Source of the DNA: Candidatus Aenigmatarchaeota archaeon
GTDB lineage: Archaea; Aenigmatarchaeota; Aenigmatarchaeia; GW2011-AR5
Direction of reading: 5' to 3'
DNA: 64,000 nucleotides
NCBI GenBank assembly: GCA_042584825.1
Contig: JBHOSK010000001.1
Span: forward strand, 1,777 to 65,776
In this document: positions 1-64,000 of the stretch, piece by piece
Layout of the letters: the number at the start of each line of letters is the position of its first letter
Numbering within the stretch: position 1 is the stretch's first letter
Program-made: the position numbers and the translations under genes
The notes under the pieces: generated by a model
Seen by the model: the letters and a program-made list of their open reading frames with translations, nothing else
Databases searched by the model: none
What the model was told of the DNA's origin: nothing

Positions 1-8
1 CAGCAAAA

Positions 9-1409
9 ATGATGGTAGAAATTGCAAAAACACAAGAAGATGAAGTAGGAGATGGTACAACAACAGCAGTTATTATAGCAGGCGAAATTCTAAAAAAAGC
101 AGAAAATCTTATGGAACAAAACATACATCCTACAATGATTATTCGTGGTTTTAGAGTAGGAAAAACGCAAGCACTTTCTTTCTTAGAAGAATTATCAGAA
201 AAAGTCGACATAAATAGCAGAGAAACACTAGAAAAAATAGCAATGACAGCAATGACAGGAAAAGGAAGTGAAGCAGCAATGGAATCTTTAGGAAAAATTG
301 CTGTTGAAGCAATACAGACAATTTCAGAAAAAGATGAAAATGGTATTACTGTAGATAAAGATAGTATAAAAATTGAAAAGAAACAAGGCGGTAGCATAAA
401 TGATACAGAACTAATAAAAGGTATTGTAATAGATAAAGAAGTTATCCATCCAAGCATGCCAAAGAAAGTAAAGAGCGCAAAAATAGCATTGCTCGATGCT
501 GCTATGGAAATAAAGGAAACAGAAACAAACGCAGAAATAAGAATAACAGATCCAAACCAATTACAGGCATTTGTTGAACAAGAAAGTAAAATGATAAAAA
601 AAATGGTACAAAAAGTAATAGATTCTGGTGCTAATGTTGTTTTCTGTCAAAAAGGTGTTGATGATTTAGCACAACACTACCTTGCAAAACAAAAAATAGC
701 TGTTGCAAGAAGAGTAAAGAAAAGTGATATGGAAAAACTTGCAAAAGCAACCGGAGCAAGAATAATATCAAGTATAGAAGAACTTGAAAAAGACGATCTT
801 GGATTTGCAGGATTAGTAGAAGAAAAGAAAATAGCAGGCGAAGAAATGATCTTTGTTGAAGAATGCAAGGATCCAAAAGCCGTTTCAATTCTAGTTCGTG
901 GTGGAACAGAACACGTTGTAGACGAAGCAAAAAGAGCAATGGACGACGCGGTTCTTGGAATAGTAGCAGCACTGGAAACAGGAAAAGTTGTCTACGGTGG
1001 TGGCGCTATTGAAATCGAACTATCAAGAAGATTGAAAAAATTCGCAGAAACAGTCGGTGGCCGCGAACAACTTGCTATTAACGCATTAGCAGAAGCAATT
1101 GAAATCGTACCAAGAACACTTGCAGAATCAACAGGAAAAGATCCAATTGACATTCTAGTTGAGTTAAGAACATCACACGAAAAAGGTGACGCTGGCCATG
1201 GTATAGATGTTATAAATTCAAAAATATCAGACATGAAAACTCTTGGTGTTGTAGAACCACTTAAAATTAAAACACAGGCAATAAAATCAGCTTCAGAAGC
1301 AGCTGAAATGATTCTGAGAATTGATGATGTTATAACATCAAGATCTGGTGGTGCACCAGCAATGCCTCCAGGAATGGGCGGCATGGGCGGAATGCCTGGA
1401 ATGGAGTAA
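9..1409 (+). CDS. ths: Thermosome (group II chaperonin) subunit, N-terminally truncated by the window edge
   Basis: Equatorial/apical chaperonin motifs (GDGTTT, VRGGTEHVVDE) and the C-terminal GGMGGMPGM tail typical of thermosomes. Confidence 0.9.
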   Translation: MMVEIAKTQEDEVGDGTTTAVIIAGEILKKAENLMEQNIHPTMIIRGFRVGKTQALSFLEELSEKVDINSRETLEKIAMTAMTGKGSEAAMESLGKIAVEAIQTISEKDENGITVDKDSIKIEKKQGGSINDTELIKGIVIDKEVIHPSMPKKVKSAKIALLDAAMEIKETETNAEIRITDPNQLQAFVEQESKMIKKMVQKVIDSGANVVFCQKGVDDLAQHYLAKQKIAVARRVKKSDMEKLAKATGARIISSIEELEKDDLGFAGLVEEKKIAGEEMIFVEECKDPKAVSILVRGGTEHVVDEAKRAMDDAVLGIVAALETGKVVYGGGAIEIELSRRLKKFAETVGGREQLAINALAEAIEIVPRTLAESTGKDPIDILVELRTSHEKGDAGHGIDVINSKISDMKTLGVVEPLKIKTQAIKSASEAAEMILRIDDVITSRSGGAPAMPPGMGGMGGMPGME

Positions 1410-1508
1410 GTTTTTCTTATTTTTTATTCCTCTTTCTTTTTTATTTAATTTCAAAAAAACCTATTTATACTGTAATGAAAATATAATTTATATACAGGTG
1501 TTATTCGC

Positions 1509-1913
1509 ATGGAAGATGAGTATGAACTTATTCCTTTGAGTCCAATTAGGAGACTAGAAAAAAGGCTTCAAAAGGTAGAAAAGAACGCAACCACAGGGGA
1601 AGTACTAGGAGAATTAATGGATATTATAAAAACAAACCAGCAAGTAGTTGATCATATGGCAAAAACAAACTCGATGCTCATAAACAGAATTACAGATTTA
1701 TCAAATGTAGTGGAAAAAATGATCACAAAGGTTGATGATTTTATTGAAAGAATTGAAACAGGCGAATCAGAAGAAGAGGAAAAGAAATCATCAGAAGAGG
1801 AAAACAAATTGAATGAAAGATTAGCTAAACTCGAAAAAAGATTAAATTCAACGCTTCTGACACAAATGGCAAAGACAGGAGCAGTTCCTAGAAGACCAAC
1901 CCCAATAGTATAG
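1509..1913 (+). CDS. Hypothetical coiled-coil protein with acidic C-terminus, first gene of the pilus-like locus
   Basis: Heptad-like KLEKRLxK repeats and a Glu-rich stretch; no recognisable family. Confidence 0.35.
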   Translation: MEDEYELIPLSPIRRLEKRLQKVEKNATTGEVLGELMDIIKTNQQVVDHMAKTNSMLINRITDLSNVVEKMITKVDDFIERIETGESEEEEKKSSEEENKLNERLAKLEKRLNSTLLTQMAKTGAVPRRPTPIV

Positions 1914-1940
1914 TTGTTTTATTTTTTAATTATTGTTTAA

Positions 1941-2531
1941 ATGTTGATGAAAATGAAAGGCCAACAAGATGTATTGTCGACAATTCTAATTTCAGGTATA
2001 CTTATAGCAGTAGTCGGATCAGTGTATTTCTGGGGAGTACCCCTTATAGAGAAGAATCAAGACATATCGATACTACAAAACTCAGAAGATTTTATGAATA
2101 GTTTAAATTCTAAAATAAAGTTTATTGCCAACAATGGTGGAAAAGACCAACTAAGAATAACTATACCAGGAACGCTAGAGATATCTGGTGAAGAAATACA
2201 AATGACCGTGGACACAAAAGGAACAATATACGCAGCTGAAGCCGAAATTCCTTTAGGAAGAAATGAATGTCCTAGAGTAGATGGGGTATGGGGATTACAC
2301 GAATCCCATGTATTTTGCGTAAAAAGCAATAAAATAGATGACACCAAAATAACAACAACATATTCTTTGAAATACATCGAACTCGATGCACCCGATTCTG
2401 GAAAAAAATACAAAATAGAAGCTACCGGAGAGTCTATTGGTAGTACAGAGAGAACAGTTGTTATAGAAAATCTGGGAATTTTTGAAGAAAGTGGGATAAC
2501 AAAAACAAGATTAAGATTAGATATAGTATAG
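1941..2531 (+). CDS. Archaeal type IV pilin-like protein (class III signal peptide)
   Basis: N-terminus MLMKMKG|QQDVLSTILISGILIAVVGSVYFW: short basic stretch, Gly at -1, then a ~20-aa hydrophobic helix, as in prepilin peptidase substrates. Confidence 0.5.
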   Translation: MLMKMKGQQDVLSTILISGILIAVVGSVYFWGVPLIEKNQDISILQNSEDFMNSLNSKIKFIANNGGKDQLRITIPGTLEISGEEIQMTVDTKGTIYAAEAEIPLGRNECPRVDGVWGLHESHVFCVKSNKIDDTKITTTYSLKYIELDAPDSGKKYKIEATGESIGSTERTVVIENLGIFEESGITKTRLRLDIV

Positions 2532-2566
2532 AAAATTTATTAATTCTAGAAAACAAATTAAATATA

Positions 2567-2995
2567 ATGAAAGGACAGCATAGAATAATAAGAGAGATTT
2601 TTTTATTCGCTATAGGTGTCGCAATAACGAGCTTTATTGTACTTTCTTTCAACAATGTTCAATATGCTACAAATAAACTAGCAATGAACGATCAGATGAC
2701 CTCTGTTTCCAATCTTGTAACATCAGGAATAATAAAAGCCACAGAATCTGAAGAATCCATAATTAGGATAGAAATACCAGAAAAAATGTCAGGAGAAACT
2801 TATATAATAAATATTGATGGTAATGATGGCGAAATTATAGTATCACTTTTTGATGATCCGAGTATAAATTTGACAAAAAAAATCTTTAATATTAATCAAG
2901 ACTATTTTATGACAGGTAACGTAATAAGTACAGCCAGATTTTTTGAAATAACTAGAGAAGGGAATAACATAAAAATAAAGAGGTCTGTGATATGA
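2567..2995 (+). CDS. Archaeal type IV pilin-like protein (class III signal peptide)
   Basis: N-terminus MKG|QHRIIREIFLFAIGVAITSFIVL follows the prepilin pattern. Confidence 0.5.
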   Translation: MKGQHRIIREIFLFAIGVAITSFIVLSFNNVQYATNKLAMNDQMTSVSNLVTSGIIKATESEESIIRIEIPEKMSGETYIINIDGNDGEIIVSLFDDPSINLTKKIFNINQDYFMTGNVISTARFFEITREGNNIKIKRSVI

Positions 2996-4803
2996 AGTTT
3001 AAATTTAAAACAGGAAAAGGATCCATACATCTTAATCTGAAAGAAAAGAAAGAGGAAAAGAAAGACGATATAAATATAGGACATTTTGCAACACCCATTG
3101 CAGGATCAAAAGGTGGGCTTAATATACCAGGCTTACAGTCAACAATAGGCGGGGTATCATTTGGTGGCGGTGGTGAAACACCGAGCTTTGAGGACTCAAA
3201 GGAGCTTACAATAAAAGGAATAGGGTTACCCGACTTTAAATCAGATGTCGAATCAGAACTAATAGAAAAAGAATTCAAGTTAACAGAAGAAGAAACTACA
3301 GGAGAATTGAAAACAATAAACATAAAATACCCACTTATTCCTAAAAATCCTAAACAGGGTGAAACAGTGTACGCATACACCCATATTTTTTGGGATGATC
3401 AATTACGTGAACTTGTTTATCATCTAATAGAACCAAAAATAGATGAAAGTGTTAGTGAAAAAATAATGGATATTAAAAATTATATTGAAGAAAAAATAGA
3501 TATCGATTTTTCATCTGTAAGAAAAAAAGAAGCAGTTGAATATTTGGAAAAAATATTCAAAAAATCAGTTGAATATTTCGGTATAAGAAAAGATCAATAT
3601 GATATATTAAAATATTTCATATTCAGGGATTTCATAGGTTTAGAAAAAATAGAGCCAATGCTCAATGACAGATATATAGAAGATATATCTTGTGATGGAA
3701 TAAATATACCAATATACGTTTATCATAGAGATCCTAAAATAGGTTCTATAAGAACAAACATAAGTTTTGATTCTGGAGATGAAGTAGATTCTTTTGTAAA
3801 CAAACTTGCAGAGAGAACAGGAAAAGTTATATCTGTAGCAAAACCACTATTAGACGGAACACTTCCTGATGGGTCCAGGGTACAAGCAACACTAGGAAGT
3901 GATATAGCTCGTCAAGGATCAAATTTTACAATTAGAATGTTTACAGAGAGACCGATGACACCAACAGATATGATATTGTTTAACACATGTAACATAAAAA
4001 CAATGGCCTATCTTTGGTTTTTAATCGAACACGGCGCAAGCATATTAATTTCTGGTGGAACCGCAACAGGAAAAACAACACTATTGAATGTGCTATCACT
4101 ATTCATTAAACCACAAATGAAAATTGTAAGCATTGAAGATACAGCAGAACTAAGATTACCACACTCACACTGGATTCCTGAGGTTGCAAGATCAGCTGTA
4201 TCTGATGAGACTGGAAAAGGGAATGTTGACATGTTCGACTTACTTCGTGAATCACTAAGACAAAGACCCGATCATATCATTGTAGGAGAAGTACGAGGTA
4301 AAGAAGCATATGTTCTATTCCAACAGATGGCTGTAGGTCATCCAGGAATATCTACAATACACGCCGAAAGCTTCCCTAAATTAATTGATAGATTAACCAC
4401 ACAGCCAATAAATCTTACAGCAAGCCTTATTCAGAATCTTGATATAATTATTTTTACAAAAAGAATAAAGAAAGGTAACAAATATGTGAGAAGAATAAAC
4501 AATATTCTCGAGGTTCTTGGTTATGATAGAAAGACAAAATATCCTAAAGTTAACCAACTATTTAAATGGAGCCCAAAAACAGATTCAATTGACGCTGTAG
4601 GTAATAGCGTTCTTATGAAAAAAGTGTCAGAACTATTAAACAAAAATGATAACGAAATAAAAGAAGAAATAATAAAAAGATCAAAAGTTCTCGAATGGAT
4701 GGTAGCGAACAATGTTAGAGATTATGTGAAAATAGGTAAAATATTAAACATGTTTTATAACTCATCCGAGATGTTGATGGAGAGAATAGAGGCTAGTGTA
4801 TGA
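2992..4803 (+). CDS. Type II/IV secretion ATPase of the FlaI/ArlI/PilB family, with a ~100-aa Gly-rich N-terminal extension
   Basis: Walker A GGTATGKTTLLN, Asp/His boxes (IEDTAELRL ... VGEVRGKEA) typical of archaeal FlaI/VirB11-like ATPases; stop overlaps the next gene. Confidence 0.85.
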   Translation: MKFKFKTGKGSIHLNLKEKKEEKKDDINIGHFATPIAGSKGGLNIPGLQSTIGGVSFGGGGETPSFEDSKELTIKGIGLPDFKSDVESELIEKEFKLTEEETTGELKTINIKYPLIPKNPKQGETVYAYTHIFWDDQLRELVYHLIEPKIDESVSEKIMDIKNYIEEKIDIDFSSVRKKEAVEYLEKIFKKSVEYFGIRKDQYDILKYFIFRDFIGLEKIEPMLNDRYIEDISCDGINIPIYVYHRDPKIGSIRTNISFDSGDEVDSFVNKLAERTGKVISVAKPLLDGTLPDGSRVQATLGSDIARQGSNFTIRMFTERPMTPTDMILFNTCNIKTMAYLWFLIEHGASILISGGTATGKTTLLNVLSLFIKPQMKIVSIEDTAELRLPHSHWIPEVARSAVSDETGKGNVDMFDLLRESLRQRPDHIIVGEVRGKEAYVLFQQMAVGHPGISTIHAESFPKLIDRLTTQPINLTASLIQNLDIIIFTKRIKKGNKYVRRINNILEVLGYDRKTKYPKVNQLFKWSPKTDSIDAVGNSVLMKKVSELLNKNDNEIKEEIIKRSKVLEWMVANNVRDYVKIGKILNMFYNSSEMLMERIEASV

Positions 4804-5657
4804 GCTATGCAGCCTTTGCGGCCGGGATTTTTGGAAAATTTACAAAAAATCTTAGTATACACTTTCTAGATATAAGAGAAGATTTGCATAGAGCAAACAT
4901 GAACTATACGATAGATGAATATCTATCTATGGCAATTTTAACAACAGTAATTACATATATTTCTGAAATGTTTCTATTATCATTCATATTCGCTTTATTT
5001 ATTGATCCTATTTTAGCAGTGCCTCTATCATTTACATTATCTATGGGATTAAGCTCATTCATATTCTTTTTGTTTTATTCATATCCAGCAACACTATCCA
5101 GAAACAGAAGCAATAAAATTAAAAAAGTACTGCCTTTTGCAATATCATATTTAGGCTCATTGGCAAGTTCCAAACTACCACCAATAACAATGTTTAAAAC
5201 ACTGGCAACATTCAAAGAATATGGAGAAATAGCAAAAGAAGCCGACACAATTGTAAGAAATGTAGAATTATTTGGAATGAGTTTTTCTAACGCACTGAAA
5301 AGACAGGCAAAAAGGACACCATCAGCAGAATTCAGCGATTTTCTTTGGGGATTGAATACAATATCAACATCGGGTGGTAGTATGGTAACATACCTATCCC
5401 AGAAATCAAACGAAATGATGAATGATTATAAAAGACGAATTAGAAAATATTCACAAGATCTTTCACTTTACGTCGAAATATATCTTACCCTGGTAATAAC
5501 AGGATCAATATTTTTCATAGTTTTATCATCAGTAATAACAACACTATCAGGAGGTACAGGTACAATTGCACTTCAAACATTCGTGGTTTTCCTTCTATTA
5601 CCACTGTTATCAATAGGCTTTATTGTGTTAATAAAATCAGCCTCACCAACCGAATAA
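4800..5657 (+). CDS. FlaJ/TadC-like polytopic membrane platform protein, first half (one GspF-like domain)
   Basis: Multiple TM helices flanking a cytoplasmic GspF-like segment (ISYLGSLASSKLPP...MFKTLATF...); overlaps the ATPase stop codon. Confidence 0.65.
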   Translation: MSYAAFAAGIFGKFTKNLSIHFLDIREDLHRANMNYTIDEYLSMAILTTVITYISEMFLLSFIFALFIDPILAVPLSFTLSMGLSSFIFFLFYSYPATLSRNRSNKIKKVLPFAISYLGSLASSKLPPITMFKTLATFKEYGEIAKEADTIVRNVELFGMSFSNALKRQAKRTPSAEFSDFLWGLNTISTSGGSMVTYLSQKSNEMMNDYKRRIRKYSQDLSLYVEIYLTLVITGSIFFIVLSSVITTLSGGTGTIALQTFVVFLLLPLLSIGFIVLIKSASPTE

Positions 5658-5720
5658 CTCGTGTTCTTAGGAAATTACACAAAAGGTAAACTTTTTTATT
5701 AGGTAAAACAAGGTAGTTAT

Positions 5721-6659
5721 ATGAATGAACGCAAAGTTTTAGTTATATCTGCAATCATATTTGCAATATTACTGGTATCGGCATTTATTTTCATGGATAA
5801 TTTAGCAATATCTACTAATTTACTTATCGCAGGAGTTATGGTGTTGATATTCCCTTATTATATATTCAAATTTTTCCAATACAAAAGACTGAAAGCATAT
5901 GAAAAACATTTTCCAAATTTTCTAAGAGATCTCGCAGAATCACAACGAGCAGGACTGACAATATTACAGGCTATAAAAAATTCAGCAAAATCAGATTATG
6001 GTTCACTTACAGACGAAGTTAGAAAATTACATCATCAAGTAAGTTGGAACATACCTCTTGATAAAGCGATAAGCAACATCATGAATAGGATGAAAGGAAG
6101 TCGAACGATTAGAAGAGCATTTATGATAATATCCCAAGCACAAAGATCAGGAGGAAACATAGAAAATACAATGGACGCATTAGCTAACAATATAGAGAAT
6201 ATACGAGAAGTTCAGGAAGAAAAAGCAACACTACTAAATCAACAAGTAATAATGATGTATGCAATATTTTTCATATTTCTTGGAATAAGTATGGCACTGA
6301 TTAAGTTTATGATACCTCTTTTACAAACACAAGTTGAAACACAATCATCAGCATTCGGTATTGGAGATTTCCAGGCAAATCCATGTTTACCTTGTTTAGA
6401 AACACAAAACTTTGCTTGTATAGGGTGTAATGTATTTTTTGGTGTATCAAACGCATTTGATTTTGGATCAGTCGATGACCCCGCGGCGTACTATAGGTCG
6501 TTATTCTTCACTATGGTAATAGTACAGGGGTTCTTTTCGGGGCTTATTGCTGGACAAATTGGTTCAGATTCTGTATTAGCTGGTGTAAGACACTCCCTAA
6601 TAATGCTAGTAGTAGGGTTTTTCTCGTTTATCATAACAACGAGGATAGGAATAATATAG
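5721..6659 (+). CDS. FlaJ/TadC-like polytopic membrane platform protein, second half (second GspF-like domain)
   Basis: Cytoplasmic FPNFLRDLAESQRAGLTILQAI...segment between TM helices; Cys-rich loop ANPCLPCLETQNFACIGC. Confidence 0.65.
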   Translation: MNERKVLVISAIIFAILLVSAFIFMDNLAISTNLLIAGVMVLIFPYYIFKFFQYKRLKAYEKHFPNFLRDLAESQRAGLTILQAIKNSAKSDYGSLTDEVRKLHHQVSWNIPLDKAISNIMNRMKGSRTIRRAFMIISQAQRSGGNIENTMDALANNIENIREVQEEKATLLNQQVIMMYAIFFIFLGISMALIKFMIPLLQTQVETQSSAFGIGDFQANPCLPCLETQNFACIGCNVFFGVSNAFDFGSVDDPAAYYRSLFFTMVIVQGFFSGLIAGQIGSDSVLAGVRHSLIMLVVGFFSFIITTRIGII

Positions 6660-6674
6660 AAGTTTTCTGTAAGT

Positions 6675-7175
6675 GTGATCAATATGAGTAAAAAAGGTAT
6701 AACAAATTTTGAATTTGTATTAGCACTCTTCGTATTTTTGAGTACAGTATCCTTTGTCGCAATTACAATAATAAACAAAGTTCCTAATATTCACATGGAT
6801 GCTGTTGGTGATGAAATAAAAACCTCATCATACTACATTTCACAAATGCTTATGTTTGATGAAGGACTTCCAGTGGACTGGGAAACCCTACCAGATCCAG
6901 AAAATATACAAAGGTTTGGATTTTCTTCAGGAAATTATTATGAAATAGATACCAACAAACTAGCGGCGTTTCAGGCCCTGTGCCTTACAGAAACAGGAAG
7001 AACCAAAATAATCGAAGAATTAGGATACATGATAATAAACATTTCAGAAACAGACGGTACAACAAGACTTTATTGTGATGTTGGTAGTCCAATTTTGGAT
7101 TTCAATTTACAGAGACACGCATTCCTACCAGCACCCGACAATGAAGTTATAAATATAAATATAGCAGCGGGATGA
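6675..7175 (+). CDS. Archaeal type IV pilin-like protein (class III signal peptide)
   Basis: N-terminus MINMSKKG|ITNFEFVLALFVFLSTVSFVAI with Glu at +5. Confidence 0.5.
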   Translation: MINMSKKGITNFEFVLALFVFLSTVSFVAITIINKVPNIHMDAVGDEIKTSSYYISQMLMFDEGLPVDWETLPDPENIQRFGFSSGNYYEIDTNKLAAFQALCLTETGRTKIIEELGYMIINISETDGTTRLYCDVGSPILDFNLQRHAFLPAPDNEVININIAAG

Positions 7176-8284
7176 TTATGAAAGGTATAATAAGAATATT
7201 CGAAGCAATAATAGCTTCTGTAATTTTACTGACAACAATGTCGTTTTTCTTTACGTCACAATTTCTACCAGAGACTGAAGATTATTTTCTTCCAGTAGAA
7301 GCACACGATCTTATGGGAGCGCTTTACGTTAGTCAACAACTGGAAAATTATTTAATCAATAACGATAAGGAATCCTTAATGCTCGTTGCAAATGATACGT
7401 TACCACCAACAACGGGATTTTCCTTTGGCATTTCAGGAACACCCGGAAACAACATATATGTAGCATGCAACTGCACCGATACAGAATTAGTTGATGTAAG
7501 AAGGATGCTAAATATTACATTAACATCACCATGGACTTTTAATTTTATATACAAAGAAAGAGACATAACAATACACCTAGAACAAATTGATATGGAAGAT
7601 TCAATACCAGATCAAACCAACATAATAATTTTCTACACCTACCAGGATTTGTCACCATACAGAGATATAATAGATACATTTCTAGAATCTGGTGGCAGCC
7701 TAATTATGATATCTAATCTAGATCAGACCCAAACTGAAAACGAAGTTATGAATGAAATATTTGGTTTAGAATGGAATAATTTGCCGCCTGCTTCACCAGG
7801 AACCTTTTATGAAATAGATGATCCTGTAAATACATCGTTTAAAATATACAGTTATTTCACAGGAACCACCCAAGACTATGAAGATATTTTAATTGAAGGA
7901 ACTTTTGAAAATAATATTTTTGATGAACTTTCTAGAGTATCAGTTAACAATAGAACAATAATTCAAGACAATAATGGTGACAATTCATTCGTAAAGATAA
8001 AAGACAATATCGCAGACAACGGAAAAGGAAAATCTGTTTGGTTAGCAGAATATACCATATACCAAGAAGATGATTTACCCAACATAAATAAAACATACCA
8101 CGTAAACGATATGCTTAGAGCTACGATAATGTGGGCTTCTAGTGATTATTATAATATGGATTATCCAGTTGAGAAACCAACACCAGACAAAAAAATAAAA
8201 ACAAGCGTTTTAAGTGCTGGCCACGGCACCAATTTTGATCCATTTGAAGCATTTTTAACAACGTGGAGAATATTCTTCTTCTAG
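7172..8284 (+). CDS. Large pilin-like / pilus-associated protein (class III signal peptide)
   Basis: N-terminus MIMKG|IIRIFEAIIASVILLTTMSFFF; long Asn/Thr-rich extracellular region; start overlaps the previous gene. Confidence 0.45.
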   Translation: MIMKGIIRIFEAIIASVILLTTMSFFFTSQFLPETEDYFLPVEAHDLMGALYVSQQLENYLINNDKESLMLVANDTLPPTTGFSFGISGTPGNNIYVACNCTDTELVDVRRMLNITLTSPWTFNFIYKERDITIHLEQIDMEDSIPDQTNIIIFYTYQDLSPYRDIIDTFLESGGSLIMISNLDQTQTENEVMNEIFGLEWNNLPPASPGTFYEIDDPVNTSFKIYSYFTGTTQDYEDILIEGTFENNIFDELSRVSVNNRTIIQDNNGDNSFVKIKDNIADNGKGKSVWLAEYTIYQEDDLPNINKTYHVNDMLRATIMWASSDYYNMDYPVEKPTPDKKIKTSVLSAGHGTNFDPFEAFLTTWRIFFF

Positions 8285-8363
8285 GTTTATTATATTCCAA
8301 AAGGATACAATATATATATAAATAGAAAGAATGATATATTCTGTGTAACTTTTCGTATTAAAA

Positions 8364-9986
8364 TTGGTGATATTGTTGATTAAAAAAACAGCTGAAGATT
8401 TTGCAAAAGAACAAAAGGAAATAAGTGTCAGTGAATTTTTTGAAAAAAATAAGCATCTTTTAGGATTTGATAATCCTACTAAGGCATTATTGATGGCAGT
8501 AAAAGAAGCTGTAGATAATTCACTTGACGCAACAGAAGAAGCCGGTATCCTACCTGATATTGGTGTAAGGATAAAACAAACAGGTGAAGACAAACACAGA
8601 GTAAGTATCCAAGACAACGGACCGGGTATTGTGAAACAACACATACCAAACATATTTGGTAAACTATTATACGGAAGTAAATTTCATCGTTTAAGACAAT
8701 CAAGGGGTCAACAAGGTATAGGTATAAGTGCAGTTCTACTATACTCCCAATTAACTACAGGAAAATCAACCAAGGTTTGGTCAAGAATAGGAAAAGACAA
8801 ACCAATGAATTATTACGAACTTTTAATGAACACAATGAAAAATGAACCACAGATTATTAAAGAAGAACTGGTTGATAATGGTTTTGAAAACGGCACAAAA
8901 GTCCAATTAGAACTATTAGGAAGATATAGAAAAACGCAAAGTGTTGGTGATTATATAAAACAAACATCAATTGCAAACCCCTTTGCAAAAATTTCATATA
9001 CTGGTCCCGATGGAGTAAGAAAAACGTTCCCAAGAAGTGTTAATGAATTGCCAACCCCACCAAGAGAAATAAAAATACATCCGTATGGTGTTGAGTTTGG
9101 AGTTCTATTAAGAATGCTAGGTAGAACAAAAACAAAAACAATACAGGCTTTCTTGACAAATGAATTTTCATCAATAGGTGCAACATCAGCAAAAGAAATA
9201 TGTAAAGTAGCAAAACTTAAACCGAACGAAAAACCAGGATCATTAGAAAGAGAATCTATAGAAAAACTAATAAGAGGAATGCAGAAAGTAAAAGTTCAGC
9301 GTCCTCCTTTAGATTGTTTATCTCCTATTGGAGATATAGAATTTGAAAAAAGTTTAAGAAAAGAATATCCAGATGCAGAATTTATAGCAACCGGTGTTCG
9401 TGAACCAAGTGTTTACAAAGGAAACCCATTCCAAATAGAAGTTGGAATTGTTTATGGTAAGAAGCAGGATAAAATAGACGACGATGATGAAGATGTAATA
9501 GAAGATAGAAATCAGATAAAGATAATGCGATTTGCAAACAGAGTACCACTGCTTTATCAAGCAGGTGCGTGTGCAACCATCGAATCAATTAAAACAACGG
9601 CGTGGAAAAGATACGGTCTCACACAATCAGGAAATAACATACCATATGGACCAATGATATTGGTTATTCACATGTGTTCTGTTTGGGTACCATTTATATC
9701 AGAAAGTAAAGAAGCAATTGCACCATATCCTGAAATTGTTAAGGAGATGAGATTAGCTATTCAAGACACGGGAAGAAAACTGTCTCGTTATTTATCTGGT
9801 AAACGTCGTGCAGGCGAACAACAAAGAAGAATACAAATATTCGAAAGATATTCTTCAGAAGTTGCAACTGCAGTATCAGTTTTGACAGAAAAAGACAAAA
9901 AAATGATAGAAAAGAAAATGCAAGATTTAGTTAAAAGTAGATCAAAATCAAAAGAAACAGGTGAAAAAAATGAAAACCAAGAGTGA
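8364..9986 (+). CDS. top6B: DNA topoisomerase VI subunit B
   Basis: GHKL ATPase motifs (EAVDNSLDA, IQDNGPGI), H2TH and transducer regions; precedes and overlaps top6A. Confidence 0.9.
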   Translation: MVILLIKKTAEDFAKEQKEISVSEFFEKNKHLLGFDNPTKALLMAVKEAVDNSLDATEEAGILPDIGVRIKQTGEDKHRVSIQDNGPGIVKQHIPNIFGKLLYGSKFHRLRQSRGQQGIGISAVLLYSQLTTGKSTKVWSRIGKDKPMNYYELLMNTMKNEPQIIKEELVDNGFENGTKVQLELLGRYRKTQSVGDYIKQTSIANPFAKISYTGPDGVRKTFPRSVNELPTPPREIKIHPYGVEFGVLLRMLGRTKTKTIQAFLTNEFSSIGATSAKEICKVAKLKPNEKPGSLERESIEKLIRGMQKVKVQRPPLDCLSPIGDIEFEKSLRKEYPDAEFIATGVREPSVYKGNPFQIEVGIVYGKKQDKIDDDDEDVIEDRNQIKIMRFANRVPLLYQAGACATIESIKTTAWKRYGLTQSGNNIPYGPMILVIHMCSVWVPFISESKEAIAPYPEIVKEMRLAIQDTGRKLSRYLSGKRRAGEQQRRIQIFERYSSEVATAVSVLTEKDKKMIEKKMQDLVKSRSKSKETGEKNENQE

Positions 9987-11058
9987 AAAAAGAATTAACG
10001 AACGATTGAAAAAAATGGGTGACGATATACTGGCACACATTGAAAAAAAAGAAAATCCTAATTTAGAAATACCTCTACGTACACTATCCAATGTAATTTT
10101 TGATAAAAATACCCACACACTCAGACTTGGTGATAAAGCATCAAAAAGATATTTTTTCAATGTTGCACATTCTAAAAAATTCATGCAGACTTTAATGGTG
10201 GCTGCATTTTGTAAAAGTTTAAGAGCTGAGGATATACACGCAAGTATCAGAGAAATGTATTACAGTTTAAAGAGAACACTATCCGAAAGTAAGGAAAACA
10301 CCTTTGATGAACAATCAGAATCAGACCCAGTTATTATAGATCTCGAAGTTGCATTAGACGTGATAAGAGAAAATCTTCATTTAACTGCTGATAGACGAGG
10401 TTCTGTTGCTGGTAATGGAAGTATTGTAGATAGAGGAGATACAATAGACTGGTCGAAACTAGGAAGTGGTGGTTGGTCAATACCATCAACAACAAATGAA
10501 ATTGGGATAAATAAAATGAATGCAGATTTTGTTTTAGTAATCGAGAAAAACGCAGCATTTGATAGATTAAATGAAGACAAATTTTGGAAAAAACATAAGT
10601 GTATCTTAATAGGTACACAAGGTCAACCATCTCGTGGTGCACGTCTTCTGATACAACGACTAAATCAAGAAGCAAAATTACCTGTTTACGTTATGACAGA
10701 TGCAGATTCTTATGGGTTTTATATTTATTCTGTTATAAAATCGGGATCTATTGGTCTAGCGCATGTATCTGACAGAATATCAACACCAGCAGCCAAATTC
10801 ATAGGACTTACAATGTCAGACATATACGATTTTGATCTAAAAAATGTTACAATAAAGGCAAGAGAAAGGGACATAAAACGTGCTAAAGAACTAATGAATT
10901 ATGAATGGTTCAAAAAACCAGAATGGCAAAGAGAATTAAAATTAATGATCAAGAAAGGAGTAAAGGCAGAGATTGAAGCTTTAGCAAACAAAAGTCTAAA
11001 ATTCCTAACAGAAGACTATTTGCCAGAAAAAATCAAAAACAAAGAATTTTTAGATTAA
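9961..11058 (+). CDS. top6A: DNA topoisomerase VI subunit A (Spo11-like)
   Basis: Winged-helix/5Y-CAP and TOPRIM domain (VMTDADSYGFYI); true start may be an internal Met near 10015. Confidence 0.9.
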   Translation: MKKMKTKSEKRINERLKKMGDDILAHIEKKENPNLEIPLRTLSNVIFDKNTHTLRLGDKASKRYFFNVAHSKKFMQTLMVAAFCKSLRAEDIHASIREMYYSLKRTLSESKENTFDEQSESDPVIIDLEVALDVIRENLHLTADRRGSVAGNGSIVDRGDTIDWSKLGSGGWSIPSTTNEIGINKMNADFVLVIEKNAAFDRLNEDKFWKKHKCILIGTQGQPSRGARLLIQRLNQEAKLPVYVMTDADSYGFYIYSVIKSGSIGLAHVSDRISTPAAKFIGLTMSDIYDFDLKNVTIKARERDIKRAKELMNYEWFKKPEWQRELKLMIKKGVKAEIEALANKSLKFLTEDYLPEKIKNKEFLD

Positions 11059-11607
11059 GGTTTTTTTACTTTCCCGCTTTTTTATCATTATCTCTAGAAA
11101 ATGAAAAACATTATCATGCGGTGATCCTGTAATGAGCTTTTCTATCGCAGTCTTAGCAAGTTCTACATCATCATACTTTCCTATGATAGAAACAGTTTTT
11201 CCATAAATAGATATATGACTTTTTGTGAACATTTCTATCCTTTCTCTTGCTAATCCATCTCTTCCTATTATACGGGATTTTACTCTCACTTTTCCTTTTT
11301 TTCCTTTTTCAGGTAGAGATAAAATACATAAACAATAATCTTCATCAGAAAGATCCATTGCTTTTTCAGGCGCAAAACCACGACCAATCGCTTTTACTAT
11401 ATTTGAACAAGCCAATATACCAATACATTCACCTTCAATTGTTACGTCTTCACCAACAGCTATCTTTGTTTTGGTTAGATTCTCGATTTCTCTTTTAACC
11501 TTCCCTCGTTTACCTATTAATATAGCGAGACGTTCTTCAGGGATTTTTAGTTTTTGCATCATTTTTCCGACCTTTATAGTTTTAAAATGCCTTTTCTTTT
11601 TAACCAA
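11050..11607 (-). CDS. Double KH-domain RNA-binding protein (Dim2/Pno1-like)
   Basis: Two KH folds with GKRGK / GRDG GxxG-type loops; gene sits next to aIF-1A. Confidence 0.55.
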   Translation of the reverse strand: MVKKKRHFKTIKVGKMMQKLKIPEERLAILIGKRGKVKREIENLTKTKIAVGEDVTIEGECIGILACSNIVKAIGRGFAPEKAMDLSDEDYCLCILSLPEKGKKGKVRVKSRIIGRDGLARERIEMFTKSHISIYGKTVSIIGKYDDVELAKTAIEKLITGSPHDNVFHFLEIMIKKRESKKTLI

Positions 11608-11876
11608 TCTGCTTGATTAGGTCTATATTTCCAAACAATGTCACCATTAGTATCTCCTTGAATTTCCCAAGGAATAACTAGAATATAATCGCCTTGTCGG
11701 ATCCACAAACGTTTTCTAAATCTTCCAGGAACTCTACAAGTTCTTATTTTATCATCTTGACACCTTACTCTCATTCTACTTGCTCCTAACATAGTCTCAA
11801 TAACTCCCAACACTTCCTTTCCTTTAGGTACCCTTACTCTAATTTCTTCTCCATATCCAGTCATGTAATTCACCAT
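11574..11876 (-). CDS. eif1a: Translation initiation factor aIF-1A
   Basis: S1-like OB fold; sequence VRVPKGKEVLGVIETMLGASRMRVRCQDDKIRTCRVPGRFRKRLWIRQGDYILV is diagnostic of eIF-1A. Confidence 0.85.
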   Translation of the reverse strand: MVNYMTGYGEEIRVRVPKGKEVLGVIETMLGASRMRVRCQDDKIRTCRVPGRFRKRLWIRQGDYILVIPWEIQGDTNGDIVWKYRPNQADWLKRKGILKL

Positions 11877-11945
11877 TCGATAAAAATACTTATTTATTTT
11901 TACGATATCAGTACAACAAATATATTGAATACACCTTTATATACA

Positions 11946-12593
11946 TCATCTTACTGCATAAAAATTCCTGTAAAGCATTTTACCTTTCTTTGTTGCAACG
12001 TGTTTATGTGTTATTATAACATCAAACCCGTCATCTCTTAGCTGCTTTGAAGCGGTCTTTGCAAAACCTTTTTGTATAATTTTAACATCATAACCATTTT
12101 TTGCATCACCAATAACGGTTATACTATCATTAGGTACCAGTAATTTTACTTTATCCAGTATTTTATCCTTATTAACTCCCCTTACTTGTATCATAGCTTC
12201 GTAATAACCACCACATATTTTTATACAGTTATCACACATGTATCTCCTCGCTATAACAATGAATTTTTTCTTCTCTTTTACTTCGACGCCCCTTATATCT
12301 CCGGTTATCTCAGCAGTAACAAAAAATTTATTACCAACAGTCTTCCAACTAAAGTCCTTTTTTTCAACTTTAACGTCGTTCCCTAGTTTTACATCATCAT
12401 CAAAAAGAGTACGTATTACTTCTTCTTCATCTTTTATTTTTATCTTCTGATTGTGATATGACTCACATTCCTTACAATATCGTATTTCAACATTTTCTAT
12501 ATTAAATAAATCATTTTTTTCAAGAAAGTGCTGTTTACATAAATTATCCTTTATTGCGTCCTTTCCACACTTTATACAAAACATTTTTGACAT
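11946..12593 (-). CDS. NMD3-family protein (archaeal homologue of the 60S export/maturation factor)
   Basis: N-terminal CxxC...CxxH and CxxC...C zinc clusters followed by an OB-like region, as in short archaeal NMD3 proteins. Confidence 0.5.
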   Translation of the reverse strand: MSKMFCIKCGKDAIKDNLCKQHFLEKNDLFNIENVEIRYCKECESYHNQKIKIKDEEEVIRTLFDDDVKLGNDVKVEKKDFSWKTVGNKFFVTAEITGDIRGVEVKEKKKFIVIARRYMCDNCIKICGGYYEAMIQVRGVNKDKILDKVKLLVPNDSITVIGDAKNGYDVKIIQKGFAKTASKQLRDDGFDVIITHKHVATKKGKMLYRNFYAVR

Positions 12594-12797
12594 ATTTTAC
12601 TACCTTCATAATAAAGCCGCATGATAACGTTAAAAGCCTTTGCAAATGATGTTATACCTGGCGATGAGGAGACTGTCCCAGTTTGAGCACCAAAAAGACA
12701 AAAGTATCTAGAGATACTTTAATCGTGGTTGTGCTGTGATATCAACGGGTAGCTGCCGAGCCATTTATTTTTATAATCAAATGAACAAACACTATCT

Positions 12798-13247
12798 ATG
12801 AAATCAATGCGTCGAGGGCGTGAATTTTATTCACAACACTATGAAGAAGCCATGAAATTATACAAAAACGGAGTCAGTATCAAAGACATAGCAACAAAAT
12901 TAAAAATATCATATTCTTGTGTTTATCACTGGGCAAAAGGAATACGTAAACCCGAAGAAGGTAACATAGTGTCATTTGTCAACTTTCTCGAAAAAAGTGG
13001 CCCAACCGCGATTATTGATATAAAAAAGAAGTTCCCAAAACACAATGAGTTATACCTCGTTTCAACCAGGAGAAATATGAAAGTTAAACGCCATGTTTTG
13101 AAACGCAAGTATGGTGATTATAATACATGGTATTATATTGAAGGCCAAGAAGAGTTGCTGAAGCGTCGATTGGAAGAATTATTCCAAAAATACAAAGAAG
13201 CAAAGGAAAAGATAGCCGAAGCATTAAGCGGAATATTTGTTAAATAA
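12798..13247 (+). CDS. Small helix-turn-helix protein
   Basis: HTH-like segment (ISYSCVYHWAKGIRKP) in a basic N-terminal region; otherwise uncharacterised. Confidence 0.3.
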   Translation: MKSMRRGREFYSQHYEEAMKLYKNGVSIKDIATKLKISYSCVYHWAKGIRKPEEGNIVSFVNFLEKSGPTAIIDIKKKFPKHNELYLVSTRRNMKVKRHVLKRKYGDYNTWYYIEGQEELLKRRLEELFQKYKEAKEKIAEALSGIFVK

Positions 13248-13273
13248 GTTTAATTTTACGAGTAGGATCTATA

Positions 13274-13678
13274 ATGGGAAAAAATAAAATGTACGGAACG
13301 GGTATGATTATCTTAGTTTTCGGGGGCATATTGGTGAGAGCGTCTTATACACTTCTAGACACATTAACAAGCTGGATTATAATAATGTTACTGCTTGTTA
13401 TAGCAGGTTTCTTTTTCATTAAAGCAAGCAGGATGAAAGACGAACTACCAAAAACAATGAAAGGACGGGTAGATATGTACGCAGACGCCGGATTCTATTT
13501 TATCGGAAAAATATTACTTCTTGTAATGGGTATTTTCTCATTTTGTCTAGGAACATTGATTCTAATTACAGAAGGTAGGGTCGATATATTTGCAGGAATG
13601 ACTATACTGGCAGTAGTGGGATTGGGTGGCGCATATATAACACATAGGTGCGATAAGCAATTAAAGCAAGTTAAATAA
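13274..13678 (+). CDS. Small integral membrane protein
   Basis: Four predicted hydrophobic helices. Confidence 0.35.
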   Translation: MGKNKMYGTGMIILVFGGILVRASYTLLDTLTSWIIIMLLLVIAGFFFIKASRMKDELPKTMKGRVDMYADAGFYFIGKILLLVMGIFSFCLGTLILITEGRVDIFAGMTILAVVGLGGAYITHRCDKQLKQVK

Positions 13679-14483
13679 GTATACCAGAATTCAGCAATTT
13701 CCAGGATTTGTCAACGTCTTTTTGTAATAATTCCAAATCACACGAATGTTTTTCTAACCTTTTTTGTATTTTGAAAAAAATTTCAACAGGTTCAAAATCA
13801 GACCTTTTTGTTATTTTTACTTTCTTATTTTCAACCTCGTATATTGGCCATAATTTTGTTTGTGATGCTAATTTTGCTACATATATTGTATTGCTTGGAT
13901 CAAACATCCATTTTTTAGGATCTGGGCAAAGCACATCAATGAATTTGAAACCTTTTTTAACTGCCGACTTTTTCAATTTTCTTATTAGATCTTCTGGAAA
14001 ACCCACAGAAGATGTTGCCACATAATTACCCTTCAAGTGTCTTGCAAAGCTTGATTTTGTTGGTCCCCAATCAGAATTATTACAAACAAATGTTACGTTA
14101 TCATTTCTTTCTGCAGCCGCTAATACAGATGAAAAATAAGCAGCAGTGTATTTGCTATCTGAAAAACAAATTATATGTTTATCAGGCAATGCTTGAGAAA
14201 TACCTGCTGCAGCTGCAGCAGCATTATTTATCTTAAGCATAGGCTTGTTAGTAACCAAATAATCATCATTATCAGTAGCAATTACAATAATACTATCATC
14301 TATAACTTGTGAAACAATTTTTAGTGCAAGTAAAGACCCATCTCCAGGTAAAGCAGATGAACCCTTGAAAACCTTCTTTTCACTAAAATCTTTAAACAAT
14401 TCTGTTTCAACCTCTATTTTTTGTTCCGGTGCTTCTTGAATATCTTCTTCTGCCATTTTTACATCCTCAATTTCTACAACCAA
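13671..14483 (-). CDS. porB: 2-oxoacid:ferredoxin oxidoreductase beta subunit (TPP-binding), POR/VOR family
   Basis: GDG...N(~30 aa) thiamine-diphosphate motif; last gene of a gamma-delta-alpha-beta operon; the usual CPGCG motif is not evident. Confidence 0.55.
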   Translation of the reverse strand: MVVEIEDVKMAEEDIQEAPEQKIEVETELFKDFSEKKVFKGSSALPGDGSLLALKIVSQVIDDSIIVIATDNDDYLVTNKPMLKINNAAAAAAGISQALPDKHIICFSDSKYTAAYFSSVLAAAERNDNVTFVCNNSDWGPTKSSFARHLKGNYVATSSVGFPEDLIRKLKKSAVKKGFKFIDVLCPDPKKWMFDPSNTIYVAKLASQTKLWPIYEVENKKVKITKRSDFEPVEIFFKIQKRLEKHSCDLELLQKDVDKSWKLLNSGILI

Positions 14484-15514
14484 TATGTGCCTTCATTACC
14501 TGTCATTATTTTTTTAGTAATGTTCTCGAAATCATTTTCACTTAAATTTTTTGATGAAATAAAATTTGAACACTTACACATATGTTTTATTTCATTATAT
14601 AAAACACCACCATTTCCTAGAATAGCTGTTGATTCAACAACACCAACATTCTTGCCTTCAATAAGGTTCTTTATATTTGGTAGTGGTCTTATAACACGGA
14701 ATCTTAGTAAGCCAATTTTTTTACCTTCACTTCTTTGTTTTTTAACCACGGCTTTTGCATTGTATGAGTGTAATCCCATTGTTATTATAATATGCTCAGC
14801 ATCTTTTGTCATAAATTCTTCGACCAAAGGCAATTCTCTTCTGAATTTTTGTTTCCACTTATCGCCCGTTTTTTCCAATAAATTTAAAGCATTCAACATA
14901 GCCTTTTCTCGTTGTTTTGTTTGCTGGTCATCATACACTCCAAAATAAACATTGTCTTTACCTAGTCTGTGTTTTGGATTAAGTTTACGTAAAAATTTAT
15001 CAATTGTTTGTTGTGTAGGTAAATGAACAGCTTCTCTTATATCTAAATTATTCACATTTATCAATGATGGTAAAATAACCTTATTGTCTTCACATATTTT
15101 GTATGATTGTATAATGCTATCAATTATTTCTTGATTATTTTCTGCAAAAATAAGCACCATTCCCGTATCTCTAAGTGAGAAAAGGTTATCAATATTTTGA
15201 GAAATATTACAAACAACAAGAGGTAATCTTAATTGAGAAGCGTTTCTAATTTCCATTGAAGCATCTGAAACAATACTCAAACATCTTTTTCCTGATATTG
15301 TTGAACCAATAGAAGCAGAAATAACAGCATCATTATTTTCAGCTCCTATAGTATTCATTTCTTTTGAAAATTCTTTTGCCTTTGCGGCAGTTTCATAAAA
15401 ATCCGGGCTATATACAACAAGTTCTGCTTTAGATAATGCAGCACCACGTGCTACTGAATCAACAGCACTTATCAAGTCACCTTTTTTTGAAATTTTAATC
15501 ACCTTATTCTTCAA
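14474..15514 (-). CDS. porA: 2-oxoacid:ferredoxin oxidoreductase alpha subunit
   Basis: Position between the delta and beta genes, and size and composition consistent with POR alpha; divergent. Confidence 0.55.
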   Translation of the reverse strand: MKNKVIKISKKGDLISAVDSVARGAALSKAELVVYSPDFYETAAKAKEFSKEMNTIGAENNDAVISASIGSTISGKRCLSIVSDASMEIRNASQLRLPLVVCNISQNIDNLFSLRDTGMVLIFAENNQEIIDSIIQSYKICEDNKVILPSLINVNNLDIREAVHLPTQQTIDKFLRKLNPKHRLGKDNVYFGVYDDQQTKQREKAMLNALNLLEKTGDKWKQKFRRELPLVEEFMTKDAEHIIITMGLHSYNAKAVVKKQRSEGKKIGLLRFRVIRPLPNIKNLIEGKNVGVVESTAILGNGGVLYNEIKHMCKCSNFISSKNLSENDFENITKKIMTGNEGTYWL

Positions 15515-15761
15515 TAGCTTTGAATGGACATTCTCTTAAACATATGAGACAGCCACTACATTCATTTTCCTTAATAGAAGGACACTCATTTTTCATCTCT
15601 ATACAATTATGCGGACACAATACAAAACAAAGATGACACACAGTGCATTTCTTTTTATCTATTCTTGGAGGAATAGTTTTCTTTGATACTTCTCGTTGTC
15701 TTTGTGTTGTTGGATCAATAAGTTTATATTTTATTTCATTTGTTAAAATAATTTTAATCAC
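15504..15761 (-). CDS. porD: 2-oxoacid:ferredoxin oxidoreductase delta subunit (2x[4Fe-4S] ferredoxin)
   Basis: Two CxxCxxCxxxCP motifs in 85 aa. Confidence 0.8.
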   Translation of the reverse strand: MIKIILTNEIKYKLIDPTTQRQREVSKKTIPPRIDKKKCTVCHLCFVLCPHNCIEMKNECPSIKENECSGCLICLRECPFKAIEE

Positions 15762-15764
15762 CTT

Positions 15765-16259
15765 TTATCTCAATTGTTTTACACTTTTATATCCTTCATC
15801 GAACCCATCAATACTACTAAATTCAATATCAAGAGCCTTTTTCATGTTCTTGACAGATATACAACCATCTAACTTCGTAACAGCGCCTGAAATTGCAGAT
15901 GAAAATTTCTTTTCATCTTCTGATATTTCGTCGGCATCTATAATAAAGTTTTTTGTTTTGTATTTCTTCATAGCTATTTTGATTTTTGAGTTTAATAAAA
16001 CAGTTGAGCCTTGTTTTATTTTCGATTTTGGTATCTTTTTTAGAAACTCAGAATCTAGTGTGATTAAAAAATCAGCACTATCACGACCAATACTTAACAT
16101 ATCATCTTTTGTGGTCTTCACGACACCCACAAGAAATTCGCCTTTATTCTCAACATAATCTAATACACGAAATCCTGACAAAAAGCACGCTCGTCCTATC
16201 GCCTTAGTAACCCTTTTAACGGGCTGATTTTTATTCCCATATATTTCAAATATCGCCAT
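15765..16259 (-). CDS. porG: 2-oxoacid:ferredoxin oxidoreductase gamma subunit
   Basis: N-terminal FEIYGNKNQPVKRVTKAIGRA matches the POR gamma IRFHGRGGQG...A pattern; first gene of the operon. Confidence 0.65.
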   Translation of the reverse strand: MAIFEIYGNKNQPVKRVTKAIGRACFLSGFRVLDYVENKGEFLVGVVKTTKDDMLSIGRDSADFLITLDSEFLKKIPKSKIKQGSTVLLNSKIKIAMKKYKTKNFIIDADEISEDEKKFSSAISGAVTKLDGCISVKNMKKALDIEFSSIDGFDEGYKSVKQLR

Positions 16260-16297
16260 TTATAACAACCTTTGTTCTCAGAAAAAAAAAGAAAGAA

Positions 16298-16567
16298 CTA
16301 TGCCTCTTCTTCTATTGTAGTGGGTTTTATGTGCTTTATTATAAGTACATCACCAATTGACTGTACAACTGAAAAAGGTACGACAACTCCTCTTTTGTCT
16401 CCTATAAGAGATGCCATAAATGAGCCTTTTACTGCGTCCACGACAACAGATTTAACTCTAAATTTATCCAAATCCAGACCAACGTCAATTACTTTTCCTA
16501 TGTATATACCTCTATCTGTGAATACATCTTTCCTAACAATTTCAGAAAAACTTTTCAAATCAACCAT
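16298..16567 (-). CDS. PRC-barrel domain protein
   Basis: About 89 aa with a GxYIGKVxD core typical of PRC barrels. Confidence 0.45.
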   Translation of the reverse strand: MVDLKSFSEIVRKDVFTDRGIYIGKVIDVGLDLDKFRVKSVVVDAVKGSFMASLIGDKRGVVVPFSVVQSIGDVLIIKHIKPTTIEEEA

Positions 16568-16713
16568 TTTTATACCTCCTTTATACCTTCTGTCATTTAT
16601 ATTATTCTTTAAAATATTTAAATCTGTCGTTTATTTTAATATTTCAAGACAAAAATAGGCTTATAGAGGGTATTTTATAATATTTTAACCAAAATAAACA
16701 ACAAATGAGCATT

Positions 16714-16797
16714 GCTGAGATGGCTGAGTGGCTAAAGGCGCAGGATTGCTAATCCTGTGGGCGAAAGTCCACGGGGGTTCGAATCCCCCTCTCAGCG
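16714..16797 (+). tRNA. tRNA-Ser (anticodon GCT)
   Basis: Acceptor gctgaga/tctcagc, anticodon loop tTGCTAa -> GCT, long variable arm, T-loop GGTTCGAATCC. Confidence 0.8.
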
Positions 16798-16809
16798 CTT
16801 ATAAATACT

Positions 16810-18690
16810 TTGAAAATTCTTAATGATGGGCTGAAATTTATGAGCAGAGAAATGTATTACGGAGTTATAGGAAATGGAGAAACATGTGCTTTAGTGTCCC
16901 CGCGAGCTAGCATAGAGTGGTTATGTTTACCTAAATTTGATGGAAAAATAGTATATTCAAAAGCCCTCGATAACCAGAATGGAAAAGCGTTATATGTTAA
17001 ATTTCTAGAAGGTTCGAAGGAATTGAAAATATTAGATGTCGATCATGAATATATTGAAAAAACAAACATTCTTGTTACAACACTGAATTTCAAAAACATA
17101 AAAGCAAAAATATACGATTTCATGCCACGCCAAGAAAAGATAATTTTCCGTTTAATTAAACTGGAAAGTAAATCGAAAAAAAGAAAGATAAAAATTGAAA
17201 TACAATCAACCCTAACAGATTCTGATAACATCAGTTTGGAAAGTGGTATGTTTTTTAGTAAAGATAACACATTTCTTGGTTTACACATGTATGATGGTAA
17301 AAATGTAACATTAGAAAAAGGCAAATCAAAAACAGTTTCATTGGCAATATTATATGAAACAGAATCAAAAAAACTTTCTAATTTGCTAAGACGAGTAAAG
17401 TCGATGGATCCTGAAAAAGAGTTTAATATCGAAAGCGCGTATTGGAATAATTGGTTAGACAGAGGAGTAAAATTTAAATTTTTCAATAAAAAATATGAAG
17501 AGGTATTTTATCGTGCATTACTTACAATGAAATTAATGCAATACAAAAACGGATCAACAGTTGCTGCACCAACAGCATCTTTTCCCGCTACTCAAGGTAA
17601 ACTAGAAAATTGGGATTATAGATTTGCCTGGATAAGAGATAATTATTTTGTTGCAAGAGCATTTTTAATATCAGGTCACTACAAAGAAGTTAAACAAATA
17701 TTGTCGTTCTTTTATAAAATACAACAAAAGAACGGCCACTGGAAATCCCCTCTTTATACAATAGAAGGAAAGAAACTGAAAGAAGAAATCATTTTAAAAA
17801 ATCTTAAAGGACAGCACGGTGAAGATCATATAAGAATAAACAACGAAGCCAAAAATCAATTACAATTAGATAATGAAGGAAGCATACTACACGCAACATA
17901 TTTGTATTTCATGTATTCGAAAGATTCTTATTTTGTTAAAAAACATTGGAATAAAATAAAAACAGCAGCCAACTGGATTGTAAAAAATCACAACCAAGAA
18001 GAACACGGAATATGGGAATTCAGACACAAAAAAGCTCATTATACTTACGGAAAAGTCATGTGTTTTGTCGGATTGGATTCTGCAGTGAAAATTGGTAACA
18101 TATTAGGAAAAGACATTTCTACATGGAAAAAAGAAAAAGAAAAACTAAAAAAGGAAATTTTAAAAAATGCCTGGTCAAAACAAAGAAAAGCCTTTCTTCA
18201 AACATATGAAAAAGATGCACCAATCGACATTTCAGTATTATCACTTGTTGATTTTGGAATTATATCACCAAAAGACAAGAGAACAAAAAACACAGTGAAG
18301 CTAATAGAAGAAAAATTAGTTGAAAATTTTACTGTAAAAAGATATGAGAATGCCCACCTACCGTTTTATTTACCCACGCTATGGCTTGCATCATACTACA
18401 TAAAAGCAAAAAATCTGAAAAAAGCAGCACCATTCATAAACAAGTCAATAGATTCTATAACAACCCTTAATTTACCATCTGAACATTTTGATCCTATATC
18501 AGGAAAACAACATGGAAATTTCCCACAAACATTCTGTTCTTCAATGTTTGCAGAACAGCTCTTTAATTATAATAAAAAAGGAAGAACCACGAGTAGGTTT
18601 TTAAGTATTTATAACTCAAATCTTAAGGATATAAAAAATGCGTTTTTTATGGATAGAGATGCATTGTTAGAAGCAGCAAACAACGTATAA
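16810..18690 (+). CDS. Glycoside hydrolase family 15-like (glucoamylase/glucodextranase-type (alpha/alpha)6 barrel)
   Basis: WDYRFAWIRD motif and overall GH15 catalytic-domain architecture. Confidence 0.7.
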   Translation: MKILNDGLKFMSREMYYGVIGNGETCALVSPRASIEWLCLPKFDGKIVYSKALDNQNGKALYVKFLEGSKELKILDVDHEYIEKTNILVTTLNFKNIKAKIYDFMPRQEKIIFRLIKLESKSKKRKIKIEIQSTLTDSDNISLESGMFFSKDNTFLGLHMYDGKNVTLEKGKSKTVSLAILYETESKKLSNLLRRVKSMDPEKEFNIESAYWNNWLDRGVKFKFFNKKYEEVFYRALLTMKLMQYKNGSTVAAPTASFPATQGKLENWDYRFAWIRDNYFVARAFLISGHYKEVKQILSFFYKIQQKNGHWKSPLYTIEGKKLKEEIILKNLKGQHGEDHIRINNEAKNQLQLDNEGSILHATYLYFMYSKDSYFVKKHWNKIKTAANWIVKNHNQEEHGIWEFRHKKAHYTYGKVMCFVGLDSAVKIGNILGKDISTWKKEKEKLKKEILKNAWSKQRKAFLQTYEKDAPIDISVLSLVDFGIISPKDKRTKNTVKLIEEKLVENFTVKRYENAHLPFYLPTLWLASYYIKAKNLKKAAPFINKSIDSITTLNLPSEHFDPISGKQHGNFPQTFCSSMFAEQLFNYNKKGRTTSRFLSIYNSNLKDIKNAFFMDRDALLEAANNV

Positions 18691-18718
18691 GTATGCAAAG
18701 CATACGTCAATCAACCAT

Positions 18719-18790
18719 GGGTCGGTGGTCTAGTGGTATGACGCCTCCCTTACAAGGAGGAGATCGCAAGTTCAATTCTTGCTCGACCCA
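18719..18790 (+). tRNA. tRNA-Val (anticodon TAC)
   Basis: Acceptor gggtcgg/ctcgaccc, anticodon stem cctcc/ggagg with loop cTTACAa, T-loop gttcaattc. Confidence 0.75.
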
Positions 18791-18793
18791 TTT

Positions 18794-19318
18794 ATGGAAT
18801 ATTACATGATTTGGGCGATTCCAAAAGGAGATATCGGAAAAAAGTTTTCTAATCTTATATCTAAATTAGCTGAAAAATACAATGGTCCTGTTTTTGAGCC
18901 CCACATATCTGTAAACAATTTTAGAGTGGTAGGAGAAGAAGAAAATGTTTTGACAAAAATAAAGGAATTGGCAAACCAAACAAAACCTTTCAAAATTACA
19001 TTAGAAAAAACCGACTTTTTCGATGAAATTCATATGTGTATAGTAGTTAGAACAAAAAAAACACCAGAACTCATGGCAATAAATAAAAATCTTATCAACC
19101 TTCTTGATGAAGAAATAAGAGATTATATTCCACACATGAGTTTGTTATATGGAATACTTGATAATAAAATCAAAGAAAAAATTTTAAATGACATTGGAAA
19201 AACGTTTGCAGATGAAATTGAGGTAAGTGAAATACACGTATTCAAATCACCCCAAGGAAAAATACCCGATATAGTGAAGTATTGGAAAAAAATAGCAACC
19301 TTTCGTCTTAACGGTTGA
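18794..19318 (+). CDS. 2H phosphoesterase (LigT-like 2'-5' RNA ligase / cyclic phosphodiesterase)
   Basis: Two H-x-S/T-x motifs (EPHISV and IPHMSL); the ORF-track start at 18779 lies inside tRNA-Val, so an internal Met is used here. Confidence 0.55.
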   Translation: MEYYMIWAIPKGDIGKKFSNLISKLAEKYNGPVFEPHISVNNFRVVGEEENVLTKIKELANQTKPFKITLEKTDFFDEIHMCIVVRTKKTPELMAINKNLINLLDEEIRDYIPHMSLLYGILDNKIKEKILNDIGKTFADEIEVSEIHVFKSPQGKIPDIVKYWKKIATFRLNG

Positions 19319-19357
19319 GAAAAACGACTTTTATACTTTTCCTTCAATTGTATATGA

Positions 19358-20182
19358 ATGGAATATCCAGACGGTTTCAAAGAACTTGTCAATCTTGTTA
19401 AAAAAACCCCAGTTCCAGTTGTAAAAGGAAAAGCAATTTGGGACAAGTTCTGTATGGTAGTGTTAATTGGAAAAGGATGTTCAGAAGCAGAGTTAATTTT
19501 TCTTACAAATATGTTGAAAAAATACATAGATTATGATTATGTATCAAACACAGACAGCGAGGATTGGGAAGAGGAAGTCAAAAAATTCCTTTCAGAAAGG
19601 CTTTCAAGAATAACAGACGAAGACACGCAAGCCATTATTTCTGACTTGTTAAAAAAAATATTTTTTGTTATGGCCTCTCTTAGAGGAGGTGCACGTTTCT
19701 TCAAAAAGAAAAATCTTTTCAAAGATATAGATAAACTAACAAAAACAAAGGAAAAAACATGGGAACTTATAGAAGAGATAGCTGAAGATAAAGACGTAAC
19801 AGGCATAAAATATGCAAAGGCAATCTTATGGCTCCATTACACCGGAAGAGCAAAGGATTTTGCACCACCAACACGGCACCTAAAGGGGTTTCTTAATAAT
19901 GATGTAGGACCCTATCATGAATACTATGATGATGACATGTTTTTCATGGATAAAGCAGAAGAAATGGATAAAGATTTTTCAGCATGTTTAATGGACGTAT
20001 ACAGAGCAATATATTTTTATCGTACTCTTAAATCAGCATTGCCCAGGAGATCAGGATTAGTACCCAAAAAATTGATAAAATTTCTAAAAAAGAAAAAAAC
20101 ATCCATAAAAATACTATCAAACATACTATCTGATATGGAGAAAAGGGAACGATTTGTAAAAGATTTATATGAGTTTTTATAA
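19358..20182 (+). CDS. Hypothetical protein (possible HhH-containing DNA glycosylase-like)
   Basis: 274 aa; the segment VTGIKYAKAILWL weakly resembles a helix-hairpin-helix; otherwise unassigned. Confidence 0.3.
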   Translation: MEYPDGFKELVNLVKKTPVPVVKGKAIWDKFCMVVLIGKGCSEAELIFLTNMLKKYIDYDYVSNTDSEDWEEEVKKFLSERLSRITDEDTQAIISDLLKKIFFVMASLRGGARFFKKKNLFKDIDKLTKTKEKTWELIEEIAEDKDVTGIKYAKAILWLHYTGRAKDFAPPTRHLKGFLNNDVGPYHEYYDDDMFFMDKAEEMDKDFSACLMDVYRAIYFYRTLKSALPRRSGLVPKKLIKFLKKKKTSIKILSNILSDMEKRERFVKDLYEFL

Positions 20183-20528
20183 ATGTGATATTATGTCGAT
20201 GCAAGAACAGATAGATAAAAACGATTTCGAAGGATTGGTAGTAACAGCGATAATAACAGCATTAGCATTTGTTATGGGTCTCTTTTGGAGAGACGCTATC
20301 ACCGAAACTATTAATCTTTTTGTGCCTGAAGAAGGAGAAGGTATAATATTCAAATACATCGTGGCTATAATAGCAACGCTTATAGTAATAGTGATGGCAT
20401 ATCTTTTGATAAGATTCCAAAAGATCGAATTAAGAAAAGAACTTAAGAAAACAAAAAGAATCACAAAAATAACGCCAATAAAAAAAGTAACGAAAATTGT
20501 AAGAACCACGAAAAATAAAAACCAATGA
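20169..20528 (+). CDS. Small membrane protein with basic C-terminal tail
   Basis: Two hydrophobic helices followed by a KKTKRITKITPIKK tail. Confidence 0.3.
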   Translation: MSFYKCDIMSMQEQIDKNDFEGLVVTAIITALAFVMGLFWRDAITETINLFVPEEGEGIIFKYIVAIIATLIVIVMAYLLIRFQKIELRKELKKTKRITKITPIKKVTKIVRTTKNKNQ

Positions 20529-20564
20529 TATTCCTTTCCGTTTACGTGGGAAGGGTTTCAATGC

Positions 20565-20663
20565 GCTCCTGTCGTCTAGCCCGGCCCATTGCCGTTTTTG
20601 GCTAAGTCGAAAGGATATGAGCCTTTCGAGCTCAGGACGCGGGTTCGAATCCCGCCGGGAGCA
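20565..20663 (+). tRNA. tRNA-Glu (anticodon TTC) with a ~24-nt insertion (candidate non-canonical intron) in the D-arm
   Basis: Acceptor gctcctg/cgggagc; the 5' part gtctagcccggccca matches the archaeal tRNA-Glu D-arm; anticodon stem tgagc/gctca with loop cTTTCga; T-arm gcgggttcgaatcccgc. The 99-nt length needs an extra ~24 nt (ttgccgtttttggctaagtcgaaa) between D-loop and D-stem. Confidence 0.6.
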
Positions 20664-20679
20664 TTATATACATGAAAAA

Positions 20680-21495
20680 ATGATGATTATTATGGATAAG
20701 ATAATAACACTAACCACAGACTTTGGGATACAATCCCAAGGAATAGGTAATATGGAAGGTATAATTTACAAAATAAACCCCAAAGCAAAAGTCATACACC
20801 TTATGCACGGATTACCTAGTTTTGATTTATTCATGGCAGCACGAACAATGGAAACGGTTTTCTACATGCCTCCTGGCTATCATGTTTGTGTTGTTGATCC
20901 TGGTGTTGGTACAAAAAGAAAAGGTATAATAGTAGAAACAAAACGCGGTGATTGTTTTATAGGTCCTGACAATGGATGCTTGATGACAGCACCAAGGTTA
21001 CTTGGTGGGATAAAAAAGATAGTTGAAATTACAAACAAAAAATATATGATAGAGCCAGTGTCACCAATATTTCATGGACGTCACGTATTTTCACCAGCAG
21101 CAGCTTACCTTTCAAAAGGCGTTAAAATAGAAGAATTTGGTAAAGAAATTAATTCTAAAAAATGCGTTGTAGCACCCTATGACGAAGCAACGTTCACTAA
21201 TAAAAAAACAGCAGCAACAATTATCAGCATAAATAAATTTGGTTCTTTTCATCTTAACATACTTTCAACCGAATGGGACAAAATGGGTGTAAAAAAAGGA
21301 GACAAGTTCGAACTAACAATTAATAGACGAACAGTTAAAATACCTTTTTCTGATACATTTGGAGATGTTGGAAGAGGTAAACCATTAATAATGAAAGACG
21401 ACTATGCTAGAACAGAAGTTGCATTAAACCTGGGTCGCTTTGTTGACAACTATCCAGCAACCCCAGGAGATAAAGTAATTATAAGAAAAGTTTGA
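20680..21495 (+). CDS. S-adenosyl-L-methionine hydroxide adenosyltransferase (DUF62 / SAM hydrolase family)
   Basis: N-terminal IITLTTDFG...GxxEGII signature of the DUF62 fluorinase-like family; the ORF-track start at 20617 overlaps the tRNA-Glu 3' end, so an internal Met is chosen. Confidence 0.75.
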   Translation: MMIIMDKIITLTTDFGIQSQGIGNMEGIIYKINPKAKVIHLMHGLPSFDLFMAARTMETVFYMPPGYHVCVVDPGVGTKRKGIIVETKRGDCFIGPDNGCLMTAPRLLGGIKKIVEITNKKYMIEPVSPIFHGRHVFSPAAAYLSKGVKIEEFGKEINSKKCVVAPYDEATFTNKKTAATIISINKFGSFHLNILSTEWDKMGVKKGDKFELTINRRTVKIPFSDTFGDVGRGKPLIMKDDYARTEVALNLGRFVDNYPATPGDKVIIRKV

Positions 21496-21537
21496 TGTCA
21501 ACGAAATACTTTTATCCTTTTCCCACAAAGTTATTGT

Positions 21538-21720
21538 ATGACAGACGAAGAATCATGTGGATGCAGTTGTGAACACAAAGAAGGAGATAAAGAAGAAACA
21601 AAAGAAACATGCAACTGCTGTGAAAGCTGCACAAACGCACCAGGTTGTACTTGCGGATGCGAAAGTTGCAAATATTGCAAGCCCGCAGAAGAATCAAAAC
21701 CTGAAGAAAAAGCAGAATAA
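21538..21720 (+). CDS. Cysteine-rich metallothionein-like small protein
   Basis: 13 Cys in 60 aa arranged as CxC, CxCC and CxxC clusters (CGCSCEH...CNCCESC...CTCGCESCKYC) with an acidic/Lys-rich remainder. Confidence 0.45.
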   Translation: MTDEESCGCSCEHKEGDKEETKETCNCCESCTNAPGCTCGCESCKYCKPAEESKPEEKAE

Positions 21721-21740
21721 ATTAATATTATTTTTTTATT

Positions 21741-22814
21741 TTATTCTTCTTTTTTATCTTTTTCCATTACAACCTTTCTAACAGGCCATGAAATTTCTAT
21801 ACCTTCCTGGTCGTATCTTTTCTTTAGCGCCTTTATGAATTCATGTGTTACAAGATACTTATCAACAAACTTCTCAACACGAAGAATTACAGAAAAATTT
21901 ATGTTTGAATCACCAAACTCATTAAATCTTACAAGTGGTTCATAATCTTTCTTACCACCCGGTACGTTTTGTAAAACAGATTTACCAACCTCTTTTGTTA
22001 TTTTTTCAACTCTATCCAAATCCTCATTATAACCAACACCACAAGAAATAATAACACCCATTTCTTGATGAGGTGAATTATAATCTGTTATAATAGAATT
22101 TGCAAGCGTGGCATTTGGTACAATCACATAATTGTTTGGTAATGTCTTTATTCTAGTTGAGCGCCAACCAATCTCATCTACATAACCCTTTACACCATTA
22201 TCAAGTTCTACAAAATCTCCAACATGCATTACTTTATCTGATATAATGAAAGCGCCCGCAAACAATCCCGATAATGTATCTTGCAAAGCAAGCGCAATTG
22301 CAAGTCCACCAATACCAAGACCCGCAACAAGAGGCGTTATCTCTATTCCAAATGCCCGCAGGATTATCATCAACGCAATAGCAATAACAAATACGTTAAT
22401 GATCTTTTTTATCATAGGCAACAAGGTATCATCCATCTTTGTTTGCGTTTTTTGTGACACCTCTTTAGCATACCATGTAAAAAATGCACCAATAAAACGC
22501 ATTGCAGTATATGCACTAAGCAGTATCCAAATTATTGTAAAACCCAATCTTACGGTATTCATATATGCAGCAAAATAACTCATAAACCCTACAGCAATGA
22601 AAACACCAGCAAGTATTATGCCAATATATATCGGCTTTCTTATTGCATGTAAAATAAGCTCATCTAGTATAGTTTTTGTCTTTGACGTTACATGAAGCAC
22701 AGCCCGTGAAAAAACAACCATGAATATCTTTGCAATTATCACAGAGCCTATGATAATCATAGCTGCAAGAATGAACTCACCATAAGGAAGAGCCGTTATT
22801 ACTTCTAATACCAT
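21741..22814 (-). CDS. Small-conductance mechanosensitive channel (MscS family)
   Basis: N-terminal TM helices followed by an MscS beta-domain region (ISDKVMHVGDFVELDNGVKGYVDEIGWRSTRI). Confidence 0.8.
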   Translation of the reverse strand: MVLEVITALPYGEFILAAMIIIGSVIIAKIFMVVFSRAVLHVTSKTKTILDELILHAIRKPIYIGIILAGVFIAVGFMSYFAAYMNTVRLGFTIIWILLSAYTAMRFIGAFFTWYAKEVSQKTQTKMDDTLLPMIKKIINVFVIAIALMIILRAFGIEITPLVAGLGIGGLAIALALQDTLSGLFAGAFIISDKVMHVGDFVELDNGVKGYVDEIGWRSTRIKTLPNNYVIVPNATLANSIITDYNSPHQEMGVIISCGVGYNEDLDRVEKITKEVGKSVLQNVPGGKKDYEPLVRFNEFGDSNINFSVILRVEKFVDKYLVTHEFIKALKKRYDQEGIEISWPVRKVVMEKDKKEE

Positions 22815-22975
22815 ATTAATGTATTATAAGAGCATTTTTTAATTCTTTCCTAACCAACAAATAGTAAATTCATCCTAAAACAATCTTTATATAAATTACC
22901 TCTTAACTATATTTAGAACTTTTAATGATTATTAAAAGTTCGTGTATGAGATATTTAGTATCCAGGTGATTAAAA

Positions 22976-24832
22976 ATGACAACAGCTTATCCGCAGGCAG
23001 AACCAAAATCTCTTGATGAGTTTGAATCTGTAGCAACATCTCCCCATGTTAAAGATTTTTCGTTAGAGCGCAAACAGAGTTTAATTGATTTAGTCAAAAA
23101 CCAAGGAGATAGTATAAAATTATTGAAATTCCATCAAAGCATATGTCCTGGTTGTGTTGAAGAATCAAATTTTAATGAGATGAAAATAGATGCACTTACC
23201 TACGCAAAAAACGATAAAGTTTGGCAAATTAAAAAATGTAACAAACACGGTGTTTTCAAGGAAGTTTCATGGTCAAGTTTTGAAATATACAAAAGAGCTG
23301 AACAGTATCAGGATCCTGGCGTAACGATTGAAAATCCGAAAATCAATAAGAAGGACATAAATTGTCCTGCTGATTGTGGTCTTTGTAATGAACACGAATC
23401 TCACACAAATCTTGGAAATATTGTTGTTACAAACAGATGTGATTTAAGTTGCTGGTATTGTTTCTTTTATGCAAAGAAAAACGATCCAATATATGAACCA
23501 TCAATGGATCAATTAAAAGCAATGTTAAAAAATATGCGTGATACAAAACCAATTGGAGCAAATTCCGTCCAGTTTACTGGTGGTGAACCAACATTAAGAG
23601 AAGATATAGTTGAAATAGTAAAAGCCGCCAAAGATTTGGGTTATAGTCATATACAACTCAATACAAATGGAATAAACCTTGCAAAATCACCCGAACTTTG
23701 CAAAAATCTAAAAGAAGCGGGTGTAAGCAACCTTTACTTGAGTTTTGATGGTGTAACAGTACAAACAAACCCAAAAAATTATTGGGAAGCACCAAAAGCA
23801 ATAGAAAATTGTCACAAAGCTGGTATTGGTGTTGTTTTGGTTCCAACAGTAATTGGTGGAATAAATGATCATGAAATAGGAGATATTCTAAGGTTTGCTG
23901 CAGGAAACATCCATGCAGTAAGATCTGTTAATTACCAACCAGTGTCTTTGGTAGGACAAATGCCAGATAAAATGAGAAGAAAACAAAGAATTACAATTCC
24001 AACCACAATGAAAAGAATAGAAGAACAAACAGATGGACAACTAACAAAAGACGACTTCTTCCCTATTCCATGCGCAAAGAATGTTACAAATTTTGTAGAA
24101 ATTATGAAAAACAAACCAAAATATCGTTTATCAACACATTTCCAGTGCGGAATGGCAACCTATGTTTTCAAAGAAGGTGATAAGCTAATACCACTGCCAC
24201 AATTTTTTGATGTACAAGGATTTTTTGAATATCTTGGAAACCTAACAGAAGGAGTAAAACAATCAGGAAAATTGAAAAAATATTGGTCAGTGATGAAACT
24301 AATGAAAAAAATTGGTTCTTTTGTAGATGATGATAAAAAACCAAAAGATCTAAAATTCTCAAAAATATTAGCAGGAGTTATTGGTGGTGGGGATTATCAC
24401 GGTCTTGCAGAATTCCATCAAAAATCATTATTCGTAGGAATGATGCATTTTCAGGATCCATACAACTGGGATATTGATAGAGTACATAAATGCAGTATTC
24501 ATTATGCAACACCCGACGGATCTATTTTACCATTCTGTACATTCAACGTTATACCCGAATTATATAGAGATAAAATACAAAGAGCTTTTTCCATATCACA
24601 AGAAGAATGGGAAAACAAAACAGGCAAGAAGTTGGCTGATGATGCTCATAAGAGAAATTACACACCAGATCAGATAAAAGAAATAGATGAAAATTATGCA
24701 AGATTTAGAAGACCTGCAGACAAAGCAACACTCGAAGACGAATGGGGAAATGAAGAAGGAACAGAAAATACAATGTCATCTGAAAATGGTTCAAAACCAA
24801 AACACCCAGCAGGCGGTTGTGGAAGCTGTTAA
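22976..24832 (+). CDS. Radical SAM enzyme with N-terminal zinc-ribbon and an auxiliary CX3CX2C motif
   Basis: CDLSCWYC radical-SAM motif plus GGEPTL; upstream CPADCGLC and CPGC...CNKHG cysteine clusters; 618 aa. Confidence 0.75.
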   Translation: MTTAYPQAEPKSLDEFESVATSPHVKDFSLERKQSLIDLVKNQGDSIKLLKFHQSICPGCVEESNFNEMKIDALTYAKNDKVWQIKKCNKHGVFKEVSWSSFEIYKRAEQYQDPGVTIENPKINKKDINCPADCGLCNEHESHTNLGNIVVTNRCDLSCWYCFFYAKKNDPIYEPSMDQLKAMLKNMRDTKPIGANSVQFTGGEPTLREDIVEIVKAAKDLGYSHIQLNTNGINLAKSPELCKNLKEAGVSNLYLSFDGVTVQTNPKNYWEAPKAIENCHKAGIGVVLVPTVIGGINDHEIGDILRFAAGNIHAVRSVNYQPVSLVGQMPDKMRRKQRITIPTTMKRIEEQTDGQLTKDDFFPIPCAKNVTNFVEIMKNKPKYRLSTHFQCGMATYVFKEGDKLIPLPQFFDVQGFFEYLGNLTEGVKQSGKLKKYWSVMKLMKKIGSFVDDDKKPKDLKFSKILAGVIGGGDYHGLAEFHQKSLFVGMMHFQDPYNWDIDRVHKCSIHYATPDGSILPFCTFNVIPELYRDKIQRAFSISQEEWENKTGKKLADDAHKRNYTPDQIKEIDENYARFRRPADKATLEDEWGNEEGTENTMSSENGSKPKHPAGGCGSC

Positions 24833-24841
24833 TATTCTAAT

Positions 24842-25318
24842 TTATGGTAAACTTATTTCAGATAACATATCCAAATAATTTCCCAAACGTTTCACTTCTT
24901 TTTCAAGAATTTCTATCTTTTTCGTTAATCTTTCTTTTTCTTCTGTTTTCAGAGTATCAAGCTTTTTTCTACTATTTTGGAAATCAGATAAAGAAACCTC
25001 TATACTTTTTTTGACTTTGATTATTATCGCATTTTTCAATGCTTCTAAAAGATCTCCATATAGTTCTACATACAGTTTTCTGTCACCCGTTTTTTTCACT
25101 CTTTTTATTGTACCCAAAACCTCCAATAAATCCAAAGAAAGTGAAATCATTGATATAGAATAACCGGTTTCAGTGGCTATCTCCTGTAATGACATAGGCC
25201 TATCTTTAACGAGTAAAGCGCCAATTATACCACCATGTAATGGCGAATAGCCCAACGCATTTGCAACATCAGAAAATGTAGAAAAGATTTTTTTTTCAAT
25301 ATCTTTTTCAGCAGACAT
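24842..25318 (-). CDS. Winged-helix transcriptional regulator (MarR/GbsR-like) with C-terminal coiled coil
   Basis: HTH segment SLQEIATETGYSISMISLSLDLLEVLGTI followed by a Lys/Glu-rich helical tail. Confidence 0.45.
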   Translation of the reverse strand: MSAEKDIEKKIFSTFSDVANALGYSPLHGGIIGALLVKDRPMSLQEIATETGYSISMISLSLDLLEVLGTIKRVKKTGDRKLYVELYGDLLEALKNAIIIKVKKSIEVSLSDFQNSRKKLDTLKTEEKERLTKKIEILEKEVKRLGNYLDMLSEISLP

Positions 25319-25365
25319 ATTTTTTAATAATTAATAACATTTAAATAAGTTAGGAATTATTTTAT

Positions 25366-25614
25366 TTGAACAAAACCGGTGATTATATGACAGAACCAAT
25401 CAAAAAGGACATGAAAATAGGAGACATTGTTAGTAAATATCCAGAAGCAGCAATAGTGCTTTCAGCACACGGATTACACTGTATTGGATGTCATGTAAGC
25501 CAATATGAAACATTAGAAGAGGGGTGTCTCGCACACGGAATAAGCAATGAAGACATCGATAAAATGATAAACGAACTTAATGAATATTTATCAAAAAGAG
25601 ACCAGGTGATATAA
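25366..25614 (+). CDS. DUF1858 (hybrid-cluster-protein-associated redox disulfide) domain protein
   Basis: IGDIVSKYPEAAIVLSAHGLHCIGCHVSQYETLEEGCLAHGI matches the DUF1858 pattern. Confidence 0.55.
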   Translation: MNKTGDYMTEPIKKDMKIGDIVSKYPEAAIVLSAHGLHCIGCHVSQYETLEEGCLAHGISNEDIDKMINELNEYLSKRDQVI

Positions 25615-25874
25615 TGGCTAAATTTAAAATACAGCACGATAGACCAAATTGTATTGGTTGCGGTGCATGCACAGCGGTTGCACCAGACCTTTGGAAAATG
25701 AATGATTCAGACGGTAAATCAGATTTAATAGGATCAAAAGACATCGAAAAAGACGGAAACAAAACACAAGAGCTCGATTTGGACGATATTGGTAAAAACA
25801 AAGAAGCTGCTGATTGTTGTCCTGTAAATGTCATTCACATTACAGACTTAGAAAATAACAAAAAAATAATTTAA
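25614..25874 (+). CDS. Mono-cluster 4Fe-4S ferredoxin (divergent Fer4_13-type)
   Basis: CIGCGACTAVAP ... CCPVNVI. Confidence 0.55.
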   Translation: MAKFKIQHDRPNCIGCGACTAVAPDLWKMNDSDGKSDLIGSKDIEKDGNKTQELDLDDIGKNKEAADCCPVNVIHITDLENNKKII

Positions 25875-25982
25875 TTTTTACTGAATTAATGAAAATACGA
25901 ATTCTATGAGATCTAGCAATAAAAAAGACTTAAATACCTTATGTGACAAGTCGATTATAACATAGTCTCAAATATCAGAACG

Positions 25983-26603
25983 GTGACCAATATGAAAATA
26001 TTAGCAGCATCAGATGTCGAAGGAGATACGCGAGCTGTTAAAAAGCTCGCAGAAAAAGCGGAAAAAGAAAACGTAGATTTAGTGCTACTTTGTGGAGATA
26101 TAACAGATTTTGATATGAACACAGAGGGTATGATTGGTCCATTTTTAGAAAAAAACAAAAAAGTAGCATTTGTATCAGGAAATCATGATATGCCAGCAGC
26201 AACAGAGTTCTTGACCGAAAAATACAAAATACCCAACATACAGTATCACGCATTTAAGATTGATAATGTTGGATTTTTTGGTTGTGGTGGTGTAAATGTA
26301 AACTTAGGGTTTAATGTTATGGACGATGAAACAATGTTTAACTATATAAAAAGAGGATTCACGTATATTGAAGATGCTGAAAAAAAAATTCTGGTCACAC
26401 ATTTACACTCAGCAGATTCAACAGCAGATAAAGAATTTTTCATTGAAGGTAGTGGTGGTAAAGGTATAAAAGCAGCCATCGATGTGTTTAAGCCAGATAT
26501 ACATCTATCAGGACATATGCACGAGTTTGAAGGTGCAGTAGATTATATTGGAAAAACAAAATTGATGTCTGTCGGTAAGAACGGAACTATATTTGAAATA
26601 TAA
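25983..26603 (+). CDS. Calcineurin-like metallophosphoesterase
   Basis: GDITDF, GNHD and GHMH metal-binding motifs. Confidence 0.7.
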   Translation: MTNMKILAASDVEGDTRAVKKLAEKAEKENVDLVLLCGDITDFDMNTEGMIGPFLEKNKKVAFVSGNHDMPAATEFLTEKYKIPNIQYHAFKIDNVGFFGCGGVNVNLGFNVMDDETMFNYIKRGFTYIEDAEKKILVTHLHSADSTADKEFFIEGSGGKGIKAAIDVFKPDIHLSGHMHEFEGAVDYIGKTKLMSVGKNGTIFEI

Positions 26604-27468
26604 ATTATGTATTGGGGTCTATAATATGTTATTAGAAATGCATGCACACACAACTTATTCGAGAAGAATGAAAGTTAAATACGATGGAGTTTCTACACCC
26701 GAAGAGATTATTAAGGCTGCGAAAGCAGCAAACCTTGATGCGATCACAATAACAGATCATAACACAATGTACGGTTATCAGAAAGCCAAAAAATATGGGA
26801 AAAAATATGGTGTAAAGGTTTTTCCTGGTGAGGAAATATCTTCTATCGATGGCCATGTTATTGGTTTTGGAATAAATCAACAAATTCGTGCTGGTATGAC
26901 TGCAGAAGAAACAATTGATAAGATACATAATCAAGGCGGAATTGCAATAGCAGTTCACCCATTTGATCTACACAACAAGGGAATAAAAGAAAAAGCATTG
27001 AAATGTGATGCTACGGAAATGTTCAATGCAATAAATATAGAAAGACTTTCGAATATAAAAGCAAGACGTTTTATTATGAAAAACAAGCTGCCATATACAG
27101 CAGGAAGTGATGCGCATTCTGCAGAAATGGTTGGTCGTGCAGTTAATGATCTTGACACAACATCCATCGATTCTGTTATAAGAAGCATAAAGAAAAGAAA
27201 GAACAAACTACACACAAGATACCACCCAGCCATGACAATTAGAAATTGGGCAATAAGAAGAGTTGTTTTATCAGACGATCATATTAAACGATATATAGAA
27301 AATAACTATAGCGGTGCTAAAAAACACGTAAGTAACAAGATGTTATCAATAACAAGATTTGGCAATGATATGGATAAGCTTTTCAGTACATTAACATACT
27401 TCAGTTTTTATAGCGCAATATTATACGGACTTTTTAAAGAAACAAAAAACTTTTTGAATCCAAGATAA
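26593..27468 (+). CDS. PHP-domain phosphoesterase
   Basis: HAHTTYS ... ITDHNT ... AVHP ... GSDAHS histidine motifs; the true start may be the internal Met near 26626. Confidence 0.65.
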   Translation: MKYKLCIGVYNMLLEMHAHTTYSRRMKVKYDGVSTPEEIIKAAKAANLDAITITDHNTMYGYQKAKKYGKKYGVKVFPGEEISSIDGHVIGFGINQQIRAGMTAEETIDKIHNQGGIAIAVHPFDLHNKGIKEKALKCDATEMFNAINIERLSNIKARRFIMKNKLPYTAGSDAHSAEMVGRAVNDLDTTSIDSVIRSIKKRKNKLHTRYHPAMTIRNWAIRRVVLSDDHIKRYIENNYSGAKKHVSNKMLSITRFGNDMDKLFSTLTYFSFYSAILYGLFKETKNFLNPR

Positions 27469-27525
27469 ACCTTTTTAAGCTTTAGAACAAAATAAATTTT
27501 AATCATTAATTTTAAGGGTGATATT

Positions 27526-28128
27526 ATGACAGAAAAACTTCCAGAATTACCTTATTCATACGATGCATTGGAACCTTACATAGACGAAGAAACAATGAAA
27601 ACACACCACTCAAAACACCACCAAACATATGTGAACAATTTTAATGCAGCAGTTGAAGGCACAGAGCTATCTGGTAAATCAGTCGAAGAAATCTTGAAAG
27701 ACATTAACAGCATTCCTGAAAAAATAAGAACATTAGTAGTGAATCATGGTGGAGGTCACGCAAACCATAAGTTTTTTTGGTCAATTCTAAAAAAAGATGC
27801 GGAACCCGAAGGAGAAATACTAATAGCAATTGAAAAAAAATTTGGAAACTACGATTCATTCAAGGAACAGTTCTCAAATGCAGCAACAAAACTATTTGGT
27901 AGCGGTTGGGCATGGCTTGTGGTTAATAATGGTGAACTAGAAATAGTACAAACACTAAATCAAGCAACCCCAATAAGTGAAGGAAAAACACCACTGATAA
28001 CAATTGATGTTTGGGAGCATGCATATTATCTGAAATATAAGAACAAAAGACCAGATTATGTTAGTGCATTCTTCAATATTATCGATTGGAATAAGGTAAA
28101 TGAGTTGTATTTAGAAGCAATTAAGTGA
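27526..28128 (+). CDS. sod: Fe/Mn superoxide dismutase
   Basis: [23 protein letters not shown] and DVWEHAYY motifs. Confidence 0.9.
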
Positions 28129-28211
28129 TTCTAAGAGTAAGATGAATAGATAGAGCCATATTCCTAGAAAAGACAAAAAATTTATTTAAACAAAGAAAAT
28201 AAATCAATAAC

Positions 28212-28649
28212 ATGGCAAAGCTCTTTACTATAGAAGAAGCAGCAGAAAAAATACCCAGAATTACTGAAATATTCAATGAAATGTATGATAATAGAGAAAA
28301 ACTATTCATAGTAAAGAAAGAAATAAAATGGCTTAAAAAATTCTGGGGAGCAGAGCTTAATGAATATAATCCAGACAAAGAAAAAATATCTATGCTAAGA
28401 GATATCGCAACCGACGTATCAGGTCAAATACTTGAAAATATAAAAGAATTGGAATGTATAGGATGTGTTATAGAAGATCTTGAAAAAGGAATAATAAATT
28501 TCTATCACAATCAGAAAGAAGAGCTAGTATTCCTATGCTGGTCTTATGGTGAAAATGGTATAAACCATTGGCACACACTAAATGAAAGATTTGAGAGACG
28601 AAAACCCATAAAAGATCTGATAAAAAAATTTAAAATCCCAAGAGGATAA
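28212..28649 (+). CDS. Hypothetical conserved protein
   Basis: 145 aa, no recognisable motif. Confidence 0.3.
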   Translation: MAKLFTIEEAAEKIPRITEIFNEMYDNREKLFIVKKEIKWLKKFWGAELNEYNPDKEKISMLRDIATDVSGQILENIKELECIGCVIEDLEKGIINFYHNQKEELVFLCWSYGENGINHWHTLNERFERRKPIKDLIKKFKIPRG

Positions 28650-28658
28650 TTAATAGAG

Positions 28659-30131
28659 GTGTTATTTATGAAAGTACATATAAATTCAAAAAAACCACAC
28701 ACATTTTCTACCGAATTGCTAACTATTGCTGTATACGAAAAGGAGATTAATAAAGAAACATTAAACATAGATAAAATGCTACACGGCACTATAACAAAAA
28801 TAATCAAAACAAAAAAATTCAAAGGAGAGTTCTGTGAAAGCTATATCATTACTACACACGGAAAACTAATGGCAGAATCTATACTATTATTAGGTTTAGG
28901 GAAAAGAAAAGAATTCGATAATGATAAATTGAGAAAAATAGCCGCCATTTCTGTCAAGACTGCAAAATCAAAAAACTCTAAGACAATGGGATTTTTTATA
29001 TCGGATCTAGATGAAAATAAAGCGCAAGCAATAACAGAAGGAGCGTTATTGGGAAATTACCAATTCACAAAATTTAAAACAATTGACAAAGAAAAAATAA
29101 AAAAAGTAGATTCTTTTACAATAGTATCAAGTAAAAGTGGAGCAGAAAAAGGAGTAGAAACAGGAAAAATAATTTCTGAATCTGTTAACTATACACGTAA
29201 TTTGGTTAACATGCCACCATCACGTCTTACTCCAAAAGAATTTCTTAAAGAAGCAAAAAAAATTGCGCACGAAGGCAAACTTAAAATAAAAATAATTGAC
29301 AAAAATGAAATGAAAAAATTAGGAATGAATTGTTTTCTAGCCGTTTCCCGCGGAAGTTCAGAAGAACCATACCTTGTTATACTCGAATACAACGGTGGCA
29401 AAAAAAAGGTTGCATTAGCAGGCAAAGGGATTACATTTGATTCAGGCGGTCTTAATCTAAAACCAACCGGTTATATGATTGACATGAAATCGGACATGGG
29501 CGGAGCAGCAACAGTTTTAGGAACAATGAAAACTATAGCAAAACTGAAACCAAAACTCCACGTTATTGGCGCAATGGCATTATCAGAGAATATGCCTGGA
29601 CAAAGCGCTATCAAACCAGGTGATGTTGTGAAATCATATAATGGAAAAACAGTTGAAATTAATAATACAGATGCAGAGGGGCGTTTAGTATTGTCTGATA
29701 CACTATCATACACAGAAAGGCAATACAACCCAGATGCAATAATAGATCTCGCAACACTTACAGGCGCTTGTGTTGTTGCACTTGGAAATATAGCGGCCGG
29801 TTTAATGGGGAGTGATGAAAAATTAATTAAAAAAATAAAATCAGCCAGCAAAATAACATCCGAAAAAGTATGGCAACTTCCTTTATGGGTCGAATACAAA
29901 GAGCTCATAAAAGGTACAATAGGGGATATTGTAAACGCCTCTAGATCAAGATCTATGGGACCAGGAACAATAACCGCAGCAGCGTTCCTGAATAATTTTG
30001 TAGAAAAAACACCATGGGCACATCTTGATATTGCAGGAACAGCATTTATTCCAGAAGAAAGAGAATACGAAGGTAAAGATGCAACGGGCTGGGGCGTCCG
30101 TTTACTAACACAGCTTATTCTAGACTGGTAA
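28659..30131 (+). CDS. pepA: Leucyl aminopeptidase (peptidase M17)
   Basis: NTDAEGRL motif and M17 catalytic-domain layout. Confidence 0.85.
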   Translation: MLFMKVHINSKKPHTFSTELLTIAVYEKEINKETLNIDKMLHGTITKIIKTKKFKGEFCESYIITTHGKLMAESILLLGLGKRKEFDNDKLRKIAAISVKTAKSKNSKTMGFFISDLDENKAQAITEGALLGNYQFTKFKTIDKEKIKKVDSFTIVSSKSGAEKGVETGKIISESVNYTRNLVNMPPSRLTPKEFLKEAKKIAHEGKLKIKIIDKNEMKKLGMNCFLAVSRGSSEEPYLVILEYNGGKKKVALAGKGITFDSGGLNLKPTGYMIDMKSDMGGAATVLGTMKTIAKLKPKLHVIGAMALSENMPGQSAIKPGDVVKSYNGKTVEINNTDAEGRLVLSDTLSYTERQYNPDAIIDLATLTGACVVALGNIAAGLMGSDEKLIKKIKSASKITSEKVWQLPLWVEYKELIKGTIGDIVNASRSRSMGPGTITAAAFLNNFVEKTPWAHLDIAGTAFIPEEREYEGKDATGWGVRLLTQLILDW

Positions 30132-30170
30132 TAAAAAAGTTTAAATAGGTAACTATGTATAATAGCAGAT

Positions 30171-30521
30171 ATGTCTATCAGTCGACACATATTAGGTAAA
30201 AAAGCTACTTCAGAAATAGAACTTGGAATGCTGCAAATGCAGATTCTTTGGTTACTAAACAGAACACCCGTACATGGATATAGCTTAATGAAAGATTTGA
30301 GTAAAATAAAAAATAAAAAAATCACATCAGGTACACTTTATCCAACGCTTCAAAAATTACTCGATATGAGATATATTGAAAAGAAAAATAAGAAGGGAAA
30401 AATTGTTTACAATACTACAAAGAAAGGAAACAAGGCAATGAAAGATGCATGTAGTGATTTTTGTAAAACATTCCACGGAATTTACCAGGATTTCGTTTGT
30501 AGATCTTGTAAGAAAGAATGA
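30171..30521 (+). CDS. PadR-family transcriptional regulator with Cys-containing C-terminal tail
   Basis: VHGYSLMKDL...SGTLYPTLQKLLDMRYIE matches PadR; tail CSDFCKTFHG...CRSC; directly upstream of the Fe-S genes. Confidence 0.6.
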   Translation: MSISRHILGKKATSEIELGMLQMQILWLLNRTPVHGYSLMKDLSKIKNKKITSGTLYPTLQKLLDMRYIEKKNKKGKIVYNTTKKGNKAMKDACSDFCKTFHGIYQDFVCRSCKKE

Positions 30522-30553
30522 AGTACGGAGTACTCCAATTTGAGATGATTATT

Positions 30554-31726
30554 ATGAAAAAAACAATTTATTTGGATAATGCTGCAACAACCCCAGTAAG
30601 AAAGGAAGTAAAAAAAGAGATGGATAAATATTTTTCAAAAGAATTTGGAAACCCGGGCAGTTTCAATACATTGGGACTTAATGCAAGCCAATCACTGTCT
30701 AAAGCAAGGAAAAAAATAGCAAAAATAATTAACGCAGAACCATCTGAAATAATTTTTACAGGAAGCGGTACAGAAAGCATAAATCTAGCAATAAAAGGCA
30801 TTTGTAGAAAAAAAGGCAAGCACATAATTACATCTTCAGTAGAGCATCATGCGGTTTTACATACATGTAAAGCACTTGAAAAAGAAGGGTTTGATGTTAC
30901 ATATCTGGATGTAGATAAATATGGTTTAGTTGACCCAAAAGAAATAGAAAAGAATATTAGAAAAGACACGATTCTCGTTTCAATAATTTATGCAAATAAT
31001 GAAATTGGTACAATCCAACCCATTCATGAAATCTCAAAAATAACAAAAAAACACGGTATATTATTCCATACCGACGCATGTCAGGCAGCATCACTCAACG
31101 TAGACGTCAAAAAACTTGGTGTTGATTTACTCTCATTTAACGGTAGCAAAATATATGCACCAAAAGGAGTGGGAATGCTTTTTGTGAAAAAAAGAACACA
31201 AATAAAACCAATAATACACGGAGGCTCGCAAGAATTTGGATTACGAGCTGGAACAGAAAACGTACCATACATCGTTGGATTTGCAAAGGCATTGGAACTT
31301 GCTCAAAAAGAAAAATACAAAGAAAACAGAAGATTAGAAAAGCTAAGAAATAAATTAATAAAAGGTATTCTAAAAACAATTCCAAAAACATTTCTAAACG
31401 GACATCCCGTAAAAAGATTGCCCAATAGTGCAAACATAACGTTCTTAGATATTGAAGGCGAAGCACTGATACTATATTTAAATGAACATGGCATACAGGT
31501 TTCAACTGGATCTGCGTGTACATCACACAAACTCGCTCCCTCACACGTTATACTAGCAACCGGACTACCATACGAAGCAGCACACGGTAGTGTTCGTTTT
31601 TCTCTTGGAAAAGATACCACAGAAAAAGACGTTGATTATGTTTTAAAAGTATTACCAGGACTAGTTAAAAAAATAAGAAAAATATCTCCCGTACATTTAG
31701 AAGAAAAGGAGGTTTTGAAAAGATGA
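30554..31726 (+). CDS. iscS: Cysteine desulfurase, class I (IscS/NifS-type)
   Basis: PLP-lysine segment FNGSKIYAPKGVG, SSVEHHAV, active-site Cys loop STGSACTS. Confidence 0.85.
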   Translation: MKKTIYLDNAATTPVRKEVKKEMDKYFSKEFGNPGSFNTLGLNASQSLSKARKKIAKIINAEPSEIIFTGSGTESINLAIKGICRKKGKHIITSSVEHHAVLHTCKALEKEGFDVTYLDVDKYGLVDPKEIEKNIRKDTILVSIIYANNEIGTIQPIHEISKITKKHGILFHTDACQAASLNVDVKKLGVDLLSFNGSKIYAPKGVGMLFVKKRTQIKPIIHGGSQEFGLRAGTENVPYIVGFAKALELAQKEKYKENRRLEKLRNKLIKGILKTIPKTFLNGHPVKRLPNSANITFLDIEGEALILYLNEHGIQVSTGSACTSHKLAPSHVILATGLPYEAAHGSVRFSLGKDTTEKDVDYVLKVLPGLVKKIRKISPVHLEEKEVLKR

Positions 31727-32376
31727 AAACACACAAGGACGTTAATGCAAAGACAAAAGGAAAGAAAACCGAGAAATGGTTTTATACAGACACCGTAAAA
31801 GACCATTTTTTTAGACCAAGGAACCTCCTTCGAACAACAGAAGCTGAAAATTATAAAGCAGATGGTGTAGGCGAAGTGGGAAGCCCAGCCTGCGGCGACG
31901 TAATGAAAATTTGGATAAAGGTTAAAGACGATAAAATAACCGAATGTAAATGGCAAACATTCGGATGTGGTTCAGCAATTGCAAGCACATCAATTTTATC
32001 AGAAATGGTTATTGGTATGAAACTCGATGATGCATTAAAAATAAAACCACACGATATTGTAAAAAAATTGAACGGATTACCACCAAGAAAAATACACTGT
32101 TCTGTTTTGGGTGACAAAGCACTTAGAGAAGCAGTAAATAATTATTTCAGAAAAACAGACCAAGAAGATCGAATTGTGGTCGAAGGCGCTAAGATAATTG
32201 ATAAAATTCTTAAAATAACAGATAAAGACATAGAAGAAGCTGTTTTAGAAGGAGCCTCTAACTTTGAAGAAGTTCAGAAAAAAACAAAAGTAGGTATAAA
32301 AGATAAAAACTGTATACCTCAAGTTAAAGAGCTTATAAAATTTTATAAGGAAAAATATTTTGGGGATGACAAATGA
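31723..32376 (+). CDS. iscU: IscU/NifU-type Fe-S scaffold with ~80-aa C-terminal extension
   Basis: GSPACGDVMK, FGCGSAIASTS and HCSVLG scaffold cysteines/histidine. Confidence 0.75.
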   Translation: MKTHKDVNAKTKGKKTEKWFYTDTVKDHFFRPRNLLRTTEAENYKADGVGEVGSPACGDVMKIWIKVKDDKITECKWQTFGCGSAIASTSILSEMVIGMKLDDALKIKPHDIVKKLNGLPPRKIHCSVLGDKALREAVNNYFRKTDQEDRIVVEGAKIIDKILKITDKDIEEAVLEGASNFEEVQKKTKVGIKDKNCIPQVKELIKFYKEKYFGDDK

Positions 32377-33590
32377 ATATAGAAAAAATAAGAGAGGACT
32401 TTCCTATATTGAAAAGGAAAATAAAAGGCAAACCACTCATCTATTTTGATAATGCAGCAACAACCCAGAGACCATCACAGGTTATAGAAGCTATAAAAAA
32501 TCATTACGAACAAACAAACGCAAACATACACCGCGGTGTTCACACCCTCAGTGAGGAAGCTACAGCATTATACGAAAAATCAAGAAAAACTGTAAAAGAT
32601 TTTATAAATGCAAAATCAGAAAAAGAGATCGTATTTACTAAAGGAACTACAGAAGCAATCAACCTCGTAGCCACAAGCCTTGGATTGAAAAAAGGAGACG
32701 AAGTTGTGACAACCACCATGGAACACCATTCTAACATGGTACCTTGGCAACTGCTAAAAGAGAAGATAGGAATAGACCTAAAGTTTATTGATTTTAAAGA
32801 TGATGGTACTTTTGATCTTAATGAATTTGATAAGAAAATAACAAACAATACAAAAATTGTTTCTGTAGTACACGCATCAAATGTTCTAGGTACAATAAAT
32901 AATGTAAAAGAAATAGGAAAAATAGCACACGATAAAAACGCTTTATTTATGATTGATGGTGCACAAAGTGCACCACACATAGATATTGATGTTAAGAAAA
33001 TAGGATGTGATTTCTTTGCACTTTCTGCTCACAAAATGCTAGGACCAACAGGAATCGGAGCACTTTATGCTAAAAAAGACATATTAGAAAAAATGTCACC
33101 TTATCAGGGAGGAGGAGAGATGATAAATGAAGTTTTTCTTGACAAAGTCATATGGAATGAAATACCGTGGAAATTTGAAGCAGGTACGCCAAATATAGCA
33201 GGTGCCGTTGGTTTTGGAGCAGCAATTAATTACTTGACTAAACTAGGAATGAATAATGTAAGAAAACATGAGATTTCTTTAACTAAATATGCTATTGATA
33301 AAATGTCTGAGACAACAGGAATAACATTATTTGGTCCAACCGATATCGAACAAAAAACATCTGTTATTTCGTTCAATCTTGGAGATATTCATTCACACGA
33401 TGTTGCAACGATTCTAGATGGTGAAGGTATTGCCATACGTTCAGGTTATCATTGTGCACAACCATTGGTGGAGCACTACAAACAAAAATCAATGTCACGT
33501 GCAAGTTTATATATCTATAATACAAAAGAGGAAATCGATGCCTTTATCGCAGCAATCAATAAGGCAAAAAAGATTTTCAATATAAGTTGA
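32373..33590 (+). CDS. sufS: Cysteine desulfurase, class II (SufS/CsdA-type)
   Basis: HKMLGPTGIGALY PLP-lysine and the RSGYHCAQP active-site Cys loop. Confidence 0.85.
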   Translation: MNIEKIREDFPILKRKIKGKPLIYFDNAATTQRPSQVIEAIKNHYEQTNANIHRGVHTLSEEATALYEKSRKTVKDFINAKSEKEIVFTKGTTEAINLVATSLGLKKGDEVVTTTMEHHSNMVPWQLLKEKIGIDLKFIDFKDDGTFDLNEFDKKITNNTKIVSVVHASNVLGTINNVKEIGKIAHDKNALFMIDGAQSAPHIDIDVKKIGCDFFALSAHKMLGPTGIGALYAKKDILEKMSPYQGGGEMINEVFLDKVIWNEIPWKFEAGTPNIAGAVGFGAAINYLTKLGMNNVRKHEISLTKYAIDKMSETTGITLFGPTDIEQKTSVISFNLGDIHSHDVATILDGEGIAIRSGYHCAQPLVEHYKQKSMSRASLYIYNTKEEIDAFIAAINKAKKIFNIS

Positions 33591-33594
33591 TAAA

Positions 33595-33969
33595 ATGGTA
33601 AAATACGAAGAATTAATTATTGATTATTATAGAAATCCAAGAAACAAAGGAATTATAGAAAACCCCGACATAAAGGAACACATTTCAAACCCTGTTTGTG
33701 GAGATTCTATAACAATATACATGAGAATAAAATCAGACATAATAGAAGAAATAAAATTCATGGGAAACGGTTGTGCTATTTCTATGGCAGCTATATCAAT
33801 GTTTTGTGAAAAGGCTGAAGGATTATTTTTAAAAGACGTAGAAAAAATGACAGAAGAGGATATTAAAAAAATGTTAAATATCGACCTATCACCATCTAGG
33901 GAAAAATGTGCTACACTAGGATTTCATATAGTACAAAAAGGCATTTTTGAGTATAATAAAAAGCCTTAA
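33595..33969 (+). CDS. sufU: SufU/IscU-like sulfur-transfer protein
   Basis: NPVCGDSITIY ... GNGCAISMAA ... C pattern in 124 aa. Confidence 0.7.
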   Translation: MVKYEELIIDYYRNPRNKGIIENPDIKEHISNPVCGDSITIYMRIKSDIIEEIKFMGNGCAISMAAISMFCEKAEGLFLKDVEKMTEEDIKKMLNIDLSPSREKCATLGFHIVQKGIFEYNKKP

Positions 33970-33992
33970 TAGATTAATGTCGTAATGTTTTA

Positions 33993-34277
33993 TTGATGAT
34001 TGGTATTTCTTCGAGAAAGATAAAACACGGGAAACTTGTGAAAGTTGTTTTAGATTTCAATGATGCAATTAATGAAGTAGAGATTAGTGGAGATTTCTTC
34101 ATATATCCAGAAACGTCACTTTCAATTATAGAATCATCTTTGAGAGGCCTTGACGTAAGAGAACCAAATTCATGCGTAAAAAGGAAAATAGACGACATAA
34201 TACGAAAAAATAAAATGGAAGTTATAGGGTTTTCTTCATCAGATTTAGCCGAGATTATAAAGGAGGCTATGTTATGA
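33993..34277 (+). CDS. Lipoate-protein ligase accessory (C-terminal) domain protein, LplB-like
   Basis: About 94 aa immediately upstream of, and overlapping, the LplA catalytic-domain gene, as in the split archaeal LplA/LplB system. Confidence 0.45.
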   Translation: MMIGISSRKIKHGKLVKVVLDFNDAINEVEISGDFFIYPETSLSIIESSLRGLDVREPNSCVKRKIDDIIRKNKMEVIGFSSSDLAEIIKEAML

Positions 34278-35017
34278 ATTGGAGACTTATTGGCCCTGAA
34301 AAGCACGATGCCTTTATGAACCTAGCCCTAGAAGAAGCCTGTATTTCTTCAGTGAAATCAGGAAAAGTATTACCGACAATAAGATTTTATGAATGGAAAA
34401 ATAGTTCTGTTGTTGTTGGTTATTTTCAGAAAATTTTAGACGAACTAGATATCTCTGCCTGTGAAAAAAATAAAATTGACGTAACTCGTCGTATAACCGG
34501 CGGCGGCGCAATGTATCTCGACACTGTTGGAGAAGTAACTTTTTCTGTAATTGCTCCAGCAAGTATGTTACCAGGAATAAATGAATCATATAGAGAAGTT
34601 TGTGGATGGCTTGTTAATGGATTGAAAAATATAGGACTATCTGCAGAATTTAGACCAATTAATGATGTTATCATAAACGAGAAGAAGATATCAGGTAGTG
34701 CAATGACTCGTAGAGGTAACGTAGTAATGCTTCATGGTACACTATTACACAAAGTTGATCCAGACAGAATGTTCAAATTTTTAACACCCTCAGGTAAGAA
34801 GTTATCAGACAAACAAATAAAGAACATTAAAGAGTATGTCACAGCAGTCTCTCATCACAGCGAAATATCAAAAAAAGAACTAGTTGATGAAATAATATAC
34901 GCATTTATACGTGGAAAGAACATCGAGGAATCTGACTGGACACGAACAGAATTAAAAACAGCAACAGCCCTCGTAGATAATAAATACAAAACAAAAGAAT
35001 GGGTATTTAGGAGATAA
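34274..35017 (+). CDS. lplA: Lipoate-protein ligase A, catalytic (BPL/LPL) domain
   Basis: RRITGGGAMYLD and KISGSAM (catalytic Lys) motifs. Confidence 0.8.
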   Translation: MNWRLIGPEKHDAFMNLALEEACISSVKSGKVLPTIRFYEWKNSSVVVGYFQKILDELDISACEKNKIDVTRRITGGGAMYLDTVGEVTFSVIAPASMLPGINESYREVCGWLVNGLKNIGLSAEFRPINDVIINEKKISGSAMTRRGNVVMLHGTLLHKVDPDRMFKFLTPSGKKLSDKQIKNIKEYVTAVSHHSEISKKELVDEIIYAFIRGKNIEESDWTRTELKTATALVDNKYKTKEWVFRR

Positions 35018-35018
35018 T

Positions 35019-35759
35019 ATGAAAAACAATGTAAGAGTTGCAGCAGCTCAGATAAAACTCACACACAGTATTAATAAAAATATAGATAAAATATCAAAAT
35101 TTGTTGAAAAAGCAGCAAAAAAGAAGTGTGATATTGTTTGTTTTCCTGAAGAATCGACATTTCAAAAAGAAGATAAAATTAATGATAAAGTTATGATCGA
35201 GATAAATAATGGAATAAACAAAATAAGAGAAAAATGTAGAGAACACAAAATATGGATCATACTCCCCACTTATGAAAAAGTTGGTAAGAAAATATACAAC
35301 ACAGCACTTGTTATTAATAGAAAAGGTACCGTAGTTGGTAAAATAAAGAAAAAGCACCTATGGAGATACGAAAAGAAATCTGTTTCTCCTGGTAGTAGCA
35401 AAGTAATAAAAACAGAATTTGGAAAAATAGCTGTGATAATATGTTGGGATTTTGCATTTCCAACATATATTCAGTCTCTAAGCAAAAAAGGCGCACGTAT
35501 TATATTTTGTCCATCTTTTCTTGTAGCTCATGTTGGTACAGAAAAGTTAATGGAATCTGTTCCTATTGTAAGAGCATTTGAAAACATCGCGTATTATGTT
35601 ACTTGTGACGCAATCACCAGCAGAACAGCATCACGCTCCTTTATAGCTTCACCATACTCTATTCTAAGAAAAATAGAAAAGAAAGAAGGAATGATATATG
35701 CCGATCTTGACCTAAAACGCATCGATAAAATGAGAAAAAGTTTTGATACGTTGTGTTAA
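35019..35759 (+). CDS. Carbon-nitrogen hydrolase (nitrilase superfamily amidase)
   Basis: Glu-Lys-Cys triad context: CFPEES, KKHLW and ICWDFAFP. Confidence 0.7.
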   Translation: MKNNVRVAAAQIKLTHSINKNIDKISKFVEKAAKKKCDIVCFPEESTFQKEDKINDKVMIEINNGINKIREKCREHKIWIILPTYEKVGKKIYNTALVINRKGTVVGKIKKKHLWRYEKKSVSPGSSKVIKTEFGKIAVIICWDFAFPTYIQSLSKKGARIIFCPSFLVAHVGTEKLMESVPIVRAFENIAYYVTCDAITSRTASRSFIASPYSILRKIEKKEGMIYADLDLKRIDKMRKSFDTLC

Positions 35760-36589
35760 TCAATAATCATTCCATCATAAGACGCAAACATATTTTCAGG
35801 AAGCATCTTCTGAAATTCATCATGAGTTTTCCATAAAATATTTGAAATACTGTGAAACACAACCTTTTTCGGGTTAATTTCTTCTATTACTTTAAAAATA
35901 TCATCATCATGCAAATGATCTGGATCTGCAAACATTCTACCATCACAACGTTTAAGATAAGGGTGTTCTTTTGGCATCTCCTTCTCAAAAAGAAACGTTC
36001 CATCCGTTATCAAAACATCAATATTTTTTAGAAACTTCTTTGAGATTTCAGGTATCTTATAAAAATCAGCCATATAAGCAATCTTTTTATCAAACACAAA
36101 CCCAAACGTATTTTCCAATTCTTCTTCCTTTAGATCTTTATCAAATCTACTCATGTGATAAATAGGAAAAGGTATTATTTCCACACCATTTATCTTAACT
36201 TCCTTTAGTGGTTTTAATACATTAATTTCTTTTTTAATATGTGCAAAATTCTTTTCTAACCAATCATTTGTTTTTTGTGAGCAATGTATTGTAATCGGAT
36301 TTCTATATGCCCAAGAATCAAGCTCAAGTAAACCATACATATGATCAAAATGCCAATGACTAACTAAAAAATCATTTATTTTTGGCAGATTAAATTTTTG
36401 TGAAATCAATCTTATGTCAGGCGGTATTTCAACCAAGAAAGATTTATTTTTATTTTCAATCTCAAAACATGGTCTGAAGCGGAACTCTTTTTTATCCGGG
36501 TTCTCCCAAGCCATCTTACTGATTTTATCTTTTGCAAACGGTCCTGGGGTTCCTTCCCAACCACCTGAACCCAATACTCTAATTTTCAT
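35756..36589 (-). CDS. Metallo-beta-lactamase-fold hydrolase
   Basis: VSHWHFDH motif. Confidence 0.6.
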   Translation of the reverse strand: MKIRVLGSGGWEGTPGPFAKDKISKMAWENPDKKEFRFRPCFEIENKNKSFLVEIPPDIRLISQKFNLPKINDFLVSHWHFDHMYGLLELDSWAYRNPITIHCSQKTNDWLEKNFAHIKKEINVLKPLKEVKINGVEIIPFPIYHMSRFDKDLKEEELENTFGFVFDKKIAYMADFYKIPEISKKFLKNIDVLITDGTFLFEKEMPKEHPYLKRCDGRMFADPDHLHDDDIFKVIEEINPKKVVFHSISNILWKTHDEFQKMLPENMFASYDGMIID

Positions 36590-36613
36590 ATAAATAGAAT
36601 AGCAGCAACGCTT

Positions 36614-37915
36614 TTATTTACTTTCTATCAATAACTCTCCAGGATCTTCTAAATATTCTTTTAACTTATTCGCAAAGCGGGCTGCTTCTCCACCATCTGT
36701 TACCCTGTGATCAAATGTTAATGAAATAGGCATTATAGATCTTATCTGGATTTTACCATCAATAACAACAGGTTTTTCTCTTATGGATCCAGTCCCCAAT
36801 ATTGCAACTTCAGGATAATTTATTATCGGTGTGGCGTATGTACCTCCAAACGAACCAACATTGGTTATTGTAAATGTACCACCTTTCAAATCACCCAAAT
36901 CCAGTTTTCTTTCTCGTGCCTTTTCTGATAATTCACCCAATTCTTTTGCAATATCTAAAATTGTTTTTTCATTAGCTACTTTTATTACAGGAACTATCAA
37001 CCCATCTGGTGTGTCAACAGCAACACCGATATTGTAGTATTCTTTTAGTATAACCTCTTCGTGTTCTTCATCTATTGAGGCATTTAGATAAGGATGTTCT
37101 TTTAACGAAGCAATAAGGGCCTTTACAATAAAAGGTAAGAATGTTAAATGAATTCCATTTTTCTTTGCCTTTTTCTTTTCTCTAGCACGTAACGCTACGA
37201 GATCAGTAACATCAACATCATCCATATGGCTTACATGAACAGTAGTTAAATGAGCTTTTGTTAAATTCTTTGCCACGGCCTTTCTAATTCCCTTTAATGG
37301 TATGCGTTTTATGTGGCCATAAAAATCATATTTTCTTGAAACAGTTACAGCTGGATGTGGTTCTACTTTTGTCATGCCTGTTTTTTCACCAGCAAACTTA
37401 CGTACATCTTCTTGAGTTATTCGATCATTCTTACCAGTACCTTTTATTTTGTTTATATCAACACTAAGATCCCTTGCAAGTCTGCGCGTAGCAGGTGTTG
37501 CAATGACGTGATCTGATTTTGTAGATTGAGGTTCAACAACACGAGGTTTCGAAGAAGTGTCTACATCTTTTGCTTCTTCTAGTTCGCCAACAACCGATGC
37601 AGTTTTAGGTGACGCAATCTTTTTTTCCTTTACGGGTTTTTCTGCTTCCTCATGAACGTCATCATTCTTATCCCCAATAGTAACCAAAACTTCACCAACT
37701 TTTACAGTATCACCCGCTTTATGGTATATTTTTAGAATTGTACCGGCTCTTGGTGATGGTATATCTACCACAGCCTTATCGGTTTCCATTTTTAACATTG
37801 CTTGGTCTTGATCAATATAATCTCCTTCTTTCACTAACCATTCTACAACCTCACCTTCAGTTATACCTTCACCAACATCAGGGAATTTAAAATCAGTTTT
37901 TGTCATACTAAACAC
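36614..37915 (-). CDS. Dihydrolipoamide acyltransferase (E2) of a 2-oxoacid dehydrogenase complex
   Basis: Lipoyl domain ETDKAVVDIPSP, Ala/Pro linker, E1-binding domain, catalytic DHRVTDG. Confidence 0.85.
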   Translation of the reverse strand: MFSMTKTDFKFPDVGEGITEGEVVEWLVKEGDYIDQDQAMLKMETDKAVVDIPSPRAGTILKIYHKAGDTVKVGEVLVTIGDKNDDVHEEAEKPVKEKKIASPKTASVVGELEEAKDVDTSSKPRVVEPQSTKSDHVIATPATRRLARDLSVDINKIKGTGKNDRITQEDVRKFAGEKTGMTKVEPHPAVTVSRKYDFYGHIKRIPLKGIRKAVAKNLTKAHLTTVHVSHMDDVDVTDLVALRAREKKKAKKNGIHLTFLPFIVKALIASLKEHPYLNASIDEEHEEVILKEYYNIGVAVDTPDGLIVPVIKVANEKTILDIAKELGELSEKARERKLDLGDLKGGTFTITNVGSFGGTYATPIINYPEVAILGTGSIREKPVVIDGKIQIRSIMPISLTFDHRVTDGGEAARFANKLKEYLEDPGELLIESK

Positions 37916-37930
37916 TTCAATTTTAATTAA

Positions 37931-38917
37931 TTAAAACTTAGCTGTACCCAAAATACCGTGCAATATTCTTTTTGGATTAGGCAAATAATGGCCTTCTAGT
38001 TTGGATAATGGGAATGGTGTATCAAATCCCGTTACTCTCTTAACAGGAGCTTCCAAACTTAACAAAGCTCTTTCATTTATCATTGCAATTATTTCTGCAC
38101 CAATACCACACGTTTTAGGGGCTTCATGAACAATAACACATCGCCCAGTTTTCTTAACAGATTTTGCAATAGTATCAAAATCAAGTGGAGATATTGTTTG
38201 CAAATCAATTATTTCACACGACACCTTTTGTTTCTCAGCTTCTTCAACAGCCTCTTTAGTATATTTCATCATTGCACCATATGAAATAACGCTAACATCT
38301 TTACCTTCTTTTTCTACATTTGCTTTACCTAACGGCAACGCGAATGATTCTTCAGGAACATCTTCTTTTATTGCACGATAAACTCTTTTTGGTTCAAGAA
38401 AAACAACAGGATCAGGATCTTTTATTGACGAAATTAATAGACCCTTTGCATTATAGGGCCTTGAAGGTATTACAACCTTTATTCCAGGTACAGCAGCGTA
38501 AACAGTTTCCATGCTTTCTGAATGATGTTCTGGTGCATGTATTCCACCAGAATAAGGTGTTCGAACAACCAAAGGAACAGTATACCTTCCACGTGATCTG
38601 TTTCGTAATCTTCCAGCATGCGAAACCAATTGATCAAACGCTGGTGGTAAAAATCCTGAAAATTGTATCTCTGCTACAGGCTTGAGGCCATAAACAGCCA
38701 TGCCAATTGCGCATCCAACTATGCCTAGTTCCGCTAGGGGTGTATCCATGACGCGCTCTTTACCAAATTTCTTAAATAAACCATCAGTGACACGAAAAAC
38801 ACCACCATCTATTCCAACATCTTCCCCAAGCAAAATCACATCCTTATCATTTTCCATTGCATTGGATAGTGCACTATTGATCGCTTGAACCATGTTCATT
38901 ATTGTCATTTTTTTCAA
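37931..38917 (-). CDS. 2-oxoacid dehydrogenase E1 component, beta subunit
   Basis: Transketolase-like pyrimidine-binding and C-terminal domains; overlaps the alpha-subunit gene. Confidence 0.85.
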   Translation of the reverse strand: MKKMTIMNMVQAINSALSNAMENDKDVILLGEDVGIDGGVFRVTDGLFKKFGKERVMDTPLAELGIVGCAIGMAVYGLKPVAEIQFSGFLPPAFDQLVSHAGRLRNRSRGRYTVPLVVRTPYSGGIHAPEHHSESMETVYAAVPGIKVVIPSRPYNAKGLLISSIKDPDPVVFLEPKRVYRAIKEDVPEESFALPLGKANVEKEGKDVSVISYGAMMKYTKEAVEEAEKQKVSCEIIDLQTISPLDFDTIAKSVKKTGRCVIVHEAPKTCGIGAEIIAMINERALLSLEAPVKRVTGFDTPFPLSKLEGHYLPNPKRILHGILGTAKF

Positions 38918-40055
38918 CCTCTTTTAGTTCTTCTAGTTGTTCTTTCAACTGTGGTGTCATTTCTTTGTACGTATACGAGAAAATATCTTCTATAGCCGGA
39001 GGCGTCAGTGATTCGTATTTTTGTACAATACTCTCAATCATTTTTTTAGCTTCTTCCCTCAGGGTTGCCTCATCTTTTTTATTCCAAATCTTTTTTGTTA
39101 CCATATATCTTCTTAGTCTTTCAATAGGATCTTTCTTTTTCCATTCATCTACTTCCTTTTGTGAACGATAGCGAGCAGAATCATCAGACGTTGTATGATG
39201 ACCCACCCTATAAGTAAAGCATTCCAATAATGTTGCACCCTTTCCTTCTTTCGCACGTTTTAATGCTTCTTGGGTTGCAGCATAAACAGCAAAAACATCA
39301 TTTCCATCAACACGAATTCCATTAATACCATAAGCCAGTGCCTTTTGTGCTATTGTTTTGGCGGCTGTTTGATTTTTAACAGGAATAGATATTGCATATT
39401 GATTATTACTACAAACAAATATAACAGGCGCTTTGAAAACACCAGAAAAATTTAATCCTTCGTGAAAATCACCTTTTGAAGTAGCACCATCACCAAAATA
39501 AACCATTGTTGCCGATTTCTTTTTCTTTATTTTCATTGCCCACGCCGTACCAACTGCATGTGTTATTTGGGTACCAACAGGAATTGCTGCAGTAAAAACA
39601 TTCATGTTTTCTGGTACCTGCTCTCCCTTTTCATCACCACCCCAAAACTGATATAACATATGCATAGGATAATTTCTTGCTATGTATGCACCGTGTTCCC
39701 TGAAAGAAGGAAATAGCCAATCATCTTTTGCTAACGCAAAAGCAGTACCAACATGACTAGCTTCTTCACCAAGACTAGATGCCCAAGTTCCCATTCTACC
39801 CTGTTTTTGCAAATTCAAGGCCTTATCATCAAATAACCTTGTTGTAACCATGTATTCGTACATCTTTCTTATCTGTTCATTATCCAACTTGGGCATTAAT
39901 TTACTATCACATTTTCCATTTTCATCTAGTATTTGTAGAAAGTCTACAGAAAATGACCCGATCTTCTTTTGAGGCATGAATAATATTATACGAGAGCCAG
40001 TAAATAAAACTTTTGTTATCCCAATTACCGAAACATTACCCAGAATCAAGAACAT
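38874..40055 (-). CDS. 2-oxoacid dehydrogenase E1 component, alpha subunit (TPP-binding)
   Basis: GDGATSKGDFHEGLNFSG...N TPP motif; the true start is probably the internal MPQKK near 39977. Confidence 0.85.
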   Translation of the reverse strand: MFLILGNVSVIGITKVLFTGSRIILFMPQKKIGSFSVDFLQILDENGKCDSKLMPKLDNEQIRKMYEYMVTTRLFDDKALNLQKQGRMGTWASSLGEEASHVGTAFALAKDDWLFPSFREHGAYIARNYPMHMLYQFWGGDEKGEQVPENMNVFTAAIPVGTQITHAVGTAWAMKIKKKKSATMVYFGDGATSKGDFHEGLNFSGVFKAPVIFVCSNNQYAISIPVKNQTAAKTIAQKALAYGINGIRVDGNDVFAVYAATQEALKRAKEGKGATLLECFTYRVGHHTTSDDSARYRSQKEVDEWKKKDPIERLRRYMVTKKIWNKKDEATLREEAKKMIESIVQKYESLTPPAIEDIFSYTYKEMTPQLKEQLEELKEVEKNDNNEHGSSDQ

Positions 40056-40084
40056 TTAAAAACTTTTGCTAGTCATGAAATGGC

Positions 40085-40987
40085 ATGAAAGCAAGAATAT
40101 TGGCAGAACCAGGAGAGTTTCATAAAATAACACAAGATTTTCACTATGCAGGGCTTCGTAATGGTACACTAACGGCAGCAGCAGGGGATTGGGCAGTTAA
40201 TCTAACGGGTCATCTTTACAGAGACGACGAAACAGCATTTATGTTAGATATGCCACAAGAAACAGAATACAACGGAGGCGTAATTGGAGCAACCACCGTA
40301 TGCAATCAAATAATAAGAAATATTGCTAGAGATCCTCCTCTTACAGGGATACCACTTGTTGAAGATCTTAACAGAGCATTAGCTAACAAATACGCAAGAC
40401 TTGGTATAAATGGTTACGAAGATCGCAGAAGAAGAACGTTCCTTGGATATATTGCACACATTCTTGTAAACCCAGATATAATGAATATAACAGCTGTTGG
40501 TGATGTTTGTGTTGCTGCTGACGGGCAAAAAATTGCAGGAAGAACAAAACGAGTAGATATTGTCCATCCAAGATTAAGGGCTATGTACGTAAAACGAACA
40601 GAAGATGTCGATGGTGGGTTTGATCATGTAAGACCATGGATAGATGCACAAACCAGATTTCAAAATACACCAGGCAGTAAAAATTCATTTCCTGCTGTTG
40701 ATGGAACAAAAACACAACCAGAAAGTGAAATTGAATTAATCCAAGCAAAAACACCCGGCCGTTTGCTTATATGGACAGATACATATGTTGATCCAACTGA
40801 TTTTACTATAGAAGGCCTTGAAAGAATGCTTGAACATGTTTATGATGTTGATCCACACAGATTTAAGAGATATCCAGCAGTTGGCTATAATGTTGGTGAC
40901 AGAACCGCTATTGAAATAGATATAGATGGTGACTGGGATAAACTAACTATTGAGAGCGTTGAACCAATATTCTTTAGAGAAAAGTAA
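40085..40987 (+). CDS. Hypothetical protein of atypical (Arg/Gly/Ala-rich, higher-GC) composition
   Basis: 300-aa ORF with good coding signal; composition unlike neighbouring Lys/Ile-rich genes; no motif recognised. Confidence 0.4.
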   Translation: MKARILAEPGEFHKITQDFHYAGLRNGTLTAAAGDWAVNLTGHLYRDDETAFMLDMPQETEYNGGVIGATTVCNQIIRNIARDPPLTGIPLVEDLNRALANKYARLGINGYEDRRRRTFLGYIAHILVNPDIMNITAVGDVCVAADGQKIAGRTKRVDIVHPRLRAMYVKRTEDVDGGFDHVRPWIDAQTRFQNTPGSKNSFPAVDGTKTQPESEIELIQAKTPGRLLIWTDTYVDPTDFTIEGLERMLEHVYDVDPHRFKRYPAVGYNVGDRTAIEIDIDGDWDKLTIESVEPIFFREK

Positions 40988-40988
40988 A

Positions 40989-41279
40989 TTACTTTCCCAA
41001 TGCCCATTCTTTTAGTTTCTCATAATCAGCATATCCGCAGATAAATTTTCCTGTTTTTCGATTTATCAAGAACGGAACACCACCACATTTTCCTGCATCA
41101 AGTTTTTGCCATAATTGTGCATTTTCTGCATTGTGCCATACCTCTACCCTAGTTACTTTTACATTTTCTTCTTGTTCGAGTCTTTGCAAAAACGGTTCTA
41201 TTTTTTTACAGAAATGGCATTCAGTTCCATAAAAATCAACCAAATCACCGAGTTGATCTTCTTTTACAGCTTCAGTCAT
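40989..41279 (-). CDS. Thioredoxin-fold protein (glutaredoxin/NrdH-like)
   Basis: CHFCKK redox motif and size (~96 aa). Confidence 0.55.
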   Translation of the reverse strand: MTEAVKEDQLGDLVDFYGTECHFCKKIEPFLQRLEQEENVKVTRVEVWHNAENAQLWQKLDAGKCGGVPFLINRKTGKFICGYADYEKLKEWALGK

Positions 41280-41344
41280 TAAATCACCTATCTTATAATA
41301 TTTTTTGAAAAAATATAAATAATTCTTCCATCATAATTAATTAC

Positions 41345-41599
41345 ATGGTAAAAACATATATCATACAATATGATCGTGAAGGATGTATAGGAGCAGCATC
41401 ATGTACACACGCTTCAAAAGAATGGGTTTTAGCAAGCGATAGTAAAGCCGATCTAAAAGACAGTAAAGAAGTTGATGAAGATTTATTTGAACGTGAAATA
41501 ACTGAAGCAGAACTTGCTGAGCATTTAGAAGCAGCAAAATCCTGTCCAACACACGCTATAAAAATAATAGAAAAAGAGACAAAAAAGAAAATATTTTAA
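41345..41599 (+). CDS. Ferredoxin-like mono-cluster protein with only three Cys ligands
   Basis: DREGCIGAASCTHA ... SCPTHAI; paralogous in pattern to the 25614 ferredoxin but with the central Cys replaced by Ala. Confidence 0.45.
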   Translation: MVKTYIIQYDREGCIGAASCTHASKEWVLASDSKADLKDSKEVDEDLFEREITEAELAEHLEAAKSCPTHAIKIIEKETKKKIF

Positions 41600-41622
41600 A
41601 CTTTTATCCAAATCTTTATGTT

Positions 41623-42450
41623 ATGAAAAAGCTACTTTTTGGTACAGCTGGTATTCCTATATCTACTTCAGGTGACACCGTACAAGGGATTCATGACGTA
41701 AAAAAGCTGGGTCTCGACAATATGGAGCTAGAGTTTGTGCGCTCTATAAACATAACAAAAGAGCGTGCACCACTTGTAAGCGAAGCCGCAAAGAAAAATA
41801 ACGTTGTATTGACTTGTCATGCACCCTATTACGTTAATCTAAATTCACACGAGAAGCAAAAATATCATGCAAGTATTAATCGTATTCTTTCTTCCGCGCG
41901 CATCGCACACCTTTGCGGAGGATATAGTGTATGTTTTCATGCAGGATATTACATGGGTGACCCCGGAAGTAATGTTCTGAAAAAAATAACAAAAGCAATA
42001 AAAAATATTGTTTCTGTTCTTCAGGACGAATCAATTTCTTTATGGATAAGACCAGAAATATCTGGCAAACCAAGTGCTTTTGGTTCTGAAGAGGAATTAA
42101 TTAAAATAAGTGAAGACGTTGAACAAGTTTTACCTTGCATTGATTTTGCTCATTTACATGCAAGAACAAATGGAAAAAACAACACCTATGAAGAATTTTC
42201 TTCTATTTTAGCACAGATCGAACGACGTTTAGGGAGATCTGCATTGAATAATATGCATATTCACGTTTCTGGTATTGAATATGGGGAAAAAGGTGAGCGT
42301 AAGCATCTTACATTAAAAGAAAGTGATATGAATTACAAAGATTTAATGAAAGCATTTTATGCTTTTAAACTAAAAGGTGTAGTCATAAGCGAAAGCCCTA
42401 ACATAGAGAAAGACGCTTTACTAATGAAAAGAACATACGAGAAGATTTAG
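41623..42450 (+). CDS. Xylose-isomerase-like TIM-barrel protein (AP endonuclease family 2 / sugar-phosphate isomerase fold)
   Basis: FGTAGIP N-terminus and the alternating His/Glu/Asp pattern of the AP_endonuc_2 fold. Confidence 0.4.
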   Translation: MKKLLFGTAGIPISTSGDTVQGIHDVKKLGLDNMELEFVRSINITKERAPLVSEAAKKNNVVLTCHAPYYVNLNSHEKQKYHASINRILSSARIAHLCGGYSVCFHAGYYMGDPGSNVLKKITKAIKNIVSVLQDESISLWIRPEISGKPSAFGSEEELIKISEDVEQVLPCIDFAHLHARTNGKNNTYEEFSSILAQIERRLGRSALNNMHIHVSGIEYGEKGERKHLTLKESDMNYKDLMKAFYAFKLKGVVISESPNIEKDALLMKRTYEKI

Positions 42451-42451
42451 T

Positions 42452-42874
42452 ATGACAATAAAATATTTAGAAGACATTGCAATCGCAGATATAGCCTTCG
42501 AAGTAATTAGTGACACAGTCAACAGTTTATTTGAAGAATGTGCTCATGCAGTGTTGGAACAACACGCCGACTTGTCTAAAATCGAAGAAAAAACAAAGAA
42601 AACCATTAATGTAGAAGAAGATGATATAAAACAGCTCCTCTACGACTTTCTTTCTGAGATAATTTACCTGATTGATACAGAATCGATGATATTTAAACGG
42701 GCAGAAGTTTCTATTTCTGAAGACAATAAGAAATTAACCGCCAGTCTTTTTGGTGAAAAAATAGATCGTGATCGCCATGAGCTTAAGGCTGAAATAAAGG
42801 CAATAACGATGCACATGTTTAATGTCGAAAAACGGCAAGACAAATGGTACGCCCATGTTATCGTGGACGTATAA
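42452..42874 (+). CDS. Archease (RtcB ligase activator)
   Basis: About 140 aa; the N-terminal YLEDIAIADIAFEV parallels the archease EHTADIKFRA motif; two genes upstream of rtcB. Confidence 0.7.
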   Translation: MTIKYLEDIAIADIAFEVISDTVNSLFEECAHAVLEQHADLSKIEEKTKKTINVEEDDIKQLLYDFLSEIIYLIDTESMIFKRAEVSISEDNKKLTASLFGEKIDRDRHELKAEIKAITMHMFNVEKRQDKWYAHVIVDV

Positions 42875-42918
42875 AAAAAATCTTTAAATACTCTTTTGTA
42901 TAAGCATCTTATCCCGAG

Positions 42919-43644
42919 ATGATTCGTATGGATAGAGAAAAAAGAATTATAAACACACCACGATTGGCTTTAGTTAATAGAGCAGAATCGACATATGAAA
43001 TGTTACCAAGAATAGTAGCATGTGGACACGCTCCAGCAGACCTCTATACTCAAGCACCAACAATAAGAGAGCTACATAACGCATATTTCGGCAGGGATGG
43101 AGAAGGATGGGAATCTATTGAATATAGACAAGCAGTTCATTCAGAACATGGCTATGGCGAGTGTACTTCAACATTTTTGTTATTTTTACCAGATGGTAGA
43201 GCAGGAGTCATAGAAAGACCAACAGAGCTTTCTCGTCATGGTAAAAAACGGAAACAATATGATAGAAAATGGAAATTAAGACTGTTAACAGAAGCACCGG
43301 TAATAGATATACCAGACGATGGTTTTGTTCTCGAATATAATGGTTATGGTTTACCAGCCAGAACATGTACAAGTAGAAGAGAAGCTAAACAAGCGTTCGG
43401 AGACGACACATCATATTTCTTTGCAAATAATAAATATGGATTGAGAGCAGTAACACGTTCTTTTCCAACTAATAGAAATTTTGGACCATTTTTTATAGAT
43501 GCTACACACGATCCAGCACACAAAAATCAACTCATTGGTGTTCGTCCTATTGTCAGATCAGAACATTTAGTTGATGTAACGTTTAGAGAAGCAGAAATAC
43601 TTATGCGCGAATTTGATGATTGGAAAAGAAAGGAAGCAGCATAA
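42919..43644 (+). CDS. Hypothetical protein of atypical composition between archease and rtcB
   Basis: 241-aa ORF, Arg/Gly-rich; no motif recognised. Confidence 0.35.
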   Translation: MIRMDREKRIINTPRLALVNRAESTYEMLPRIVACGHAPADLYTQAPTIRELHNAYFGRDGEGWESIEYRQAVHSEHGYGECTSTFLLFLPDGRAGVIERPTELSRHGKKRKQYDRKWKLRLLTEAPVIDIPDDGFVLEYNGYGLPARTCTSRREAKQAFGDDTSYFFANNKYGLRAVTRSFPTNRNFGPFFIDATHDPAHKNQLIGVRPIVRSEHLVDVTFREAEILMREFDDWKRKEAA

Positions 43645-43673
43645 GCATAAAAAGTCTTTGATCAAATTCTATT

Positions 43674-45131
43674 TTGATAAATATGCCACCAAAAGAATTG
43701 AAAAAAATAAATGAAAATGTCTGGGAACTTCCAACTAGTTTTAAGAAGGGTATGAATGTTCCTGCAAGAATATATGCAAATGATAAACTGGTAAAAGACA
43801 TGGATGACGGTGTTTTTAATCAAATAACAAACGTTGCATGTTTACCAGGCATCCAGAAATATGCATACTGCATGCCCGATGGCCACTGGGGATACGGTTT
43901 TCCTATCGGAGGCGTTGGTGCATTTGATTTAGATTCTGGAGTAATAAGTCCTGGAGGAATTGGTTTTGATATAAACTGCGGCATGAGATTAGTTACAACC
44001 AATCTGACACTAAAAGACGTAAAACCAAAACTAAAACAACTCGTTGATGAATTTTTCAATACAGTACCATCAGGTATTGGTGGAAAAGGTTTTGTTAAAG
44101 TTAATAAATCTCAATTTGATGACATAATGGTTGATGGATCGAAGTGGTGCGTTGAAAATGGATATGGTGTTCCTAACGATTTCAAACACACCGAGGATGA
44201 AGGATCAATAAAAGGTGCAGATCCATCAAAAGTTTCTGAAAAAGCAGTAAAAAGAGGAATTGCTCAAATAGGGACACTGGGTTCTGGCAACCATTACCTT
44301 GAAGTGCAAGTTGCTGAAGATGTAAATATTTTCAATAAAGAAACAGCAAACGCATTTGGTATAGATAAACCAGATCAAATAGTTTTAATGGTTCATTGTG
44401 GTTCACGTGGATTTGGGCATCAAATAGCAACAGAATATTTGAAAACGTTCATAGATGCTATGCCTAAACACAAGTTAAAATTAATGGAAAAAGAACTTGC
44501 TTGCGCTCCTTTTTCGAGTAAAGAAGGACAGGACTATTACAAAGCAATGGCGTGTGCAGCTAACATGGCTTTTGCAAACCGTCAGGTTATAATGCATCGT
44601 ATTAGAGAAGGATTTTCAAAAATATTCAACAAAAAAGATTTAGAACTAAATCTTGTTTATGATGTTGCACACAACATCGCAAAAATAGAAGAACATAATG
44701 TTGATGGAAAGAAAAAGAAAGTTCTTGTTCATAGAAAAGGTTCTACTCGTTCATTCGGACCAGGTCAAAAAGAATTACCAGAAAAATATAGAAAAACAGG
44801 ACAACCCGTGATTATCGGCGGTTCAATGGAAACAGGTTCTTATCTACTTGCTGGAACAGAAAATGCAATGGATGAAACATTCGGTTCTACAGCTCACGGT
44901 TCAGGTAGAACAATGAGCCGAGCTAAAGCAAGACATATAGTACGTGGTGATAAGTTACAACAACAAATGATGGCAAAAGGAATTTACGTTCGTACATCAT
45001 CAATGTCAGGACTTGCTGAAGAAGCGGGTATTGCCTACAAAAATATTTCAGATGTTATAAGTGCTGTTCACAACGCAGGTATATCAGAGCGCATTGTTGG
45101 GCTTCGCCCAATAGGAAACATAAAGGGATAA
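43674..45131 (+). CDS. rtcB: tRNA-splicing ligase RtcB
   Basis: NCGMRL, HCGSRGFGH and HNHA-type metal/GTP-binding motifs of the RtcB family. Confidence 0.9.
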   Translation: MINMPPKELKKINENVWELPTSFKKGMNVPARIYANDKLVKDMDDGVFNQITNVACLPGIQKYAYCMPDGHWGYGFPIGGVGAFDLDSGVISPGGIGFDINCGMRLVTTNLTLKDVKPKLKQLVDEFFNTVPSGIGGKGFVKVNKSQFDDIMVDGSKWCVENGYGVPNDFKHTEDEGSIKGADPSKVSEKAVKRGIAQIGTLGSGNHYLEVQVAEDVNIFNKETANAFGIDKPDQIVLMVHCGSRGFGHQIATEYLKTFIDAMPKHKLKLMEKELACAPFSSKEGQDYYKAMACAANMAFANRQVIMHRIREGFSKIFNKKDLELNLVYDVAHNIAKIEEHNVDGKKKKVLVHRKGSTRSFGPGQKELPEKYRKTGQPVIIGGSMETGSYLLAGTENAMDETFGSTAHGSGRTMSRAKARHIVRGDKLQQQMMAKGIYVRTSSMSGLAEEAGIAYKNISDVISAVHNAGISERIVGLRPIGNIKG

Positions 45132-45133
45132 AA

Positions 45134-45574
45134 ATGGAAATTCGTGCTGCGGTCGAAGACGATTTTAATGCTATTTTAGAATTAATTAAACAACTAACAT
45201 CAAAACCAGAAAAATATAACGATGCTTCACCTTACAGAGAAGCTTTTTTAACAGCACTAAAAAAAGAAGGTACTCACGTTTTTGTTCTTATAGAAGATGA
45301 TAAAGTCATTGGCCACATTAATTTATCACTTTACTGGGATACATGGCATTTAGGAAATGCTGTTTTTGTAGACGCACTAATAATAGACAAAAACCATCGC
45401 GGCAAAGGACATGGAACAAAACTAATAACATTTACAGAAAAGTTTGCAAAAGAAAACAATGCAAAAATGATTTATCTCTATACAGAAGATTTCAGAAAAG
45501 TCGCAAAATCTATATATGAAAAAGCAGGCTTCAAAGAATATGATAAAATTTTCTATTTTAAGAAGGTAGAATAA
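45134..45574 (+). CDS. GNAT-family N-acetyltransferase
   Basis: Acetyl-CoA-binding RGKGHGTKL motif. Confidence 0.7.
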   Translation: MEIRAAVEDDFNAILELIKQLTSKPEKYNDASPYREAFLTALKKEGTHVFVLIEDDKVIGHINLSLYWDTWHLGNAVFVDALIIDKNHRGKGHGTKLITFTEKFAKENNAKMIYLYTEDFRKVAKSIYEKAGFKEYDKIFYFKKVE

Positions 45575-45824
45575 TTTACCAAGCATCTTTACCATATATT
45601 AGTTCTCTTGCTGTAGGAAGATCACGACCCTCAACAATACCACTATAATTACCTGCAGCGCACATCCATGTATTATGCACATCAAGCACACCATCACAAA
45701 TCACAGTAGCATAAACTCCATCAATTTGTGGTCTTACACCACTCTGACTTATTACATGTCGTTCAAAATCTCCGTTACTCATAATTATCACAGCTTCTTT
45801 CTATAAACAGAAATGCTTAAAAGA

Positions 45825-47011
45825 CTATCTTCTAGCCAAGAATTCGTCAAACTCTCGTTTTAATCTATCATCTGAACCACCACTATCAAAAACACGATCT
45901 CTGCTAGGATGATCACCTTCGTACCATCTTCTTAATTGTCTTGTAGATGTTTCAGGAAATTCTCCTAAAACATCTATACCAAAACCAACTTCAGCTCCAG
46001 CATCTTTAACAAGTGAACCAGAGCCACGCCCATGACTAACATCTTTGGATGGTCTCGGATAAACGTGCATATGTGTTCTATAATAACGTCTTGAACCATC
46101 CATTTCACCAAAAGGAGCATGATGCCAAGCTGTATTAAGATTTGGTTGTCCACGATAAAAATATGTTGCATTTATTGCACCAAGAGCAGGAACAATAACA
46201 CGTTCTCTAGCATCATGATCCATTTGAAGTACGTGAGAAAAGTCAGCACGTGGAATAACAACAAACTGACCTTCAAACTTTGGACAAAATTCAGAAAGAA
46301 TAACAACATCCCCATTTTCGAAAATAACACGTCTCCCATCCTCTATTTCATGTTTTATTATATCATCAAACATGTTTCTTCCCGTATCTAAAAAATATCT
46401 ACGACTTCTTTCTGCTTCAGCCAAGTGTACAGGAGCATCTGTGAATGTTTGTACAGATCTTTGTGAATGTGGATGTTGTAAAGAAGCACCCGCCCAAGGA
46501 CCCCAATTAGTAAAATCAAGAAAATTCACAACAGTTGGATCAGATTCATGCATTCTATAAAAAAGTTTAGCAAGTTCATATTGTGTGTGTACCATATTCC
46601 TTAAATCATCAAAAGCAAATTGTGATAACAGTTTTTTATGACCTTGTCCGTTTCTTTCAGGATCAAATGGTGGATATATCGTAACCCATTGTGAAGGACC
46701 CCAACCAAAAAGATTCCTAACAGTAACAGAACCATTATCATGAATTATTTTTCTATATTCAGCATCATCGGTGTTTCGCTTTCATAATTACAAAAACGAC
46801 AAGAATCTACAGGTGTTATATCCAGATCTATATTGACACCGGGCTGTCTTTTTGCACGTAAAGTTGAAATAGCACATTGATTATGGTATCCTGTAAAGGG
46901 GCTTAATCTAATTACATAGCCAGTATCTTGTGGGCTACCCGCCAAAGTCATTGGGTATCCCTGACCTTCGAATTCAACAAATAAATCTGATGGTTGTGTC
47001 ATATAAAACAA
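45825..47011 (-). pseudogene. Galactose-1-phosphate uridylyltransferase-like (GalT/Apa2 branch of the HIT superfamily), frameshifted
   Basis: N-terminal ORF (46745..47011) has the RAKRQP and CRFC zinc motif; C-terminal ORF (45825..46595) has HPHSQ; the 149-nt gap between them is not a multiple of 3, so the halves are in different frames. Atypical composition. Confidence 0.5.
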
Positions 47012-47078
47012 ATATTAAAATATCAAACCTTTTATTCATATGCAACGACGATCGGTTATATTATAGGTTATATATAAT

Positions 47079-47162
47079 GCGGGGGTGTCCGAGCGGCCAA
47101 AGGAGCAAGGTTGAGGGCCTTGTGGGTTAGTCCCTACGCGAGTTCGAACCTCGTCTCCCGCA
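47079..47162 (+). tRNA. tRNA-Leu (anticodon GAG)
   Basis: Acceptor gcggggg/ctcccgc, anticodon stem caagg/ccttg with loop ttGAGgg, long variable arm, T-arm gcgagttcgaacctcgt. Confidence 0.75.
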
Positions 47163-47206
47163 AATTCCCCTAATTTTTCATCATGTTTTATATACACAAA
47201 GTTTAA

Positions 47207-47407
47207 ATGAAATGCATGAATAAGAAAGCACTTTCCTATACAATTGAACTTCTTGGATTTGTTTTACTGATTCTTCCACCATTTCAAACATACAGAATGA
47301 TATCATGGGAAGTAATTCCAAATCATTATCTGCTATATGTTTCCACAGCAATAATGATGATTATTGGTATAGTTCTATTATTTTTATCAAGAAAGATGAG
47401 AAAATAA
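47207..47407 (+). CDS. Small two-helix membrane protein
   Basis: 66 aa, two hydrophobic helices. Confidence 0.3.
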   Translation: MKCMNKKALSYTIELLGFVLLILPPFQTYRMISWEVIPNHYLLYVSTAIMMIIGIVLLFLSRKMRK

Positions 47408-47412
47408 AAAAA

Positions 47413-47742
47413 TTATGCACCAGGCCTTCTGTTTGATTCGTATTCAGGTCCTTCTACACACAGTCCTGCTCTACATTCAAGATAATCATTACAATAATCA
47501 TATCCAGTTAGCATACCAAAAGCATCCCTGCCGAAATACTGACAACAAGCTTCTCCTTCATAACCACAAGCTTCTCCTCTCTGTGAATCATAGTATTCTT
47601 CATTACCAGAGTTTGGATCTATGTATTCAAAGTTATCAGGATCATCGTAATAATCTCTTGCAGTAGTTCTGCCTGTTTCTGTACAGCCACTTGCGAAAAC
47701 GACCAACACCACAAGTAAAACTAATAAAATTTTTTTATTCAT
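47413..47742 (-). CDS. Small secreted Cys/Tyr/Asp-rich protein with lipobox-like signal peptide
   Basis: MNKKILLVLLVVLVVFASGC lipobox-like N-terminus followed by an acidic, Tyr- and Cys-rich domain. Confidence 0.4.
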   Translation of the reverse strand: MNKKILLVLLVVLVVFASGCTETGRTTARDYYDDPDNFEYIDPNSGNEEYYDSQRGEACGYEGEACCQYFGRDAFGMLTGYDYCNDYLECRAGLCVEGPEYESNRRPGA

Positions 47743-47795
47743 GTATACAATTCATTACACATTATTTTAAAAACTTATTTTTTGAATCTAATACC

Positions 47796-48065
47796 ATGAA
47801 ACGTGCTCACATGATTGTAAAGGGAAGTGTACAAGGCGTTTCTTTCCGTTCATTTACTCATTCTGTAGCAAATAATCTTAGTATAAATGGTTGGGTTAAA
47901 AATCTTCCACAGGGTGCGGTTGAGATAATCGCCGAAGGTGACGATGATAAAATTGAAAAATTTATTTCAGAAATAAAACAAGGACCATCCGCTTCGCAGG
48001 TTGATGACGTAATAATTGAATGGGAAGATCCAAAAGGCGATAAAGAATTCAAAATATTAATTTAG
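47796..48065 (+). CDS. acyP: Acylphosphatase
   Basis: VKGSVQGVSFRSFT ... GWVKNLPQGAVE motifs; start taken at the internal Met (the ORF-track start at 47691 overlaps the upstream gene). Confidence 0.75.
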   Translation: MKRAHMIVKGSVQGVSFRSFTHSVANNLSINGWVKNLPQGAVEIIAEGDDDKIEKFISEIKQGPSASQVDDVIIEWEDPKGDKEFKILI

Positions 48066-49138
48066 ATAATACCCAATTCTATTGCTTCAATTAACGCAAA
48101 AAGCGCATGCTGATTTCTATCAACCCTAACTGTTCCATCTGTACCAACAAAACCACCTATTGCTTCTTTGGTCCCTTCTGTTATTTGTAAAAGAATAGTA
48201 GCATCCAGACCTTCAATAATAAAATTTTTATAACATTTCTTTCTTTCATTATCACCAGTTATTTCTGCAAGTTCGTAAGCTTGAATAACACCTTCAAGAT
48301 AAACGCCAGTTACAACACCTCTTGAAAAATCATATTTTTCACACAACCCTTCAGGATGGTGTTGTTGTAACATCCAATCATTCATTTCAAATACAAAATC
48401 AGATACCTCTTGGTCTTCTGTAACTTTGTATAATTTATTATACGCTCTAGATTGCCAAGGAACAAACGCCGTGTTCTTGTTACCACGCCAATAATCACGA
48501 TAATGAGGAAACGCTTTTTGTGTTACTTCTAAATATTTTTCATCTCCATTATACTCATACAATGACATTATTGCAAAAAGAGCTTCACCAGGATAGTAAT
48601 CCTGTCCTGTTGACTTATTTGAAAAGAAGTATGTACCTAATGATCCATCATCATTTTGTAAATAAACTATACCGTTTGCAAAACCATTCAAATACGTTTC
48701 TTTTCTTGGATGTTCCATCTCAAGCAACGCCAATATAATAAAAGCCGAATAACCCAACTTTACATTACCTGGTGTGATGTCAAGATAGTAATAATCATAT
48801 TCTGAGTTGTATCCAAAATATTTTTCAAAATATTGAAATCCTTTTTCAGATAGTCTTGTTAATCTTTCATCACCAAGAAAATTTGCACTGTCTGCTATAG
48901 ACCACAAAGAAGCCGCTTCTCTTAATGGATGATGTTCAGCAGGATACAATTCATTTTGTGGATCATATCGATAATAAATAAAATTCTCATCTTGATTATT
49001 TAGAAACCATTCAGCACCAAGTATTATGGATTCTTCATATTTATCTTCTTTTTCATTTTCGTTTATCAAAACGAATGAAGTACCGAAAATTATTATCAAG
49101 ATAATAAGTATAATTTCCATTTTAATTAGTTTTTTCAT
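48062..49138 (-). CDS. Membrane-anchored/secreted protein with predicted alpha/alpha-toroid (terpenoid-cyclase/glycoside-hydrolase-like) fold
   Basis: N-terminal hydrophobic anchor and a Trp/Tyr-rich repetitive helical composition; the assignment is weak. Confidence 0.3.
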   Translation of the reverse strand: MKKLIKMEIILIILIIIFGTSFVLINENEKEDKYEESIILGAEWFLNNQDENFIYYRYDPQNELYPAEHHPLREAASLWSIADSANFLGDERLTRLSEKGFQYFEKYFGYNSEYDYYYLDITPGNVKLGYSAFIILALLEMEHPRKETYLNGFANGIVYLQNDDGSLGTYFFSNKSTGQDYYPGEALFAIMSLYEYNGDEKYLEVTQKAFPHYRDYWRGNKNTAFVPWQSRAYNKLYKVTEDQEVSDFVFEMNDWMLQQHHPEGLCEKYDFSRGVVTGVYLEGVIQAYELAEITGDNERKKCYKNFIIEGLDATILLQITEGTKEAIGGFVGTDGTVRVDRNQHALFALIEAIELGII

Positions 49139-49363
49139 TATAAATCACACATTCGATACCTTTTTAAATATTAAACTTCTATTAATCTTGTTCTATGAGA
49201 CAAGTAATGATGATTCTTGTTTAGAACTGGATAATAAATTTTACTATGGCGGGTAAAAGTTAGATGTTTTATTCTAATCTATATCTGTCATTGTAAAGAC
49301 ACTACAACTCCTGGCTTTTTTCCGGTTGTAGTGAAAATAATGAAGACGTGATAAAAATATTAT

Positions 49364-49384
49364 GTCAGATTGAAGCATAGTTAG
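49364..49384 (+). promoter_or_regulatory. 5' strand of the 16S pre-rRNA processing stem
   Basis: gtcagattgaagcatagttag is the reverse complement (with one short bulge) of 51237..51265 downstream of the 16S. Confidence 0.6.
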
Positions 49385-49431
49385 GTGAAAATTATTAGAG
49401 CAGATCTAACTTTTTAGTGTTCCTTTTACCA

Positions 49432-51144
<1,713 letters not shown>

Positions 51145-51236
51145 ATTTTTTTATTCAATTTTTCTCATCGGAGTAAAAATTGAAAAATACGACACGTGTG
51201 CAATAAGCTAATTGACTTCCGTCAATTAGCGGATCA

Positions 51237-51265
51237 CTAAATAACTATGCTTCAATGAAACTGAC
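51237..51265 (+). promoter_or_regulatory. 3' strand of the 16S pre-rRNA processing stem
   Basis: ctaaataactatgcttcaatgaaactgac pairs with 49364..49384; a perfect 10-bp hairpin gctaattgac-ttcc-gtcaattagc at 51207..51230 lies just upstream. Confidence 0.6.
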
Positions 51266-51331
51266 GTACTATTTTTTATTTTTCACGTCTTTTCTTTTCA
51301 TTTTTAAATAAACTAGACAAACTTAGGTATT

Positions 51332-51838
51332 ATGAGTAAACTCAAATCTTATCGTTCTCCTAAAGTAGAAGTTAAAGAAAGCCTTTTAGGAAATAAAGGT
51401 ATTTTCGCAAAAGAAGATATTAAGAAAGGGGAGATCGTTTTTATAAAAAATGGTCATATAGTGAATTTTGAAGAAGCAAAAAGATATAATGAAAATCTTG
51501 GAGATTTATACGCGCTTCAAATAAATGATGACTTTTTCTTAACACCAACCAACGAAGAAGAAGTTGAAAATACTGTAATATTTGTTAATCATTCATGCAA
51601 CCCAAATTTAGGTCCTGAAGGACAAATAACTTTTGTAGCTTTGAGAGACATAAAATCAGGAGAAGAGCTATGTTACGATTATTCAACATGTCATACTCAC
51701 GAATTCCAATTTGAATGCAGATGCGGTTCAAAAAGCTGTAGGAAAATGATTACAGGAAATGATTGGAAAATAAAAAAATTACAAGACAACTATGGAAACA
51801 ATTTTTCTAGTTACATAATTAGGAAAATTAAAAGTTAG
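51332..51838 (+). CDS. SET-domain protein-lysine methyltransferase
   Basis: NHSCNPN, ELCYDY and post-SET CxCxxxxC (CRCGSKSC) motifs. Confidence 0.75.
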   Translation: MSKLKSYRSPKVEVKESLLGNKGIFAKEDIKKGEIVFIKNGHIVNFEEAKRYNENLGDLYALQINDDFFLTPTNEEEVENTVIFVNHSCNPNLGPEGQITFVALRDIKSGEELCYDYSTCHTHEFQFECRCGSKSCRKMITGNDWKIKKLQDNYGNNFSSYIIRKIKS

Positions 51839-51844
51839 AACAAC

Positions 51845-52159
51845 TTACAACACAACATCATCTTTAGGATTAAATTCAGGAGAACAAATCATAAACCATT
51901 TCATCTTTCCAACAATGTTATACGGTGTATTCTTTGGGATAAAAATTACATCTTCTTTACTAACAACATTTTCTTCATCATTAATAACGAATTTACCTTC
52001 ACCTTCAACAATAAAATAAACTCTATCTTCATTAATACATTTTATTTTCCCATGATCTCCATCTATCTCTATTAGAGCTGCACTAAAATCAGAATTGATT
52101 TTATATTCATCTATTTTCATTGGTCCTCTTTCTTTTCTATCCCCTTTCTTTACTATCAT
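51845..52159 (-). CDS. Cupin-domain protein
   Basis: About 104 aa with the two-His/Glu cupin_2-like beta-barrel pattern (DHGKIKCINEDRVYFIVEGEGKF). Confidence 0.5.
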   Translation of the reverse strand: MIVKKGDRKERGPMKIDEYKINSDFSAALIEIDGDHGKIKCINEDRVYFIVEGEGKFVINDEENVVSKEDVIFIPKNTPYNIVGKMKWFMICSPEFNPKDDVVL

Positions 52160-52190
52160 AAATTCAATTAGAATTAATTTTATTTAAAAA

Positions 52191-53642
52191 TTACATATCC
52201 ATCCATTTTGGTCCAAACTTATTTTTTTTCTTATCACGTTTTGAATGATATGATCCACCACCAGTATATGCAGGATTTGATGAAGAGTATGTTTGTTCAC
52301 CACCGTATGTCAATCCTTCTGGAACATCAACTTTACCTTTATACCCCTGATCAGTTTCTGATGTTTTAATTTTCGTTGTCTCGGGTTTCCACAATTTGAA
52401 TAATTGTTTATCAAATTCCAAAAAAGCCTTTACCACGTGTTTAATATTAGCCGGCTTAAATCCCGTTTGAAAGCTCCACAAAACCTTTCTTTCTTTTGTA
52501 TCAATTGCATAAAGGTTTGCATCACCACCACCAAAATATAAAACACCGTTCACAATCAACGGCGATGATATTATAATATCACCAGTATCAAATTTCCATA
52601 CAAGTTTTCCATTTTCACCTATACAATACATAGAACCGTCAATAGACGCAACATATATCTTATTGTCATGGAAAATGGGTGTGTTGGTTATTGGACCATC
52701 AGCTTCGAACTTCCAGTTAAGCTTACCATCATAAGTTACAGAGTAAACATGCCTGTCAAAAGAAGAAAAATAAATATTTTTATTATCTAATAGCCCATGA
52801 CTACCAGTCATACCATCTGTTATAAATTTCCATTTAATTTCTCCATTAAGATCAGTACAATAAAAATTATTGTCACGCGAACCAAAATAAACAAAACCGT
52901 TTTCTGTTTTTGGACTTTTTTTATGTGATCGGTCTCTAAAATTCCATATTTCATTACCACGTTCATCAGCAATGACAGGAGAACCAAACCCACCAACAAA
53001 ATTTCCAGCAATAACTTCCCATTTCTTTGCCCCGTCAGGAGACAAACAATAGAATTTTTTATCAAAAGAACCAAAGTAAATATCATTATTTACAACAGCA
53101 GGAGAATTAACAATAGCATCACCAGTAATGAATTCCCATTTTTTCTCACCGCCCGTAGACAAACAATAAAATTTTTTGTCACCAGAACCAAAATATACTC
53201 TATCTTCAACAACACAGGGTGATGAAACTATTCTGTGACCAGTTTTGAATTTCCATAATAACTTCCCTTCAAGTGTCAATGCGTATAGAAAACCATCATA
53301 AGAACCAAAATATACAACACCATCGTGAATAACAGCAGATGAAAATATTACATCCCCAGCTATAAACTTCCACAACTCCTTTCCTGTTTCAGCAGAAAGT
53401 GCATAAAAGTTCTTGTTGCATGCGCCAAAATAAATCACGCCATTATGATAAATAGGAGTAGCCCAAATATTACCGCCTTGCGGCATATCATATGAATTAT
53501 CAAAAGTAGAAAAATCGTGTTTTGGAATTTCTTCCTTCACCCTTTCAATTGCATAATATTTTGTTTCCTCTTCTGGGCTTGGTTGTTCTTCCTTTTGCCT
53601 ACTATCCCTATACCCATCCATAATTATCACATATCCATCCAT
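52191..53642 (-). CDS. PQQ-repeat beta-propeller protein (paralogue 2) with conserved basic Gly/Ser/Tyr-rich C-terminal tail
   Basis: Eight or more repeats of the type LWKFxTG..I.SSP.I.....YFGS.D..FYAL; no N-terminal signal peptide; C-terminal 50 aa nearly identical to the upstream paralogue. Confidence 0.7.
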   Translation of the reverse strand: MDGYVIIMDGYRDSRQKEEQPSPEEETKYYAIERVKEEIPKHDFSTFDNSYDMPQGGNIWATPIYHNGVIYFGACNKNFYALSAETGKELWKFIAGDVIFSSAVIHDGVVYFGSYDGFLYALTLEGKLLWKFKTGHRIVSSPCVVEDRVYFGSGDKKFYCLSTGGEKKWEFITGDAIVNSPAVVNNDIYFGSFDKKFYCLSPDGAKKWEVIAGNFVGGFGSPVIADERGNEIWNFRDRSHKKSPKTENGFVYFGSRDNNFYCTDLNGEIKWKFITDGMTGSHGLLDNKNIYFSSFDRHVYSVTYDGKLNWKFEADGPITNTPIFHDNKIYVASIDGSMYCIGENGKLVWKFDTGDIIISSPLIVNGVLYFGGGDANLYAIDTKERKVLWSFQTGFKPANIKHVVKAFLEFDKQLFKLWKPETTKIKTSETDQGYKGKVDVPEGLTYGGEQTYSSSNPAYTGGGSYHSKRDKKKNKFGPKWMDM

Positions 53643-55057
53643 TTTGGACCAAATTTATTTTTCTTCTTATCACGCTTTGAGTGATATGATCCACCACCAG
53701 TGTATGCAGGATTCGATGATGAATATGTTCGTTCACCACCATATGTCAATCCTTCTGGAACATCAACTTTACCTTTGTATCCACGTTGAGACGCGTCTAC
53801 AGAACCAGAAGCACCACGCGTTTCTGGCTTCCAAACCTTGAATATTTTTTTATCAAACTCTGTTATAACATTAATATTTCTTTTTACATTTGATTGAAAC
53901 CCCTGACCAGTTTGAAATGTCCATAAAACATCACGTGTATCCATATCAAGAGCATATAGAAAAGTATCCATCGATCCAAAGATAATCATATTTTTATGTA
54001 TTATTGGTGAGGAACCGACAATACCACCAGTGTTAAACTTCCACAATGTTTCGCCCTCAGTTGAAACAGCATAAAAATTCTTGTCAAAGGAACCAAAGTA
54101 AACAACGTTATTATGAATAAACGGAGACGATATTATAGGCCCACCCGATTCAAATTTCCATCTAAAATCACCATTAAGTGTTAATGCATACAGATGTCTG
54201 TCAAGTGAACCAAAATACACAGAACCATTAGAAGCAAAAGGCGCAGAAAGAGGCGCACCATCAAACATCTTTTTCCATAACAACTTTCCATCCAATGACA
54301 CAGAATAGATATTTTTATCTAAAGAACCAAACAGAACAGAACCGTCTTTAACTGTTGGTGATTTTTTATGACATCGTTGTCTAAAAGAAGATATTGAGTT
54401 TTTGTCAACAAGAATTGGACTTGTAAATATATGATTAAAAGCAGGGAATTTCCATTGTAAACTTCCATCATCAGACAAACAATACATATTTTTATCCTTT
54501 GATCCTATGAATATCATATCATTTGCAACCGCAGCTGTTGTATCAAACGGTCCATCTGCTTCAAATTTCCACAACAAATCACCATCAAAAGACAGTGAAT
54601 AGAAAAAATTATCACCACCGCCGATGTAAATTCTATCTCCAACAATTACTGGAGAGTCAACAATTTTATTCCCAGTTTTATATTTCCATAATAATTTTCC
54701 ATTATCAGCAGAAAGACAATATATAAAACCATCAAAGGAAGCAACAAAAAGCTTGTCATCAACAATAGTTGGTGAAGATATTACCACTCCACCAGTTCTA
54801 TATTGCCATTTCATTTTTCCATCAAGATCAAGAGCATAAACATATTGATCACACCCACCAAAATATATTGTATCATTATATAGAAACGCGCTTGAACCAA
54901 TACTACCACTTACTTCTATGTCCCATATATCATCAAAACCAGGTTCTTTTGTTTCTTGTTTCGGATCTTCCTTTCTTTTTATAGCATAATATTTTTCTTC
55001 TTTCTCGTTCAACCCCTTCTCTGATTCATCCGATATATCAGATTTATACCCGTCCAT
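53627..55057 (-). CDS. PQQ-repeat beta-propeller protein (paralogue 1) with the same C-terminal tail
   Basis: Same repeat architecture; ends YKGKVDVPEGLTYGGERTYSSSNPAYTGGGSYHSKRDKKKNKFGPKWMDM; its stop region overlaps the start of paralogue 2. Confidence 0.7.
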   Translation of the reverse strand: MDGYKSDISDESEKGLNEKEEKYYAIKRKEDPKQETKEPGFDDIWDIEVSGSIGSSAFLYNDTIYFGGCDQYVYALDLDGKMKWQYRTGGVVISSPTIVDDKLFVASFDGFIYCLSADNGKLLWKYKTGNKIVDSPVIVGDRIYIGGGDNFFYSLSFDGDLLWKFEADGPFDTTAAVANDMIFIGSKDKNMYCLSDDGSLQWKFPAFNHIFTSPILVDKNSISSFRQRCHKKSPTVKDGSVLFGSLDKNIYSVSLDGKLLWKKMFDGAPLSAPFASNGSVYFGSLDRHLYALTLNGDFRWKFESGGPIISSPFIHNNVVYFGSFDKNFYAVSTEGETLWKFNTGGIVGSSPIIHKNMIIFGSMDTFLYALDMDTRDVLWTFQTGQGFQSNVKRNINVITEFDKKIFKVWKPETRGASGSVDASQRGYKGKVDVPEGLTYGGERTYSSSNPAYTGGGSYHSKRDKKKNKFGPKWMDM

Positions 55058-55112
55058 ATTTTCAACTTGAAATAGAACCTTTATAAAACTAAACAGTCAA
55101 GAATTGTGTTAT

Positions 55113-55185
55113 GGGCTGATAGATCAATTGGAAGATCGCTACCCTTGCAAGGTAGAGGCTCCGGGTTCGAGTCCCGGTCGGTCCA
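55113..55185 (+). tRNA. tRNA-Ala (anticodon TGC)
   Basis: Acceptor gggctga/tcggtcc, anticodon stem ctacc/ggtag with loop cTTGCaa, T-arm tccgggttcgagtcccgg; sits in the classical archaeal position between 16S and 23S. Confidence 0.8.
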
Positions 55186-55203
55186 TATTTTTTATTCAGT
55201 AAG

Positions 55204-56001
55204 ATGATAAATATGTCACAAGAAAAAATTTTCATTGAAAACCACGGACAAAAACTTGCAGCTGTGATGCACGTACCAGTTGATCCGACAAAGGTCGGCA
55301 TAATACTTGTACACGGATTCACAAGCAGTAAAAGAGAAGAAGCAGGTGATAAGTATGCTCGTCTTGCAGACGCTTTATGTAATAAAGGGTTTCTTGTACT
55401 TCGTTTTGACTTTCGTGGTCATGGTGAAAGTGAAGGCTTATTTGAAGATACTTCTTTATCATCGGAGTCAAGCGATCTAAACAAAATGATTTCATTCTTA
55501 AAAGAAAATGGGATTGAAAAAATTGGTGTTGTTGGATGCAGTTTAGGAGGATTTGTAACTTTGTTAACCTACCACAACAACATGGATTGTGTTGTGCTTT
55601 GGTACCCTGCTATATTTCTGAAAGAGTCTGACATATTCAAAGAAATGAAGTCTCGTGAAAAAGAACTGGAAAAAGACGGCAAATTATTTGCCAGACAACT
55701 TGAAGGAAAGAAATATTACATAGGTAAACAAATGTGGGAAGAGTGGAATAGCATAGATGTTTTTTCAAAAGTAAAAGATGTAAAATGTCCTATATTATTT
55801 TTAACAGGAAATAAAGATGTGAACGTTGATCCCAGCCAATCAGAAAAAGCTTTTGCTGTTGCTTCTGAGCCCAAAAGGCTCGAAATAATAGATGGTGCAG
55901 CACATGCATGGAGAGACGAAGATTGGAATTTAGTTGAAGGCTATTTCTTGCACGCAACGAAACTTACAGTTGACTGGTTTGTAGAGTGGCTAAAACCCTA
56001 A
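55204..56001 (+). CDS. Alpha/beta-hydrolase (esterase/dienelactone-hydrolase-like)
   Basis: GCSLGG nucleophile elbow, HGFTSS oxyanion region, His near the C-terminus. Confidence 0.7.
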   Translation: MINMSQEKIFIENHGQKLAAVMHVPVDPTKVGIILVHGFTSSKREEAGDKYARLADALCNKGFLVLRFDFRGHGESEGLFEDTSLSSESSDLNKMISFLKENGIEKIGVVGCSLGGFVTLLTYHNNMDCVVLWYPAIFLKESDIFKEMKSREKELEKDGKLFARQLEGKKYYIGKQMWEEWNSIDVFSKVKDVKCPILFLTGNKDVNVDPSQSEKAFAVASEPKRLEIIDGAAHAWRDEDWNLVEGYFLHATKLTVDWFVEWLKP

Positions 56002-56010
56002 CATAAGAAA

Positions 56011-56095
56011 AACCTTTTAATACGGTCGAGCATGAATTCTTAGTATGAAGTTTATGATTATAGCAATAACAATTGCATCTATATTATTAATTAGT
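56011..56095 (+). repeat. Direct repeat copy 1 (upstream region plus signal-peptide coding of the Kazal lipoprotein genes)
   Basis: aaaaccttttaatacggtcgagcatgaattctta..atgaagtttatgattatagcaata recurs at 56771..56855 with 2-3 mismatches. Confidence 0.7.
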
Positions 56096-56770
56096 GGATG
56101 CACTACACAACCCAATAATGATGAAAACAGTGCAGCAAGATCAGCAATGGAAATTGGATGGTTATTTGATATTGATTCTGGTGAAAAATACTTTGTAAGT
56201 ATTGGTTATTATCAAAACATAATGGACAAGGTTTATACACAAGAAGAAATAATTCAACTTAGTGGTAGCTTAGAACCAACAATAACTCACACACAAGAAG
56301 AATGGCTTGCAAGTTGTGAAGAATTACAATTACAAATGTACGTAAGAGAATGTTCAGAAGAAGGATGGCAAACAGAATGTTCTGGAAGTAATGAAAAACC
56401 ATGTCTAAGCTCTTTTGAATATTGGCAAAGCATGTGCGAATCAGCCAATGCTCGTGCAAGAAGTTGCATGGATCATCAATATTGGTATTATGAACCAATC
56501 TTAATTCAATACATGGAAGAAAACGGAATCGAAGGTGAAATAATTGATGCTGTTGTGGCTTATTTCCCAATAACTGGTACAGGTTTACATCCAGGAACTT
56601 ATGGCGATAACAGAATATATTGTCAAGAAGACCAAAGAGGTGTAGGTGCTTGTACAATGGATTACACACCAGTTTGTGGTTTCTCAGATGACGGGTCAGA
56701 AACCTATTCTAATGGCTGTGTTGCATGCACCAACGAGAACGTAAATTACTACATTCCAGGCGAATGCTGA
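56045..56770 (+). CDS. Lipoprotein with C-terminal Kazal-type inhibitor-like domain (paralogue 1)
   Basis: Signal peptide with ISGC lipobox; C-terminal C...YTPVCGFSDDGSETYSNGCVAC...C matches the Kazal Cys/PVCG/TY.N.C spacing. Confidence 0.55.
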   Translation: MKFMIIAITIASILLISGCTTQPNNDENSAARSAMEIGWLFDIDSGEKYFVSIGYYQNIMDKVYTQEEIIQLSGSLEPTITHTQEEWLASCEELQLQMYVRECSEEGWQTECSGSNEKPCLSSFEYWQSMCESANARARSCMDHQYWYYEPILIQYMEENGIEGEIIDAVVAYFPITGTGLHPGTYGDNRIYCQEDQRGVGACTMDYTPVCGFSDDGSETYSNGCVACTNENVNYYIPGEC

Positions 56771-56855
56771 AAACCTTTTAATACGGTCGAGCATGAATTC
56801 TTATCATGAAGTTTATGATTATAGCAATAGCAATTGCGTCTATATTAATAATAAG
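56771..56855 (+). repeat. Direct repeat copy 2 (tandem duplication junction of the Kazal lipoprotein genes)
   Basis: See copy 1. Confidence 0.7.
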
Positions 56856-57207
56856 TGGATGTACTACACAACCCAACAACAATGAAAACAACAGCCCAAC
56901 AAATAACTGCAATTACGATGATCCACACAGGAACTATATAAGCAAAGATCCGGAACGATGTGCAGTAATGGATTTTGGATGTATGCCACCTTCTACAGGA
57001 TTTGACGATGAATGTGGTTGTGGTTGTGAAACCATCGGTGATGAAATACAATGTACAGAAAAAGAGATGGATCCAGCATGTATAGCTATATATGAACCTG
57101 TTTGTGGCTACACAGGCGTTGGTCACAGCTATAATTATCCTAATGAATGTGTAGCATGCAAGATGTCAGCTGTTTTCTATTACATCCCAGGCGAATGCCC
57201 AGAATAA
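56806..57207 (+). CDS. Lipoprotein with C-terminal Kazal-type inhibitor-like domain (paralogue 2)
   Basis: Near-identical signal peptide MKFMIIAIAIASILIISGC; C-terminal C.AIYEPVCGYTGVGHSYNYPNECVAC...C. Confidence 0.55.
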   Translation: MKFMIIAIAIASILIISGCTTQPNNNENNSPTNNCNYDDPHRNYISKDPERCAVMDFGCMPPSTGFDDECGCGCETIGDEIQCTEKEMDPACIAIYEPVCGYTGVGHSYNYPNECVACKMSAVFYYIPGECPE

Positions 57208-57550
57208 ATAAGCTTTTAAACTTTTCTCATTAAATAATGTAAGTTGTGGGGGTCAGAAATCCTTGCATTTCTAAGAAAATAGCGTATGAAAATACGTTGA
57301 TACAGTTAATAGGTAAATACCGAAGCTGTTCAGAGTCAGCTTCGTAATGTGGCAGGTTGCGTTGTTGTGGTAGAGGTTGAGTGAATATGAAAACAAAAAA
57401 AATCATTTCATCTTTTTCTGAGCAGATTTCAGTATGTACAATGAGCAAGAGATGTTAATACCGTCTATGTTCAAGACAGCTCACAAGCAAACGCTTGTTG
57501 GGTGGTGTGCAATAGGTTAATTGTATTAATCAAACAATATAACCGATGAA

Positions 57551-57569
57551 GCAATCACAAGTACCAGAA
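57551..57569 (+). promoter_or_regulatory. 5' strand of the 23S pre-rRNA processing stem
   Basis: gcaatcacaagtaccagaa is the exact reverse complement of 60590..60608. Confidence 0.65.
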
Positions 57570-57571
57570 CA

Positions 57572-60565
57572 AAGATAGCTAGCTCCCACGCTATTTGGTG
57601 GATGGATTGGTTCAAGTAGAGATGAAGGTCGTGGTAAGCTGCGATAAGCCTGGGCGAGACGCATGCAGTCTTTGAACTCAGGATTGCCGAATGGGACATC
57701 CCATTTACTTGCAATCGGTGCAAACTGGTTGTAAGGTCGTACGCGGAGAATTGAAACATCTTAGTAACCGCAGGAAGAGAAAGCAAAAGCGATGCCGTCA
57801 GTAAAGGCGATTGAAATCGGCATAGAACAAACCGAATCTGCCTTGAGAGAGAGCAGAGATGTGGGGTTTGGACTTGGGTTGTGCCTAATCAGCCAGTCTG
57901 AAGTGTGCTGGAAAGCACCGCGATAAAGGGTGATAGCCCCGTAAGAGAAAGTTGAAAGGTATATACCAAGTATCCAGAGTATGGCTCATCTGATTTTGAG
58001 TCAGAATACAGGAGACATCTACTCCTAATTCTAAACATAACTTGAGTCCGATAGTGTATTAGTACTGTGAGGGAAATCTGAAAAGTAACCTTAATAGGTG
58101 CTGAAAAGAACCTGAAACCATGTAGCTAGAGTAGGACGGGTAAGGCCATCGCAAGATGGAAGAATCCGTTGTCCGTTTCGAAAAACGGGGCAGGGAGTTT
58201 ATCTTACTGGCAAGGTTAATTTATTGTAGCCATAGGGAAACCGAGTGTGAAAACGCGTTAAGTCAGTAGGGTAAGACCCGAAACCTGACGATCTATTCCT
58301 GGGCAAGATGAAGGCGTGGGAAACCGCGCTCGAGGTCTGCCACTGGTGTTGGTACTAACCACTCAGGTGACCTGGGAATAGGGGTGAAAAGCCAATCGAG
58401 TCGGGTAATAGCTGGTTCCTCCTGAAATGTATCGGAGTACAGCCTCATCTGTATTTGTTAGTGGAGTAGAGCACTGATTAGGTAACCAAGGGGAGAAATC
58501 CCCAGTTATCTTGTCAAACTCCAAACACATTAACATTTGGATGGGAGTGAGGGCGTCTGGAGTAAGTTTGACGTCCGAGAGGGAAACAACCCAGACCGTA
58601 GTTAAGGCCCCCAAATATCGATTAAGTGTAATTGAAAGTTGTCTTGAACCACAGACAATGGGAAGGTTGGCTTAGAAGCAGCCATCCTTTAAACAACGCG
58701 TAACAGCGGACCCATCAAGGTTTGTGGCGCTGAAAATGGACGGGACTAAATCGATTGCCGATACTACGGAGTTATACATCTGTATAACTGGTAAGGAGGC
58801 GTACTGTTAGGGCAGAAGCATCTGCGTAAGTGGGTGTGGACCTTTCAGTAATGAAGATCCTGCCGGGAGTAGCATGCAAGTTGGGTGAGAATCCCAACCA
58901 CCTTAGGGGCCAGGGTTCCCCAGTAAATCTTATATGCTGGGGGTTAGTCGGTCCTAACCGAATCCTTAAGAAGGCATTCGGGAAAGGGAATGGCGTTAAT
59001 ATTCGTCAACTATTTAGTAACTATCTTGTCTGAGACATTTCAGGATATCTTGACTAGGATCATCGTCCTAGTTAAGCATTGAAACATGGGGAGTGGCGTA
59101 ATGTCGAGAACCGTGTGAATGTGCGAATAGCTTGGTGTATGCTGAGTTCAGGAGATTCCTGGAATCCGTGAAAATCAGACAAGTAACTATGCTAAATATC
59201 CGTACTCAGAACCGACACAGGTGCCCCTCGCTGAGTAGGCGAAGGTGTTCGGAATAATCAACCTTAGGGAATTCGGCAAGTTAGCCATGTATCTTAGGTA
59301 CAAGTGGTGCCAGATTCGAGAGAATCTGGTCGCAGTGACAAGGGAAATCCGACTGTTTAACAAAAACGTAGTTGGCTGCTAAGCAGAAATGCCTTGTATA
59401 GCCAATGAGTCGTGGCCACTAGTGGTGTGTGAAAGCCGATTCCAATCGGAAGAAGCCCCACTGTAGGCCGGCCCTAACTCTGAGGGTCTTAAGGTAGCGT
59501 AATCCCTTGCCGATTAATTGTCGGCCCGCATGATAGATTCACGAGATTTCCATTGTCCCAAGGTTGACTCCGGCGAAACTATTGTTCTGGTGATTAGGCC
59601 AGAGACCTCTAGTGGGAAGAGTAGACCCCGTGGAGCTTTACTGCAGGCTGTTGTTGCGGTAGAGATGTGAATGTATAGCGTAGGTAGGAGCTTCGGCACC
59701 AATGTAACACTACCCTTTCATGTCTCTACTGCTCATACGGAGCAAATTCGTAGACATCGACAGTTAGGCAGTTTGACTGGGGCGGTACGCCCTTGAAAGA
59801 ATATCAAGGGCCCTCTAAGCTCAACTTATCAGGGTCAGAAATCCTGAGTTAAGTGTAAGGATAAAAGTTGGGTTGATTGGACTTCTACAAGCATGATGTC
59901 CAACCGCGAAAGCGTGACCTAGCGATACGCAGTTTGGCCTAGATGGCTGGCTGTGACATGAGAAAAGCTACCCCGGGGATAATGGTGTCGTAGCGGGTGA
60001 GAGTTCTTATCCGCGGCTACGAGACTAGTGTCTATTCCTCACTAAAGAGAATGACTAGACAAACATAGGTAAACGTAGCTATAGCGTTGATAGTGTAAAG
60101 TCGATTTTCCTAGCACATCAAGTGCGATGCGGAGAACAAATCGACCCCGCGTGTTGCGGCGTCGCTGTCGGCTCGCCCTCTCCTGGCTGTGCAGCAGCAG
60201 CCAAGGGTACTGGAGTCCACAGGTTAAAAGGGCACGTTAGCTGGGTTCAGAACGGCGTGAGCCAGTTTGGTCTATATCTGCTAGAGGTGTTGCTGTCTGA
60301 GGGGAAGGAAGGATAAGTACGAAAGGAACATCCTTCCGTGGCTTCTGGTTTATCTGTTGTCTGACAAGGCAGTGCAGAGTAGCTACGCCACGTTTGATAA
60401 GTGCTGAAAGCATCTAAGCACGAAGCAGCTCTCGAAAAGAGACAGCTTGGCACCGACAAGACGATCGGTTATGGGACAGGGATGTAAGTATCGAGCTTCG
60501 GCGAGATATTAAGTCCACTGTACCCTACGCCAATGCTAGCCTTTAAAGCGCAGAAGTTGCGGCTT
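57572..60565 (+). rRNA. 23S ribosomal RNA (ends approximate)
   Basis: GGTAAGCTGCGATAAGCCTGGG ... CCGAATGGGACATCCC 5'-domain signatures; sarcin-ricin-loop and PTC-region sequences further on; bracketed by a processing stem. Confidence 0.85.
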
Positions 60566-60572
60566 TTGCGAA

Positions 60573-60608
60573 GACCAATTAATTGGTCTTTCTGGTACTT
60601 GTGATTGC
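60573..60608 (+). promoter_or_regulatory. Perfect palindromic hairpin plus 3' strand of the 23S processing stem, followed by a T-rich tract
   Basis: aagaccaattaattggtctt hairpin, then ttctggtacttgtgattgc pairing with 57551..57569, then ttttcttttttaaag. Confidence 0.6.
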
Positions 60609-60987
60609 TGATTTTCTTTTTTAAAGTTTTACTGACTAGCTCTTGCTATGTCAGATAGGATGAATATAAAATTGCGCAGACGCGAATTACATAGAACAAG
60701 CCCTTCAATGAGCATACCATTTTCAGATCATCCTGAAATAGAACCAGAATATCAAAGACAAACAGTTACTGTTGTACGTCGTGGGAGAAATCTTTATGTT
60801 GGTAAAAACAGATTAAGAGGAAAAACAGAAATATATGCCCTATCTTTTTTTCAAGAAGATTTATAATTAATTTTATTTACTTCTTAATAATGAAAATAAA
60901 CTAAAAGGTAAATTTGAAGACTGCACTAATATTTCAGATTTGTACCAAAACACACTATATAAACAAAGTCATATTAAATAACAGGTC

Positions 60988-64000: not shown

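What the first reader, a model, noticed from the sequence alone, without database searches (positions are those of the whole stretch)
1509..8284. Compact type IV pilus-like locus with four prepilin-like genes, a FlaI/PilB-type ATPase and a split platform protein
Nine co-directional, mostly overlapping genes:
- a coiled-coil protein;
- four proteins starting M(x)K/KKG followed by a ~20-aa hydrophobic helix (class III signal peptides);
- a FlaI/VirB11-type ATPase with a ~100-aa Gly-rich N-terminal extension;
- the FlaJ/TadC platform encoded as two ORFs.

No FlaH/KaiC-like or FlaB gene is present, so this looks like an adhesion/attachment pilus rather than an archaellum. In a small-genome archaeon such a pilus is a plausible host-attachment structure. 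The 370-aa Asn/Thr-rich pilin (7172..8284) could be a tip adhesin.
Basis: partly seen in the sequence, partly recalled or inferred. Interest (0 to 1): 0.6.

Follow-up and report, generated by a model that had tools for sequence, protein, structure and literature searches.

The report
Type IV pilus-like operon, DPANN archaeon
This is a real, conserved eight-gene operon for a type IV pilus-like surface filament in a small-genome Aenigmatarchaeota (DPANN) archaeon; loci of this kind, including the coiled-coil gene, are already described for DPANN as candidate host-contact machinery, so it is a good but ordinary find.

Summary
There are eight genes, not nine, and they are tightly packed rather than mostly overlapping. 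The Gly-rich ATPase N-terminus is not conserved in orthologues.

**The eight genes**
- A cytoplasmic coiled-coil protein.
- Four prepilin-like proteins, each with a conserved MKG leader and a ~20-25-residue hydrophobic helix.
- A FlaI/GspE-family ATPase with intact catalytic motifs.
- A FlaJ/TadC platform encoded as N-half and C-half genes.

**Conservation.** The whole cluster keeps the same order in 11 other Aenigmatarchaeota loci, so the split platform is not a frameshift.

**Not an archaellum.** No archaellin, FlaH, FlaF or FlaG was detected, and the ATPase scores below NCBIfam's FlaI cut-off.

**Closest relatives**
- The ATPase is closest to A. fulgidus GspE and carries the PilB3-like C-terminal domain.
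- Two pilin families match the haloarchaeal DUF7289 and DUF7266; the other two match DUF7287 and DUF7288 only weakly.
- These four DUFs sit together behind a pilB/pilC pair in a Halobaculum plasmid.
- The four proteins are therefore more likely accessory (minor) pilins than the filament shaft.

**The 370-aa protein.** It belongs to a large family (612 cluster representatives). Larger members carry concanavalin-A-like lectin domains, which fits an adhesin role.

**Not found or not tested.** No prepilin peptidase and no PilA-like pilin lies in the window. Function is untested.

**Prior art.** Hamm et al. 2024 already reported such loci across DPANN.

The parts
1461..1500 (+). Putative archaeal promoter and ribosome-binding region: A-run then TATA-like ctatttata (1461-1469), a second AT-rich box (1480-1495), and AGGTG (1496-1500) 8 nt before the ATG
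   Evidence: Read directly from the sequence. This is inference only; no archaeal promoter tool was available.
1509..1913 (+). cc134: 134-aa cytoplasmic coiled-coil protein, first gene of the cluster. It has a conserved N-terminal EEYExxPxxPIRxxEKR motif and a C-terminal KLEKRxN motif, and no TM segment.
   Evidence: Alignment A1 has 20 invariant columns. 225 homologues were found, and all named ones are Aenigmatarchaeota. Only generic coiled-coil hits appear in Pfam and PDB, including weak matches to DUF7310 and reovirus sigma-1. No TM segment.
1953..2531 (+). pil196: prepilin-like protein (ORF from 1941; likely start MKG|QQ at 1953), DUF7289-like
   Evidence: The KG|Q site is conserved in the family. 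All 8 of 8 orthologues hit DUF7289, and some database relatives carry PF23960 precomputed. The AF2 model has pLDDT 91.5, with helix 2-61 plus a beta-sandwich. hhalign against a haloarchaeal DUF7289 protein gives E 1e-4.
2567..2995 (+). pil142: prepilin-like protein, MKG|QH leader, DUF7266-like
   Evidence: K2, G3, Q4 and E10 are invariant. 9 of 10 orthologues hit DUF7266, best E 9e-6.
2992..4803 (+). ATPase603: FlaI/GspE-family secretion ATPase. Walker A at residues 355-362, Asp box 381-387, Walker B 425-435, His box 455-458. It has a variable, low-complexity N-terminal extension of about 110 aa and a PilB3-like C-terminal domain.
   Evidence: T2SSE E 2.8e-32 and PilB3_C 21.3 bits. Orthologues score 28-32 bits against a cut-off of 27. 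NCBIfam FlaI 403 bits, below the 550 cut-off. PDB 2OAP 385 bits. Motifs located; N-terminal variability shown.
4800..5657 (+). platN285: N-terminal half of a FlaJ/TadC-type platform (one T2SSF domain, about 4 TM segments)
   Evidence: T2SSF E 3.7e-16. It aligns to ArlJ model positions 5-249 of 555. It is a separate gene in all orthologous loci. TM scan.
5721..6659 (+). platC312: C-terminal half of the platform (one T2SSF domain, about 5 TM segments), with an invariant NPCxxC...CxxC loop between TM3 and TM4
   Evidence: T2SSF E 8.8e-17. It aligns to ArlJ model positions 275-469 of 555. The alignment shows four invariant Cys.
6684..7175 (+). pil166: prepilin-like protein (ORF from GTG at 6675; MSKKG|ITNFE), with an acidic residue at +5 as in bacterial type IV pilins. 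The link to DUF7287 is tentative.
   Evidence: Orthologues begin MKG|FxxIEF. Only 1 of 7 hits DUF7287, at E 0.007. hhalign is not significant.
7178..8284 (+). pil370: large prepilin-like protein (ORF from 7172; MKG|IIRIFE). It has an N-terminal helix, a flavodoxin-like alpha/beta domain with a conserved CxC, and a variable C-terminal half. It is the candidate adhesin or cap subunit.
   Evidence: KG|F occurs in 118 and Glu at +6 in 135 of the 141 family members with a recognisable site. 612 cluster representatives reach E<=1e-3. Larger members carry Laminin_G_3 or 3-keto-disaccharide-hydrolase (ConA-like) domains. The AF2 model has pLDDT 67.5 and is confident for residues 40-200. PDB Foldseek gives only generic Rossmann or flavodoxin matches. 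DUF7288 is hit by 2 of 6 orthologues, at the N-terminus only.

Best explanation
The locus is an operon for a type IV filament (archaeal type IV pilus-like) assembly machine in an Aenigmatarchaeota (DPANN) genome. It is most similar to the euryarchaeal 'clade 2 / System 2' machines.

**Shown from the sequence**
- An active-looking FlaI/GspE-type ATPase.
- A platform made of two polypeptides corresponding to the N- and C-halves of FlaJ/TadC.
- Four membrane-inserted prepilin-like proteins with a three-residue MKG leader.
- A cytoplasmic coiled-coil protein.

**Inferred mechanism**
1. A class III signal peptidase encoded elsewhere cuts after the Gly.
2. The ATPase hexamer docks on the platN/platC heterodimer. 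It uses ATP to lift processed subunits out of the membrane into a helical filament.
3. The four locus-encoded subunits correspond to the haloarchaeal DUF7289, DUF7266 and, tentatively, DUF7287 and DUF7288 set. They act as the priming or tip complex.
4. The 370-aa subunit is exposed as the adhesive or cap module.
5. The shaft is built either from the 196-aa subunit or from a PilA-like pilin encoded in trans.
6. The coiled-coil protein is a cytoplasmic accessory or regulatory partner of the ATPase.

The likely role is attachment to a host or surface.
For: **Domain assignments**
- Pfam and NCBIfam assign the ATPase and both platform halves.
- Catalytic motifs are intact.
- PDB ranking is AfGspE 385 bits, then FlaI 266, then CpaF 142.
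- The PilB3_C domain is above threshold in orthologues and in haloarchaeal PilB-like ATPases, but absent from two other DPANN (Woesearchaeota-type) ATPases.

**Conservation**
- The eight-gene order is kept in 11 other Aenigmatarchaeota loci, including two with different flanks.

**Class III-type N-termini under strong constraint**
- KG|Q in 100 of the 112 members with a recognisable site in the 196-aa family.
- KG|F in 118 and Glu at +6 in 135 of the 141 members with a site in the 370-aa family.
- A 3-residue leader is the mode in both families.

**Structure**
- The 196-aa protein has the pilin 'lollipop' fold at pLDDT 91.5.

**Link to the haloarchaeal pilin set**
- DUF7289 is hit by 8 of 8 orthologues and DUF7266 by 9 of 10.
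- A Halobaculum plasmid carries, in order: a Pilin_N pilin, an ATPase, a platform, then DUF7287, DUF7288, DUF7261, DUF7266 and DUF7289.
- That locus shows the four DUFs form one accessory set next to a separate PilA-type pilin.

**Candidate shaft pilin in trans**
- PilA-like genes (KG|ISPLIAAVLL) lie about 5 kb upstream in L009 and L012/13.

**Adhesin evidence**
- Relatives of the 370-aa protein carry ConA-like lectin domains, and in another DPANN lineage they sit next to a T4P ATPase.

**Literature**
- Conserved T4P-like loci with coiled-coil proteins are reported across DPANN, including Aenigmarchaeota. Several proteins of the corresponding Ca. Nanohaloarchaeum antarcticus loci were detected by proteomics (PMC11291902).
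- LamG proteins are linked to T4P loci in DPANN (PMC5498576).
Against: - No prepilin peptidase and no PilA-like pilin lies in the 64-kb window or in any fetched locus flank checked for the peptidase motif.
- Links of the 166-aa and 370-aa proteins to DUF7287 and DUF7288 are weak: 1 of 7 and 2 of 6 orthologues, with hhalign poor or N-terminal only.
- The window's own 370-aa protein has no recognisable lectin domain, and its residues 200-307 are modelled with low confidence.
- Neither pilin head domain matches a solved pilin.
- No filament, expression or adhesion data exist for any Aenigmatarchaeota.
- The ATPase's clade was judged from pairwise scores, not a phylogeny.
Confidence: 0.72

Rival explanations
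1. It builds only a short pseudopilus or a surface-display scaffold made solely from the four locus-encoded subunits. This would resemble a T2SS pseudopilus or the Sulfolobus bindosome. It would present or secrete proteins rather than form a long adhesive pilus.
For: - No small major-pilin gene lies in the locus or the window.
- All four subunits resemble an accessory set: they are heterogeneous in size (142-368 aa) and each has a differently placed conserved acidic residue.
- The function of the homologous haloarchaeal PilB4-type system is unknown (PMC4371748).
Against: - PilA-like genes lie near the locus in some relatives, and a Pilin_N pilin sits next to the haloarchaeal counterpart.
- No SBP-type or secreted cargo genes are associated with the locus.
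Confidence: 0.15
2. It is a DNA- or macromolecule-uptake or transfer pilus used to acquire material from a host. This would be analogous to competence pili or to the Ups pilus-mediated exchange.
For: - DPANN archaea depend on hosts.
- T4P-based DNA or metabolite exchange has been speculated for ARMAN Mia14 (PMC5498576).
- The locus sits next to DNA topoisomerase VI in most relatives, though this may be mere synteny.
Against: - No ComEC/Ced-like channel, nuclease or DNA-binding pilin signature occurs among the eight proteins.
- The flanks differ in L012/L013 (HD and ParB), so the Topo VI linkage is not obligatory.
Confidence: 0.07
3. It is a reduced archaellum (motility filament).
For: The best NCBIfam models are FlaI (403 bits) and ArlJ (120 bits).
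Against: - Both scores are well below the curated cut-offs of 550.
- No archaellin, FlaF/G, FlaH/KaiC or FlaCDE/X homologue is present.
- The ATPase is closer to the non-archaellar AfGspE than to FlaI.
- The platform is split, unlike ArlJ.
Confidence: 0.03
4. The two platform ORFs are a sequencing or assembly frameshift, or a pseudogene of a single FlaJ.
For: The two halves are adjacent, and together they cover the whole ArlJ model.
Against: - Both are separate, full-length ORFs in every orthologous locus. Intergenic gaps vary and identity is 47-63%.
- Split platforms are documented for several archaeal systems (PMC4858521; bioRxiv 10.64898/2026.04.22.720090).
Confidence: 0.01

Closest known systems
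Conserved type IV pilus-like loci with coiled-coil proteins in cluster-2 DPANN archaea (Hamm et al. 2024, Nat Commun 15:6449, PMC11291902), especially their 'Locus 1'
   Same: - Reported for Aenigmarchaeota among other DPANN.
- Contains a CpaF-type ATPase, TadC platform genes, FlaF/PilA-type filament proteins and a coiled-coil protein.
- Lists GroEL (chaperonin) as a neighbour; here a thermosome gene lies immediately upstream.
- Their coiled-coil proteins resemble reovirus sigma-1, and the cc134 profile weakly hits sigma-1 (6GAJ/6GAO, E 0.04-0.1).
   Different: - I could not obtain their sequences, so homology of cc134 to their coiled-coil proteins is inferred, not tested.
- The part of that paper I read (main text and Fig. 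4 legend) does not resolve the four pilin families, the split platform or the lectin-bearing relatives.
Euryarchaeal clade 2 / System 2 type IV pili, the variant with its own pilin set (Haloferax volcanii PilB4/PilC4-type; Makarova et al. 2016, PMC4858521)
   Same: - The ATPase has the PilB3-like C-terminal domain and is closest to A. fulgidus GspE.
- The pilin-like proteins match DUF7289 and DUF7266, and tentatively DUF7287 and DUF7288. These are encoded together after pilB/pilC in a Halobaculum plasmid.
- The two genes right after the platform are the candidate DUF7287-like and DUF7288-like genes (a weak assignment), matching the haloarchaeal order DUF7287 then DUF7288.
   Different: - The platform is two genes rather than one.
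- The ATPase lacks the large haloarchaeal N- and C-terminal additions.
- The DUF7289-like and DUF7266-like genes lie upstream of the ATPase.
- No DUF7261 member is present.
- The DUF7288-like protein is twice as long, with an extra alpha/beta domain.
- There is an extra coiled-coil gene.
- No adjacent Pilin_N pilin is present.
Epd pilus / System 1 of Methanococcus maripaludis (EpdL ATPase, EpdJ and EpdK platform, EppA peptidase)
   Same: - Two platform genes.
- KG|Q processing sites with Gln at +1 in two of the four subunits, as in EpdB, EpdC and EpdD (PMC4371748).
- Several minor pilins in the operon.
   Different: - No EppA peptidase, FleN/MinD or DUF2341 adhesin in the locus.
- No ~70-aa major pilins were seen.
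- The ATPase scores far better against AfGspE and FlaI than against the Tad/CpaF type.
- An Epd ATPase reference was not available for a direct test.
Bacterial T2SS/T4P minor-pilin priming complexes (GspH-I-J-K; FimU-PilV-W-X with PilY1)
   Same: - Four heterogeneous pilin-like subunits are encoded with the machine.
- One is much larger and a candidate cap or adhesin.
- The G|F site and the Glu near +5 in two subunits recall bacterial pilins.
   Different: No detectable sequence or fold homology. This is an analogy of logic only.

Membership tests
Type IV filament (TFF) assembly system, archaeal | Secretion ATPase of the VirB11/FlaI/GspE family with Walker A/B, Asp and His boxes | tested here: met
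   T2SSE E 2.8e-32; 2OAP 385 bits; motifs at residues 355-458.
Type IV filament (TFF) assembly system, archaeal | Polytopic platform protein with two T2SSF domains (FlaJ/TadC/PilC) | tested here: met
   Two adjacent genes carry one T2SSF domain each, covering the N and C halves of ArlJ. This arrangement is conserved.
Type IV filament (TFF) assembly system, archaeal | At least one subunit with a class III (prepilin) signal peptide and an N-terminal hydrophobic helix | tested here: met
   All four families have the K-G site plus an uncharged stretch of about 20-25 residues; family statistics are. The AF2 model shows a 60-residue N-terminal helix. FlaFind itself was not run.
Type IV filament (TFF) assembly system, archaeal | Class III signal peptidase (PibD/FlaK/EppA) in the genome | not testable with these tools
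   None in the 64-kb window and no GxGDxK-motif membrane ORF in any held sequence. The other ~80 kb of the contig and the rest of the genome could not be read.
Archaellum | ATPase reaching the FlaI equivalog cut-off | tested here: not met
   NF058587 scores 403 bits against a cut-off of 550.
Archaellum | Archaellin (FlaA/B), FlaF/FlaG and FlaH (KaiC-like) genes in the locus | tested here: not met
   No such Pfam or NCBIfam hits for any of the eight proteins. By contrast, the Woesearchaeota locus L010 does carry a KaiC-like gene.
Euryarchaeal clade 2 / System 2 T4P (PilB3/PilB4-like) | ATPase with the PilB3-like C-terminal domain and closest to clade-2 ATPases | tested here: inconclusive
   PilB3_C scores 21.3 bits in the window copy (cut-off 27), but 28.1 and 31.8 bits in orthologues and 31.5 and 33.3 in haloarchaeal PilB-like proteins. 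The best PDB hit is AfGspE. No phylogeny with arCOG references could be built.
Euryarchaeal clade 2 / System 2 T4P (PilB3/PilB4-like) | Cognate accessory pilin set (haloarchaeal DUF7287, DUF7288, DUF7266, DUF7289) | tested here: inconclusive
   DUF7289 is hit by 8 of 8 and DUF7266 by 9 of 10 orthologues, mostly below threshold. DUF7287 is hit by 1 of 7 and DUF7288 by 2 of 6. The haloarchaeal operon is confirmed.
Euryarchaeal clade 2 / System 2 T4P (PilB3/PilB4-like) | Single platform gene (as defined by Sivabalasarma & Albers 2026) | tested here: not met
   Two genes here. Makarova et al. 2016 nevertheless state that many clade 2 loci have two tadC-like genes.
Epd pilus / System 1 | Two platform genes and KG|Q (Gln +1) prepilins | tested here: met
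   The platform is split. Gln at +1 is invariant in pil142 and present in 100 of the 112 pil196-family members with a recognisable site.
Epd pilus / System 1 | Clade 1 ATPase (Tad/CpaF-related), dedicated EppA peptidase, FleN/MinD ATPase and DUF2341 adhesins in the locus | tested here: not met
   None of these genes is in the locus. The ATPase scores CpaF 142 bits and the TadA model 172 bits, against 385 for AfGspE and 403 for the FlaI model. No EpdL reference was available.
DPANN cluster-2 T4P-like locus with coiled-coil protein (Hamm et al. 2024) | T4P ATPase, TadC and filament genes next to a coiled-coil protein gene, conserved in Aenigmarchaeota, with a chaperonin neighbour for Locus 1 | tested here: met
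   Gene content and the thermosome neighbour match; the paper's description is. Sequence homology of cc134 to their coiled-coil proteins was not testable because their sequences are not held.

The most novel reading that the evidence does not exclude
The 370-aa protein may define a DPANN-wide family of pilin-anchored, modular host-recognition subunits. In this reading, a conserved pilin helix and alpha/beta scaffold carry swappable lectin-type inserts that set host specificity. The four-subunit set, the two-piece platform and the lineage-specific coiled-coil protein would then form a dedicated host-contact organelle, distinct from ordinary adhesion pili.
Probability: 0.2. Interest if true: 0.6.

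Novelty: new member of a known kind. Interest (0 to 1): 0.3.

Why it matters
DPANN archaea are thought to live attached to hosts, and the molecules that make the contact are largely unknown. This locus is a phylum-wide, vertically kept candidate for that contact apparatus in Aenigmatarchaeota, which have no cultured member as far as I know. The analysis here sharpens the published picture in four ways:
- It ties the four pilin-like genes to a haloarchaeal accessory-pilin set.
- It shows the platform split is native.
- It identifies a large family of pilin-anchored proteins whose bigger members carry lectin domains.
- It indicates that the shaft pilin and the peptidase must be sought elsewhere in the genome.

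None of this overturns current views.

Tried and rejected
- **Prepilin peptidase in the window.** A TM count of all ORFs of 110 aa or more, Pfam scans of the membrane proteins, and a GxGDxK motif scan of the window and all loci found nothing.
- **Other class III-type or PilA-like genes in the 64 kb.** None outside the locus.
- **Fold searches.**
  - Foldseek against PDB gave only generic Rossmann, flavodoxin or G-protein matches for the 370-aa model, and nothing for the 196-aa model.
- **Profile searches of the pilin and coiled-coil families against PDB sequences.** No relatives beyond generic coiled coils.
- **hhalign of cc134 against the gene upstream of the haloarchaeal ATPase and against a coiled-coil gene near L012.** No relation.
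- **hhalign of pil166 against a DUF7287 protein.** Not significant.
- **Literature search for the DUF names.** No papers.
- **Supplementary data of Hamm et al.** The table of loci is not held as searchable text.
- **Hypotheses rejected.** The archaellum, frameshift and recent-transfer ideas were considered and rejected. On transfer, GC content is 32-34% in the locus, as in most of the window apart from the rRNA-bearing stretches.

Full report
**What is there.**
- The window comes from a low-GC (about 33%) Aenigmatarchaeota (DPANN) genome.
  - Its proteins are identical to NCBI entries with ACFLQN_ locus tags on a 143,942-bp contig.
  - The closest loci are all Aenigmatarchaeota MAGs.
- Between a thermosome gene (9-1409) and the topoisomerase VI B and A genes (8364-11058; B confirmed) lie eight co-directional genes:
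  - cc134, 1509-1913;
  - pil196, 1941/1953-2531;
  - pil142, 2567-2995;
  - the ATPase, 2992-4803;
  - platN, 4800-5657;
  - platC, 5721-6659;
  - pil166, 6675/6684-7175;
  - pil370, 7172/7178-8284.
- Two junctions overlap by 4 nt, and a third does so only with the longer start. The remaining gaps are 15-63 nt.
- An AT-rich, TATA-like stretch and an AGGTG precede the first gene. This is inference only.
- GC content in the locus matches most of the window apart from the rRNA-bearing stretches.

**Is it more than chance?**
- All eight genes recur in the same order in nine genome loci (L001-L009).
  - ATPase identity is 53-60%.
  - Platform halves are 47-63% identical where full length.
  - Pilin-like proteins are 22-52% identical.
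- The same cluster occurs in two more divergent loci with different flanks, HD and ParB (L012/L013).
- The platform is split in every case, so it is not a frameshift.
- The coiled-coil family has 225 database homologues and the pil196 family 137. Every named one is from Aenigmatarchaeota.

**The motor.**
- The 603-aa protein is a T2SSE-family ATPase (E 2.8e-32). It has Walker A, Asp box, Walker B and His box motifs.
- Against solved structures it ranks A. fulgidus GspE at 385 bits, S. acidocaldarius FlaI at 266 bits and CpaF at 142 bits.
- NCBIfam's FlaI model gives 403 bits, below its cut-off of 550.
- The C-terminal PilB3-like domain is sub-threshold in the window copy (21.3 bits).
  - It passes in two orthologues (28.1 and 31.8 bits against a cut-off of 27).
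  - It passes in two haloarchaeal PilB-like ATPases.
  - It is absent from two other DPANN (Woesearchaeota-type) ATPases.
- The N-terminal extension is real but variable: 47-123 residues before the conserved YPLIP motif.
  - It is Gly-rich in only some genomes.
  - It carries a short basic motif at the very N-terminus.
- platN and platC each carry one T2SSF domain. They align to the N- and C-halves of ArlJ/FlaJ models.
- platC has an invariant NPCxxC...CxxC loop between TM3 and TM4. From the position of the cytoplasmic T2SSF domain, this loop should face outward.

**The four pilin-like proteins.**
- In orthologues all four begin MKG followed by a long uncharged stretch.
- Among 120 pil196 relatives, 112 have a recognisable site. 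Of these:
  - 110 are K-G;
  - 100 have Gln at +1;
  - the modal leader is 3 residues.
- Among 157 pil370 relatives, 141 have a recognisable site. Of these:
  - 129 are K-G;
  - 118 have Phe at +1;
  - 135 have Glu at +6.
- pil142 has invariant K2, G3, Q4 and E10.
- pil166 orthologues read MKG|FxxIEF, with the acidic residue at +5 as in bacterial pilins.
- KG|Q sites with Gln at +1 are the signature of M. maripaludis Epd pilins cut by EppA (PMC4371748).
- With a 44-sequence alignment, pil196 folds at pLDDT 91.5 into a helix spanning residues 2-61 plus a beta-sandwich. This is the pilin 'lollipop' shape.
- No solved pilin resembles its head domain.
- These are therefore class III-type prepilin N-termini, not Sec signals or plain anchors.

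**What kind of system?**
- Scanning orthologues one by one against Pfam gave a consistent pattern:
  - pil196 matches DUF7289 in 8 of 8;
  - pil142 matches DUF7266 in 9 of 10;
  - pil166 matches DUF7287 in 1 of 7;
  - pil370 matches DUF7288 in 2 of 6, plus weak hits to ABC_transp_aux and DUF4350.
- A tblastn of the ATPase against plasmids found haloarchaeal megaplasmid loci.
- In Halobaculum halophilum the gene order is:
  - a Pilin_N pilin;
  - a hypothetical gene;
  - a 989-aa ATPase;
  - a single 679-aa platform;
  - DUF7287, DUF7288, DUF7261, DUF7266 and DUF7289, all well above threshold.
- So these DUFs are one operon-encoded accessory-pilin set that accompanies a separate PilA-type pilin.
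- Direct hhalign to single haloarchaeal proteins gave mixed results:
  - moderate for DUF7289 (E 1e-4 over 120 columns);
  - weak for DUF7266 (E 0.01);
  - N-terminal only for DUF7288;
  - nothing for DUF7287.
- I therefore treat two correspondences as supported and two as tentative.
- Split platforms are documented for several systems:
  - System 1 (Epd);
  - subsystems 4A and 4B;
  - some DPANN loci (bioRxiv 10.64898/2026.04.22.720090);
  - many clade 2 loci.
- The locus thus combines a clade-2-like ATPase and pilin set with a two-gene platform and Epd-like KG|Q sites.
- It is not an archaellum: no archaellin, FlaF/G or FlaH homologue is present.

**The 370-aa protein.**
- An exhaustive profile search found 612 cluster representatives at E<=1e-3, of which 116 reach E<=1e-30. 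Nearly all full-length listed hits align from their first residues.
- The AF2 model has pLDDT 67.5 and pTM 0.66.
  - It shows the N-terminal helix, a helical region, and a confident three-layer alpha/beta domain (residues about 79-200) containing the invariant CxC.
  - Residues 200-307 are poorly modelled.
- PDB Foldseek returns only generic flavodoxin, Rossmann or G-domain folds at E about 1e-2.
- Larger family members (about 500-600 aa) carry ConA-like domains: Laminin_G_3 (E down to 1e-34) or 3-keto-disaccharide-hydrolase. In most of them these lie within the C-terminal half, the region that is variable and poorly modelled in the window protein.
- In another DPANN lineage, such a member sits directly after a T4P ATPase (L016/L017). 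Another member is a stand-alone gene (L014).
- This supports a modular adhesin role for the family.
- The window's own copy has no recognisable lectin domain. It has six N-glycosylation sequons and only ordinary Asn/Thr content.

**What is missing.**
- No prepilin peptidase lies in the window or in any held sequence.
- No PilA-like pilin lies in the window.
- In L009 and L012/13, a 150-aa gene starting KG|ISPLIAAVLL lies about 5 kb upstream. It hits Pilin_N at E 0.034 in L009.
- That gene is a candidate trans-encoded shaft pilin, mirroring the haloarchaeal layout.

**The coiled-coil protein.**
- cc134 has no TM segment, two conserved LEKR-containing ends and a coiled-coil middle.
- It gives only generic coiled-coil hits. 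DUF7310 is the most frequent Pfam hit, in 6 of 9 orthologues, but the best E is only 0.04. PDB hits include reovirus sigma-1 at E 0.04-0.1.
- I infer that it is a cytoplasmic partner of the ATPase. This is not shown.

**Prior knowledge.**
- Hamm et al. 2024 (PMC11291902) reported two conserved type IV pilus-like loci across cluster-2 DPANN, explicitly including Aenigmarchaeota.
  - These loci also encode coiled-coil proteins resembling sigma-1.
  - Their Locus 1 has GroEL as a neighbour and FlaF/PilA-type filament genes.
  - Several of the encoded proteins were detected by proteomics in Ca. Nanohaloarchaeum antarcticus.
- Golyshina et al. 2017 (PMC5498576) described two T4P systems in ARMAN Mia14, one FlaK-like peptidase, and LamG proteins linked to T4P loci.

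**Verdict.**
- The interpretation (a T4P-like adhesion system, not an archaellum) is supported at the level sequence analysis allows.
- Host attachment and the tip-adhesin role remain inference.
- Interest is moderate to low because the locus type is already published.
- The modest added value lies in three points:
  - the link to the haloarchaeal accessory-pilin set;
  - the breadth and modularity of the 370-aa family;
  - the conserved four-Cys loop of the platform.

Noticed in passing
window 49432-51145 and 57574-60544: The 16S rRNA gene is 1714 nt against a 1478-nt Rfam model. At least one 43-nt insertion lies near model position 637; the rest was not inspected. The 16S gene is unlinked from the 23S gene, with 6.4 kb of protein-coding genes and a tRNA-Ala between them.
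   Followed up: partly
window 5721-6659 (platC), residues ~205-225: An invariant NPCxxC...CxxC four-cysteine loop lies between TM3 and TM4 of the C-terminal platform half. It is predicted to face outside the cell and is conserved in all eight aligned sequences. It could form disulfides or bind metal at the site of filament assembly.
   Followed up: partly
window 52191-53642 and 53627-55057 (minus strand): Two tandem paralogous genes of about 480 aa encode PQQ/BamB-like beta-propeller proteins. They lie between the 16S and 23S rRNA genes.
   Followed up: partly
window 56045-56770 and 56806-57207: Two adjacent small proteins have near-identical N-termini (MKFMIIAI.IASIL.ISGCTTQPNN). This looks like a lipobox-type signal in an archaeon.
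   Followed up: no
window 9-1409 and 8364-11058; L001-L009: The order thermosome, pilus locus, topoisomerase VI B/A is kept in most Aenigmatarchaeota loci fetched, but not in L012/L013. A haloarchaeal plasmid locus (L019) also has Topo VI B a few kb downstream of its pil genes, which may be coincidence.
   Followed up: partly
L010 4000-12000 (Woesearchaeota MAG): A different DPANN pilus locus has a split platform followed by a KaiC/FlaH-like ATPase. Divergently transcribed are several pilin-like genes and an 842-aa protein starting MNKKAYYFTLDAFIAL, which looks pilin-anchored and may contain a vWA-type domain (not scanned against Pfam).
   Followed up: partly
window 20594-20663 and 47078-47163: One tRNA was called only by Rfam (20594-20663). 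A tRNA-Leu was called only by ARAGORN (47078-47163). The disagreement was not resolved.
   Followed up: no

What the first reader, a model, noticed from the sequence alone, without database searches (positions are those of the whole stretch)
51145..57571. rRNA locus split by ~6.4 kb of protein-coding genes: 16S, then a SET protein, cupin, two PQQ propellers, tRNA-Ala, a hydrolase and two Kazal lipoproteins, then 23S
In most archaea the 16S-23S spacer is a few hundred nt containing only tRNA-Ala. Here tRNA-Ala(TGC) is still present, but it is 4 kb downstream of the 16S and 2.4 kb upstream of the 23S. The intervening genes run on both strands and include two tandem paralogue pairs (PQQ propellers; Kazal lipoproteins) with DNA-level repeats, indicating recent local duplication. 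Each rRNA has its own processing stem, so they can mature independently.

The inserted genes share a theme of protein-protein interaction and surface or protease-inhibitor functions and may constitute an uncharacterised accessory module.
Basis: partly seen in the sequence, partly recalled or inferred. Interest (0 to 1): 0.7.

Follow-up and report, generated by a model that had tools for sequence, protein, structure and literature searches.

The report
Split rRNA operon in DPANN archaeon
The 16S and 23S ribosomal RNA genes of this small Aenigmatarchaeota archaeon really are separated by 6.4 kb holding seven ordinary protein genes and a stranded tRNA-Ala, but "unlinked" rRNA genes like this are already known to be common in this group, so this is a clear new example and not a new kind of system.

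Summary
The 16S lies at 49432-51145, tRNA-Ala(TGC) at 55112-55186 and the 23S at 57574-60544, all on the + strand. Seven ORFs lie between them: SET, cupin, two PQQ-like propellers, an alpha/beta hydrolase and two Kazal-like lipoproteins. Each rRNA has its own flanking processing stem.

The contig comes from an NCBI "Candidatus Aenigmatarchaeota archaeon" MAG. By the published criterion (spacer >1500 bp) this is an unlinked rRNA arrangement. That arrangement is already reported as prevalent in DPANN archaea, with both linked and unlinked organisation described within Aenigmatarchaeota.

A scan for related 16S genes found the same layout in independent metagenome contigs: 16S, genes, tRNA-Ala, genes, 23S, all co-oriented. 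The intervening genes there are entirely different (H+-pyrophosphatase, NUDIX, unknown proteins). Homologues of the SET, hydrolase and PQQ genes elsewhere are never near rRNA genes or near each other. The "accessory module" idea is therefore not supported.

The PQQ pair is an old duplication (48% identity), and its DNA repeat reflects a constrained C-terminal tail. Only the 5' ends of the Kazal genes look recently homogenised.

Most likely there are three separate RNA transcription units in an operon that eroded in place. This is inferred from motifs and is not shown. Verdict: a new member of a known kind, of modest interest.

The parts
49161..49170 (+). Candidate archaeal TATA box (TTTTTAAATA) for the 16S transcription unit
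   Evidence: Motif scan. The same 10-mer recurs 22 nt upstream of the SET ATG and upstream of the cupin gene. This is inferred and not shown; TATA-like motifs occur at 2.6 per kb in this AT-rich window.
49342..49383 (+). 5' arm of the 16S processing stem
   Evidence: Pairs with 51242-51292 over about 40 bp with small bulges, including a perfect 15-bp block at 49369-49383/51242-51256.
49432..51145 (+). 16S rRNA gene, full length, with a 43-nt insert and a 216-nt insert
   Evidence: Rfam RF01959, 1399 bits, model positions 1-1478.
51242..51292 (+). 3' arm of the 16S processing stem, overlapping and followed by oligo-T runs (51272, 51279, 51301) that could act as a terminator
   Evidence: The terminator role is inferred.
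51332..51838 (+). SET-domain protein (168 aa) with its own TATA-like box at 51301-51310
   Evidence: Pfam SET E = 2.2e-18. Motif. The nearest homologues are bacterial, at 51% identity or less.
51845..52159 (-). Small cupin protein (104 aa)
   Evidence: Pfam Cupin_2, 28.4 bits against a cut-off of 27.2.
52191..53621 (-). PQQ-like beta-propeller protein 1. The likely start is Met8 of the 483-aa ORF, giving 476 aa.
   Evidence: Pfam PF13570 E = 4e-61. The alignment to its paralogue begins at Met8. NCBI annotates a 476-aa product (P0149).
53627..55057 (-). PQQ-like beta-propeller protein 2 (476 aa)
   Evidence: Pfam PF13570 E = 1.7e-68. 48% identical to protein 1.
55080..55087 (.). Palindromic TATA-like box (TTTATAAA) between the divergent PQQ2 gene and tRNA-Ala
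   Evidence: It lies 22 nt from the PQQ2 ATG and 24 nt from the tRNA 5' end. The promoter role is inferred.
55112..55186 (+). tRNA-Ala(TGC), followed by a T6 run at 55188
   Evidence: ARAGORN and Rfam (66 bits). G3:U70 is present. T6 run.
55204..56001 (+). Alpha/beta-fold hydrolase (265 aa; NCBI start 9 nt later, 262 aa)
   Evidence: Pfam Hydrolase_4 E = 8e-21. P0001 is 100% identical and named alpha/beta hydrolase from Candidatus Aenigmatarchaeota archaeon.
56045..56770 (+). Lipoprotein with a C-terminal Kazal-like domain (241 aa)
   Evidence: Pfam Kazal_1, 25.1 bits against a cut-off of 21. Lipobox LLISGC. PDB hits are to PSTI and ovomucoid.
56806..57207 (+). Shorter paralogous lipoprotein with a Kazal-like C-terminus (133 aa)
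   Evidence: Kazal_1, 17.8 bits, below the cut-off. The C-terminal domain is 50% identical to that of the longer paralogue, and the signal peptide matches at 21 of 23 residues.
57208..57573 (+). ORF-free 23S leader with a candidate TATA-like box at 57214-57221
   Evidence: The promoter assignment is weak and inferred.
57550..57569 (+). 5' arm of the 23S processing stem
   Evidence: 20 nt, 100% complementary to 60590-60609 (I7).
57574..60544 (+). 23S rRNA gene, full length
   Evidence: Rfam RF02540, 2397 bits, model positions 1-2987.
60590..60622 (+). 3' arm of the 23S processing stem (60590-60609), followed by a T6 run at 60617

Best explanation
This is an rRNA operon of the 16S-tRNA-Ala-23S type that has been pulled apart in place. 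It belongs to a low-GC DPANN archaeon, a Candidatus Aenigmatarchaeota MAG. The three RNA genes keep their ancestral order and orientation. Ordinary, functionally unrelated chromosomal genes now occupy both halves of the former internal spacer: four genes (4.0 kb) between the 16S and tRNA-Ala, and three genes (2.4 kb) between tRNA-Ala and the 23S.

Most likely the 16S, tRNA-Ala and 23S are now three separate transcription units. Each is preceded by a TATA-like box and followed by an oligo-T tract. Each rRNA precursor folds its own flanking stem, so the two subunit RNAs mature independently. The protein genes appear to be expressed from their own promoters, several apparently as leaderless mRNAs. 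They have no special link to the rRNAs.

Shown: the gene positions, the stems, the protein families, native base composition for five of the seven genes, recurrence of the same layout with different genes in related contigs, and the absence of any conserved module. Inferred: the promoters, the terminators, separate transcription, and the evolutionary direction (gene insertion into a once-compact operon).
For: Positions and integrity of the RNA genes.

Independent stems.

Barrier to a shared transcript: 3.2 kb of minus-strand genes (cupin, PQQ1, PQQ2) lie between the 16S and tRNA-Ala.

Motifs: TATA-like boxes sit at canonical distances before the 16S, SET, cupin, PQQ2/tRNA-Ala and both Kazal genes. 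Oligo-T runs follow the 16S stem, the tRNA and the 23S stem.

Source organism: proteins 100% identical to window ORFs are annotated by NCBI as Candidatus Aenigmatarchaeota archaeon, on a 143,942-bp contig.

Literature: unlinked rRNA genes are prevalent in DPANN. Aenigmatarchaeota show both linked and unlinked organisation. Genome LHD6 has a phosphatase gene between its 23S and 16S (PMC8997704). The >1500 bp criterion is from bioRxiv 10.1101/705046.

Related contigs with the same architecture but different genes:
- L115: 16S, H+-PPase on the opposite strand, tRNA-Ala at +2219, a 200-aa ORF, then 23S. Spacer 3,149 nt.
- L157: 16S then H+-PPase, from a different metagenome.
- L162 and L148: tRNA-Ala at +949; spacer 3,993 nt in L162.
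- L099: spacer 1,569 nt.
- L166: tRNA-Ala at +1500.
- L154: a NUDIX gene lies before the 23S.
Their tRNA-Ala genes share the window's unusual D-arm.

Survey: of 16 informative loci whose 16S is at least 75% identical, 11 exceed 1,500 nt or show no 23S within 2.1-7.4 kb.

Composition: spacer GC is 34.3% against 33.6% for the contig. The tetranucleotide correlation is 0.965, inside the background range of 0.951-0.988.
Against: - No transcript data exist. TATA-like and oligo-T motifs are frequent in a 34% GC genome (2.6 TATA-like sites per kb), so the three-unit model rests on motif positions and gene orientation.
- The 23S promoter candidate (57214) is weak. tRNA-Ala, the hydrolase, both Kazal genes and the 23S are all on the + strand with short gaps, so some read-through into the 23S cannot be excluded.
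- No canonical bulge-helix-bulge motif was seen in either stem, so the processing route is unknown.
- No close relative was available. The nearest protein homologues are 43-61% identical and the nearest 16S about 84-87% over partial alignments, so the direction and timing of the insertions are inferred.
- The taxonomy of the related metagenome contigs is unknown.
- The window comes from a MAG, and read-level support could not be checked.
Confidence: 0.8

Rival explanations
1. Assembly artefact. The contig is a chimera or a mis-join at conserved rRNA sequence, and the 16S and 23S are not really 6.4 kb apart in one genome.
For: The window comes from a metagenome-assembled genome, and rRNA genes are known weak points of metagenome assembly (stated in PMC8997704). 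The exact proteins were found on only one contig in the protein collection. No independent assembly of this organism was found: a tRNA-Ala 32-mer gave 0 hits in JGI metagenomes.
Against: - The 5' and 3' flanks of each rRNA pair with each other, so each rRNA sits in its own cognate flanks.
- The spacer and the regions on both sides share GC content and tetranucleotide signature.
- There are no Ns.
- The spacer is unique sequence, not a collapsed repeat.
- The same architecture recurs in at least five independent contigs from different metagenomes.
Confidence: 0.04
2. One reading: the seven genes form an uncharacterised accessory module (protein-protein interaction, surface or protease-inhibitor functions) that is functionally tied to its position inside the rRNA locus.
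For: The genes are compactly arranged. There are two paralogue pairs. The two Kazal-like lipoproteins are plausibly extracellular inhibitors.
Against: - The genes lie on both strands, with separate TATA-like boxes.
- 80 SET loci, 3 hydrolase loci and 5 PQQ loci show no rRNA within 10 kb. None carries another of the seven families, apart from distant (21-24% identical) alpha/beta-hydrolase matches beside SET in 3 bacterial loci.
- Hydrolase and PQQ homologues sit among housekeeping genes such as RNase P subunits, the proteasome, deoxyhypusine synthase and Sec61-beta.
- Related split rRNA loci carry unrelated genes (H+-PPase, NUDIX, unknowns), and none of the seven families.
- The PQQ proteins lack signal peptides.
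- There are no PADLOC hits.
Confidence: 0.05
3. Partial co-transcription survives. A transcript starting at the tRNA-Ala promoter runs through the hydrolase and both Kazal genes into the 23S, so that mRNAs are embedded in a pre-rRNA and the 23S is released by cleavage at its stem.
For: All five genes are on the + strand, with gaps of 17, 43, 35 and 366 nt. The only TATA-like candidate upstream of the 23S is weak (57214). There is no T5+ tract between the hydrolase start and 57413.
Against: A T6 tract directly follows the tRNA (55188). Each Kazal gene carries an identical 34-nt upstream element with a TATA-like box 23 nt before its ATG. A T5 tract lies at 57413, upstream of the 23S stem. In the relatives, the genes in this interval lie on either strand (L162).
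Confidence: 0.1
4. Part of the spacer is a recently acquired foreign segment that landed next to tRNA-Ala, a common integration target.
For: The two Kazal-like genes are strong tetranucleotide outliers (z = -5.1 and -4.1), whereas the other genes are typical. The SET protein's nearest homologues are bacterial.
Against: - There is no integrase or transposase.
- There is no partial tRNA-Ala copy or att-like repeat.
- GC3 of the Kazal genes (0.22-0.28) is normal for this genome.
- The cysteine-rich, unusual amino-acid composition could explain the k-mer deviation.
- The hydrolase next to the tRNA is compositionally typical.
Confidence: 0.1

Closest known systems
Unlinked 16S/23S rRNA genes (Brewer et al., bioRxiv 10.1101/705046; Juttner & Ferreira-Cerca 2022, PMC8997704), as in Thermoplasma, Nanoarchaeota and other DPANN, and most Asgard archaea
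   Same: The 16S-23S distance is above 1500 bp, with protein-coding genes in between. The organism is a small-genome, probably symbiotic DPANN archaeon, which is the group where this arrangement is reported as prevalent. Each rRNA is presumably transcribed on its own.
   Different: Most described unlinked pairs are far apart. 682 of 778 exceed 6 kb and the mean is about 410 kb. Here the genes are only 6.4 kb apart and still in operon order and orientation, with tRNA-Ala in the middle and well-formed processing stems on both rRNAs. PMC8997704 mentions degeneration of the processing stem in unlinked organisms.
Candidatus Aenigmarchaeota archaeon LHD6 rRNA locus (supplement of PMC8997704)
   Same: Same phylum. 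A protein-coding gene (a membrane-associated phospholipid phosphatase) lies between the 16S and the 23S.
   Different: That spacer is about 1.1 kb, holds one gene, and is noted as 'no tRNA Ala?'. Here the spacer is 6.4 kb, holds seven genes, and retains tRNA-Ala.
Canonical euryarchaeal-type rRNA operon (16S-tRNA-Ala-23S-5S, one transcript)
   Same: The gene order, the orientation, the tRNA-Ala(TGC) and the helix-forming flanks around each rRNA.
   Different: The spacer is about 20 times longer, contains genes on the opposite strand, and no 5S lies within 3.4 kb downstream. A single precursor is implausible.
Ca. Prometheoarchaeum syntrophicum (Asgard) unlinked rRNA genes
   Same: The rRNA genes are unlinked, and a tRNA-Ala persists as a trace of the ancestral operon.
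   Different: There the tRNA-Ala stays next to the 23S. Here it is separated from both rRNAs.

Membership tests
Unlinked rRNA genes (operational definition of Brewer et al.) | Distance between the closest 16S and 23S edges is greater than 1500 bp | tested here: met
   The spacer is 51146-57573, or 6,428 nt.
Unlinked rRNA genes | 16S and 23S are transcriptionally separate | not testable with these tools
   Inferred only, from 3.2 kb of antisense genes in between, TATA-like boxes before each RNA gene and oligo-T tracts after each. No transcript data are available.
Canonical linked archaeal rRNA operon (16S-tRNA-Ala-23S-5S) | Order and co-orientation 16S, then tRNA-Ala, then 23S | tested here: met
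   All three are on the + strand and in order.
Canonical linked archaeal rRNA operon | Short internal spacer (a few hundred nt) without protein-coding genes | tested here: not met
   The spacer is 6,428 nt and holds seven ORFs with family support.
Canonical linked archaeal rRNA operon | 5S rRNA downstream of the 23S | tested here: not met
   There is no 5S match anywhere in the window, which includes 3.4 kb downstream of the 23S.
Archaeal pre-rRNA processing stems | Inverted repeats flanking each mature rRNA that form a long helix | tested here: met
   The 16S stem is about 40 bp. The 23S stem is a perfect 20 bp.
Archaeal pre-rRNA processing stems | Canonical bulge-helix-bulge motif (two 3-nt bulges on opposite strands, 4 bp apart) for the splicing endonuclease | tested here: inconclusive
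   The 23S stem has no bulges. The 16S stem has a single 4-nt bulge or an internal loop. Relaxed motifs were not modelled.
Conserved functional gene module | The same genes co-occur in other genomes | tested here: not met
   92 loci carrying a SET, hydrolase, PQQ or upstream-neighbour (358-aa) homologue were examined. None holds a second family of the set, apart from distant (21-24% identical) alpha/beta-hydrolase matches next to SET in 3 Chloroflexota loci. Cupin and Kazal homologues were not traced.
Conserved functional gene module | Association with rRNA genes in other genomes | tested here: not met
   No 16S or 23S lies within 10 kb in those 92 loci. None of the seven families appears in the split spacers of the relatives.
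tRNA-targeted integrated element | Integrase or recombinase gene, and a direct repeat of the tRNA 3' end | tested here: not met
   There is no such Pfam or NCBIfam hit. No partial tRNA-Ala copy is found beyond chance matches of 15 nt or less, all outside the spacer.
Kazal-type inhibitor domain (the two lipoproteins) | Six-cysteine pattern C-x(n)-C-x7-C-x(n)-Y-x3-C-x2-C-x(n)-C with a PVCG core | tested here: met
   The pattern was read directly in both C-termini. Pfam Kazal_1 scores 25.1 bits (above the cut-off) and 17.8 bits (below it). The PDB hits are Kazal inhibitors. Inhibitory activity was not tested.

The most novel reading that the evidence does not exclude
In this DPANN lineage, rRNA operons may become unlinked through stepwise, in-place expansion of both halves of the internal spacer, and not through one rRNA gene moving elsewhere. 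Ordinary genes would be inserted or turned over on either side of tRNA-Ala while order, orientation and the processing stems are kept. The window (6.4 kb) and the related contigs would then form a graded series of intermediates: 0.2-0.3 kb, 0.8, 1.3, 1.6, 3.1 and 4.0 kb, then more than 6 kb. That series could be used to reconstruct how, and in what order, co-transcription is lost.
Probability: 0.45. Interest if true: 0.45.

Novelty: new member of a known kind. Interest (0 to 1): 0.3.

Why it matters
[quoted passage not shown] Why so many DPANN and Asgard archaea have given this up, and how, is debated, and the question bears on arguments about archaeal phylogeny and eukaryote origins (PMC8997704).

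This locus adds no new principle. It is a clean intermediate. The genes are separated by definition, yet they remain adjacent and in order, with the spacer tRNA stranded in the middle and intact stems on both rRNAs. Together with the related contigs found here, it suggests that unlinking can proceed by local gene insertion.

There is also a practical consequence. 16S-ITS-23S long-amplicon methods and rRNA-operon-based binning would miss or mis-handle such organisms.

Tried and rejected
1. Exact look-ups of the SET protein and of the NCBI hydrolase sequence in the contig index returned nothing. The source contig could not be re-fetched or checked in an independent assembly.
It returned only homologues at 51% identity or less, mostly bacterial, and no close relative.
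3. A tRNA-Ala 32-mer scan of JGI metagenomes gave 0 hits.
4. I tried synteny anchoring through the gene just upstream of the 16S (358 aa). Homologues are plentiful, but the nearest (61% and 58% identity) show no rRNA next to them.
5. The sigma-70 promoter and intrinsic-terminator scan gave counts at chance level, and it does not apply to archaea. I replaced it with a simple TATA/oligo-T motif scan.
6. RNAduplex on 250-nt flanks did not discriminate. Mismatched control pairs of flanks scored similarly in this AT-rich DNA. The stem evidence therefore rests on the contiguous perfect helices.
7. One Rfam call on 16 loci failed internally and was repeated on 8 loci.
8. Gene conversion as the explanation for the PQQ DNA repeat was considered and rejected in favour of amino-acid constraint.
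9. A defence-system reading was checked and rejected.
10. The published version of Brewer et al. was not held, so the preprint was used.

Full report
**What is there**

Rfam finds a complete archaeal 16S rRNA at 49432-51145 and a complete archaeal 23S rRNA at 57574-60544, both on the + strand. ARAGORN and Rfam both find tRNA-Ala(TGC) at 55112-55186 on the + strand. The 16S-23S spacer is therefore 6,428 nt. A permissive Rfam scan of the spacer finds no other RNA family, and the window holds no 5S rRNA.

- SET domain protein, 51332-51838 +, E = 2e-18.
- A small cupin, 51845-52159 -, just above the Pfam cut-off.
- Two PQQ-like eight-bladed propellers, 52191-53621 - and 53627-55057 -.
- An alpha/beta hydrolase, 55204-56001 +.
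- Two lipoproteins, 56045-56770 + and 56806-57207 +. Their C-termini carry the six-cysteine Kazal pattern. Their weak PDB matches are almost all Kazal inhibitors.

NCBIfam adds nothing more specific, and PADLOC finds nothing.

**Processing stems**

The 23S is bracketed by a perfect 20-nt inverted repeat, 57550-57569 with 60590-60609. The 16S is bracketed by a helix of about 40 bp, 49342-49383 with 51242-51292, which includes a perfect 15-bp block. These helices are far beyond chance expectation. A cruder duplex-energy comparison on 250-nt flanks did not discriminate in this AT-rich DNA, so I rely on the contiguous helices. Neither stem shows a canonical bulge-helix-bulge motif. The claim that each rRNA has its own stem is confirmed, but the cleavage chemistry remains open.

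**Source organism**

Three window proteins have 100% identical entries that NCBI annotates as Candidatus Aenigmatarchaeota archaeon, on a 143,942-bp contig with locus-tag prefix ACFLQN. The surrounding genes (archease, RtcB, a 2-oxoacid dehydrogenase E1 subunit) and the 34% GC content fit a DPANN archaeon.

No close relative is available. The next-best homologues are 43% identical for the hydrolase, 44% for the PQQ protein, 61% for the upstream neighbour and 51% for SET.

**Is it an artefact?**

Reads cannot be checked here. Several observations argue against a mis-join:
- Each rRNA's two flanks pair with each other.
- The spacer's GC content (34.3% against 33.6%) and its tetranucleotide profile (r = 0.965, background 0.951-0.988) match the rest of the contig. 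The region downstream of the 23S also matches.
- There are no Ns.
- The spacer is unique sequence.
- The same layout recurs in independent contigs, described under "Related rRNA loci".

**Is the gene set a module?**

No.
- In 80 loci with SET homologues there is no 16S or 23S within 10 kb, and no PQQ, cupin or Kazal gene. Three bacterial loci carry only a distant (21-24% identical) alpha/beta-hydrolase match next to SET.
- Hydrolase homologues (41-43% identity) sit among RNase P subunits, proteasome, exosome and helicase genes.
- PQQ homologues sit beside deoxyhypusine synthase, Sec61-beta, an AP-endonuclease-fold gene and MraZ. One locus holds two paralogues 4 kb apart.
- None of these loci has rRNA genes or tRNA-Ala nearby.
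- In the window, the genes lie on both strands and most have their own TATA-like box at leaderless-mRNA distance.
- The PQQ proteins have no signal peptide. They share a WKPET motif and a lysine-rich tail with their DPANN homologues, so the "surface" theme applies at most to the two lipoproteins.

**Paralogue pairs**

PQQ1 and PQQ2 are 48% identical. The 162-nt, 90% DNA repeat covers the last 50 or so codons. There the proteins are 100% identical, but only 73% of the codons are identical, against about 57% for identical residues elsewhere in the gene. The tail is also conserved in distant homologues. This points to constraint on an old duplicate and not to a recent duplication.

The Kazal pair differs. 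A non-coding upstream element is identical at 34 of 34 nt, and the signal peptide is nearly identical (DNA 92% over 121 nt). The mature parts are unrelated except for the C-terminal domain, which is 50% identical. Recent conversion or partial duplication of the 5' end is plausible there. The two Kazal genes are also the only compositional outliers in the spacer (z = -5.1 and -4.1). This is unexplained; the cause could be their cysteine-rich composition or a foreign origin.

**Related rRNA loci**

A 16S signature 23-mer retrieved 120 metagenome stretches. I ranked them by similarity to the window's 16S and then located the 23S and tRNA genes. The nearest ones repeat the window's architecture with different genes:
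- L115 (about 84% 16S identity over the aligned parts): 16S, then H+-pyrophosphatase on the opposite strand, tRNA-Ala at +2,219, a 200-aa membrane ORF, then 23S. Spacer 3,149 nt.
- L157, from another metagenome: the same 16S/H+-PPase junction.
- L162 and L148: tRNA-Ala at +949. In L162 three further ORFs precede the 23S, and the spacer is 3,993 nt.
- L099: a 405-aa ORF lies before tRNA-Ala. Spacer 1,569 nt.
- L166: tRNA-Ala at +1,500.
- L154: a NUDIX gene lies between a tRNA and the 23S. Spacer 1,275 nt.

The tRNA-Ala genes of L115, L162 and L148 share the window's unusual D-arm. None of the window's seven protein families occurs in these spacers.

Sixteen loci were informative and had a 16S at least 75% identical to the window's. 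Of these, five have spacers of 1,500 nt or less. Three of the five are compact (195-337 nt, with tRNA-Ala) and two are enlarged (772 and 1,275 nt). Three loci have a co-oriented 23S at 1.6-4.0 kb with tRNA-Ala in between. Eight show no 23S within 2.1-7.4 kb. The taxonomy of these contigs is not known.

**Comparison with the literature**

Brewer et al. define unlinked rRNA genes as those with an ITS above 1,500 bp. They show that such genes are widespread, and that most unlinked pairs are more than 6 kb apart (bioRxiv 10.1101/705046). Juttner and Ferreira-Cerca report a strong prevalence of unlinked 16S-23S genes in DPANN and Asgard archaea. They state that Aenigmatarchaeota include both linked and unlinked organisms. 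They note that tRNA-Ala stays next to the 23S in Prometheoarchaeum (PMC8997704). Their supplement lists an Aenigmatarchaeota genome (LHD6) with a phosphatase gene between the 23S and the 16S. The kind of arrangement is therefore already described, including in this phylum.

**Mechanism**

The best-supported reading is three independent RNA transcription units.
- TATA-like boxes lie before the 16S (49161) and, weakly, before the 23S (57214).
- A palindromic TTTATAAA at 55080-55087 lies 24 nt before tRNA-Ala and 22 nt before the divergent PQQ2 gene.
- Oligo-T tracts follow the 16S stem, the tRNA and the 23S stem.
- The 3.2 kb of minus-strand genes between the 16S and the tRNA make a common 16S-23S precursor implausible.

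All of this is inferred from sequence motifs that are common in AT-rich DNA. Some read-through from tRNA-Ala through the co-oriented hydrolase and Kazal genes into the 23S cannot be excluded.

**Verdict**

It is wrong on the module idea, on recent duplication of the PQQ pair, and on how unusual the arrangement is for this lineage. This is a new, well-preserved instance of a known phenomenon. Its modest added value is that it appears to be an in-place intermediate, and several related contigs show the same pattern.

Noticed in passing
window 50060-50102 and 50768-50983; L162 9124-11791, L148 3986-6533, L174 6257-8589: The 16S gene is 1,714 nt long because of a 43-nt insert and a 216-nt insert in the helix-43 loop. 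The larger insert folds as a rod (z = -3.2) and shows no canonical BHB motif at its base. Related contigs have 16S genes of 2.3-2.7 kb, so large 16S insertions seem typical of this lineage. Whether they are spliced introns or retained expansion segments is unknown.
   Followed up: partly
window 56045-57207: The two Kazal-like lipoprotein genes are strong tetranucleotide outliers relative to the contig (z = -5.1 and -4.1), while the other five spacer genes are typical or nearly so. GC3 is normal. The cause could be their cysteine-rich composition or a foreign origin.
   Followed up: partly
window 52191-55057; alignment A1: The PQQ-like propellers have no signal peptide. They share a conserved WKPET motif and a tyrosine- and lysine-rich C-terminal tail with homologues across DPANN MAGs. 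The last 50 or so residues are 100% identical between the two paralogues. The function of this tail is unknown.
   Followed up: partly
window 48062-49138 (-): The 358-aa protein divergently adjacent to the 16S promoter region has no Pfam or NCBIfam hit. It nevertheless has more than 300 homologues at 45-61% identity, spread across DPANN archaea and CPR/Patescibacteria. It is a widely shared family of unknown function in ultra-small-celled lineages.
   Followed up: partly
window 51332-51838: The nearest homologues of the SET-domain protein in species-representative genomes are bacterial (CPR Levybacteria 51%, then mostly Chloroflexota). Only a few DPANN hits appear, which suggests inter-domain transfer of this gene.
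   Followed up: no
window 55080-55087: A single palindromic TTTATAAA lies 22 nt from the PQQ2 start codon (- strand) and 24 nt from the tRNA-Ala 5' end (+ strand). It could be a shared bidirectional TATA box. A T6/TATA-like tract right after the tRNA may double as the tRNA terminator and the promoter for the hydrolase gene.
   Followed up: no
L115 2833-4842 and L157 379-2397: In two related contigs from different metagenomes, an H+-translocating pyrophosphatase gene lies immediately downstream of the 16S and convergent with it. In L115 it sits inside the 16S-tRNA-Ala gap.
   Followed up: partly
window 20594-20663 and 47078-47163: The two tRNA finders disagree. Rfam alone reports a weak tRNA at 20594-20663 (33 bits). 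ARAGORN alone reports tRNA-Leu(GAG) at 47078-47163.
   Followed up: no
window 60545-64000: No 5S rRNA follows the 23S within 3.4 kb, or anywhere else in the window, so the 5S gene is also detached. A 72-aa ORF (60648-60866) directly after the 23S stem has no family hit.
   Followed up: no

What the first reader, a model, noticed from the sequence alone, without database searches (positions are those of the whole stretch)
52191..55057. Tandem PQQ-propeller paralogues sharing a near-identical 50-aa basic Gly/Ser/Tyr-rich C-terminal tail and lacking signal peptides
Both proteins (476 aa and 483 aa) consist of 8-9 PQQ-like blades. PQQ-repeat proteins are normally secreted, yet both start MDGY followed by an acidic/Lys-rich region (...KYYAI(K/E)R...) with no hydrophobic leader. 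The C-termini are ~96% identical (Y(K/R)GKVDVPEGLTYGGE(Q/R)TYSSSNPAYTGGGSYHSKRDKKKNKFGPKWMDM).

The corresponding ~150 bp of DNA at 52191..52345 and 53627..53785 are ~90% identical direct repeats. The upstream gene's stop overlaps the downstream gene's MDGYVIIMDGY start, which marks a duplication junction. The tail could be a non-classical sorting, anchoring or ribosome/RNA-binding module.
Basis: seen in the sequence. Interest (0 to 1): 0.6.

Follow-up and report, generated by a model that had tools for sequence, protein, structure and literature searches.

The report
Phased-tyrosine tail on archaeal propeller proteins
Two neighbouring genes of a tiny DPANN archaeon encode signal-less eight-bladed propeller proteins ending in a conserved floppy tail, with tyrosines spaced every 6-7 residues and a lysine-rich end, that gene conversion has kept almost identical in both copies; the tail is real and under selection, but its partner is unknown.

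Summary
Two co-oriented minus-strand genes (53627-55057 and 52191-53621) encode 476-aa PQQ-like propellers. They are 44% identical in the propeller and 50/51 identical in the last 51 residues. The organism is a Candidatus Aenigmatarchaeota archaeon (DPANN).

The tail is not duplicated junk. Its architecture is helix, W-K-P-E-T, linker, four tyrosines 6-7 residues apart, a Lys run, then Trp. This recurs in diverged form at the C-terminus of a family of about 420-477-aa leaderless propellers. In 80 members one tail Tyr is invariant, and Tyr-Tyr gaps are 6-8 and never 1-4. A profile of the module found 34 proteins among 1.84 billion representatives. All real hits are C-termini of this propeller family, so it is not a portable module.

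AlphaFold2 gives a confident 8-bladed propeller and a disordered, undocked tail. The near-identity reflects a roughly 160-bp gene-conversion tract (tail dS 0.50, body 1.73) followed by strong purifying selection (12 synonymous, 1 non-synonymous change).

The "MDGYVIIMDGY" start is the upstream gene's ...KWMDM-stop read in another frame, not a duplication junction.

Function is inferred only: a disordered multivalent tether to a partner shared by both paralogues. No Pfam, PDB or literature match exists for the tail.

The parts
53627..55057 (-). Gene A (P0001), 476 aa: acidic disordered N-terminus, 8-bladed PQQ-like propeller, helix, WKPET, phased-Tyr polybasic tail; stop TGA at 53627-53629
52191..53621 (-). 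Gene B (P0002), 476 aa from the ATG at 53621 (an alternative in-frame ATG at 53642 would give 483 aa and overlap gene A by 16 nt); same architecture; stop TAA at 52191-52193
53903..54925 (-). Gene A propeller domain (residues ~45-385), 8 blades, pLDDT >95; conserved basic insertion FRQRCHKKSP in blade 5
52467..53489 (-). Gene B propeller domain (residues ~45-385), 44% identical to the gene A propeller
53819..53884 (-). Gene A post-propeller helix (residues 392-408) and the FKVWKPET motif (W409, P411 invariant; E412 at least 90% conserved in subfamily alignment A3)
53627..53782 (-). Gene A tail, last 51 codons plus stop (residues 426-476: GYKGKVDVPEGLTYGGERTYSSSNPAYTGGGSYHSKRDKKKNKFGPKWMDM); Tyr at 427, 439, 445, 452, 458; copy 1 of the gene-conversion tract
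52191..52346 (-). Gene B tail, last 51 codons plus stop; copy 2 of the tract; 12 synonymous and 1 non-synonymous (R443Q) codon differences from copy 1
55080..55087 (-). TTTATAAA, an archaeal TATA-box-like element; 22 nt separate it from the gene A ATG, which implies a leaderless bicistronic A-B transcript (inference from standard archaeal promoter geometry, read by eye with no background control)
   Evidence: sequence read directly
52181..52190 (-). T5 run immediately after the gene B stop (a possible archaeal oligo-T terminator), overlapping TTTAAATA, the likely TATA box of the downstream cupin gene (51845-52159); read by eye with no background control
   Evidence: sequence read directly; for the cupin

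Best explanation
The locus is a bicistronic pair of cytoplasmic 8-bladed PQQ-like propeller scaffold proteins. They are not quinoproteins and not BamB. They belong to a family so far named only from Candidatus Aenigmatarchaeota.

Every family member carries an intrinsically disordered C-terminal extension. In this subfamily it consists of a helix that packs on the propeller, an invariant W-x-P-E motif, a variable linker, four tyrosines phased 6-7 residues apart, a Lys run and a terminal Trp.

Shown:
- The tail is a family hallmark, restricted to this family and under strong purifying selection.
- It is predicted disordered and not docked on its own propeller.
- Its 98% identity between the two paralogues comes from a ~160-bp gene-conversion tract. 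That tract is younger than the duplication and has since been maintained by selection.

Inferred: the tail works as a multivalent short-linear-motif tether, with Tyr 'stickers' separated by polar spacers plus a polybasic/aromatic end. It attaches the propeller to a repetitive or anionic partner common to both paralogues. Candidates are the cytoplasmic membrane face, nucleic acid, or the blades of neighbouring propellers. My single best guess is self- or hetero-association of propellers through the tail at an anionic surface. The partner's identity is not established.
For: Architecture and fold: Pfam PQQ_2 and Beta-prop_ACSF4. The AF2 model has residues 40-385 at pLDDT >95 in 8 blades, a helix at 392-408, and residues 410-476 and 1-27 below 50. 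A second model, for a distant subfamily member, gives the same picture. The closest structures are designed Cake8/Bagel8, YxaL, BamB and M. maripaludis 3HXJ.

Family hallmark: in the 80-sequence alignment Y439 is invariant and Y458 is at least 90% conserved, with consensus W.PE...Y......Y.....Y.....Y...K.KY. In the subfamily alignment W25, P27, Y61 and Y74 are invariant. Tyr-Tyr gaps in the last 50 residues are 132 at 6, 53 at 7, 41 at 8 and none at 1-4, against about 104 expected at 1-4 after shuffling.

Restriction: the module profile finds 34 proteins at E<=1e-3 among 1.84e9. All are C-termini of ~420-477-aa propellers or fragments of them, apart from one spurious hit.

Conversion plus selection: tail dS 0.50 and dN 0.008 versus body dS 1.73 and dN 0.53, with a sharp boundary at codon ~426. 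Fisher p = 8e-4 for pS. The chance of at most 1 non-synonymous change among 13 changed codons is 9e-6. Propeller identities for A-B, A-P0133 and A-P0004 are all 40-45%, while tail identities are 98%, 48% and 27%.

Cytoplasmic location: no hydrophobic N-terminal segment. The neighbouring genes at 56045 and 56806 carry ordinary lipobox leaders.

Operon: 5 nt separate the gene A stop from the gene B ATG, and a TATA-like box lies 22 nt upstream of gene A.
Against: - No partner has been identified. Gene neighbourhoods of nine homologues share no operon partner.
- AF2 does not dock the tail anywhere. Tail charge does not covary with propeller or N-terminal charge across 80 members, Spearman |rho| < 0.1.
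- One subfamily ends in an acidic DSDEEAL/F rather than a polybasic patch. An anionic-surface anchor therefore cannot be the universal function.
- Paralogues in two other genomes have unlike tails. Identical tails are not a requirement of the family, and the conversion here could be selectively neutral.
- The tail dS rests on only ~33 synonymous sites.
Confidence: 0.5

Rival explanations
1. The tail is a non-classical export, sorting or cell-surface anchoring signal, and the propellers act outside the cell, for example in host attachment by this DPANN symbiont.
For: PQQ-like propellers of bacteria and many archaea are secreted or surface proteins. Examples are L007, a Thermoplasmatales homologue with a leader and a C-terminal PKD-type extension, and the surface-propeller literature for ARMAN and nanohaloarchaea. 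The tail is conserved and C-terminal, like archaeosortase signals.
Against: The tail has no hydrophobic or transmembrane stretch and no PGF/PEF-type motif. All 80 aligned family members were selected as leaderless. Classical lipobox leaders are used by genes 1 kb away. No secretion genes recur next to homologues.
Confidence: 0.12
2. The tail is an RNA- or ribosome-binding extension (Tyr stacking plus a Lys run), and the location inside the 16S-tRNAAla-23S interval reflects a role in ribosome biogenesis.
For: The pair lies between the 16S (49432-51145) and 23S (57574-60544) genes. Homologue P0010 sits directly downstream of a 16S gene. Other homologues lie near ribosomal-protein, tRNA-synthetase and RNA-modification genes. 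The C-terminal region carries a net charge of +7 to +9.
Against: The pair is on the opposite strand to the rRNA genes and has its own TATA-like box. Most homologues have no rRNA nearby. Small DPANN genomes are dominated by information-processing genes, so adjacency carries little weight. The acylphosphatase/16S/PQQ/hydrolase order looks like inherited synteny. One subfamily has an acidic C-terminal end.
Confidence: 0.15
3. The tail is kept identical purely by extreme purifying selection, without gene conversion. Alternatively it is a neutral by-product of conversion in meaningless low-complexity sequence.
For: Only one amino-acid difference in 51 residues. The sequence is Gly/Ser/Lys-rich, which could suggest low complexity.
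Against: Selection alone fails. Synonymous divergence is 3.5-fold lower in the tail than in the body. Orthologous tails in other species are only 27-48% identical, while propellers are equally diverged.

Neutral junk fails. The 12:1 ratio of synonymous to non-synonymous changes since conversion has p = 9e-6. In addition, tyrosines are invariant and their spacing is strict across 80 members.
Confidence: 0.05
4. The phased tyrosines are substrates rather than binding motifs. They would be sites of phosphorylation, cross-linking or another modification, possibly by the propeller itself or a partner enzyme, acting as a switch.
For: The Tyr positions are conserved far more strictly than the flanking residues. 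Tyr is often preceded by Pro/Asn-Pro (NPAY, NPY, SPY), a turn-forming context. The fold also hosts enzymes such as tetrathionate hydrolase and quinoproteins.
Against: No kinase or modifying enzyme recurs in the neighbourhoods. No catalytic family threshold is reached. There is no direct evidence of modification.
Confidence: 0.1

Closest known systems
PQQ-like (non-quinoprotein) 8-bladed beta-propeller repeat proteins: Pfam PQQ_2 (PF13360) and Beta-prop_ACSF4 (PF13570); solved examples M. maripaludis 3HXJ, Bacillus YxaL, E. coli BamB, designed Cake8
   Same: Same fold and repeat family. Pfam E-values are 1e-32 to 1e-68. Foldseek gives TM (target) 0.9 to Cake8/Bagel8 and 0.75 to YxaL and BamB. 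The A2 profile hits 3HXJ at 5e-87.
   Different: No signal peptide or lipobox, and disordered termini at both ends. A family-specific C-terminal helix-WKPE-phased-Tyr-polyK module has no Pfam or PDB counterpart. BamB and YxaL are exported proteins.
PQQ-dependent dehydrogenases (quinoproteins; TIGR03075, TIGR03074)
   Same: 8-bladed propeller with the tryptophan-docking type of repeat.
   Different: Scores of 61-71 bits against a 480-bit cut-off. The propeller is ~340 aa rather than ~570 aa, and there is no leader. DPANN archaea are reported to lack complete cofactor pathways including PQQ (for Mia14). These proteins are not expected to bind PQQ.
Sticker-and-spacer (prion-like) low-complexity domains with evenly spaced aromatic residues, e.g. 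the FUS/hnRNPA1 LCDs with [G/S]Y[G/S] motifs (my own knowledge, not tested against those sequences)
   Same: Disordered polar sequence in which Tyr residues are evenly spaced and never adjacent. In this pair the contexts are TYGG, TYSS, AYTG and SYHS. Lys could add cation-pi valence.
   Different: Only 4-5 tyrosines in ~35 residues. Individual Tyr positions are alignable and invariant across a family, which is more like a defined linear-motif array than a compositional LCD. No evidence of condensation.
Archaeal C-terminal sorting signals recognised by archaeosortases (PGF-CTERM and relatives) (my own knowledge)
   Same: Conserved, family-associated C-terminal extension ending in basic residues.
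   Different: Those signals are tripartite (motif, transmembrane helix, basic cluster) and accompany an N-terminal Sec leader. Here there is neither a hydrophobic helix nor a leader.
Polybasic-aromatic peripheral membrane-binding tails, e.g. the MARCKS effector domain and the K-Ras polybasic region (my own knowledge)
   Same: The terminal KRDKKKNKFGPKW, and the KKKKEPWER, KKKKDWRPF and KKKSKWLF ends of relatives, combine a Lys run with Trp/Phe in a disordered tail.
   Different: No lipid-modification site. One subfamily ends in an acidic sequence. Membrane binding is untested.

Membership tests
PQQ-like beta-propeller repeat superfamily (Pfam PQQ_2 / Beta-prop_ACSF4) | Sequence match above the curated Pfam gathering score | tested here: met
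   PF13570 scores 231.9 and 207.6 bits (cut-off 133). PF13360 scores 117.5 and 113.6 bits (cut-off 27.6).
PQQ-like beta-propeller repeat superfamily (Pfam PQQ_2 / Beta-prop_ACSF4) | Closed 8-bladed propeller of four-stranded blades | tested here: met
   The AF2 model has eight 4-strand blades at pLDDT >95. Foldseek gives TM 0.9 to 8-bladed Cake8/Bagel8.
PQQ-dependent dehydrogenase (quinoprotein) | Match to the TIGR03075/TIGR03074 equivalog-level models, about 570-aa catalytic propeller | tested here: not met
   61 and 70.9 bits against a 480-bit cut-off; 17.8 and 27.6 bits against 833.
PQQ-dependent dehydrogenase (quinoprotein) | PQQ- and Ca/Ln-ligand residues and the vicinal Cys-Cys ring | not tested
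BamB (outer-membrane protein assembly factor) | Match to TIGR03300/NF008351 above cut-off, a lipoprotein signal peptide, and a Gram-negative BAM context | tested here: not met
   132 and 107 bits against a 285-bit cut-off. No leader. The organism is an archaeon. JGI's 'BamB' names for relatives are over-annotation.
Aenigmatarchaeota leaderless tailed-propeller family (defined here, alignments A2/A3) | About 420-477 aa, no leader, 8 blades, then W-x-P-E and three to five Tyr at 6-8-residue spacing near the C-terminus | tested here: met
   Both genes align end to end. W409, P411, E412, Y439, Y445, Y452 and Y458 occupy the conserved columns. P0001 scores 66 bits, E = 2.5e-13, against the module profile in the 1.84e9 library; it was one of the sequences used to build that profile.
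Archaeosortase-type C-terminal sorting signal (PGF-CTERM and relatives) | Signature motif followed by a hydrophobic transmembrane helix and a basic cluster, together with an N-terminal Sec leader | tested here: not met
   The tail contains no hydrophobic stretch (sequence). No leader. No NCBIfam or Pfam hit for the tail.
Sticker-and-spacer / prion-like low-complexity domain | Disordered polar region with uniformly patterned aromatic residues | tested here: inconclusive
   Uniform Tyr spacing is met and predicted disorder is met. However, there are only 4-5 aromatic residues, and phase behaviour cannot be tested with these tools.

The most novel reading that the evidence does not exclude
The phased-tyrosine tail is a zipper that inserts one Tyr per blade into successive inter-blade pockets of a neighbouring, highly symmetric propeller. 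Six residues in extended form span roughly 20 A, comparable with the blade-to-blade spacing at the rim. The family would then polymerise head to tail into a cytoplasmic or cortical lattice. That would be a previously unrecognised self-assembling scaffold or coat system specific to Aenigmatarchaeota. In this organism the two paralogues would co-assemble because conversion keeps their tails interchangeable.
Probability: 0.1. Interest if true: 0.7.

Novelty: new variant of a known kind. Interest (0 to 1): 0.35.

Why it matters
DPANN archaea have tiny genomes, so multi-copy conserved families of unknown role are likely to matter for their biology. This analysis defines such a family. It is currently annotated only as 'PQQ-binding-like beta-propeller repeat protein', or wrongly as BamB.

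The analysis also pinpoints the family's distinguishing feature. This is a disordered tail whose tyrosines are conserved in position and spacing while the rest drifts, and which is under strong purifying selection (dN/dS about 0.02) in this genome.

That gives experimenters a short, well-defined peptide (about 35 residues) and clear mutants (Y to A, K to E) for finding the partner. The locus is also a clean small example of concerted evolution confined to one functional segment of tandem paralogues in an archaeon.

It does not by itself answer any long-standing question.

Tried and rejected
1. Tail-only and tail-profile searches with the search for homologous proteins. The first did not even recover the query's own proteins, so these negatives are uninformative. 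The exhaustive HMMER search replaced them.

2. The search for related loci on genome contigs. The single-protein scan returned only distant secreted PQQ proteins, such as the Thermoplasmatales L007 with a leader and PKD domain.

3. A degenerate DNA pattern for P[ED]G[LM]TYGGExTY in JGI metagenomes gave 0 hits.

4. Extracellular-vesicle or coat link. A 2023 preprint called HVO_1020/Hlac_2402 a PQQ propeller, but the published paper reclassifies it as a HEAT-PBS alpha-solenoid. Rejected.

5. Cis-docking of the tail. Two AF2 runs leave it below pLDDT 50, and there is no charge covariation.

6. Tail as a degenerate ninth blade. No blade-like match was found, and Tyr spacing of 6-7 differs from the blade's Y-x9-Y.

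7. Defence or phage association. No PADLOC hit, and PHROGs gave only generic propeller hits.

8. Conserved operon partner. None in nine neighbourhoods.

9. The listing of cluster members for organism names returned none.

10. Literature searches for this family in Aenigmarchaeota or DPANN found nothing specific.
Full report
**What is there.** The window is from a low-GC archaeon. It carries archaeal 16S (49432-51145) and 23S (57574-60544) rRNA genes and tRNA-Ala (55112-55186). The two proteins are identical to NCBI entries named 'PQQ-binding-like beta-propeller repeat protein [Candidatus Aenigmatarchaeota archaeon]' (P0001, P0002). This is a DPANN phylum.

On the minus strand, gene A (53627-55057, 476 aa) is followed by gene B. 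Gene A has a TTTATAAA box 22 nt upstream of its ATG, with no room for a longer ORF. Gene B's preferred ATG (53621) lies 5 nt after gene A's TGA. A T5 run follows gene B's stop. By standard archaeal promoter geometry this reads as one leaderless bicistronic transcript. That is an inference, and both signals were read by eye without a background control.

**Checking the observation.**
- BLASTP gives 48% identity overall, with an unbroken identical C-terminus.
- Codon by codon, the last 51 codons differ at 13 codons. Twelve changes are synonymous and one gives R/Q.
- The DNA repeat is 52185-52346 versus 53621-53782, 162 nt at 90% identity.
- Both proteins hit PQQ_2 and Beta-prop_ACSF4 well above threshold.
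- Neither has a hydrophobic N-terminal segment. The genes at 56045 and 56806 show textbook lipobox leaders, so the organism does use classical signals.

- There are 8 blades, not 8-9.
- Tail identity is 98%, and there is no K/R difference.
- Gene B is most likely 476 aa. Its 'first' MDGY is simply gene A's ...AAA TGG ATG GAT ATG TGA read in the +1 frame. The second MDGY aligns with gene A's start and with the family's M-[DE]-x-Y N-terminus.

**The tail is a family feature, not a private duplication.** A full-length search returned hundreds of ~420-477-aa leaderless propellers. All ten family members that carry an organism name are Aenigm(at)archaeota.

Their C-termini look different at first sight but align. 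In 80 sequences the consensus after the last blade is W.PE...Y......Y.....Y.....Y...K.KY. Y439 is invariant and Y458 is at least 90% conserved. In the 22-member subfamily closest to this pair, W25, P27, Y61 and Y74 of the module are invariant.

Tyr-Tyr gaps in the last 50 residues of the 80 proteins are 6 (132 cases), 7 (53) or 8 (41). None falls at 1-4, where shuffling predicts about 104.

A profile of the module (helix, WKPET, tail; 84 positions) was run exhaustively against 1.84 billion representative proteins. It found 34 hits at E<=1e-3. All place the module at the very C-terminus of a ~420-477-aa propeller or a contig-truncated fragment of one. The single exception is a spurious 2337-aa repeat protein.

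The nearest foreign tails make orthology obvious: P0133 ...NVPDGMTYGGEQTYASSATGYTSGVSYNAARKKRDMPF, and P0146 and P0147. Equally, the tail is not a portable module found on other domain types. Pfam, NCBIfam and PDB have nothing for it.

**Why the two tails are nearly identical.** Nei-Gojobori estimates:

| Region | dS | dN |
|---|---|---|
| Tail (last 51 codons) | 0.50 | 0.008 |
| Body | 1.73 | 0.53 |

Nucleotide identity jumps from about 0.5-0.65 to 0.9 at codon ~426, and identity ends at the stop codon. The lower proportion of synonymous differences in the tail has Fisher p = 8e-4.

In the propeller, A, B, P0133 and P0004 are about equidistant (40-45%). A neighbour-joining tree does not even pair A with B. 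In contrast, tail identities are 98% (A-B), 48-50% (versus P0133) and 27% (versus P0004).

The tail therefore normally evolves as fast as the propeller. Its identity here requires a more recent common origin, namely a ~160-bp gene-conversion tract (or an equivalent 3'-end replacement) between old tandem paralogues. Since then, 12 synonymous against 1 non-synonymous change (p = 9e-6 against the body's ratio) shows strong purifying selection on both copies.

Homogenisation is not a family rule. P0019 and P0022 are unlinked paralogues of one genome with different tails, though their ends are similar (KKKKEPWER and KKQKELWEK). The two paralogues 2 kb apart in L015 also differ.

**Structure.** AlphaFold2 with the 80-sequence alignment gives mean pLDDT 85.5:
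- Residues ~40-385 form an 8-bladed propeller at pLDDT >95.
- Residues 392-408 form a helix.
- Residues 1-27 and 410-476 fall below 50, so the tail is not docked.

A second model, for a distant subfamily whose tail is YKSRITYQVSTQY..KGKYQVDSDEE[AE][LF], gives the same picture. Foldseek and PDB profile searches find designed symmetric propellers (Cake8, Bagel8), M. maripaludis 3HXJ, YxaL, BamB and tetrathionate hydrolase. Quinoprotein and BamB equivalog models are missed by large margins.

**Mechanism: shown and inferred.** Shown:
- Leaderless 8-bladed scaffold-type propeller.
- Disordered, acidic N-terminus (net -5) and disordered, basic C-terminal region (+7 to +9).
- Position-specific conservation and strict phasing of tyrosines.
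- Strong selection on the tail, and conversion between the paralogues.

Inferred: the tail is a multivalent linear-motif tether, made of Tyr stickers, polar spacers and a Lys/Trp end. It binds a partner common to both paralogues. I cannot identify that partner.
- Nine homologue neighbourhoods share no operon partner.
- Tail charge does not covary with propeller charge.
- One subfamily ends acidic rather than basic, so the phased tyrosines, not the Lys run, are the universal element.

Candidate partners are an anionic surface (membrane or nucleic acid) or neighbouring propellers. Six residues in extended form span roughly the blade-to-blade spacing, which is only a geometric argument. A surface-sorting role is unlikely because the tail has no hydrophobic segment and the protein has no leader. 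It is not excluded.

**Genomic setting.** The pair sits inside a broken 16S-tRNAAla-23S operon, together with SET-domain, cupin, alpha/beta-hydrolase and two lipoprotein genes. Relatives share pieces of this order:
- Acylphosphatase, 16S, PQQ in L003.
- Acylphosphatase, HTH, PQQ in L005.
- PQQ ... alpha/beta-hydrolase in L015.
- In the window itself, acylphosphatase at 47691-48065.

I read this as inherited synteny, not as evidence of a ribosomal function.

**Comparison with the known, and verdict.** The propeller is an ordinary member of the PQQ-like repeat superfamily. The tail is an undescribed, lineage-restricted, selected disordered module. In design it resembles evenly patterned aromatic 'sticker' regions and polybasic-aromatic tethers, but it is not a member of any curated family.

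I rate this a new variant of a known kind. Interest is moderate to low at 0.35. It would rise if the tail proved to drive self-assembly.

Noticed in passing
window 49432-60544: The rRNA operon is broken up. 16S (49432-51145), tRNA-Ala (55112-55186) and 23S (57574-60544) are all on the + strand but are separated by seven protein genes, three of them on the opposite strand: SET-domain 51332-51838, cupin 51845-52159, the PQQ pair, alpha/beta-hydrolase 55204-56001, and two lipoprotein genes.
   Followed up: partly
window 49432-51145: The 16S gene spans 1714 nt against a 1478-position Rfam model, so it carries about 236 nt of insertions. One 43-nt insertion is visible near model position 637. Whether these are introns or expansion segments was not determined.
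   Followed up: partly
L003 4970-9800: The Aenigmatarchaeota relative carrying P0010 has an SSU rRNA gene split over ~4.8 kb, with a LAGLIDADG_3 ORF (9125-9772) inside or at its 3' part. The PQQ homologue lies immediately downstream. In L015 a LAGLIDADG_3 ORF (10552-10899) precedes a PQQ paralogue, with no rRNA detected.
   Followed up: partly
window 47691-48065; L003 4395-4637; L005 9296-9565: An acylphosphatase gene lies a short distance upstream of the PQQ locus in three genomes, with or without 16S in between. This is conserved synteny. An alpha/beta-hydrolase (Hydrolase_4/Peptidase_S15) downstream recurs in the window (55204-56001) and in L015 (14168-14926).
   Followed up: partly
L001 11600-11815, L002 1492-1915, L013 9493-9923, L014 9385-9839: A HicB (usually with HicA) toxin-antitoxin module sits immediately downstream of the PQQ-family gene on contigs from three different assemblies or samples (P0007, P0058, P0086). 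This could be an insertion hotspot or chance.
   Followed up: no
window 56045-56770 and 56806-57207: This is a second tandem paralogue pair. Two Cys-rich lipoprotein-like proteins share a near-identical lipobox leader, MKFMIIAI(T/A)IASIL(L/I)ISGCTTQPNN, but have divergent bodies. One has a Kazal_1 hit. It may be another case of segmental homogenisation in this genome.
   Followed up: no
window 53621-53642, 52194-52208 and 55046-55057: The last codons of both tails (ATGGATGGATATG, encoding WMDM) resemble the start of both genes at 11/12 and 10/12 nt (ATGGATGGGTAT and ATGGACGGGTAT, encoding MDGY) in a shifted frame. [WF]-M near the C-terminus is also present in orthologues (PPWMP, PPFMR). The resemblance is therefore probably coincidental, or related to translational coupling.
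   Followed up: partly
window 54340-54400 (gene A residues ~220-239) and the equivalent in gene B: There is a conserved basic insertion in blade 5. It reads FRQRCHKKSP in A, FRDRSHKKSP in B, and FRKFSNKDPGK in the L015 paralogue. It interrupts the otherwise regular blade pattern and may be a subgroup-specific binding loop.
   Followed up: no
window 20594-20663 and 47078-47163: The two tRNA tools disagree. Rfam reports a weak tRNA at 20594-20663 (33 bits) that ARAGORN does not call. ARAGORN calls tRNA-Leu(gag) at 47078-47163, which Rfam does not list at gathering score.
   Followed up: no
window 51332-51838: A SET-domain (lysine methyltransferase-type) protein is encoded right after the 16S gene (Pfam SET, 2.2e-18).
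   Followed up: no

What the first reader, a model, noticed from the sequence alone, without database searches (positions are those of the whole stretch)
56011..57207. Tandemly duplicated lipoproteins ending in Kazal-type protease-inhibitor-like domains
Two adjacent genes share an ~85-nt repeat covering the upstream region and signal peptide (MKFMIIAI(T/A)IASIL(L/I)ISGCTTQPNN). Both end in a Cys pattern C-x(6,7)-PVCG-x(6,8)-Y-x(3,5)-C-x2-C-x(11,12)-C that matches Kazal domains, e.g. YTPVCGFSDDGSETYSNGCVAC.

Kazal domains are very rarely reported in archaea. Surface-anchored protease inhibitors could protect the cell from host or partner proteases.
Basis: partly seen in the sequence, partly recalled or inferred. 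Interest (0 to 1): 0.6.

Follow-up and report, generated by a model that had tools for sequence, protein, structure and literature searches.

The report
Archaeal surface lipoproteins with Kazal domains
Two neighbouring genes of a tiny DPANN archaeon encode predicted membrane-anchored surface proteins that each end in a genuine Kazal-type serine-protease-inhibitor domain; this domain turns out to be common, though barely described, in DPANN and methane-oxidising archaea.

Summary
Two same-strand genes (56045-56770, 241 aa; 56806-57207, 133 aa) share a 121-nt repeat (92% identical). It covers a TATA-type promoter, a signal peptide and an I-S-G-C lipobox.

Both genes end in a six-cysteine domain that belongs to the Kazal family:
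- Gene 1 passes Pfam Kazal_1 (25.1 bits, cutoff 21). Gene 2 alone does not (17.8).
- A profile of relatives built without either protein scores them 66.9 and 42.9 bits. All 62 profile members hit Kazal_1, and the profile hits solved Kazal inhibitors at E about 1e-10.
- AlphaFold models the gene 1 domain at pLDDT 92 as hairpin, short helix and strand.
- The reactive loop C-T-M-D-Y-T-P-V-C nearly copies ovomucoid third domain (P1 Met). Gene 2 has P1 Ala.

The genes are mosaics, not simple duplicates. The 5' module is near-identical, the Kazal DNA is 59% identical, and the middles are unrelated unnamed modules.

The domain is not rare in archaeal genomes. A truncated scan of species genomes gave 104 archaeal loci out of 120, and 12 of the 16 bacterial loci were CPR. 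NCBI and arCOG10350 already name relatives as Kazal inhibitors.

The likeliest function is a surface-tethered canonical inhibitor of foreign subtilisin-, chymotrypsin- or elastase-like proteases. This is inferred, not shown.

The parts
56009..56044 (+). Promoter-like upstream segment of gene 1, the first 36 nt of the 121-nt repeat. The TATA-like TTTTAATA lies at 56015-56022, 30 nt before the ATG, which implies a leaderless or near-leaderless mRNA.
   Evidence: define the repeat. In one search, TATA-like motifs start at -29 to -32 from the start codon in 16 of 59 long ORFs of the window, and both Kazal genes follow this pattern. The promoter function is inferred.
56045..56770 (+). Gene 1 (NCBI ACFLQN_00385), 241 aa. 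The order is signal peptide with lipobox, Asn/Thr-rich tether, unnamed N-domain, then a C-terminal Kazal domain.
56045..56101 (+). Signal peptide and lipobox of gene 1: MKFMIIAITIASILL-ISGC, with Cys19 as the predicted lipidated residue.
   Evidence: Read from the sequence. It fits the lipobox [LVI][ASTVI][GAS]C quoted in PMC12462473. Lipidation is not shown.
56144..56590 (+). N-domain of gene 1 (about aa 34-182; starts GWLFDI and contains 6 Cys). It belongs to an unnamed family of roughly 140-200 aa, mostly lipobox or membrane-anchored, proteins that lack a Kazal domain. Function unknown.
   Evidence: Homologues P0011 (Woesearchaeota), P0017/P0151, P0018, P0029, P0039 and P0097 are 33-36% identical. 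There is no Pfam, NCBIfam or PDB sequence match.
56615..56767 (+). Kazal-type domain of gene 1 (aa 191-241). Cys at 193, 203, 211, 225, 228 and 241. The reactive loop is C203-T-M205(P1)-D-Y-T-P-V-C211, and the spacer Asn is N223.
   Evidence: Pfam Kazal_1 25.1 bits against cutoff 21. Leave-out subfamily profile 66.9 bits. PDB Kazal hits. AF2 pLDDT 92.2.
56770..56805 (+). Promoter-like upstream segment of gene 2, the second copy of the repeat. TTTTAATA lies at 56776-56783, again 30 nt before the ATG.
56806..57207 (+). Gene 2 (NCBI ACFLQN_00390), 133 aa. The order is signal peptide with lipobox, tether, small Cys-rich module, then a C-terminal Kazal domain.
56806..56862 (+). Signal peptide and lipobox of gene 2: MKFMIIAIAIASILI-ISGC, with Cys19.
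   Evidence: It is 21/23 identical to gene 1, and the first 84 coding nt are 90% identical.
56908..57030 (+). Cys-rich middle module of gene 2 (aa 35-75): CNYDDPHRNYISKDPERCAVMDFGCMPPSTGFDDECGCGCE. It is unnamed but recurs in other Kazal-bearing proteins.
   Evidence: A local phmmer search finds it in 14 other Kazal-bearing metagenome proteins above the inclusion threshold (P0034, P0111, P0098, P0044, P0080 and others). There is no Pfam match.
57046..57198 (+). Kazal-type domain of gene 2 (aa 81-131). Cys at 83, 92, 100, 115, 118 and 131. The loop is C92-I-A94(P1)-I-Y-E-P-V-C100, and the spacer Asn is N113.
   Evidence: Pfam Kazal_1 17.8 bits, below the cutoff of 21. SPINK1 in the PDB at E 3.8e-4. 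Leave-out subfamily profile 42.9 bits, end to end.

Best explanation
The two genes encode extracytoplasmic proteins of a DPANN (Aenigmatarchaeota) archaeon. Each is transcribed from its own TATA promoter as a leaderless mRNA. Each is exported by a Sec-type signal peptide and predicted to be lipid-anchored at Cys19 of an I-S-G-C lipobox, then held off the membrane by an Asn/Thr/Pro-rich tether.

Each protein ends in one Kazal-type domain (MEROPS family I1) of a short-helix subtype, with typical spacing C-x9-C-x7-C-x10-C-x2-C-x12-C. By analogy with ovomucoid and SPINK1, the loop between Cys2 and Cys3 would insert into the active site of an S1 or S8 serine endopeptidase like a substrate and lock it (the standard, or Laskowski, mechanism).

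P1 is Met in gene 1, which suggests subtilisin- or chymotrypsin-like targets. P1 is Ala in gene 2, which suggests elastase-like targets. The pair would therefore cover different, non-trypsin-like enzymes.

No cognate protease lies nearby. The family is concentrated in surface lipoproteins of organisms that live attached to other cells. The most likely role is therefore to shield the cell surface from proteases of hosts, partners or the surrounding community.

What is shown: the gene structure, the repeat, Kazal family membership by sequence, the predicted fold, the conserved loop scaffold and the distribution. What is inferred: lipidation, disulfide pairing, inhibitory activity, target classes and the biological role.
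For: Family membership:
- Pfam Kazal_1 is above cutoff for gene 1.
- A leave-out profile scores gene 1 66.9 bits and gene 2 42.9 bits, aligned across all six Cys.
- 62 of 62 subfamily domains hit Kazal_1 and 48 hit Kazal_2.
- Relatives align to Kazal_1 over 1-49/49 and to Kazal_2 over 3-48/48.
- The profile hits ovomucoid, PSTI/SPINK1, the sea-anemone elastase inhibitor and LDTI at E 4e-10 to 1.5e-7. Several of these alignments run through the last Cys.

Fold: AF2 with 62 sequences gives pLDDT 92.2, with a hairpin at 24-28/31-35, a helix at 38-43 and a strand at 47-52. The best Foldseek PDB hit is a Kazal inhibitor, 2n17; the Kazal-type ascidian trypsin inhibitor 1iw4 has TM 0.50 and rmsd 2.9 A.

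Inhibitor-like loop:
- Gene 1's ACTMDYTPVCG aligns with silver-pheasant ovomucoid ACTMEYRPLCG.
- Across 239 domains, P2 Thr (193/239), P2' Tyr (210), Pro-Val (232 each) and the spacer Asn (220) are conserved.
- P1 is variable (M83, L37, R28, A24, K21, E15) and so is P3'. This is the pattern known for functional Kazal inhibitors (established knowledge, Laskowski's ovomucoid work).

Surface anchoring: the lipobox is read from the sequence. A crude test finds a lipobox in 70 of 108 relatives. Lipoproteins are prevalent in DPANN archaea (PMC12462473).

Native gene: GC content of 0.32-0.40 matches the neighbouring genes. The locus sits between a tRNA and the 23S rRNA gene.

No linked protease: no S1 or S8 catalytic motifs were found in the window or in 123 related loci.

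Distribution: 104 of 120 genome loci are archaeal, from DPANN lineages, Methanosarcinales and ANME-1. Twelve of the 16 bacterial loci are CPR.
Against: - No activity, expression or lipidation data exist.
- Gene 2 is below the Pfam cutoff and has Ile rather than Thr at P2 (9 of 239 domains) and Ile at P1'. It may be a weak or non-canonical inhibitor.
- Some Kazal-like domains, such as those of follistatin, agrin and SPARC, do not inhibit proteases.
- Only 64 kb of the genome was inspected, and the protease check was a simple motif search.
- It is unknown how an anaerobic DPANN cell would oxidise six extracytoplasmic cysteines.
Confidence: 0.6

Rival explanations
1. The Kazal-like domains are non-inhibitory binding modules, like the follistatin, agrin or SPARC type. 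They would be one of several small disulfide-rich modules that DPANN, ANME and CPR cells mount on lipoproteins to attach to or recognise a host or partner cell surface.
For: In relatives the domain is shuffled with several other unnamed Cys-rich modules and repeated up to 6-10 times per protein. It is enriched in lineages that live attached to other cells. No protease gene is linked. The subfamily profile also hits the non-inhibitory Kazal-like repeats of agrin.
Against: The residues that build a canonical inhibitory loop are conserved: P3 Cys, P2 Thr, P2' Tyr, Pro-Val, and the spacer Asn that braces the loop. P1 varies freely among residues typical of protease specificity (M, L, R, A, K). Gene 1's loop is almost that of ovomucoid third domain. 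Tandem arrays are also typical of true multi-headed Kazal inhibitors, such as ovomucoid itself.
Confidence: 0.2
2. The proteins are true inhibitors, but their target is the organism's own secreted or surface serine protease. They would keep it inactive at the producer's surface rather than defend against foreign enzymes.
For: Only 64 kb of a contig of at least 144 kb was seen, so an S8 or S1 protease may be encoded elsewhere (one search gives the contig length). Inhibitors directed at an organism's own proteases are known from other systems (own knowledge).
Against: No S1 or S8 signature occurs in the window or within about 4 kb of the homologues in 123 other loci. Self-directed protease and inhibitor pairs are often linked. 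The variable P1 across paralogues and species suggests diverse external targets.
Confidence: 0.13
3. The cysteine pattern is a chance resemblance, and the domains are not Kazal homologues.
For: Gene 2 alone is below the Pfam gathering score, and the Pfam alignment covers only positions 1-34 of 49. The Foldseek E-values are not significant.
Against: Gene 1 exceeds the gathering score. The leave-out profile gives E 6.6e-17 and 2e-9 for a search space set to one million sequences. The profile matches 63 distinct solved chains at E up to 0.01, and every one of the 60 listed is a Kazal or Kazal-repeat protein. All 62 of 62 relatives hit Kazal_1, some over the whole model.
Confidence: 0.02

Closest known systems
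Classical Kazal inhibitors: avian ovomucoid third domain (OMTKY3, OMSVP3) and pancreatic secretory trypsin inhibitor (SPINK1); MEROPS I1, Pfam PF00050
   Same: Six Cys with identical C2-x7-C3 and C4-x2-C5 spacing. The reactive loop C-T-M-D-Y-T-P-V-C compares with C-T-M-E-Y-R-P-L-C. The T-Y-x-N-x-C motif with the loop-bracing Asn is present. The predicted fold is a hairpin plus helix plus strand.
   Different: C5-C6 is 12 residues rather than about 17, giving a 6-residue helix. C3-C4 is 13-14 residues rather than 10. The C-terminus is [YW]-x-x-G-E-C. The domain sits at the end of a lipobox protein rather than being a free secreted protein. The source is an archaeon.
Short 'non-classical' Kazal inhibitors: leech-derived tryptase inhibitor (1an1, 2kmo) and the sea-anemone elastase inhibitor (1y1b)
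   Same: The subfamily profile aligns through the last Cys with almost no gaps: profile positions 14-52 against residues 3-40 of LDTI, and 15-52 against 6-48 of the elastase inhibitor. The compact C-terminal half therefore has precedent among proven inhibitors.
   Different: Those proteins have a short or shifted C1-C2 segment and come from animals. The window proteins keep a long C1-x8/9-C2 segment.
Archaeal proteins already annotated as Kazal-type: arCOG10350 (PMC6697440); NCBI 'Kazal-type serine protease inhibitor' of a Ca. Nanoarchaeia archaeon (P0162); 'Kazal-type serine protease inhibitor domain-containing protein [archaeon]' (P0020)
   Same: The same subfamily and a similar Cys spacing, with membrane-anchor or lipobox N-termini. 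P0162 lies among histone, Cdc6, PolD and eIF5A genes, so it is truly archaeal.
   Different: P0162 is a 91-aa single-domain protein, while P0020 has three domains by the Cys-pattern count. Neither has gene 1's N-domain or gene 2's CGCGC module. None has been characterised experimentally; the only literature found mentions them in passing.
Multi-Kazal lipoproteins of ANME-1 (Methanophagales) and Methanosarcinales (P0004/P0152 with 6 domains; P0006 with 4)
   Same: These are among the top hits to the gene 1 domain (stretches 45-51% identical). They have the same C-x9-C-x7-C-x10-C-x2-C-x12-C module, and P0004 has an I-S-G-C lipobox.
   Different: They carry tandem arrays of 4-6 domains rather than a single C-terminal domain.
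Functional analogues at cell-cell interfaces: oomycete EPI1/EPI10 Kazal inhibitors of host subtilases, and bacterial periplasmic ecotin (own knowledge, not tested here)
   Same: The proposed logic is the same: an extracellular or envelope-located canonical inhibitor that neutralises another organism's serine proteases.
   Different: EPI proteins are secreted by eukaryotes. Ecotin has a different fold (MEROPS I11). No target is known for the archaeal proteins.

Membership tests
Kazal-type inhibitor domain (MEROPS I1; Pfam PF00050/PF07648) | Significant match to the curated family profile | tested here: met
   Gene 1: Kazal_1 25.1 bits against gathering score 21, and 27.7 bits for the domain alone. 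Gene 2 alone scores 17.8 bits, below cutoff. It scores 42.9 bits against a subfamily profile built without it. All 62 members of that profile hit Kazal_1, and the profile hits solved Kazals at about 1e-10.
Kazal-type inhibitor domain (MEROPS I1; Pfam PF00050/PF07648) | Six cysteines with C2-x7-C3 and C4-x2-C5 spacing | tested here: met
   Gene 1 spacing is 9-7-13-2-12 and gene 2 is 8-7-14-2-12, read from the sequence. The subfamily mode is 9-7-10-2-12. C5-C6 is shorter than in classical Kazals but is matched by LDTI and the anemone elastase inhibitor alignments.
Kazal-type inhibitor domain (MEROPS I1; Pfam PF00050/PF07648) | Fold: beta-hairpin, alpha-helix carrying C4 and C5, and a third strand | tested here: inconclusive
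Kazal-type inhibitor domain (MEROPS I1; Pfam PF00050/PF07648) | Disulfide pairing 1-5, 2-4, 3-6 | not testable with these tools
The pairing is inferred only from the column-by-column alignment of all six Cys with those of solved Kazals.
Kazal-type inhibitor domain (MEROPS I1; Pfam PF00050/PF07648) | Canonical reactive loop: P3 Cys, P2 Thr, exposed P1, P2' Tyr, and a spacer Asn bracing the loop | tested here: met
   Gene 1 has C203-T-M-D-Y-T-P-V-C211 and N223, nearly identical to ovomucoid third domain. The scaffold is conserved and P1 is variable across 239 domains. Gene 2 keeps Cys, Tyr, Pro-Val and Asn but has Ile at P2, so it meets the feature only partly.
Kazal-type inhibitor domain (MEROPS I1; Pfam PF00050/PF07648) | Tight-binding inhibition of S1 or S8 serine peptidases | not testable with these tools
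   This needs recombinant protein and enzyme assays.
Prokaryotic lipobox lipoproteins (archaeal AliA/AliB-dependent pathway) | N-terminal signal peptide ending in [LVI][ASTVI][GAS]-C | tested here: met
   MK-FMIIAITIASILL-I-S-G-C19 in gene 1 and the equivalent in gene 2. The motif definition comes from PMC12462473. A third lipobox protein in the window uses A-S-G-C.
Prokaryotic lipobox lipoproteins (archaeal AliA/AliB-dependent pathway) | Presence of the lipidation machinery (AliA, arCOG02177) in the genome, and actual lipid modification | not tested
   The window was not searched for AliA. PMC12462473 reports AliA in DPANN 'with some gaps'. Lipidation itself needs biochemistry.

The most novel reading that the evidence does not exclude
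The short-helix Kazal module may be a lineage-enriched 'surface armour' of cells that live attached to other cells: DPANN archaea, CPR/Patescibacteria and consortium-forming ANME/Methanosarcinales. It would be mounted on lipoproteins, singly or in arrays, with fast-evolving P1 residues, to neutralise host or partner serine proteases. That would be an undescribed, widespread molecular component of episymbiosis. It would also mean the Kazal fold has a deep prokaryotic history rather than being a sporadic eukaryote-to-archaeon transfer.
Probability: 0.25. Interest if true: 0.65.

Novelty: new member of a known kind. Interest (0 to 1): 0.42.

Why it matters
Kazal inhibitors are textbook animal proteins, and their archaeal counterparts have never been studied. 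One recent structure-based survey listed DPANN Kazal assignments as unverified singletons that might be artefacts (PMC13607799).

This locus and its relatives show the assignment is real. The genes are native to archaeal chromosomes, and the family is large: 604 cluster representatives at E up to 1e-3.

If the domains do inhibit proteases, they point to proteolytic conflict at the surface of ultra-small symbionts. They would also offer small, stable, easily expressed inhibitors with natural P1 diversity.

For this window specifically, the result is a solid functional annotation of two 'hypothetical proteins', not a new kind of system.

Tried and rejected
- Single-sequence AlphaFold of full-length gene 1 gave pLDDT 34.7 and was useless.
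- Word-indexed homologue searches with either full protein found nothing beyond the window's own two proteins. The exhaustive search was needed.
I replaced it with a degenerate DNA pattern for C-T-x2-Y-x-P-V-C-G-x9-C-x-A-C.
- The look-up of encoding contigs has no record of gene 1.
- Foldseek against the PDB and against viral structures gave no significant E-values.
- NCBIfam gave only weak hits to lipoprotein signal peptides.
- The N-domain profile found nothing in the PDB or Pfam.
- Recent horizontal transfer is rejected: the GC content of the two genes equals that of their neighbours, and relatives sit among archaeal housekeeping genes.
- The upstream alpha/beta-hydrolase (55204-56001) is rejected as a cognate target. 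It has no signal peptide and belongs to a fold class that Kazal domains are not known to inhibit (own knowledge).
- A simple recent tandem duplication is rejected. The Kazal DNA is 59% identical, against 90-100% for the 5' module.
Full report
**What is there.**
The region holds two same-strand ORFs: 56045-56770 (241 aa) and 56806-57207 (133 aa). The window is archaeal. An archaeal SSU rRNA gene lies at 49432-51145, an archaeal LSU rRNA gene at 57574-60544, and a tRNA at 55113-55185. NCBI holds the two proteins as hypothetical proteins ACFLQN_00385 and ACFLQN_00390 of a Candidatus Aenigmatarchaeota archaeon, on a 143,942-bp contig. GC content across the two genes is 0.32-0.40, the same as the flanking genes. 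Nothing suggests a recent foreign insertion.

**The repeat.**
- A direct repeat of 121 nt at 92% identity joins 56009-56129 to 56770-56890.
- A 32-nt stretch of its upstream part is identical in the two copies and occurs nowhere else in the window.
- It contains TTTTAATA starting 30 nt before each ATG. Across the window, TATA-like motifs start at -29 to -32 in 16 of 59 long ORFs. This organism therefore typically makes leaderless mRNAs, and each of the two genes carries its own standard promoter (inferred).
- The first 84 coding nucleotides are 90% identical. The Kazal-coding parts are only 59% identical, and 10 of the 26 shared residues use different codons.
- The middles of the two proteins are unrelated.
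- The pair is therefore a mosaic: a recently homogenised or swapped 5' module (promoter, signal peptide and tether), different passenger domains, and anciently diverged Kazal domains. Gene conversion is the simplest explanation, but it is inferred.

**Export and anchoring.**
Both proteins start MKFMIIAI(T/A)IASIL(L/I)-ISGC. I-S-G-C fits the lipobox [L/V/I][A/S/T/V/I][G/A/S]C as quoted in PMC12462473. That paper also reports that predicted lipoproteins are prevalent in Euryarchaeota and DPANN archaea, and that the lipidation factor AliA occurs in DPANN. A third lipobox protein lies at 47413-47742 on the minus strand. Lipidation itself is not shown.

**The C-terminal domains are Kazal domains.**
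- Pfam Kazal_1 scores gene 1 at 25.1 bits (gathering 21, E 1.8e-5) and gene 2 at 17.8 bits, below the cutoff.
- Direct phmmer against PDB sequences finds only Kazal inhibitors at the top. For gene 1 the best is PSTI variant 4 at E 0.0034, and the ovomucoid alignment reads 'actm+y p+cg'. For gene 2 the best is SPINK1 at E 3.8e-4.
- An exhaustive phmmer search of 1.84 billion cluster representatives found 604 proteins at E up to 1e-3. In nearly all of them the match is to residues 190-241, often repeated up to 10 times per protein.
- I extracted 239 near-full-length domains. Their dominant spacing is C-x9-C-x7-C-x10-C-x2-C-x12-C.
- In a 62-sequence alignment (A1), all 62 members hit Kazal_1 and 48 hit Kazal_2.
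- The A1 profile hits ovomucoid, PSTI/SPINK1, rhodniin, infestin, LDTI, the anemone elastase inhibitor, PEC-60, agrin and RECK. Single-domain inhibitors score around E 4e-10 to 1e-7, and several alignments run through the sixth Cys.
- Some relatives align to Kazal_1 over 1-49/49 and to Kazal_2 over 3-48/48.
- A profile rebuilt without the two window domains scores gene 1 at 66.9 bits and gene 2 at 42.9 bits. Both align end to end over all six Cys.
- Membership by sequence is therefore firm for both genes.

**Structure.**

**Does it look like an inhibitor?**
- Gene 1's loop C203-T-M205-D-Y-T-P-V-C211 matches ovomucoid third domain C-T-(L/M)-E-Y-R-P-L-C. This places Met205 at P1.
- Across the 239 domains, P2 Thr (193), P2' Tyr (210), Pro (232), Val (232) and the Asn of T-Y-x-N-x-C (220) are conserved. 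In ovomucoid that Asn braces the loop.
- P1 varies (M83, L37, R28, A24, K21, E15) and so does P3'.
- A conserved scaffold with hypervariable contact residues is the classical signature of functional Kazal inhibitors (established knowledge).
- Gene 2 has C92-I-A94-I-Y-E-P-V-C100. It keeps Tyr, Pro-Val and Asn113 but has Ile at P2, which is rare in the family, and Ala at P1.
- From what is known of P1 preferences, I expect gene 1 to target subtilisin- or chymotrypsin-like enzymes and gene 2 to target elastase-like enzymes. Neither should target trypsin-like enzymes. This is inference.

**The other domains.**
- Gene 1 residues 34-182 (starting GWLFDI, with six Cys) form a separate family. Its stand-alone members of 143-201 aa lack a Kazal domain, and most have a lipobox or a membrane anchor; one comes from a Woesearchaeota archaeon.
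- This family matches nothing in Pfam, NCBIfam or PDB sequences. Its function is unknown.
- Gene 2 residues 35-75 (…YISKDPERC…FDDECGCGCE) recur in 14 other Kazal-bearing metagenome proteins and also have no Pfam name.
- In relatives, Kazal modules are combined with further unnamed Cys-rich modules.

**Distribution.**
- 104 loci are archaeal: mainly Woesearchaeota, Nanoarchaeia/Nanobdellota and Methanosarcinales, with smaller numbers from Methanophagales (ANME-1), Undinarchaeota, Altiarchaeota, Micrarchaeota and Aenigmatarchaeota.
- 16 loci are bacterial. Twelve of these are named CPR lineages.
- Top hits of the unbiased protein search also map to archaeal genomes.
- One relative, named 'Kazal-type serine protease inhibitor' by NCBI, sits between Cdc6, histone, PolD and eIF5A genes of a Nanoarchaeia MAG.
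- The domain is therefore common in these archaea.
- The literature hardly covers it. arCOG10350 is mentioned for a sponge thaumarchaeon (PMC6697440). DPANN Kazal assignments are listed as unverified singletons (PMC13607799). No other paper in the library combines 'Kazal' and 'DPANN'.
- Because the scan was truncated and not normalised, the apparent enrichment is a lead, not a measurement.

**Context and function.**
- Neighbouring genes are an unrelated cytoplasmic alpha/beta-hydrolase, two PQQ-like beta-propeller proteins, a SET-domain protein, a cupin, RtcB and regulators.
- No S1 or S8 catalytic signature occurs in the window or in 123 related loci. This was a crude motif test.
- The best-supported reading (confidence about 0.6) is two lipid-anchored surface proteins. 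Each would present a canonical Kazal inhibitor of different specificity, directed at proteases made by other organisms.
- The main rival (0.2) is a non-inhibitory binding module of the follistatin or agrin type.
- Control of the organism's own protease cannot be excluded (0.13).
- A chance resemblance is excluded.

**Verdict.**
This is a new member of a known kind. The N-domain fusion and the DPANN/ANME/CPR distribution are the parts worth following up.

Noticed in passing
window 49432-51145 (+): The archaeal SSU rRNA match spans 1714 nt against a 1478-nt Rfam model, so about 236 nt are extra (an insertion or intron?). The SSU and LSU genes are unlinked. They lie 6.4 kb apart, with six protein genes and a tRNA between them.
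   Followed up: no
window 56144-56590 (+); relatives P0011, P0017/P0151, P0018, P0029, P0039, P0097: The N-domain of gene 1 defines an unnamed family of roughly 140-200 aa. Most members have a lipobox or membrane anchor, and the only named one is from Woesearchaeota. It has a GWLFE(V/I) motif, six conserved Cys and a C-terminal NGI.G.I..YV..F.I motif. It matches nothing in Pfam, NCBIfam or the PDB.
   Followed up: partly
window 56908-57030 (+); relatives P0034, P0044, P0080, P0098, P0111 and others: A small Cys-rich module, C-x-Y…Y[IV]SKDPE-x-C…F-x2-[EA]-C-G-C-G-C, recurs next to Kazal domains in 14 other metagenome proteins. It has no Pfam family.
   Followed up: partly
loci L004-L123 (for example L005, L009, L019, L026, L049, L072, L115): In DPANN, ANME and CPR relatives the Kazal module is shuffled with other recurring unnamed modules on lipoproteins. 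Examples are 'NFEECVAAGNPVMESYPRQC', 'IANPAS..C' and 'IGG.KDEHGCL.AAGYSW'. This looks like a combinatorial set of small disulfide-rich surface domains.
   Followed up: no
window, upstream of 59 long ORFs: TATA-like motifs (TTTWAWA or TTTTAAW) start at -29 to -32 from the start codon in 16 of 59 ORFs. This indicates that leaderless transcripts are common in this genome.
   Followed up: partly
window 52191-53642 (-) and 53627-55057 (-): Two tandem, overlapping genes encode PQQ/BamB-like beta-propeller proteins of 483 and 476 aa without an obvious signal peptide.
   Followed up: no
window 47413-47742 (-): A third lipobox protein (MNKKILLVLLVVLVVFASGCTETG…, 109 aa) with no Pfam match.
   Followed up: no
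proteins P0003, P0008, P0014, P0046, P0047 (one search hits): Some strong hits carry many copies of the same short-helix Kazal module but have non-lipobox signal peptides that look eukaryotic. No taxon names were available. Whether the archaeal and these possibly protist domains are related by transfer is open.
   Followed up: no
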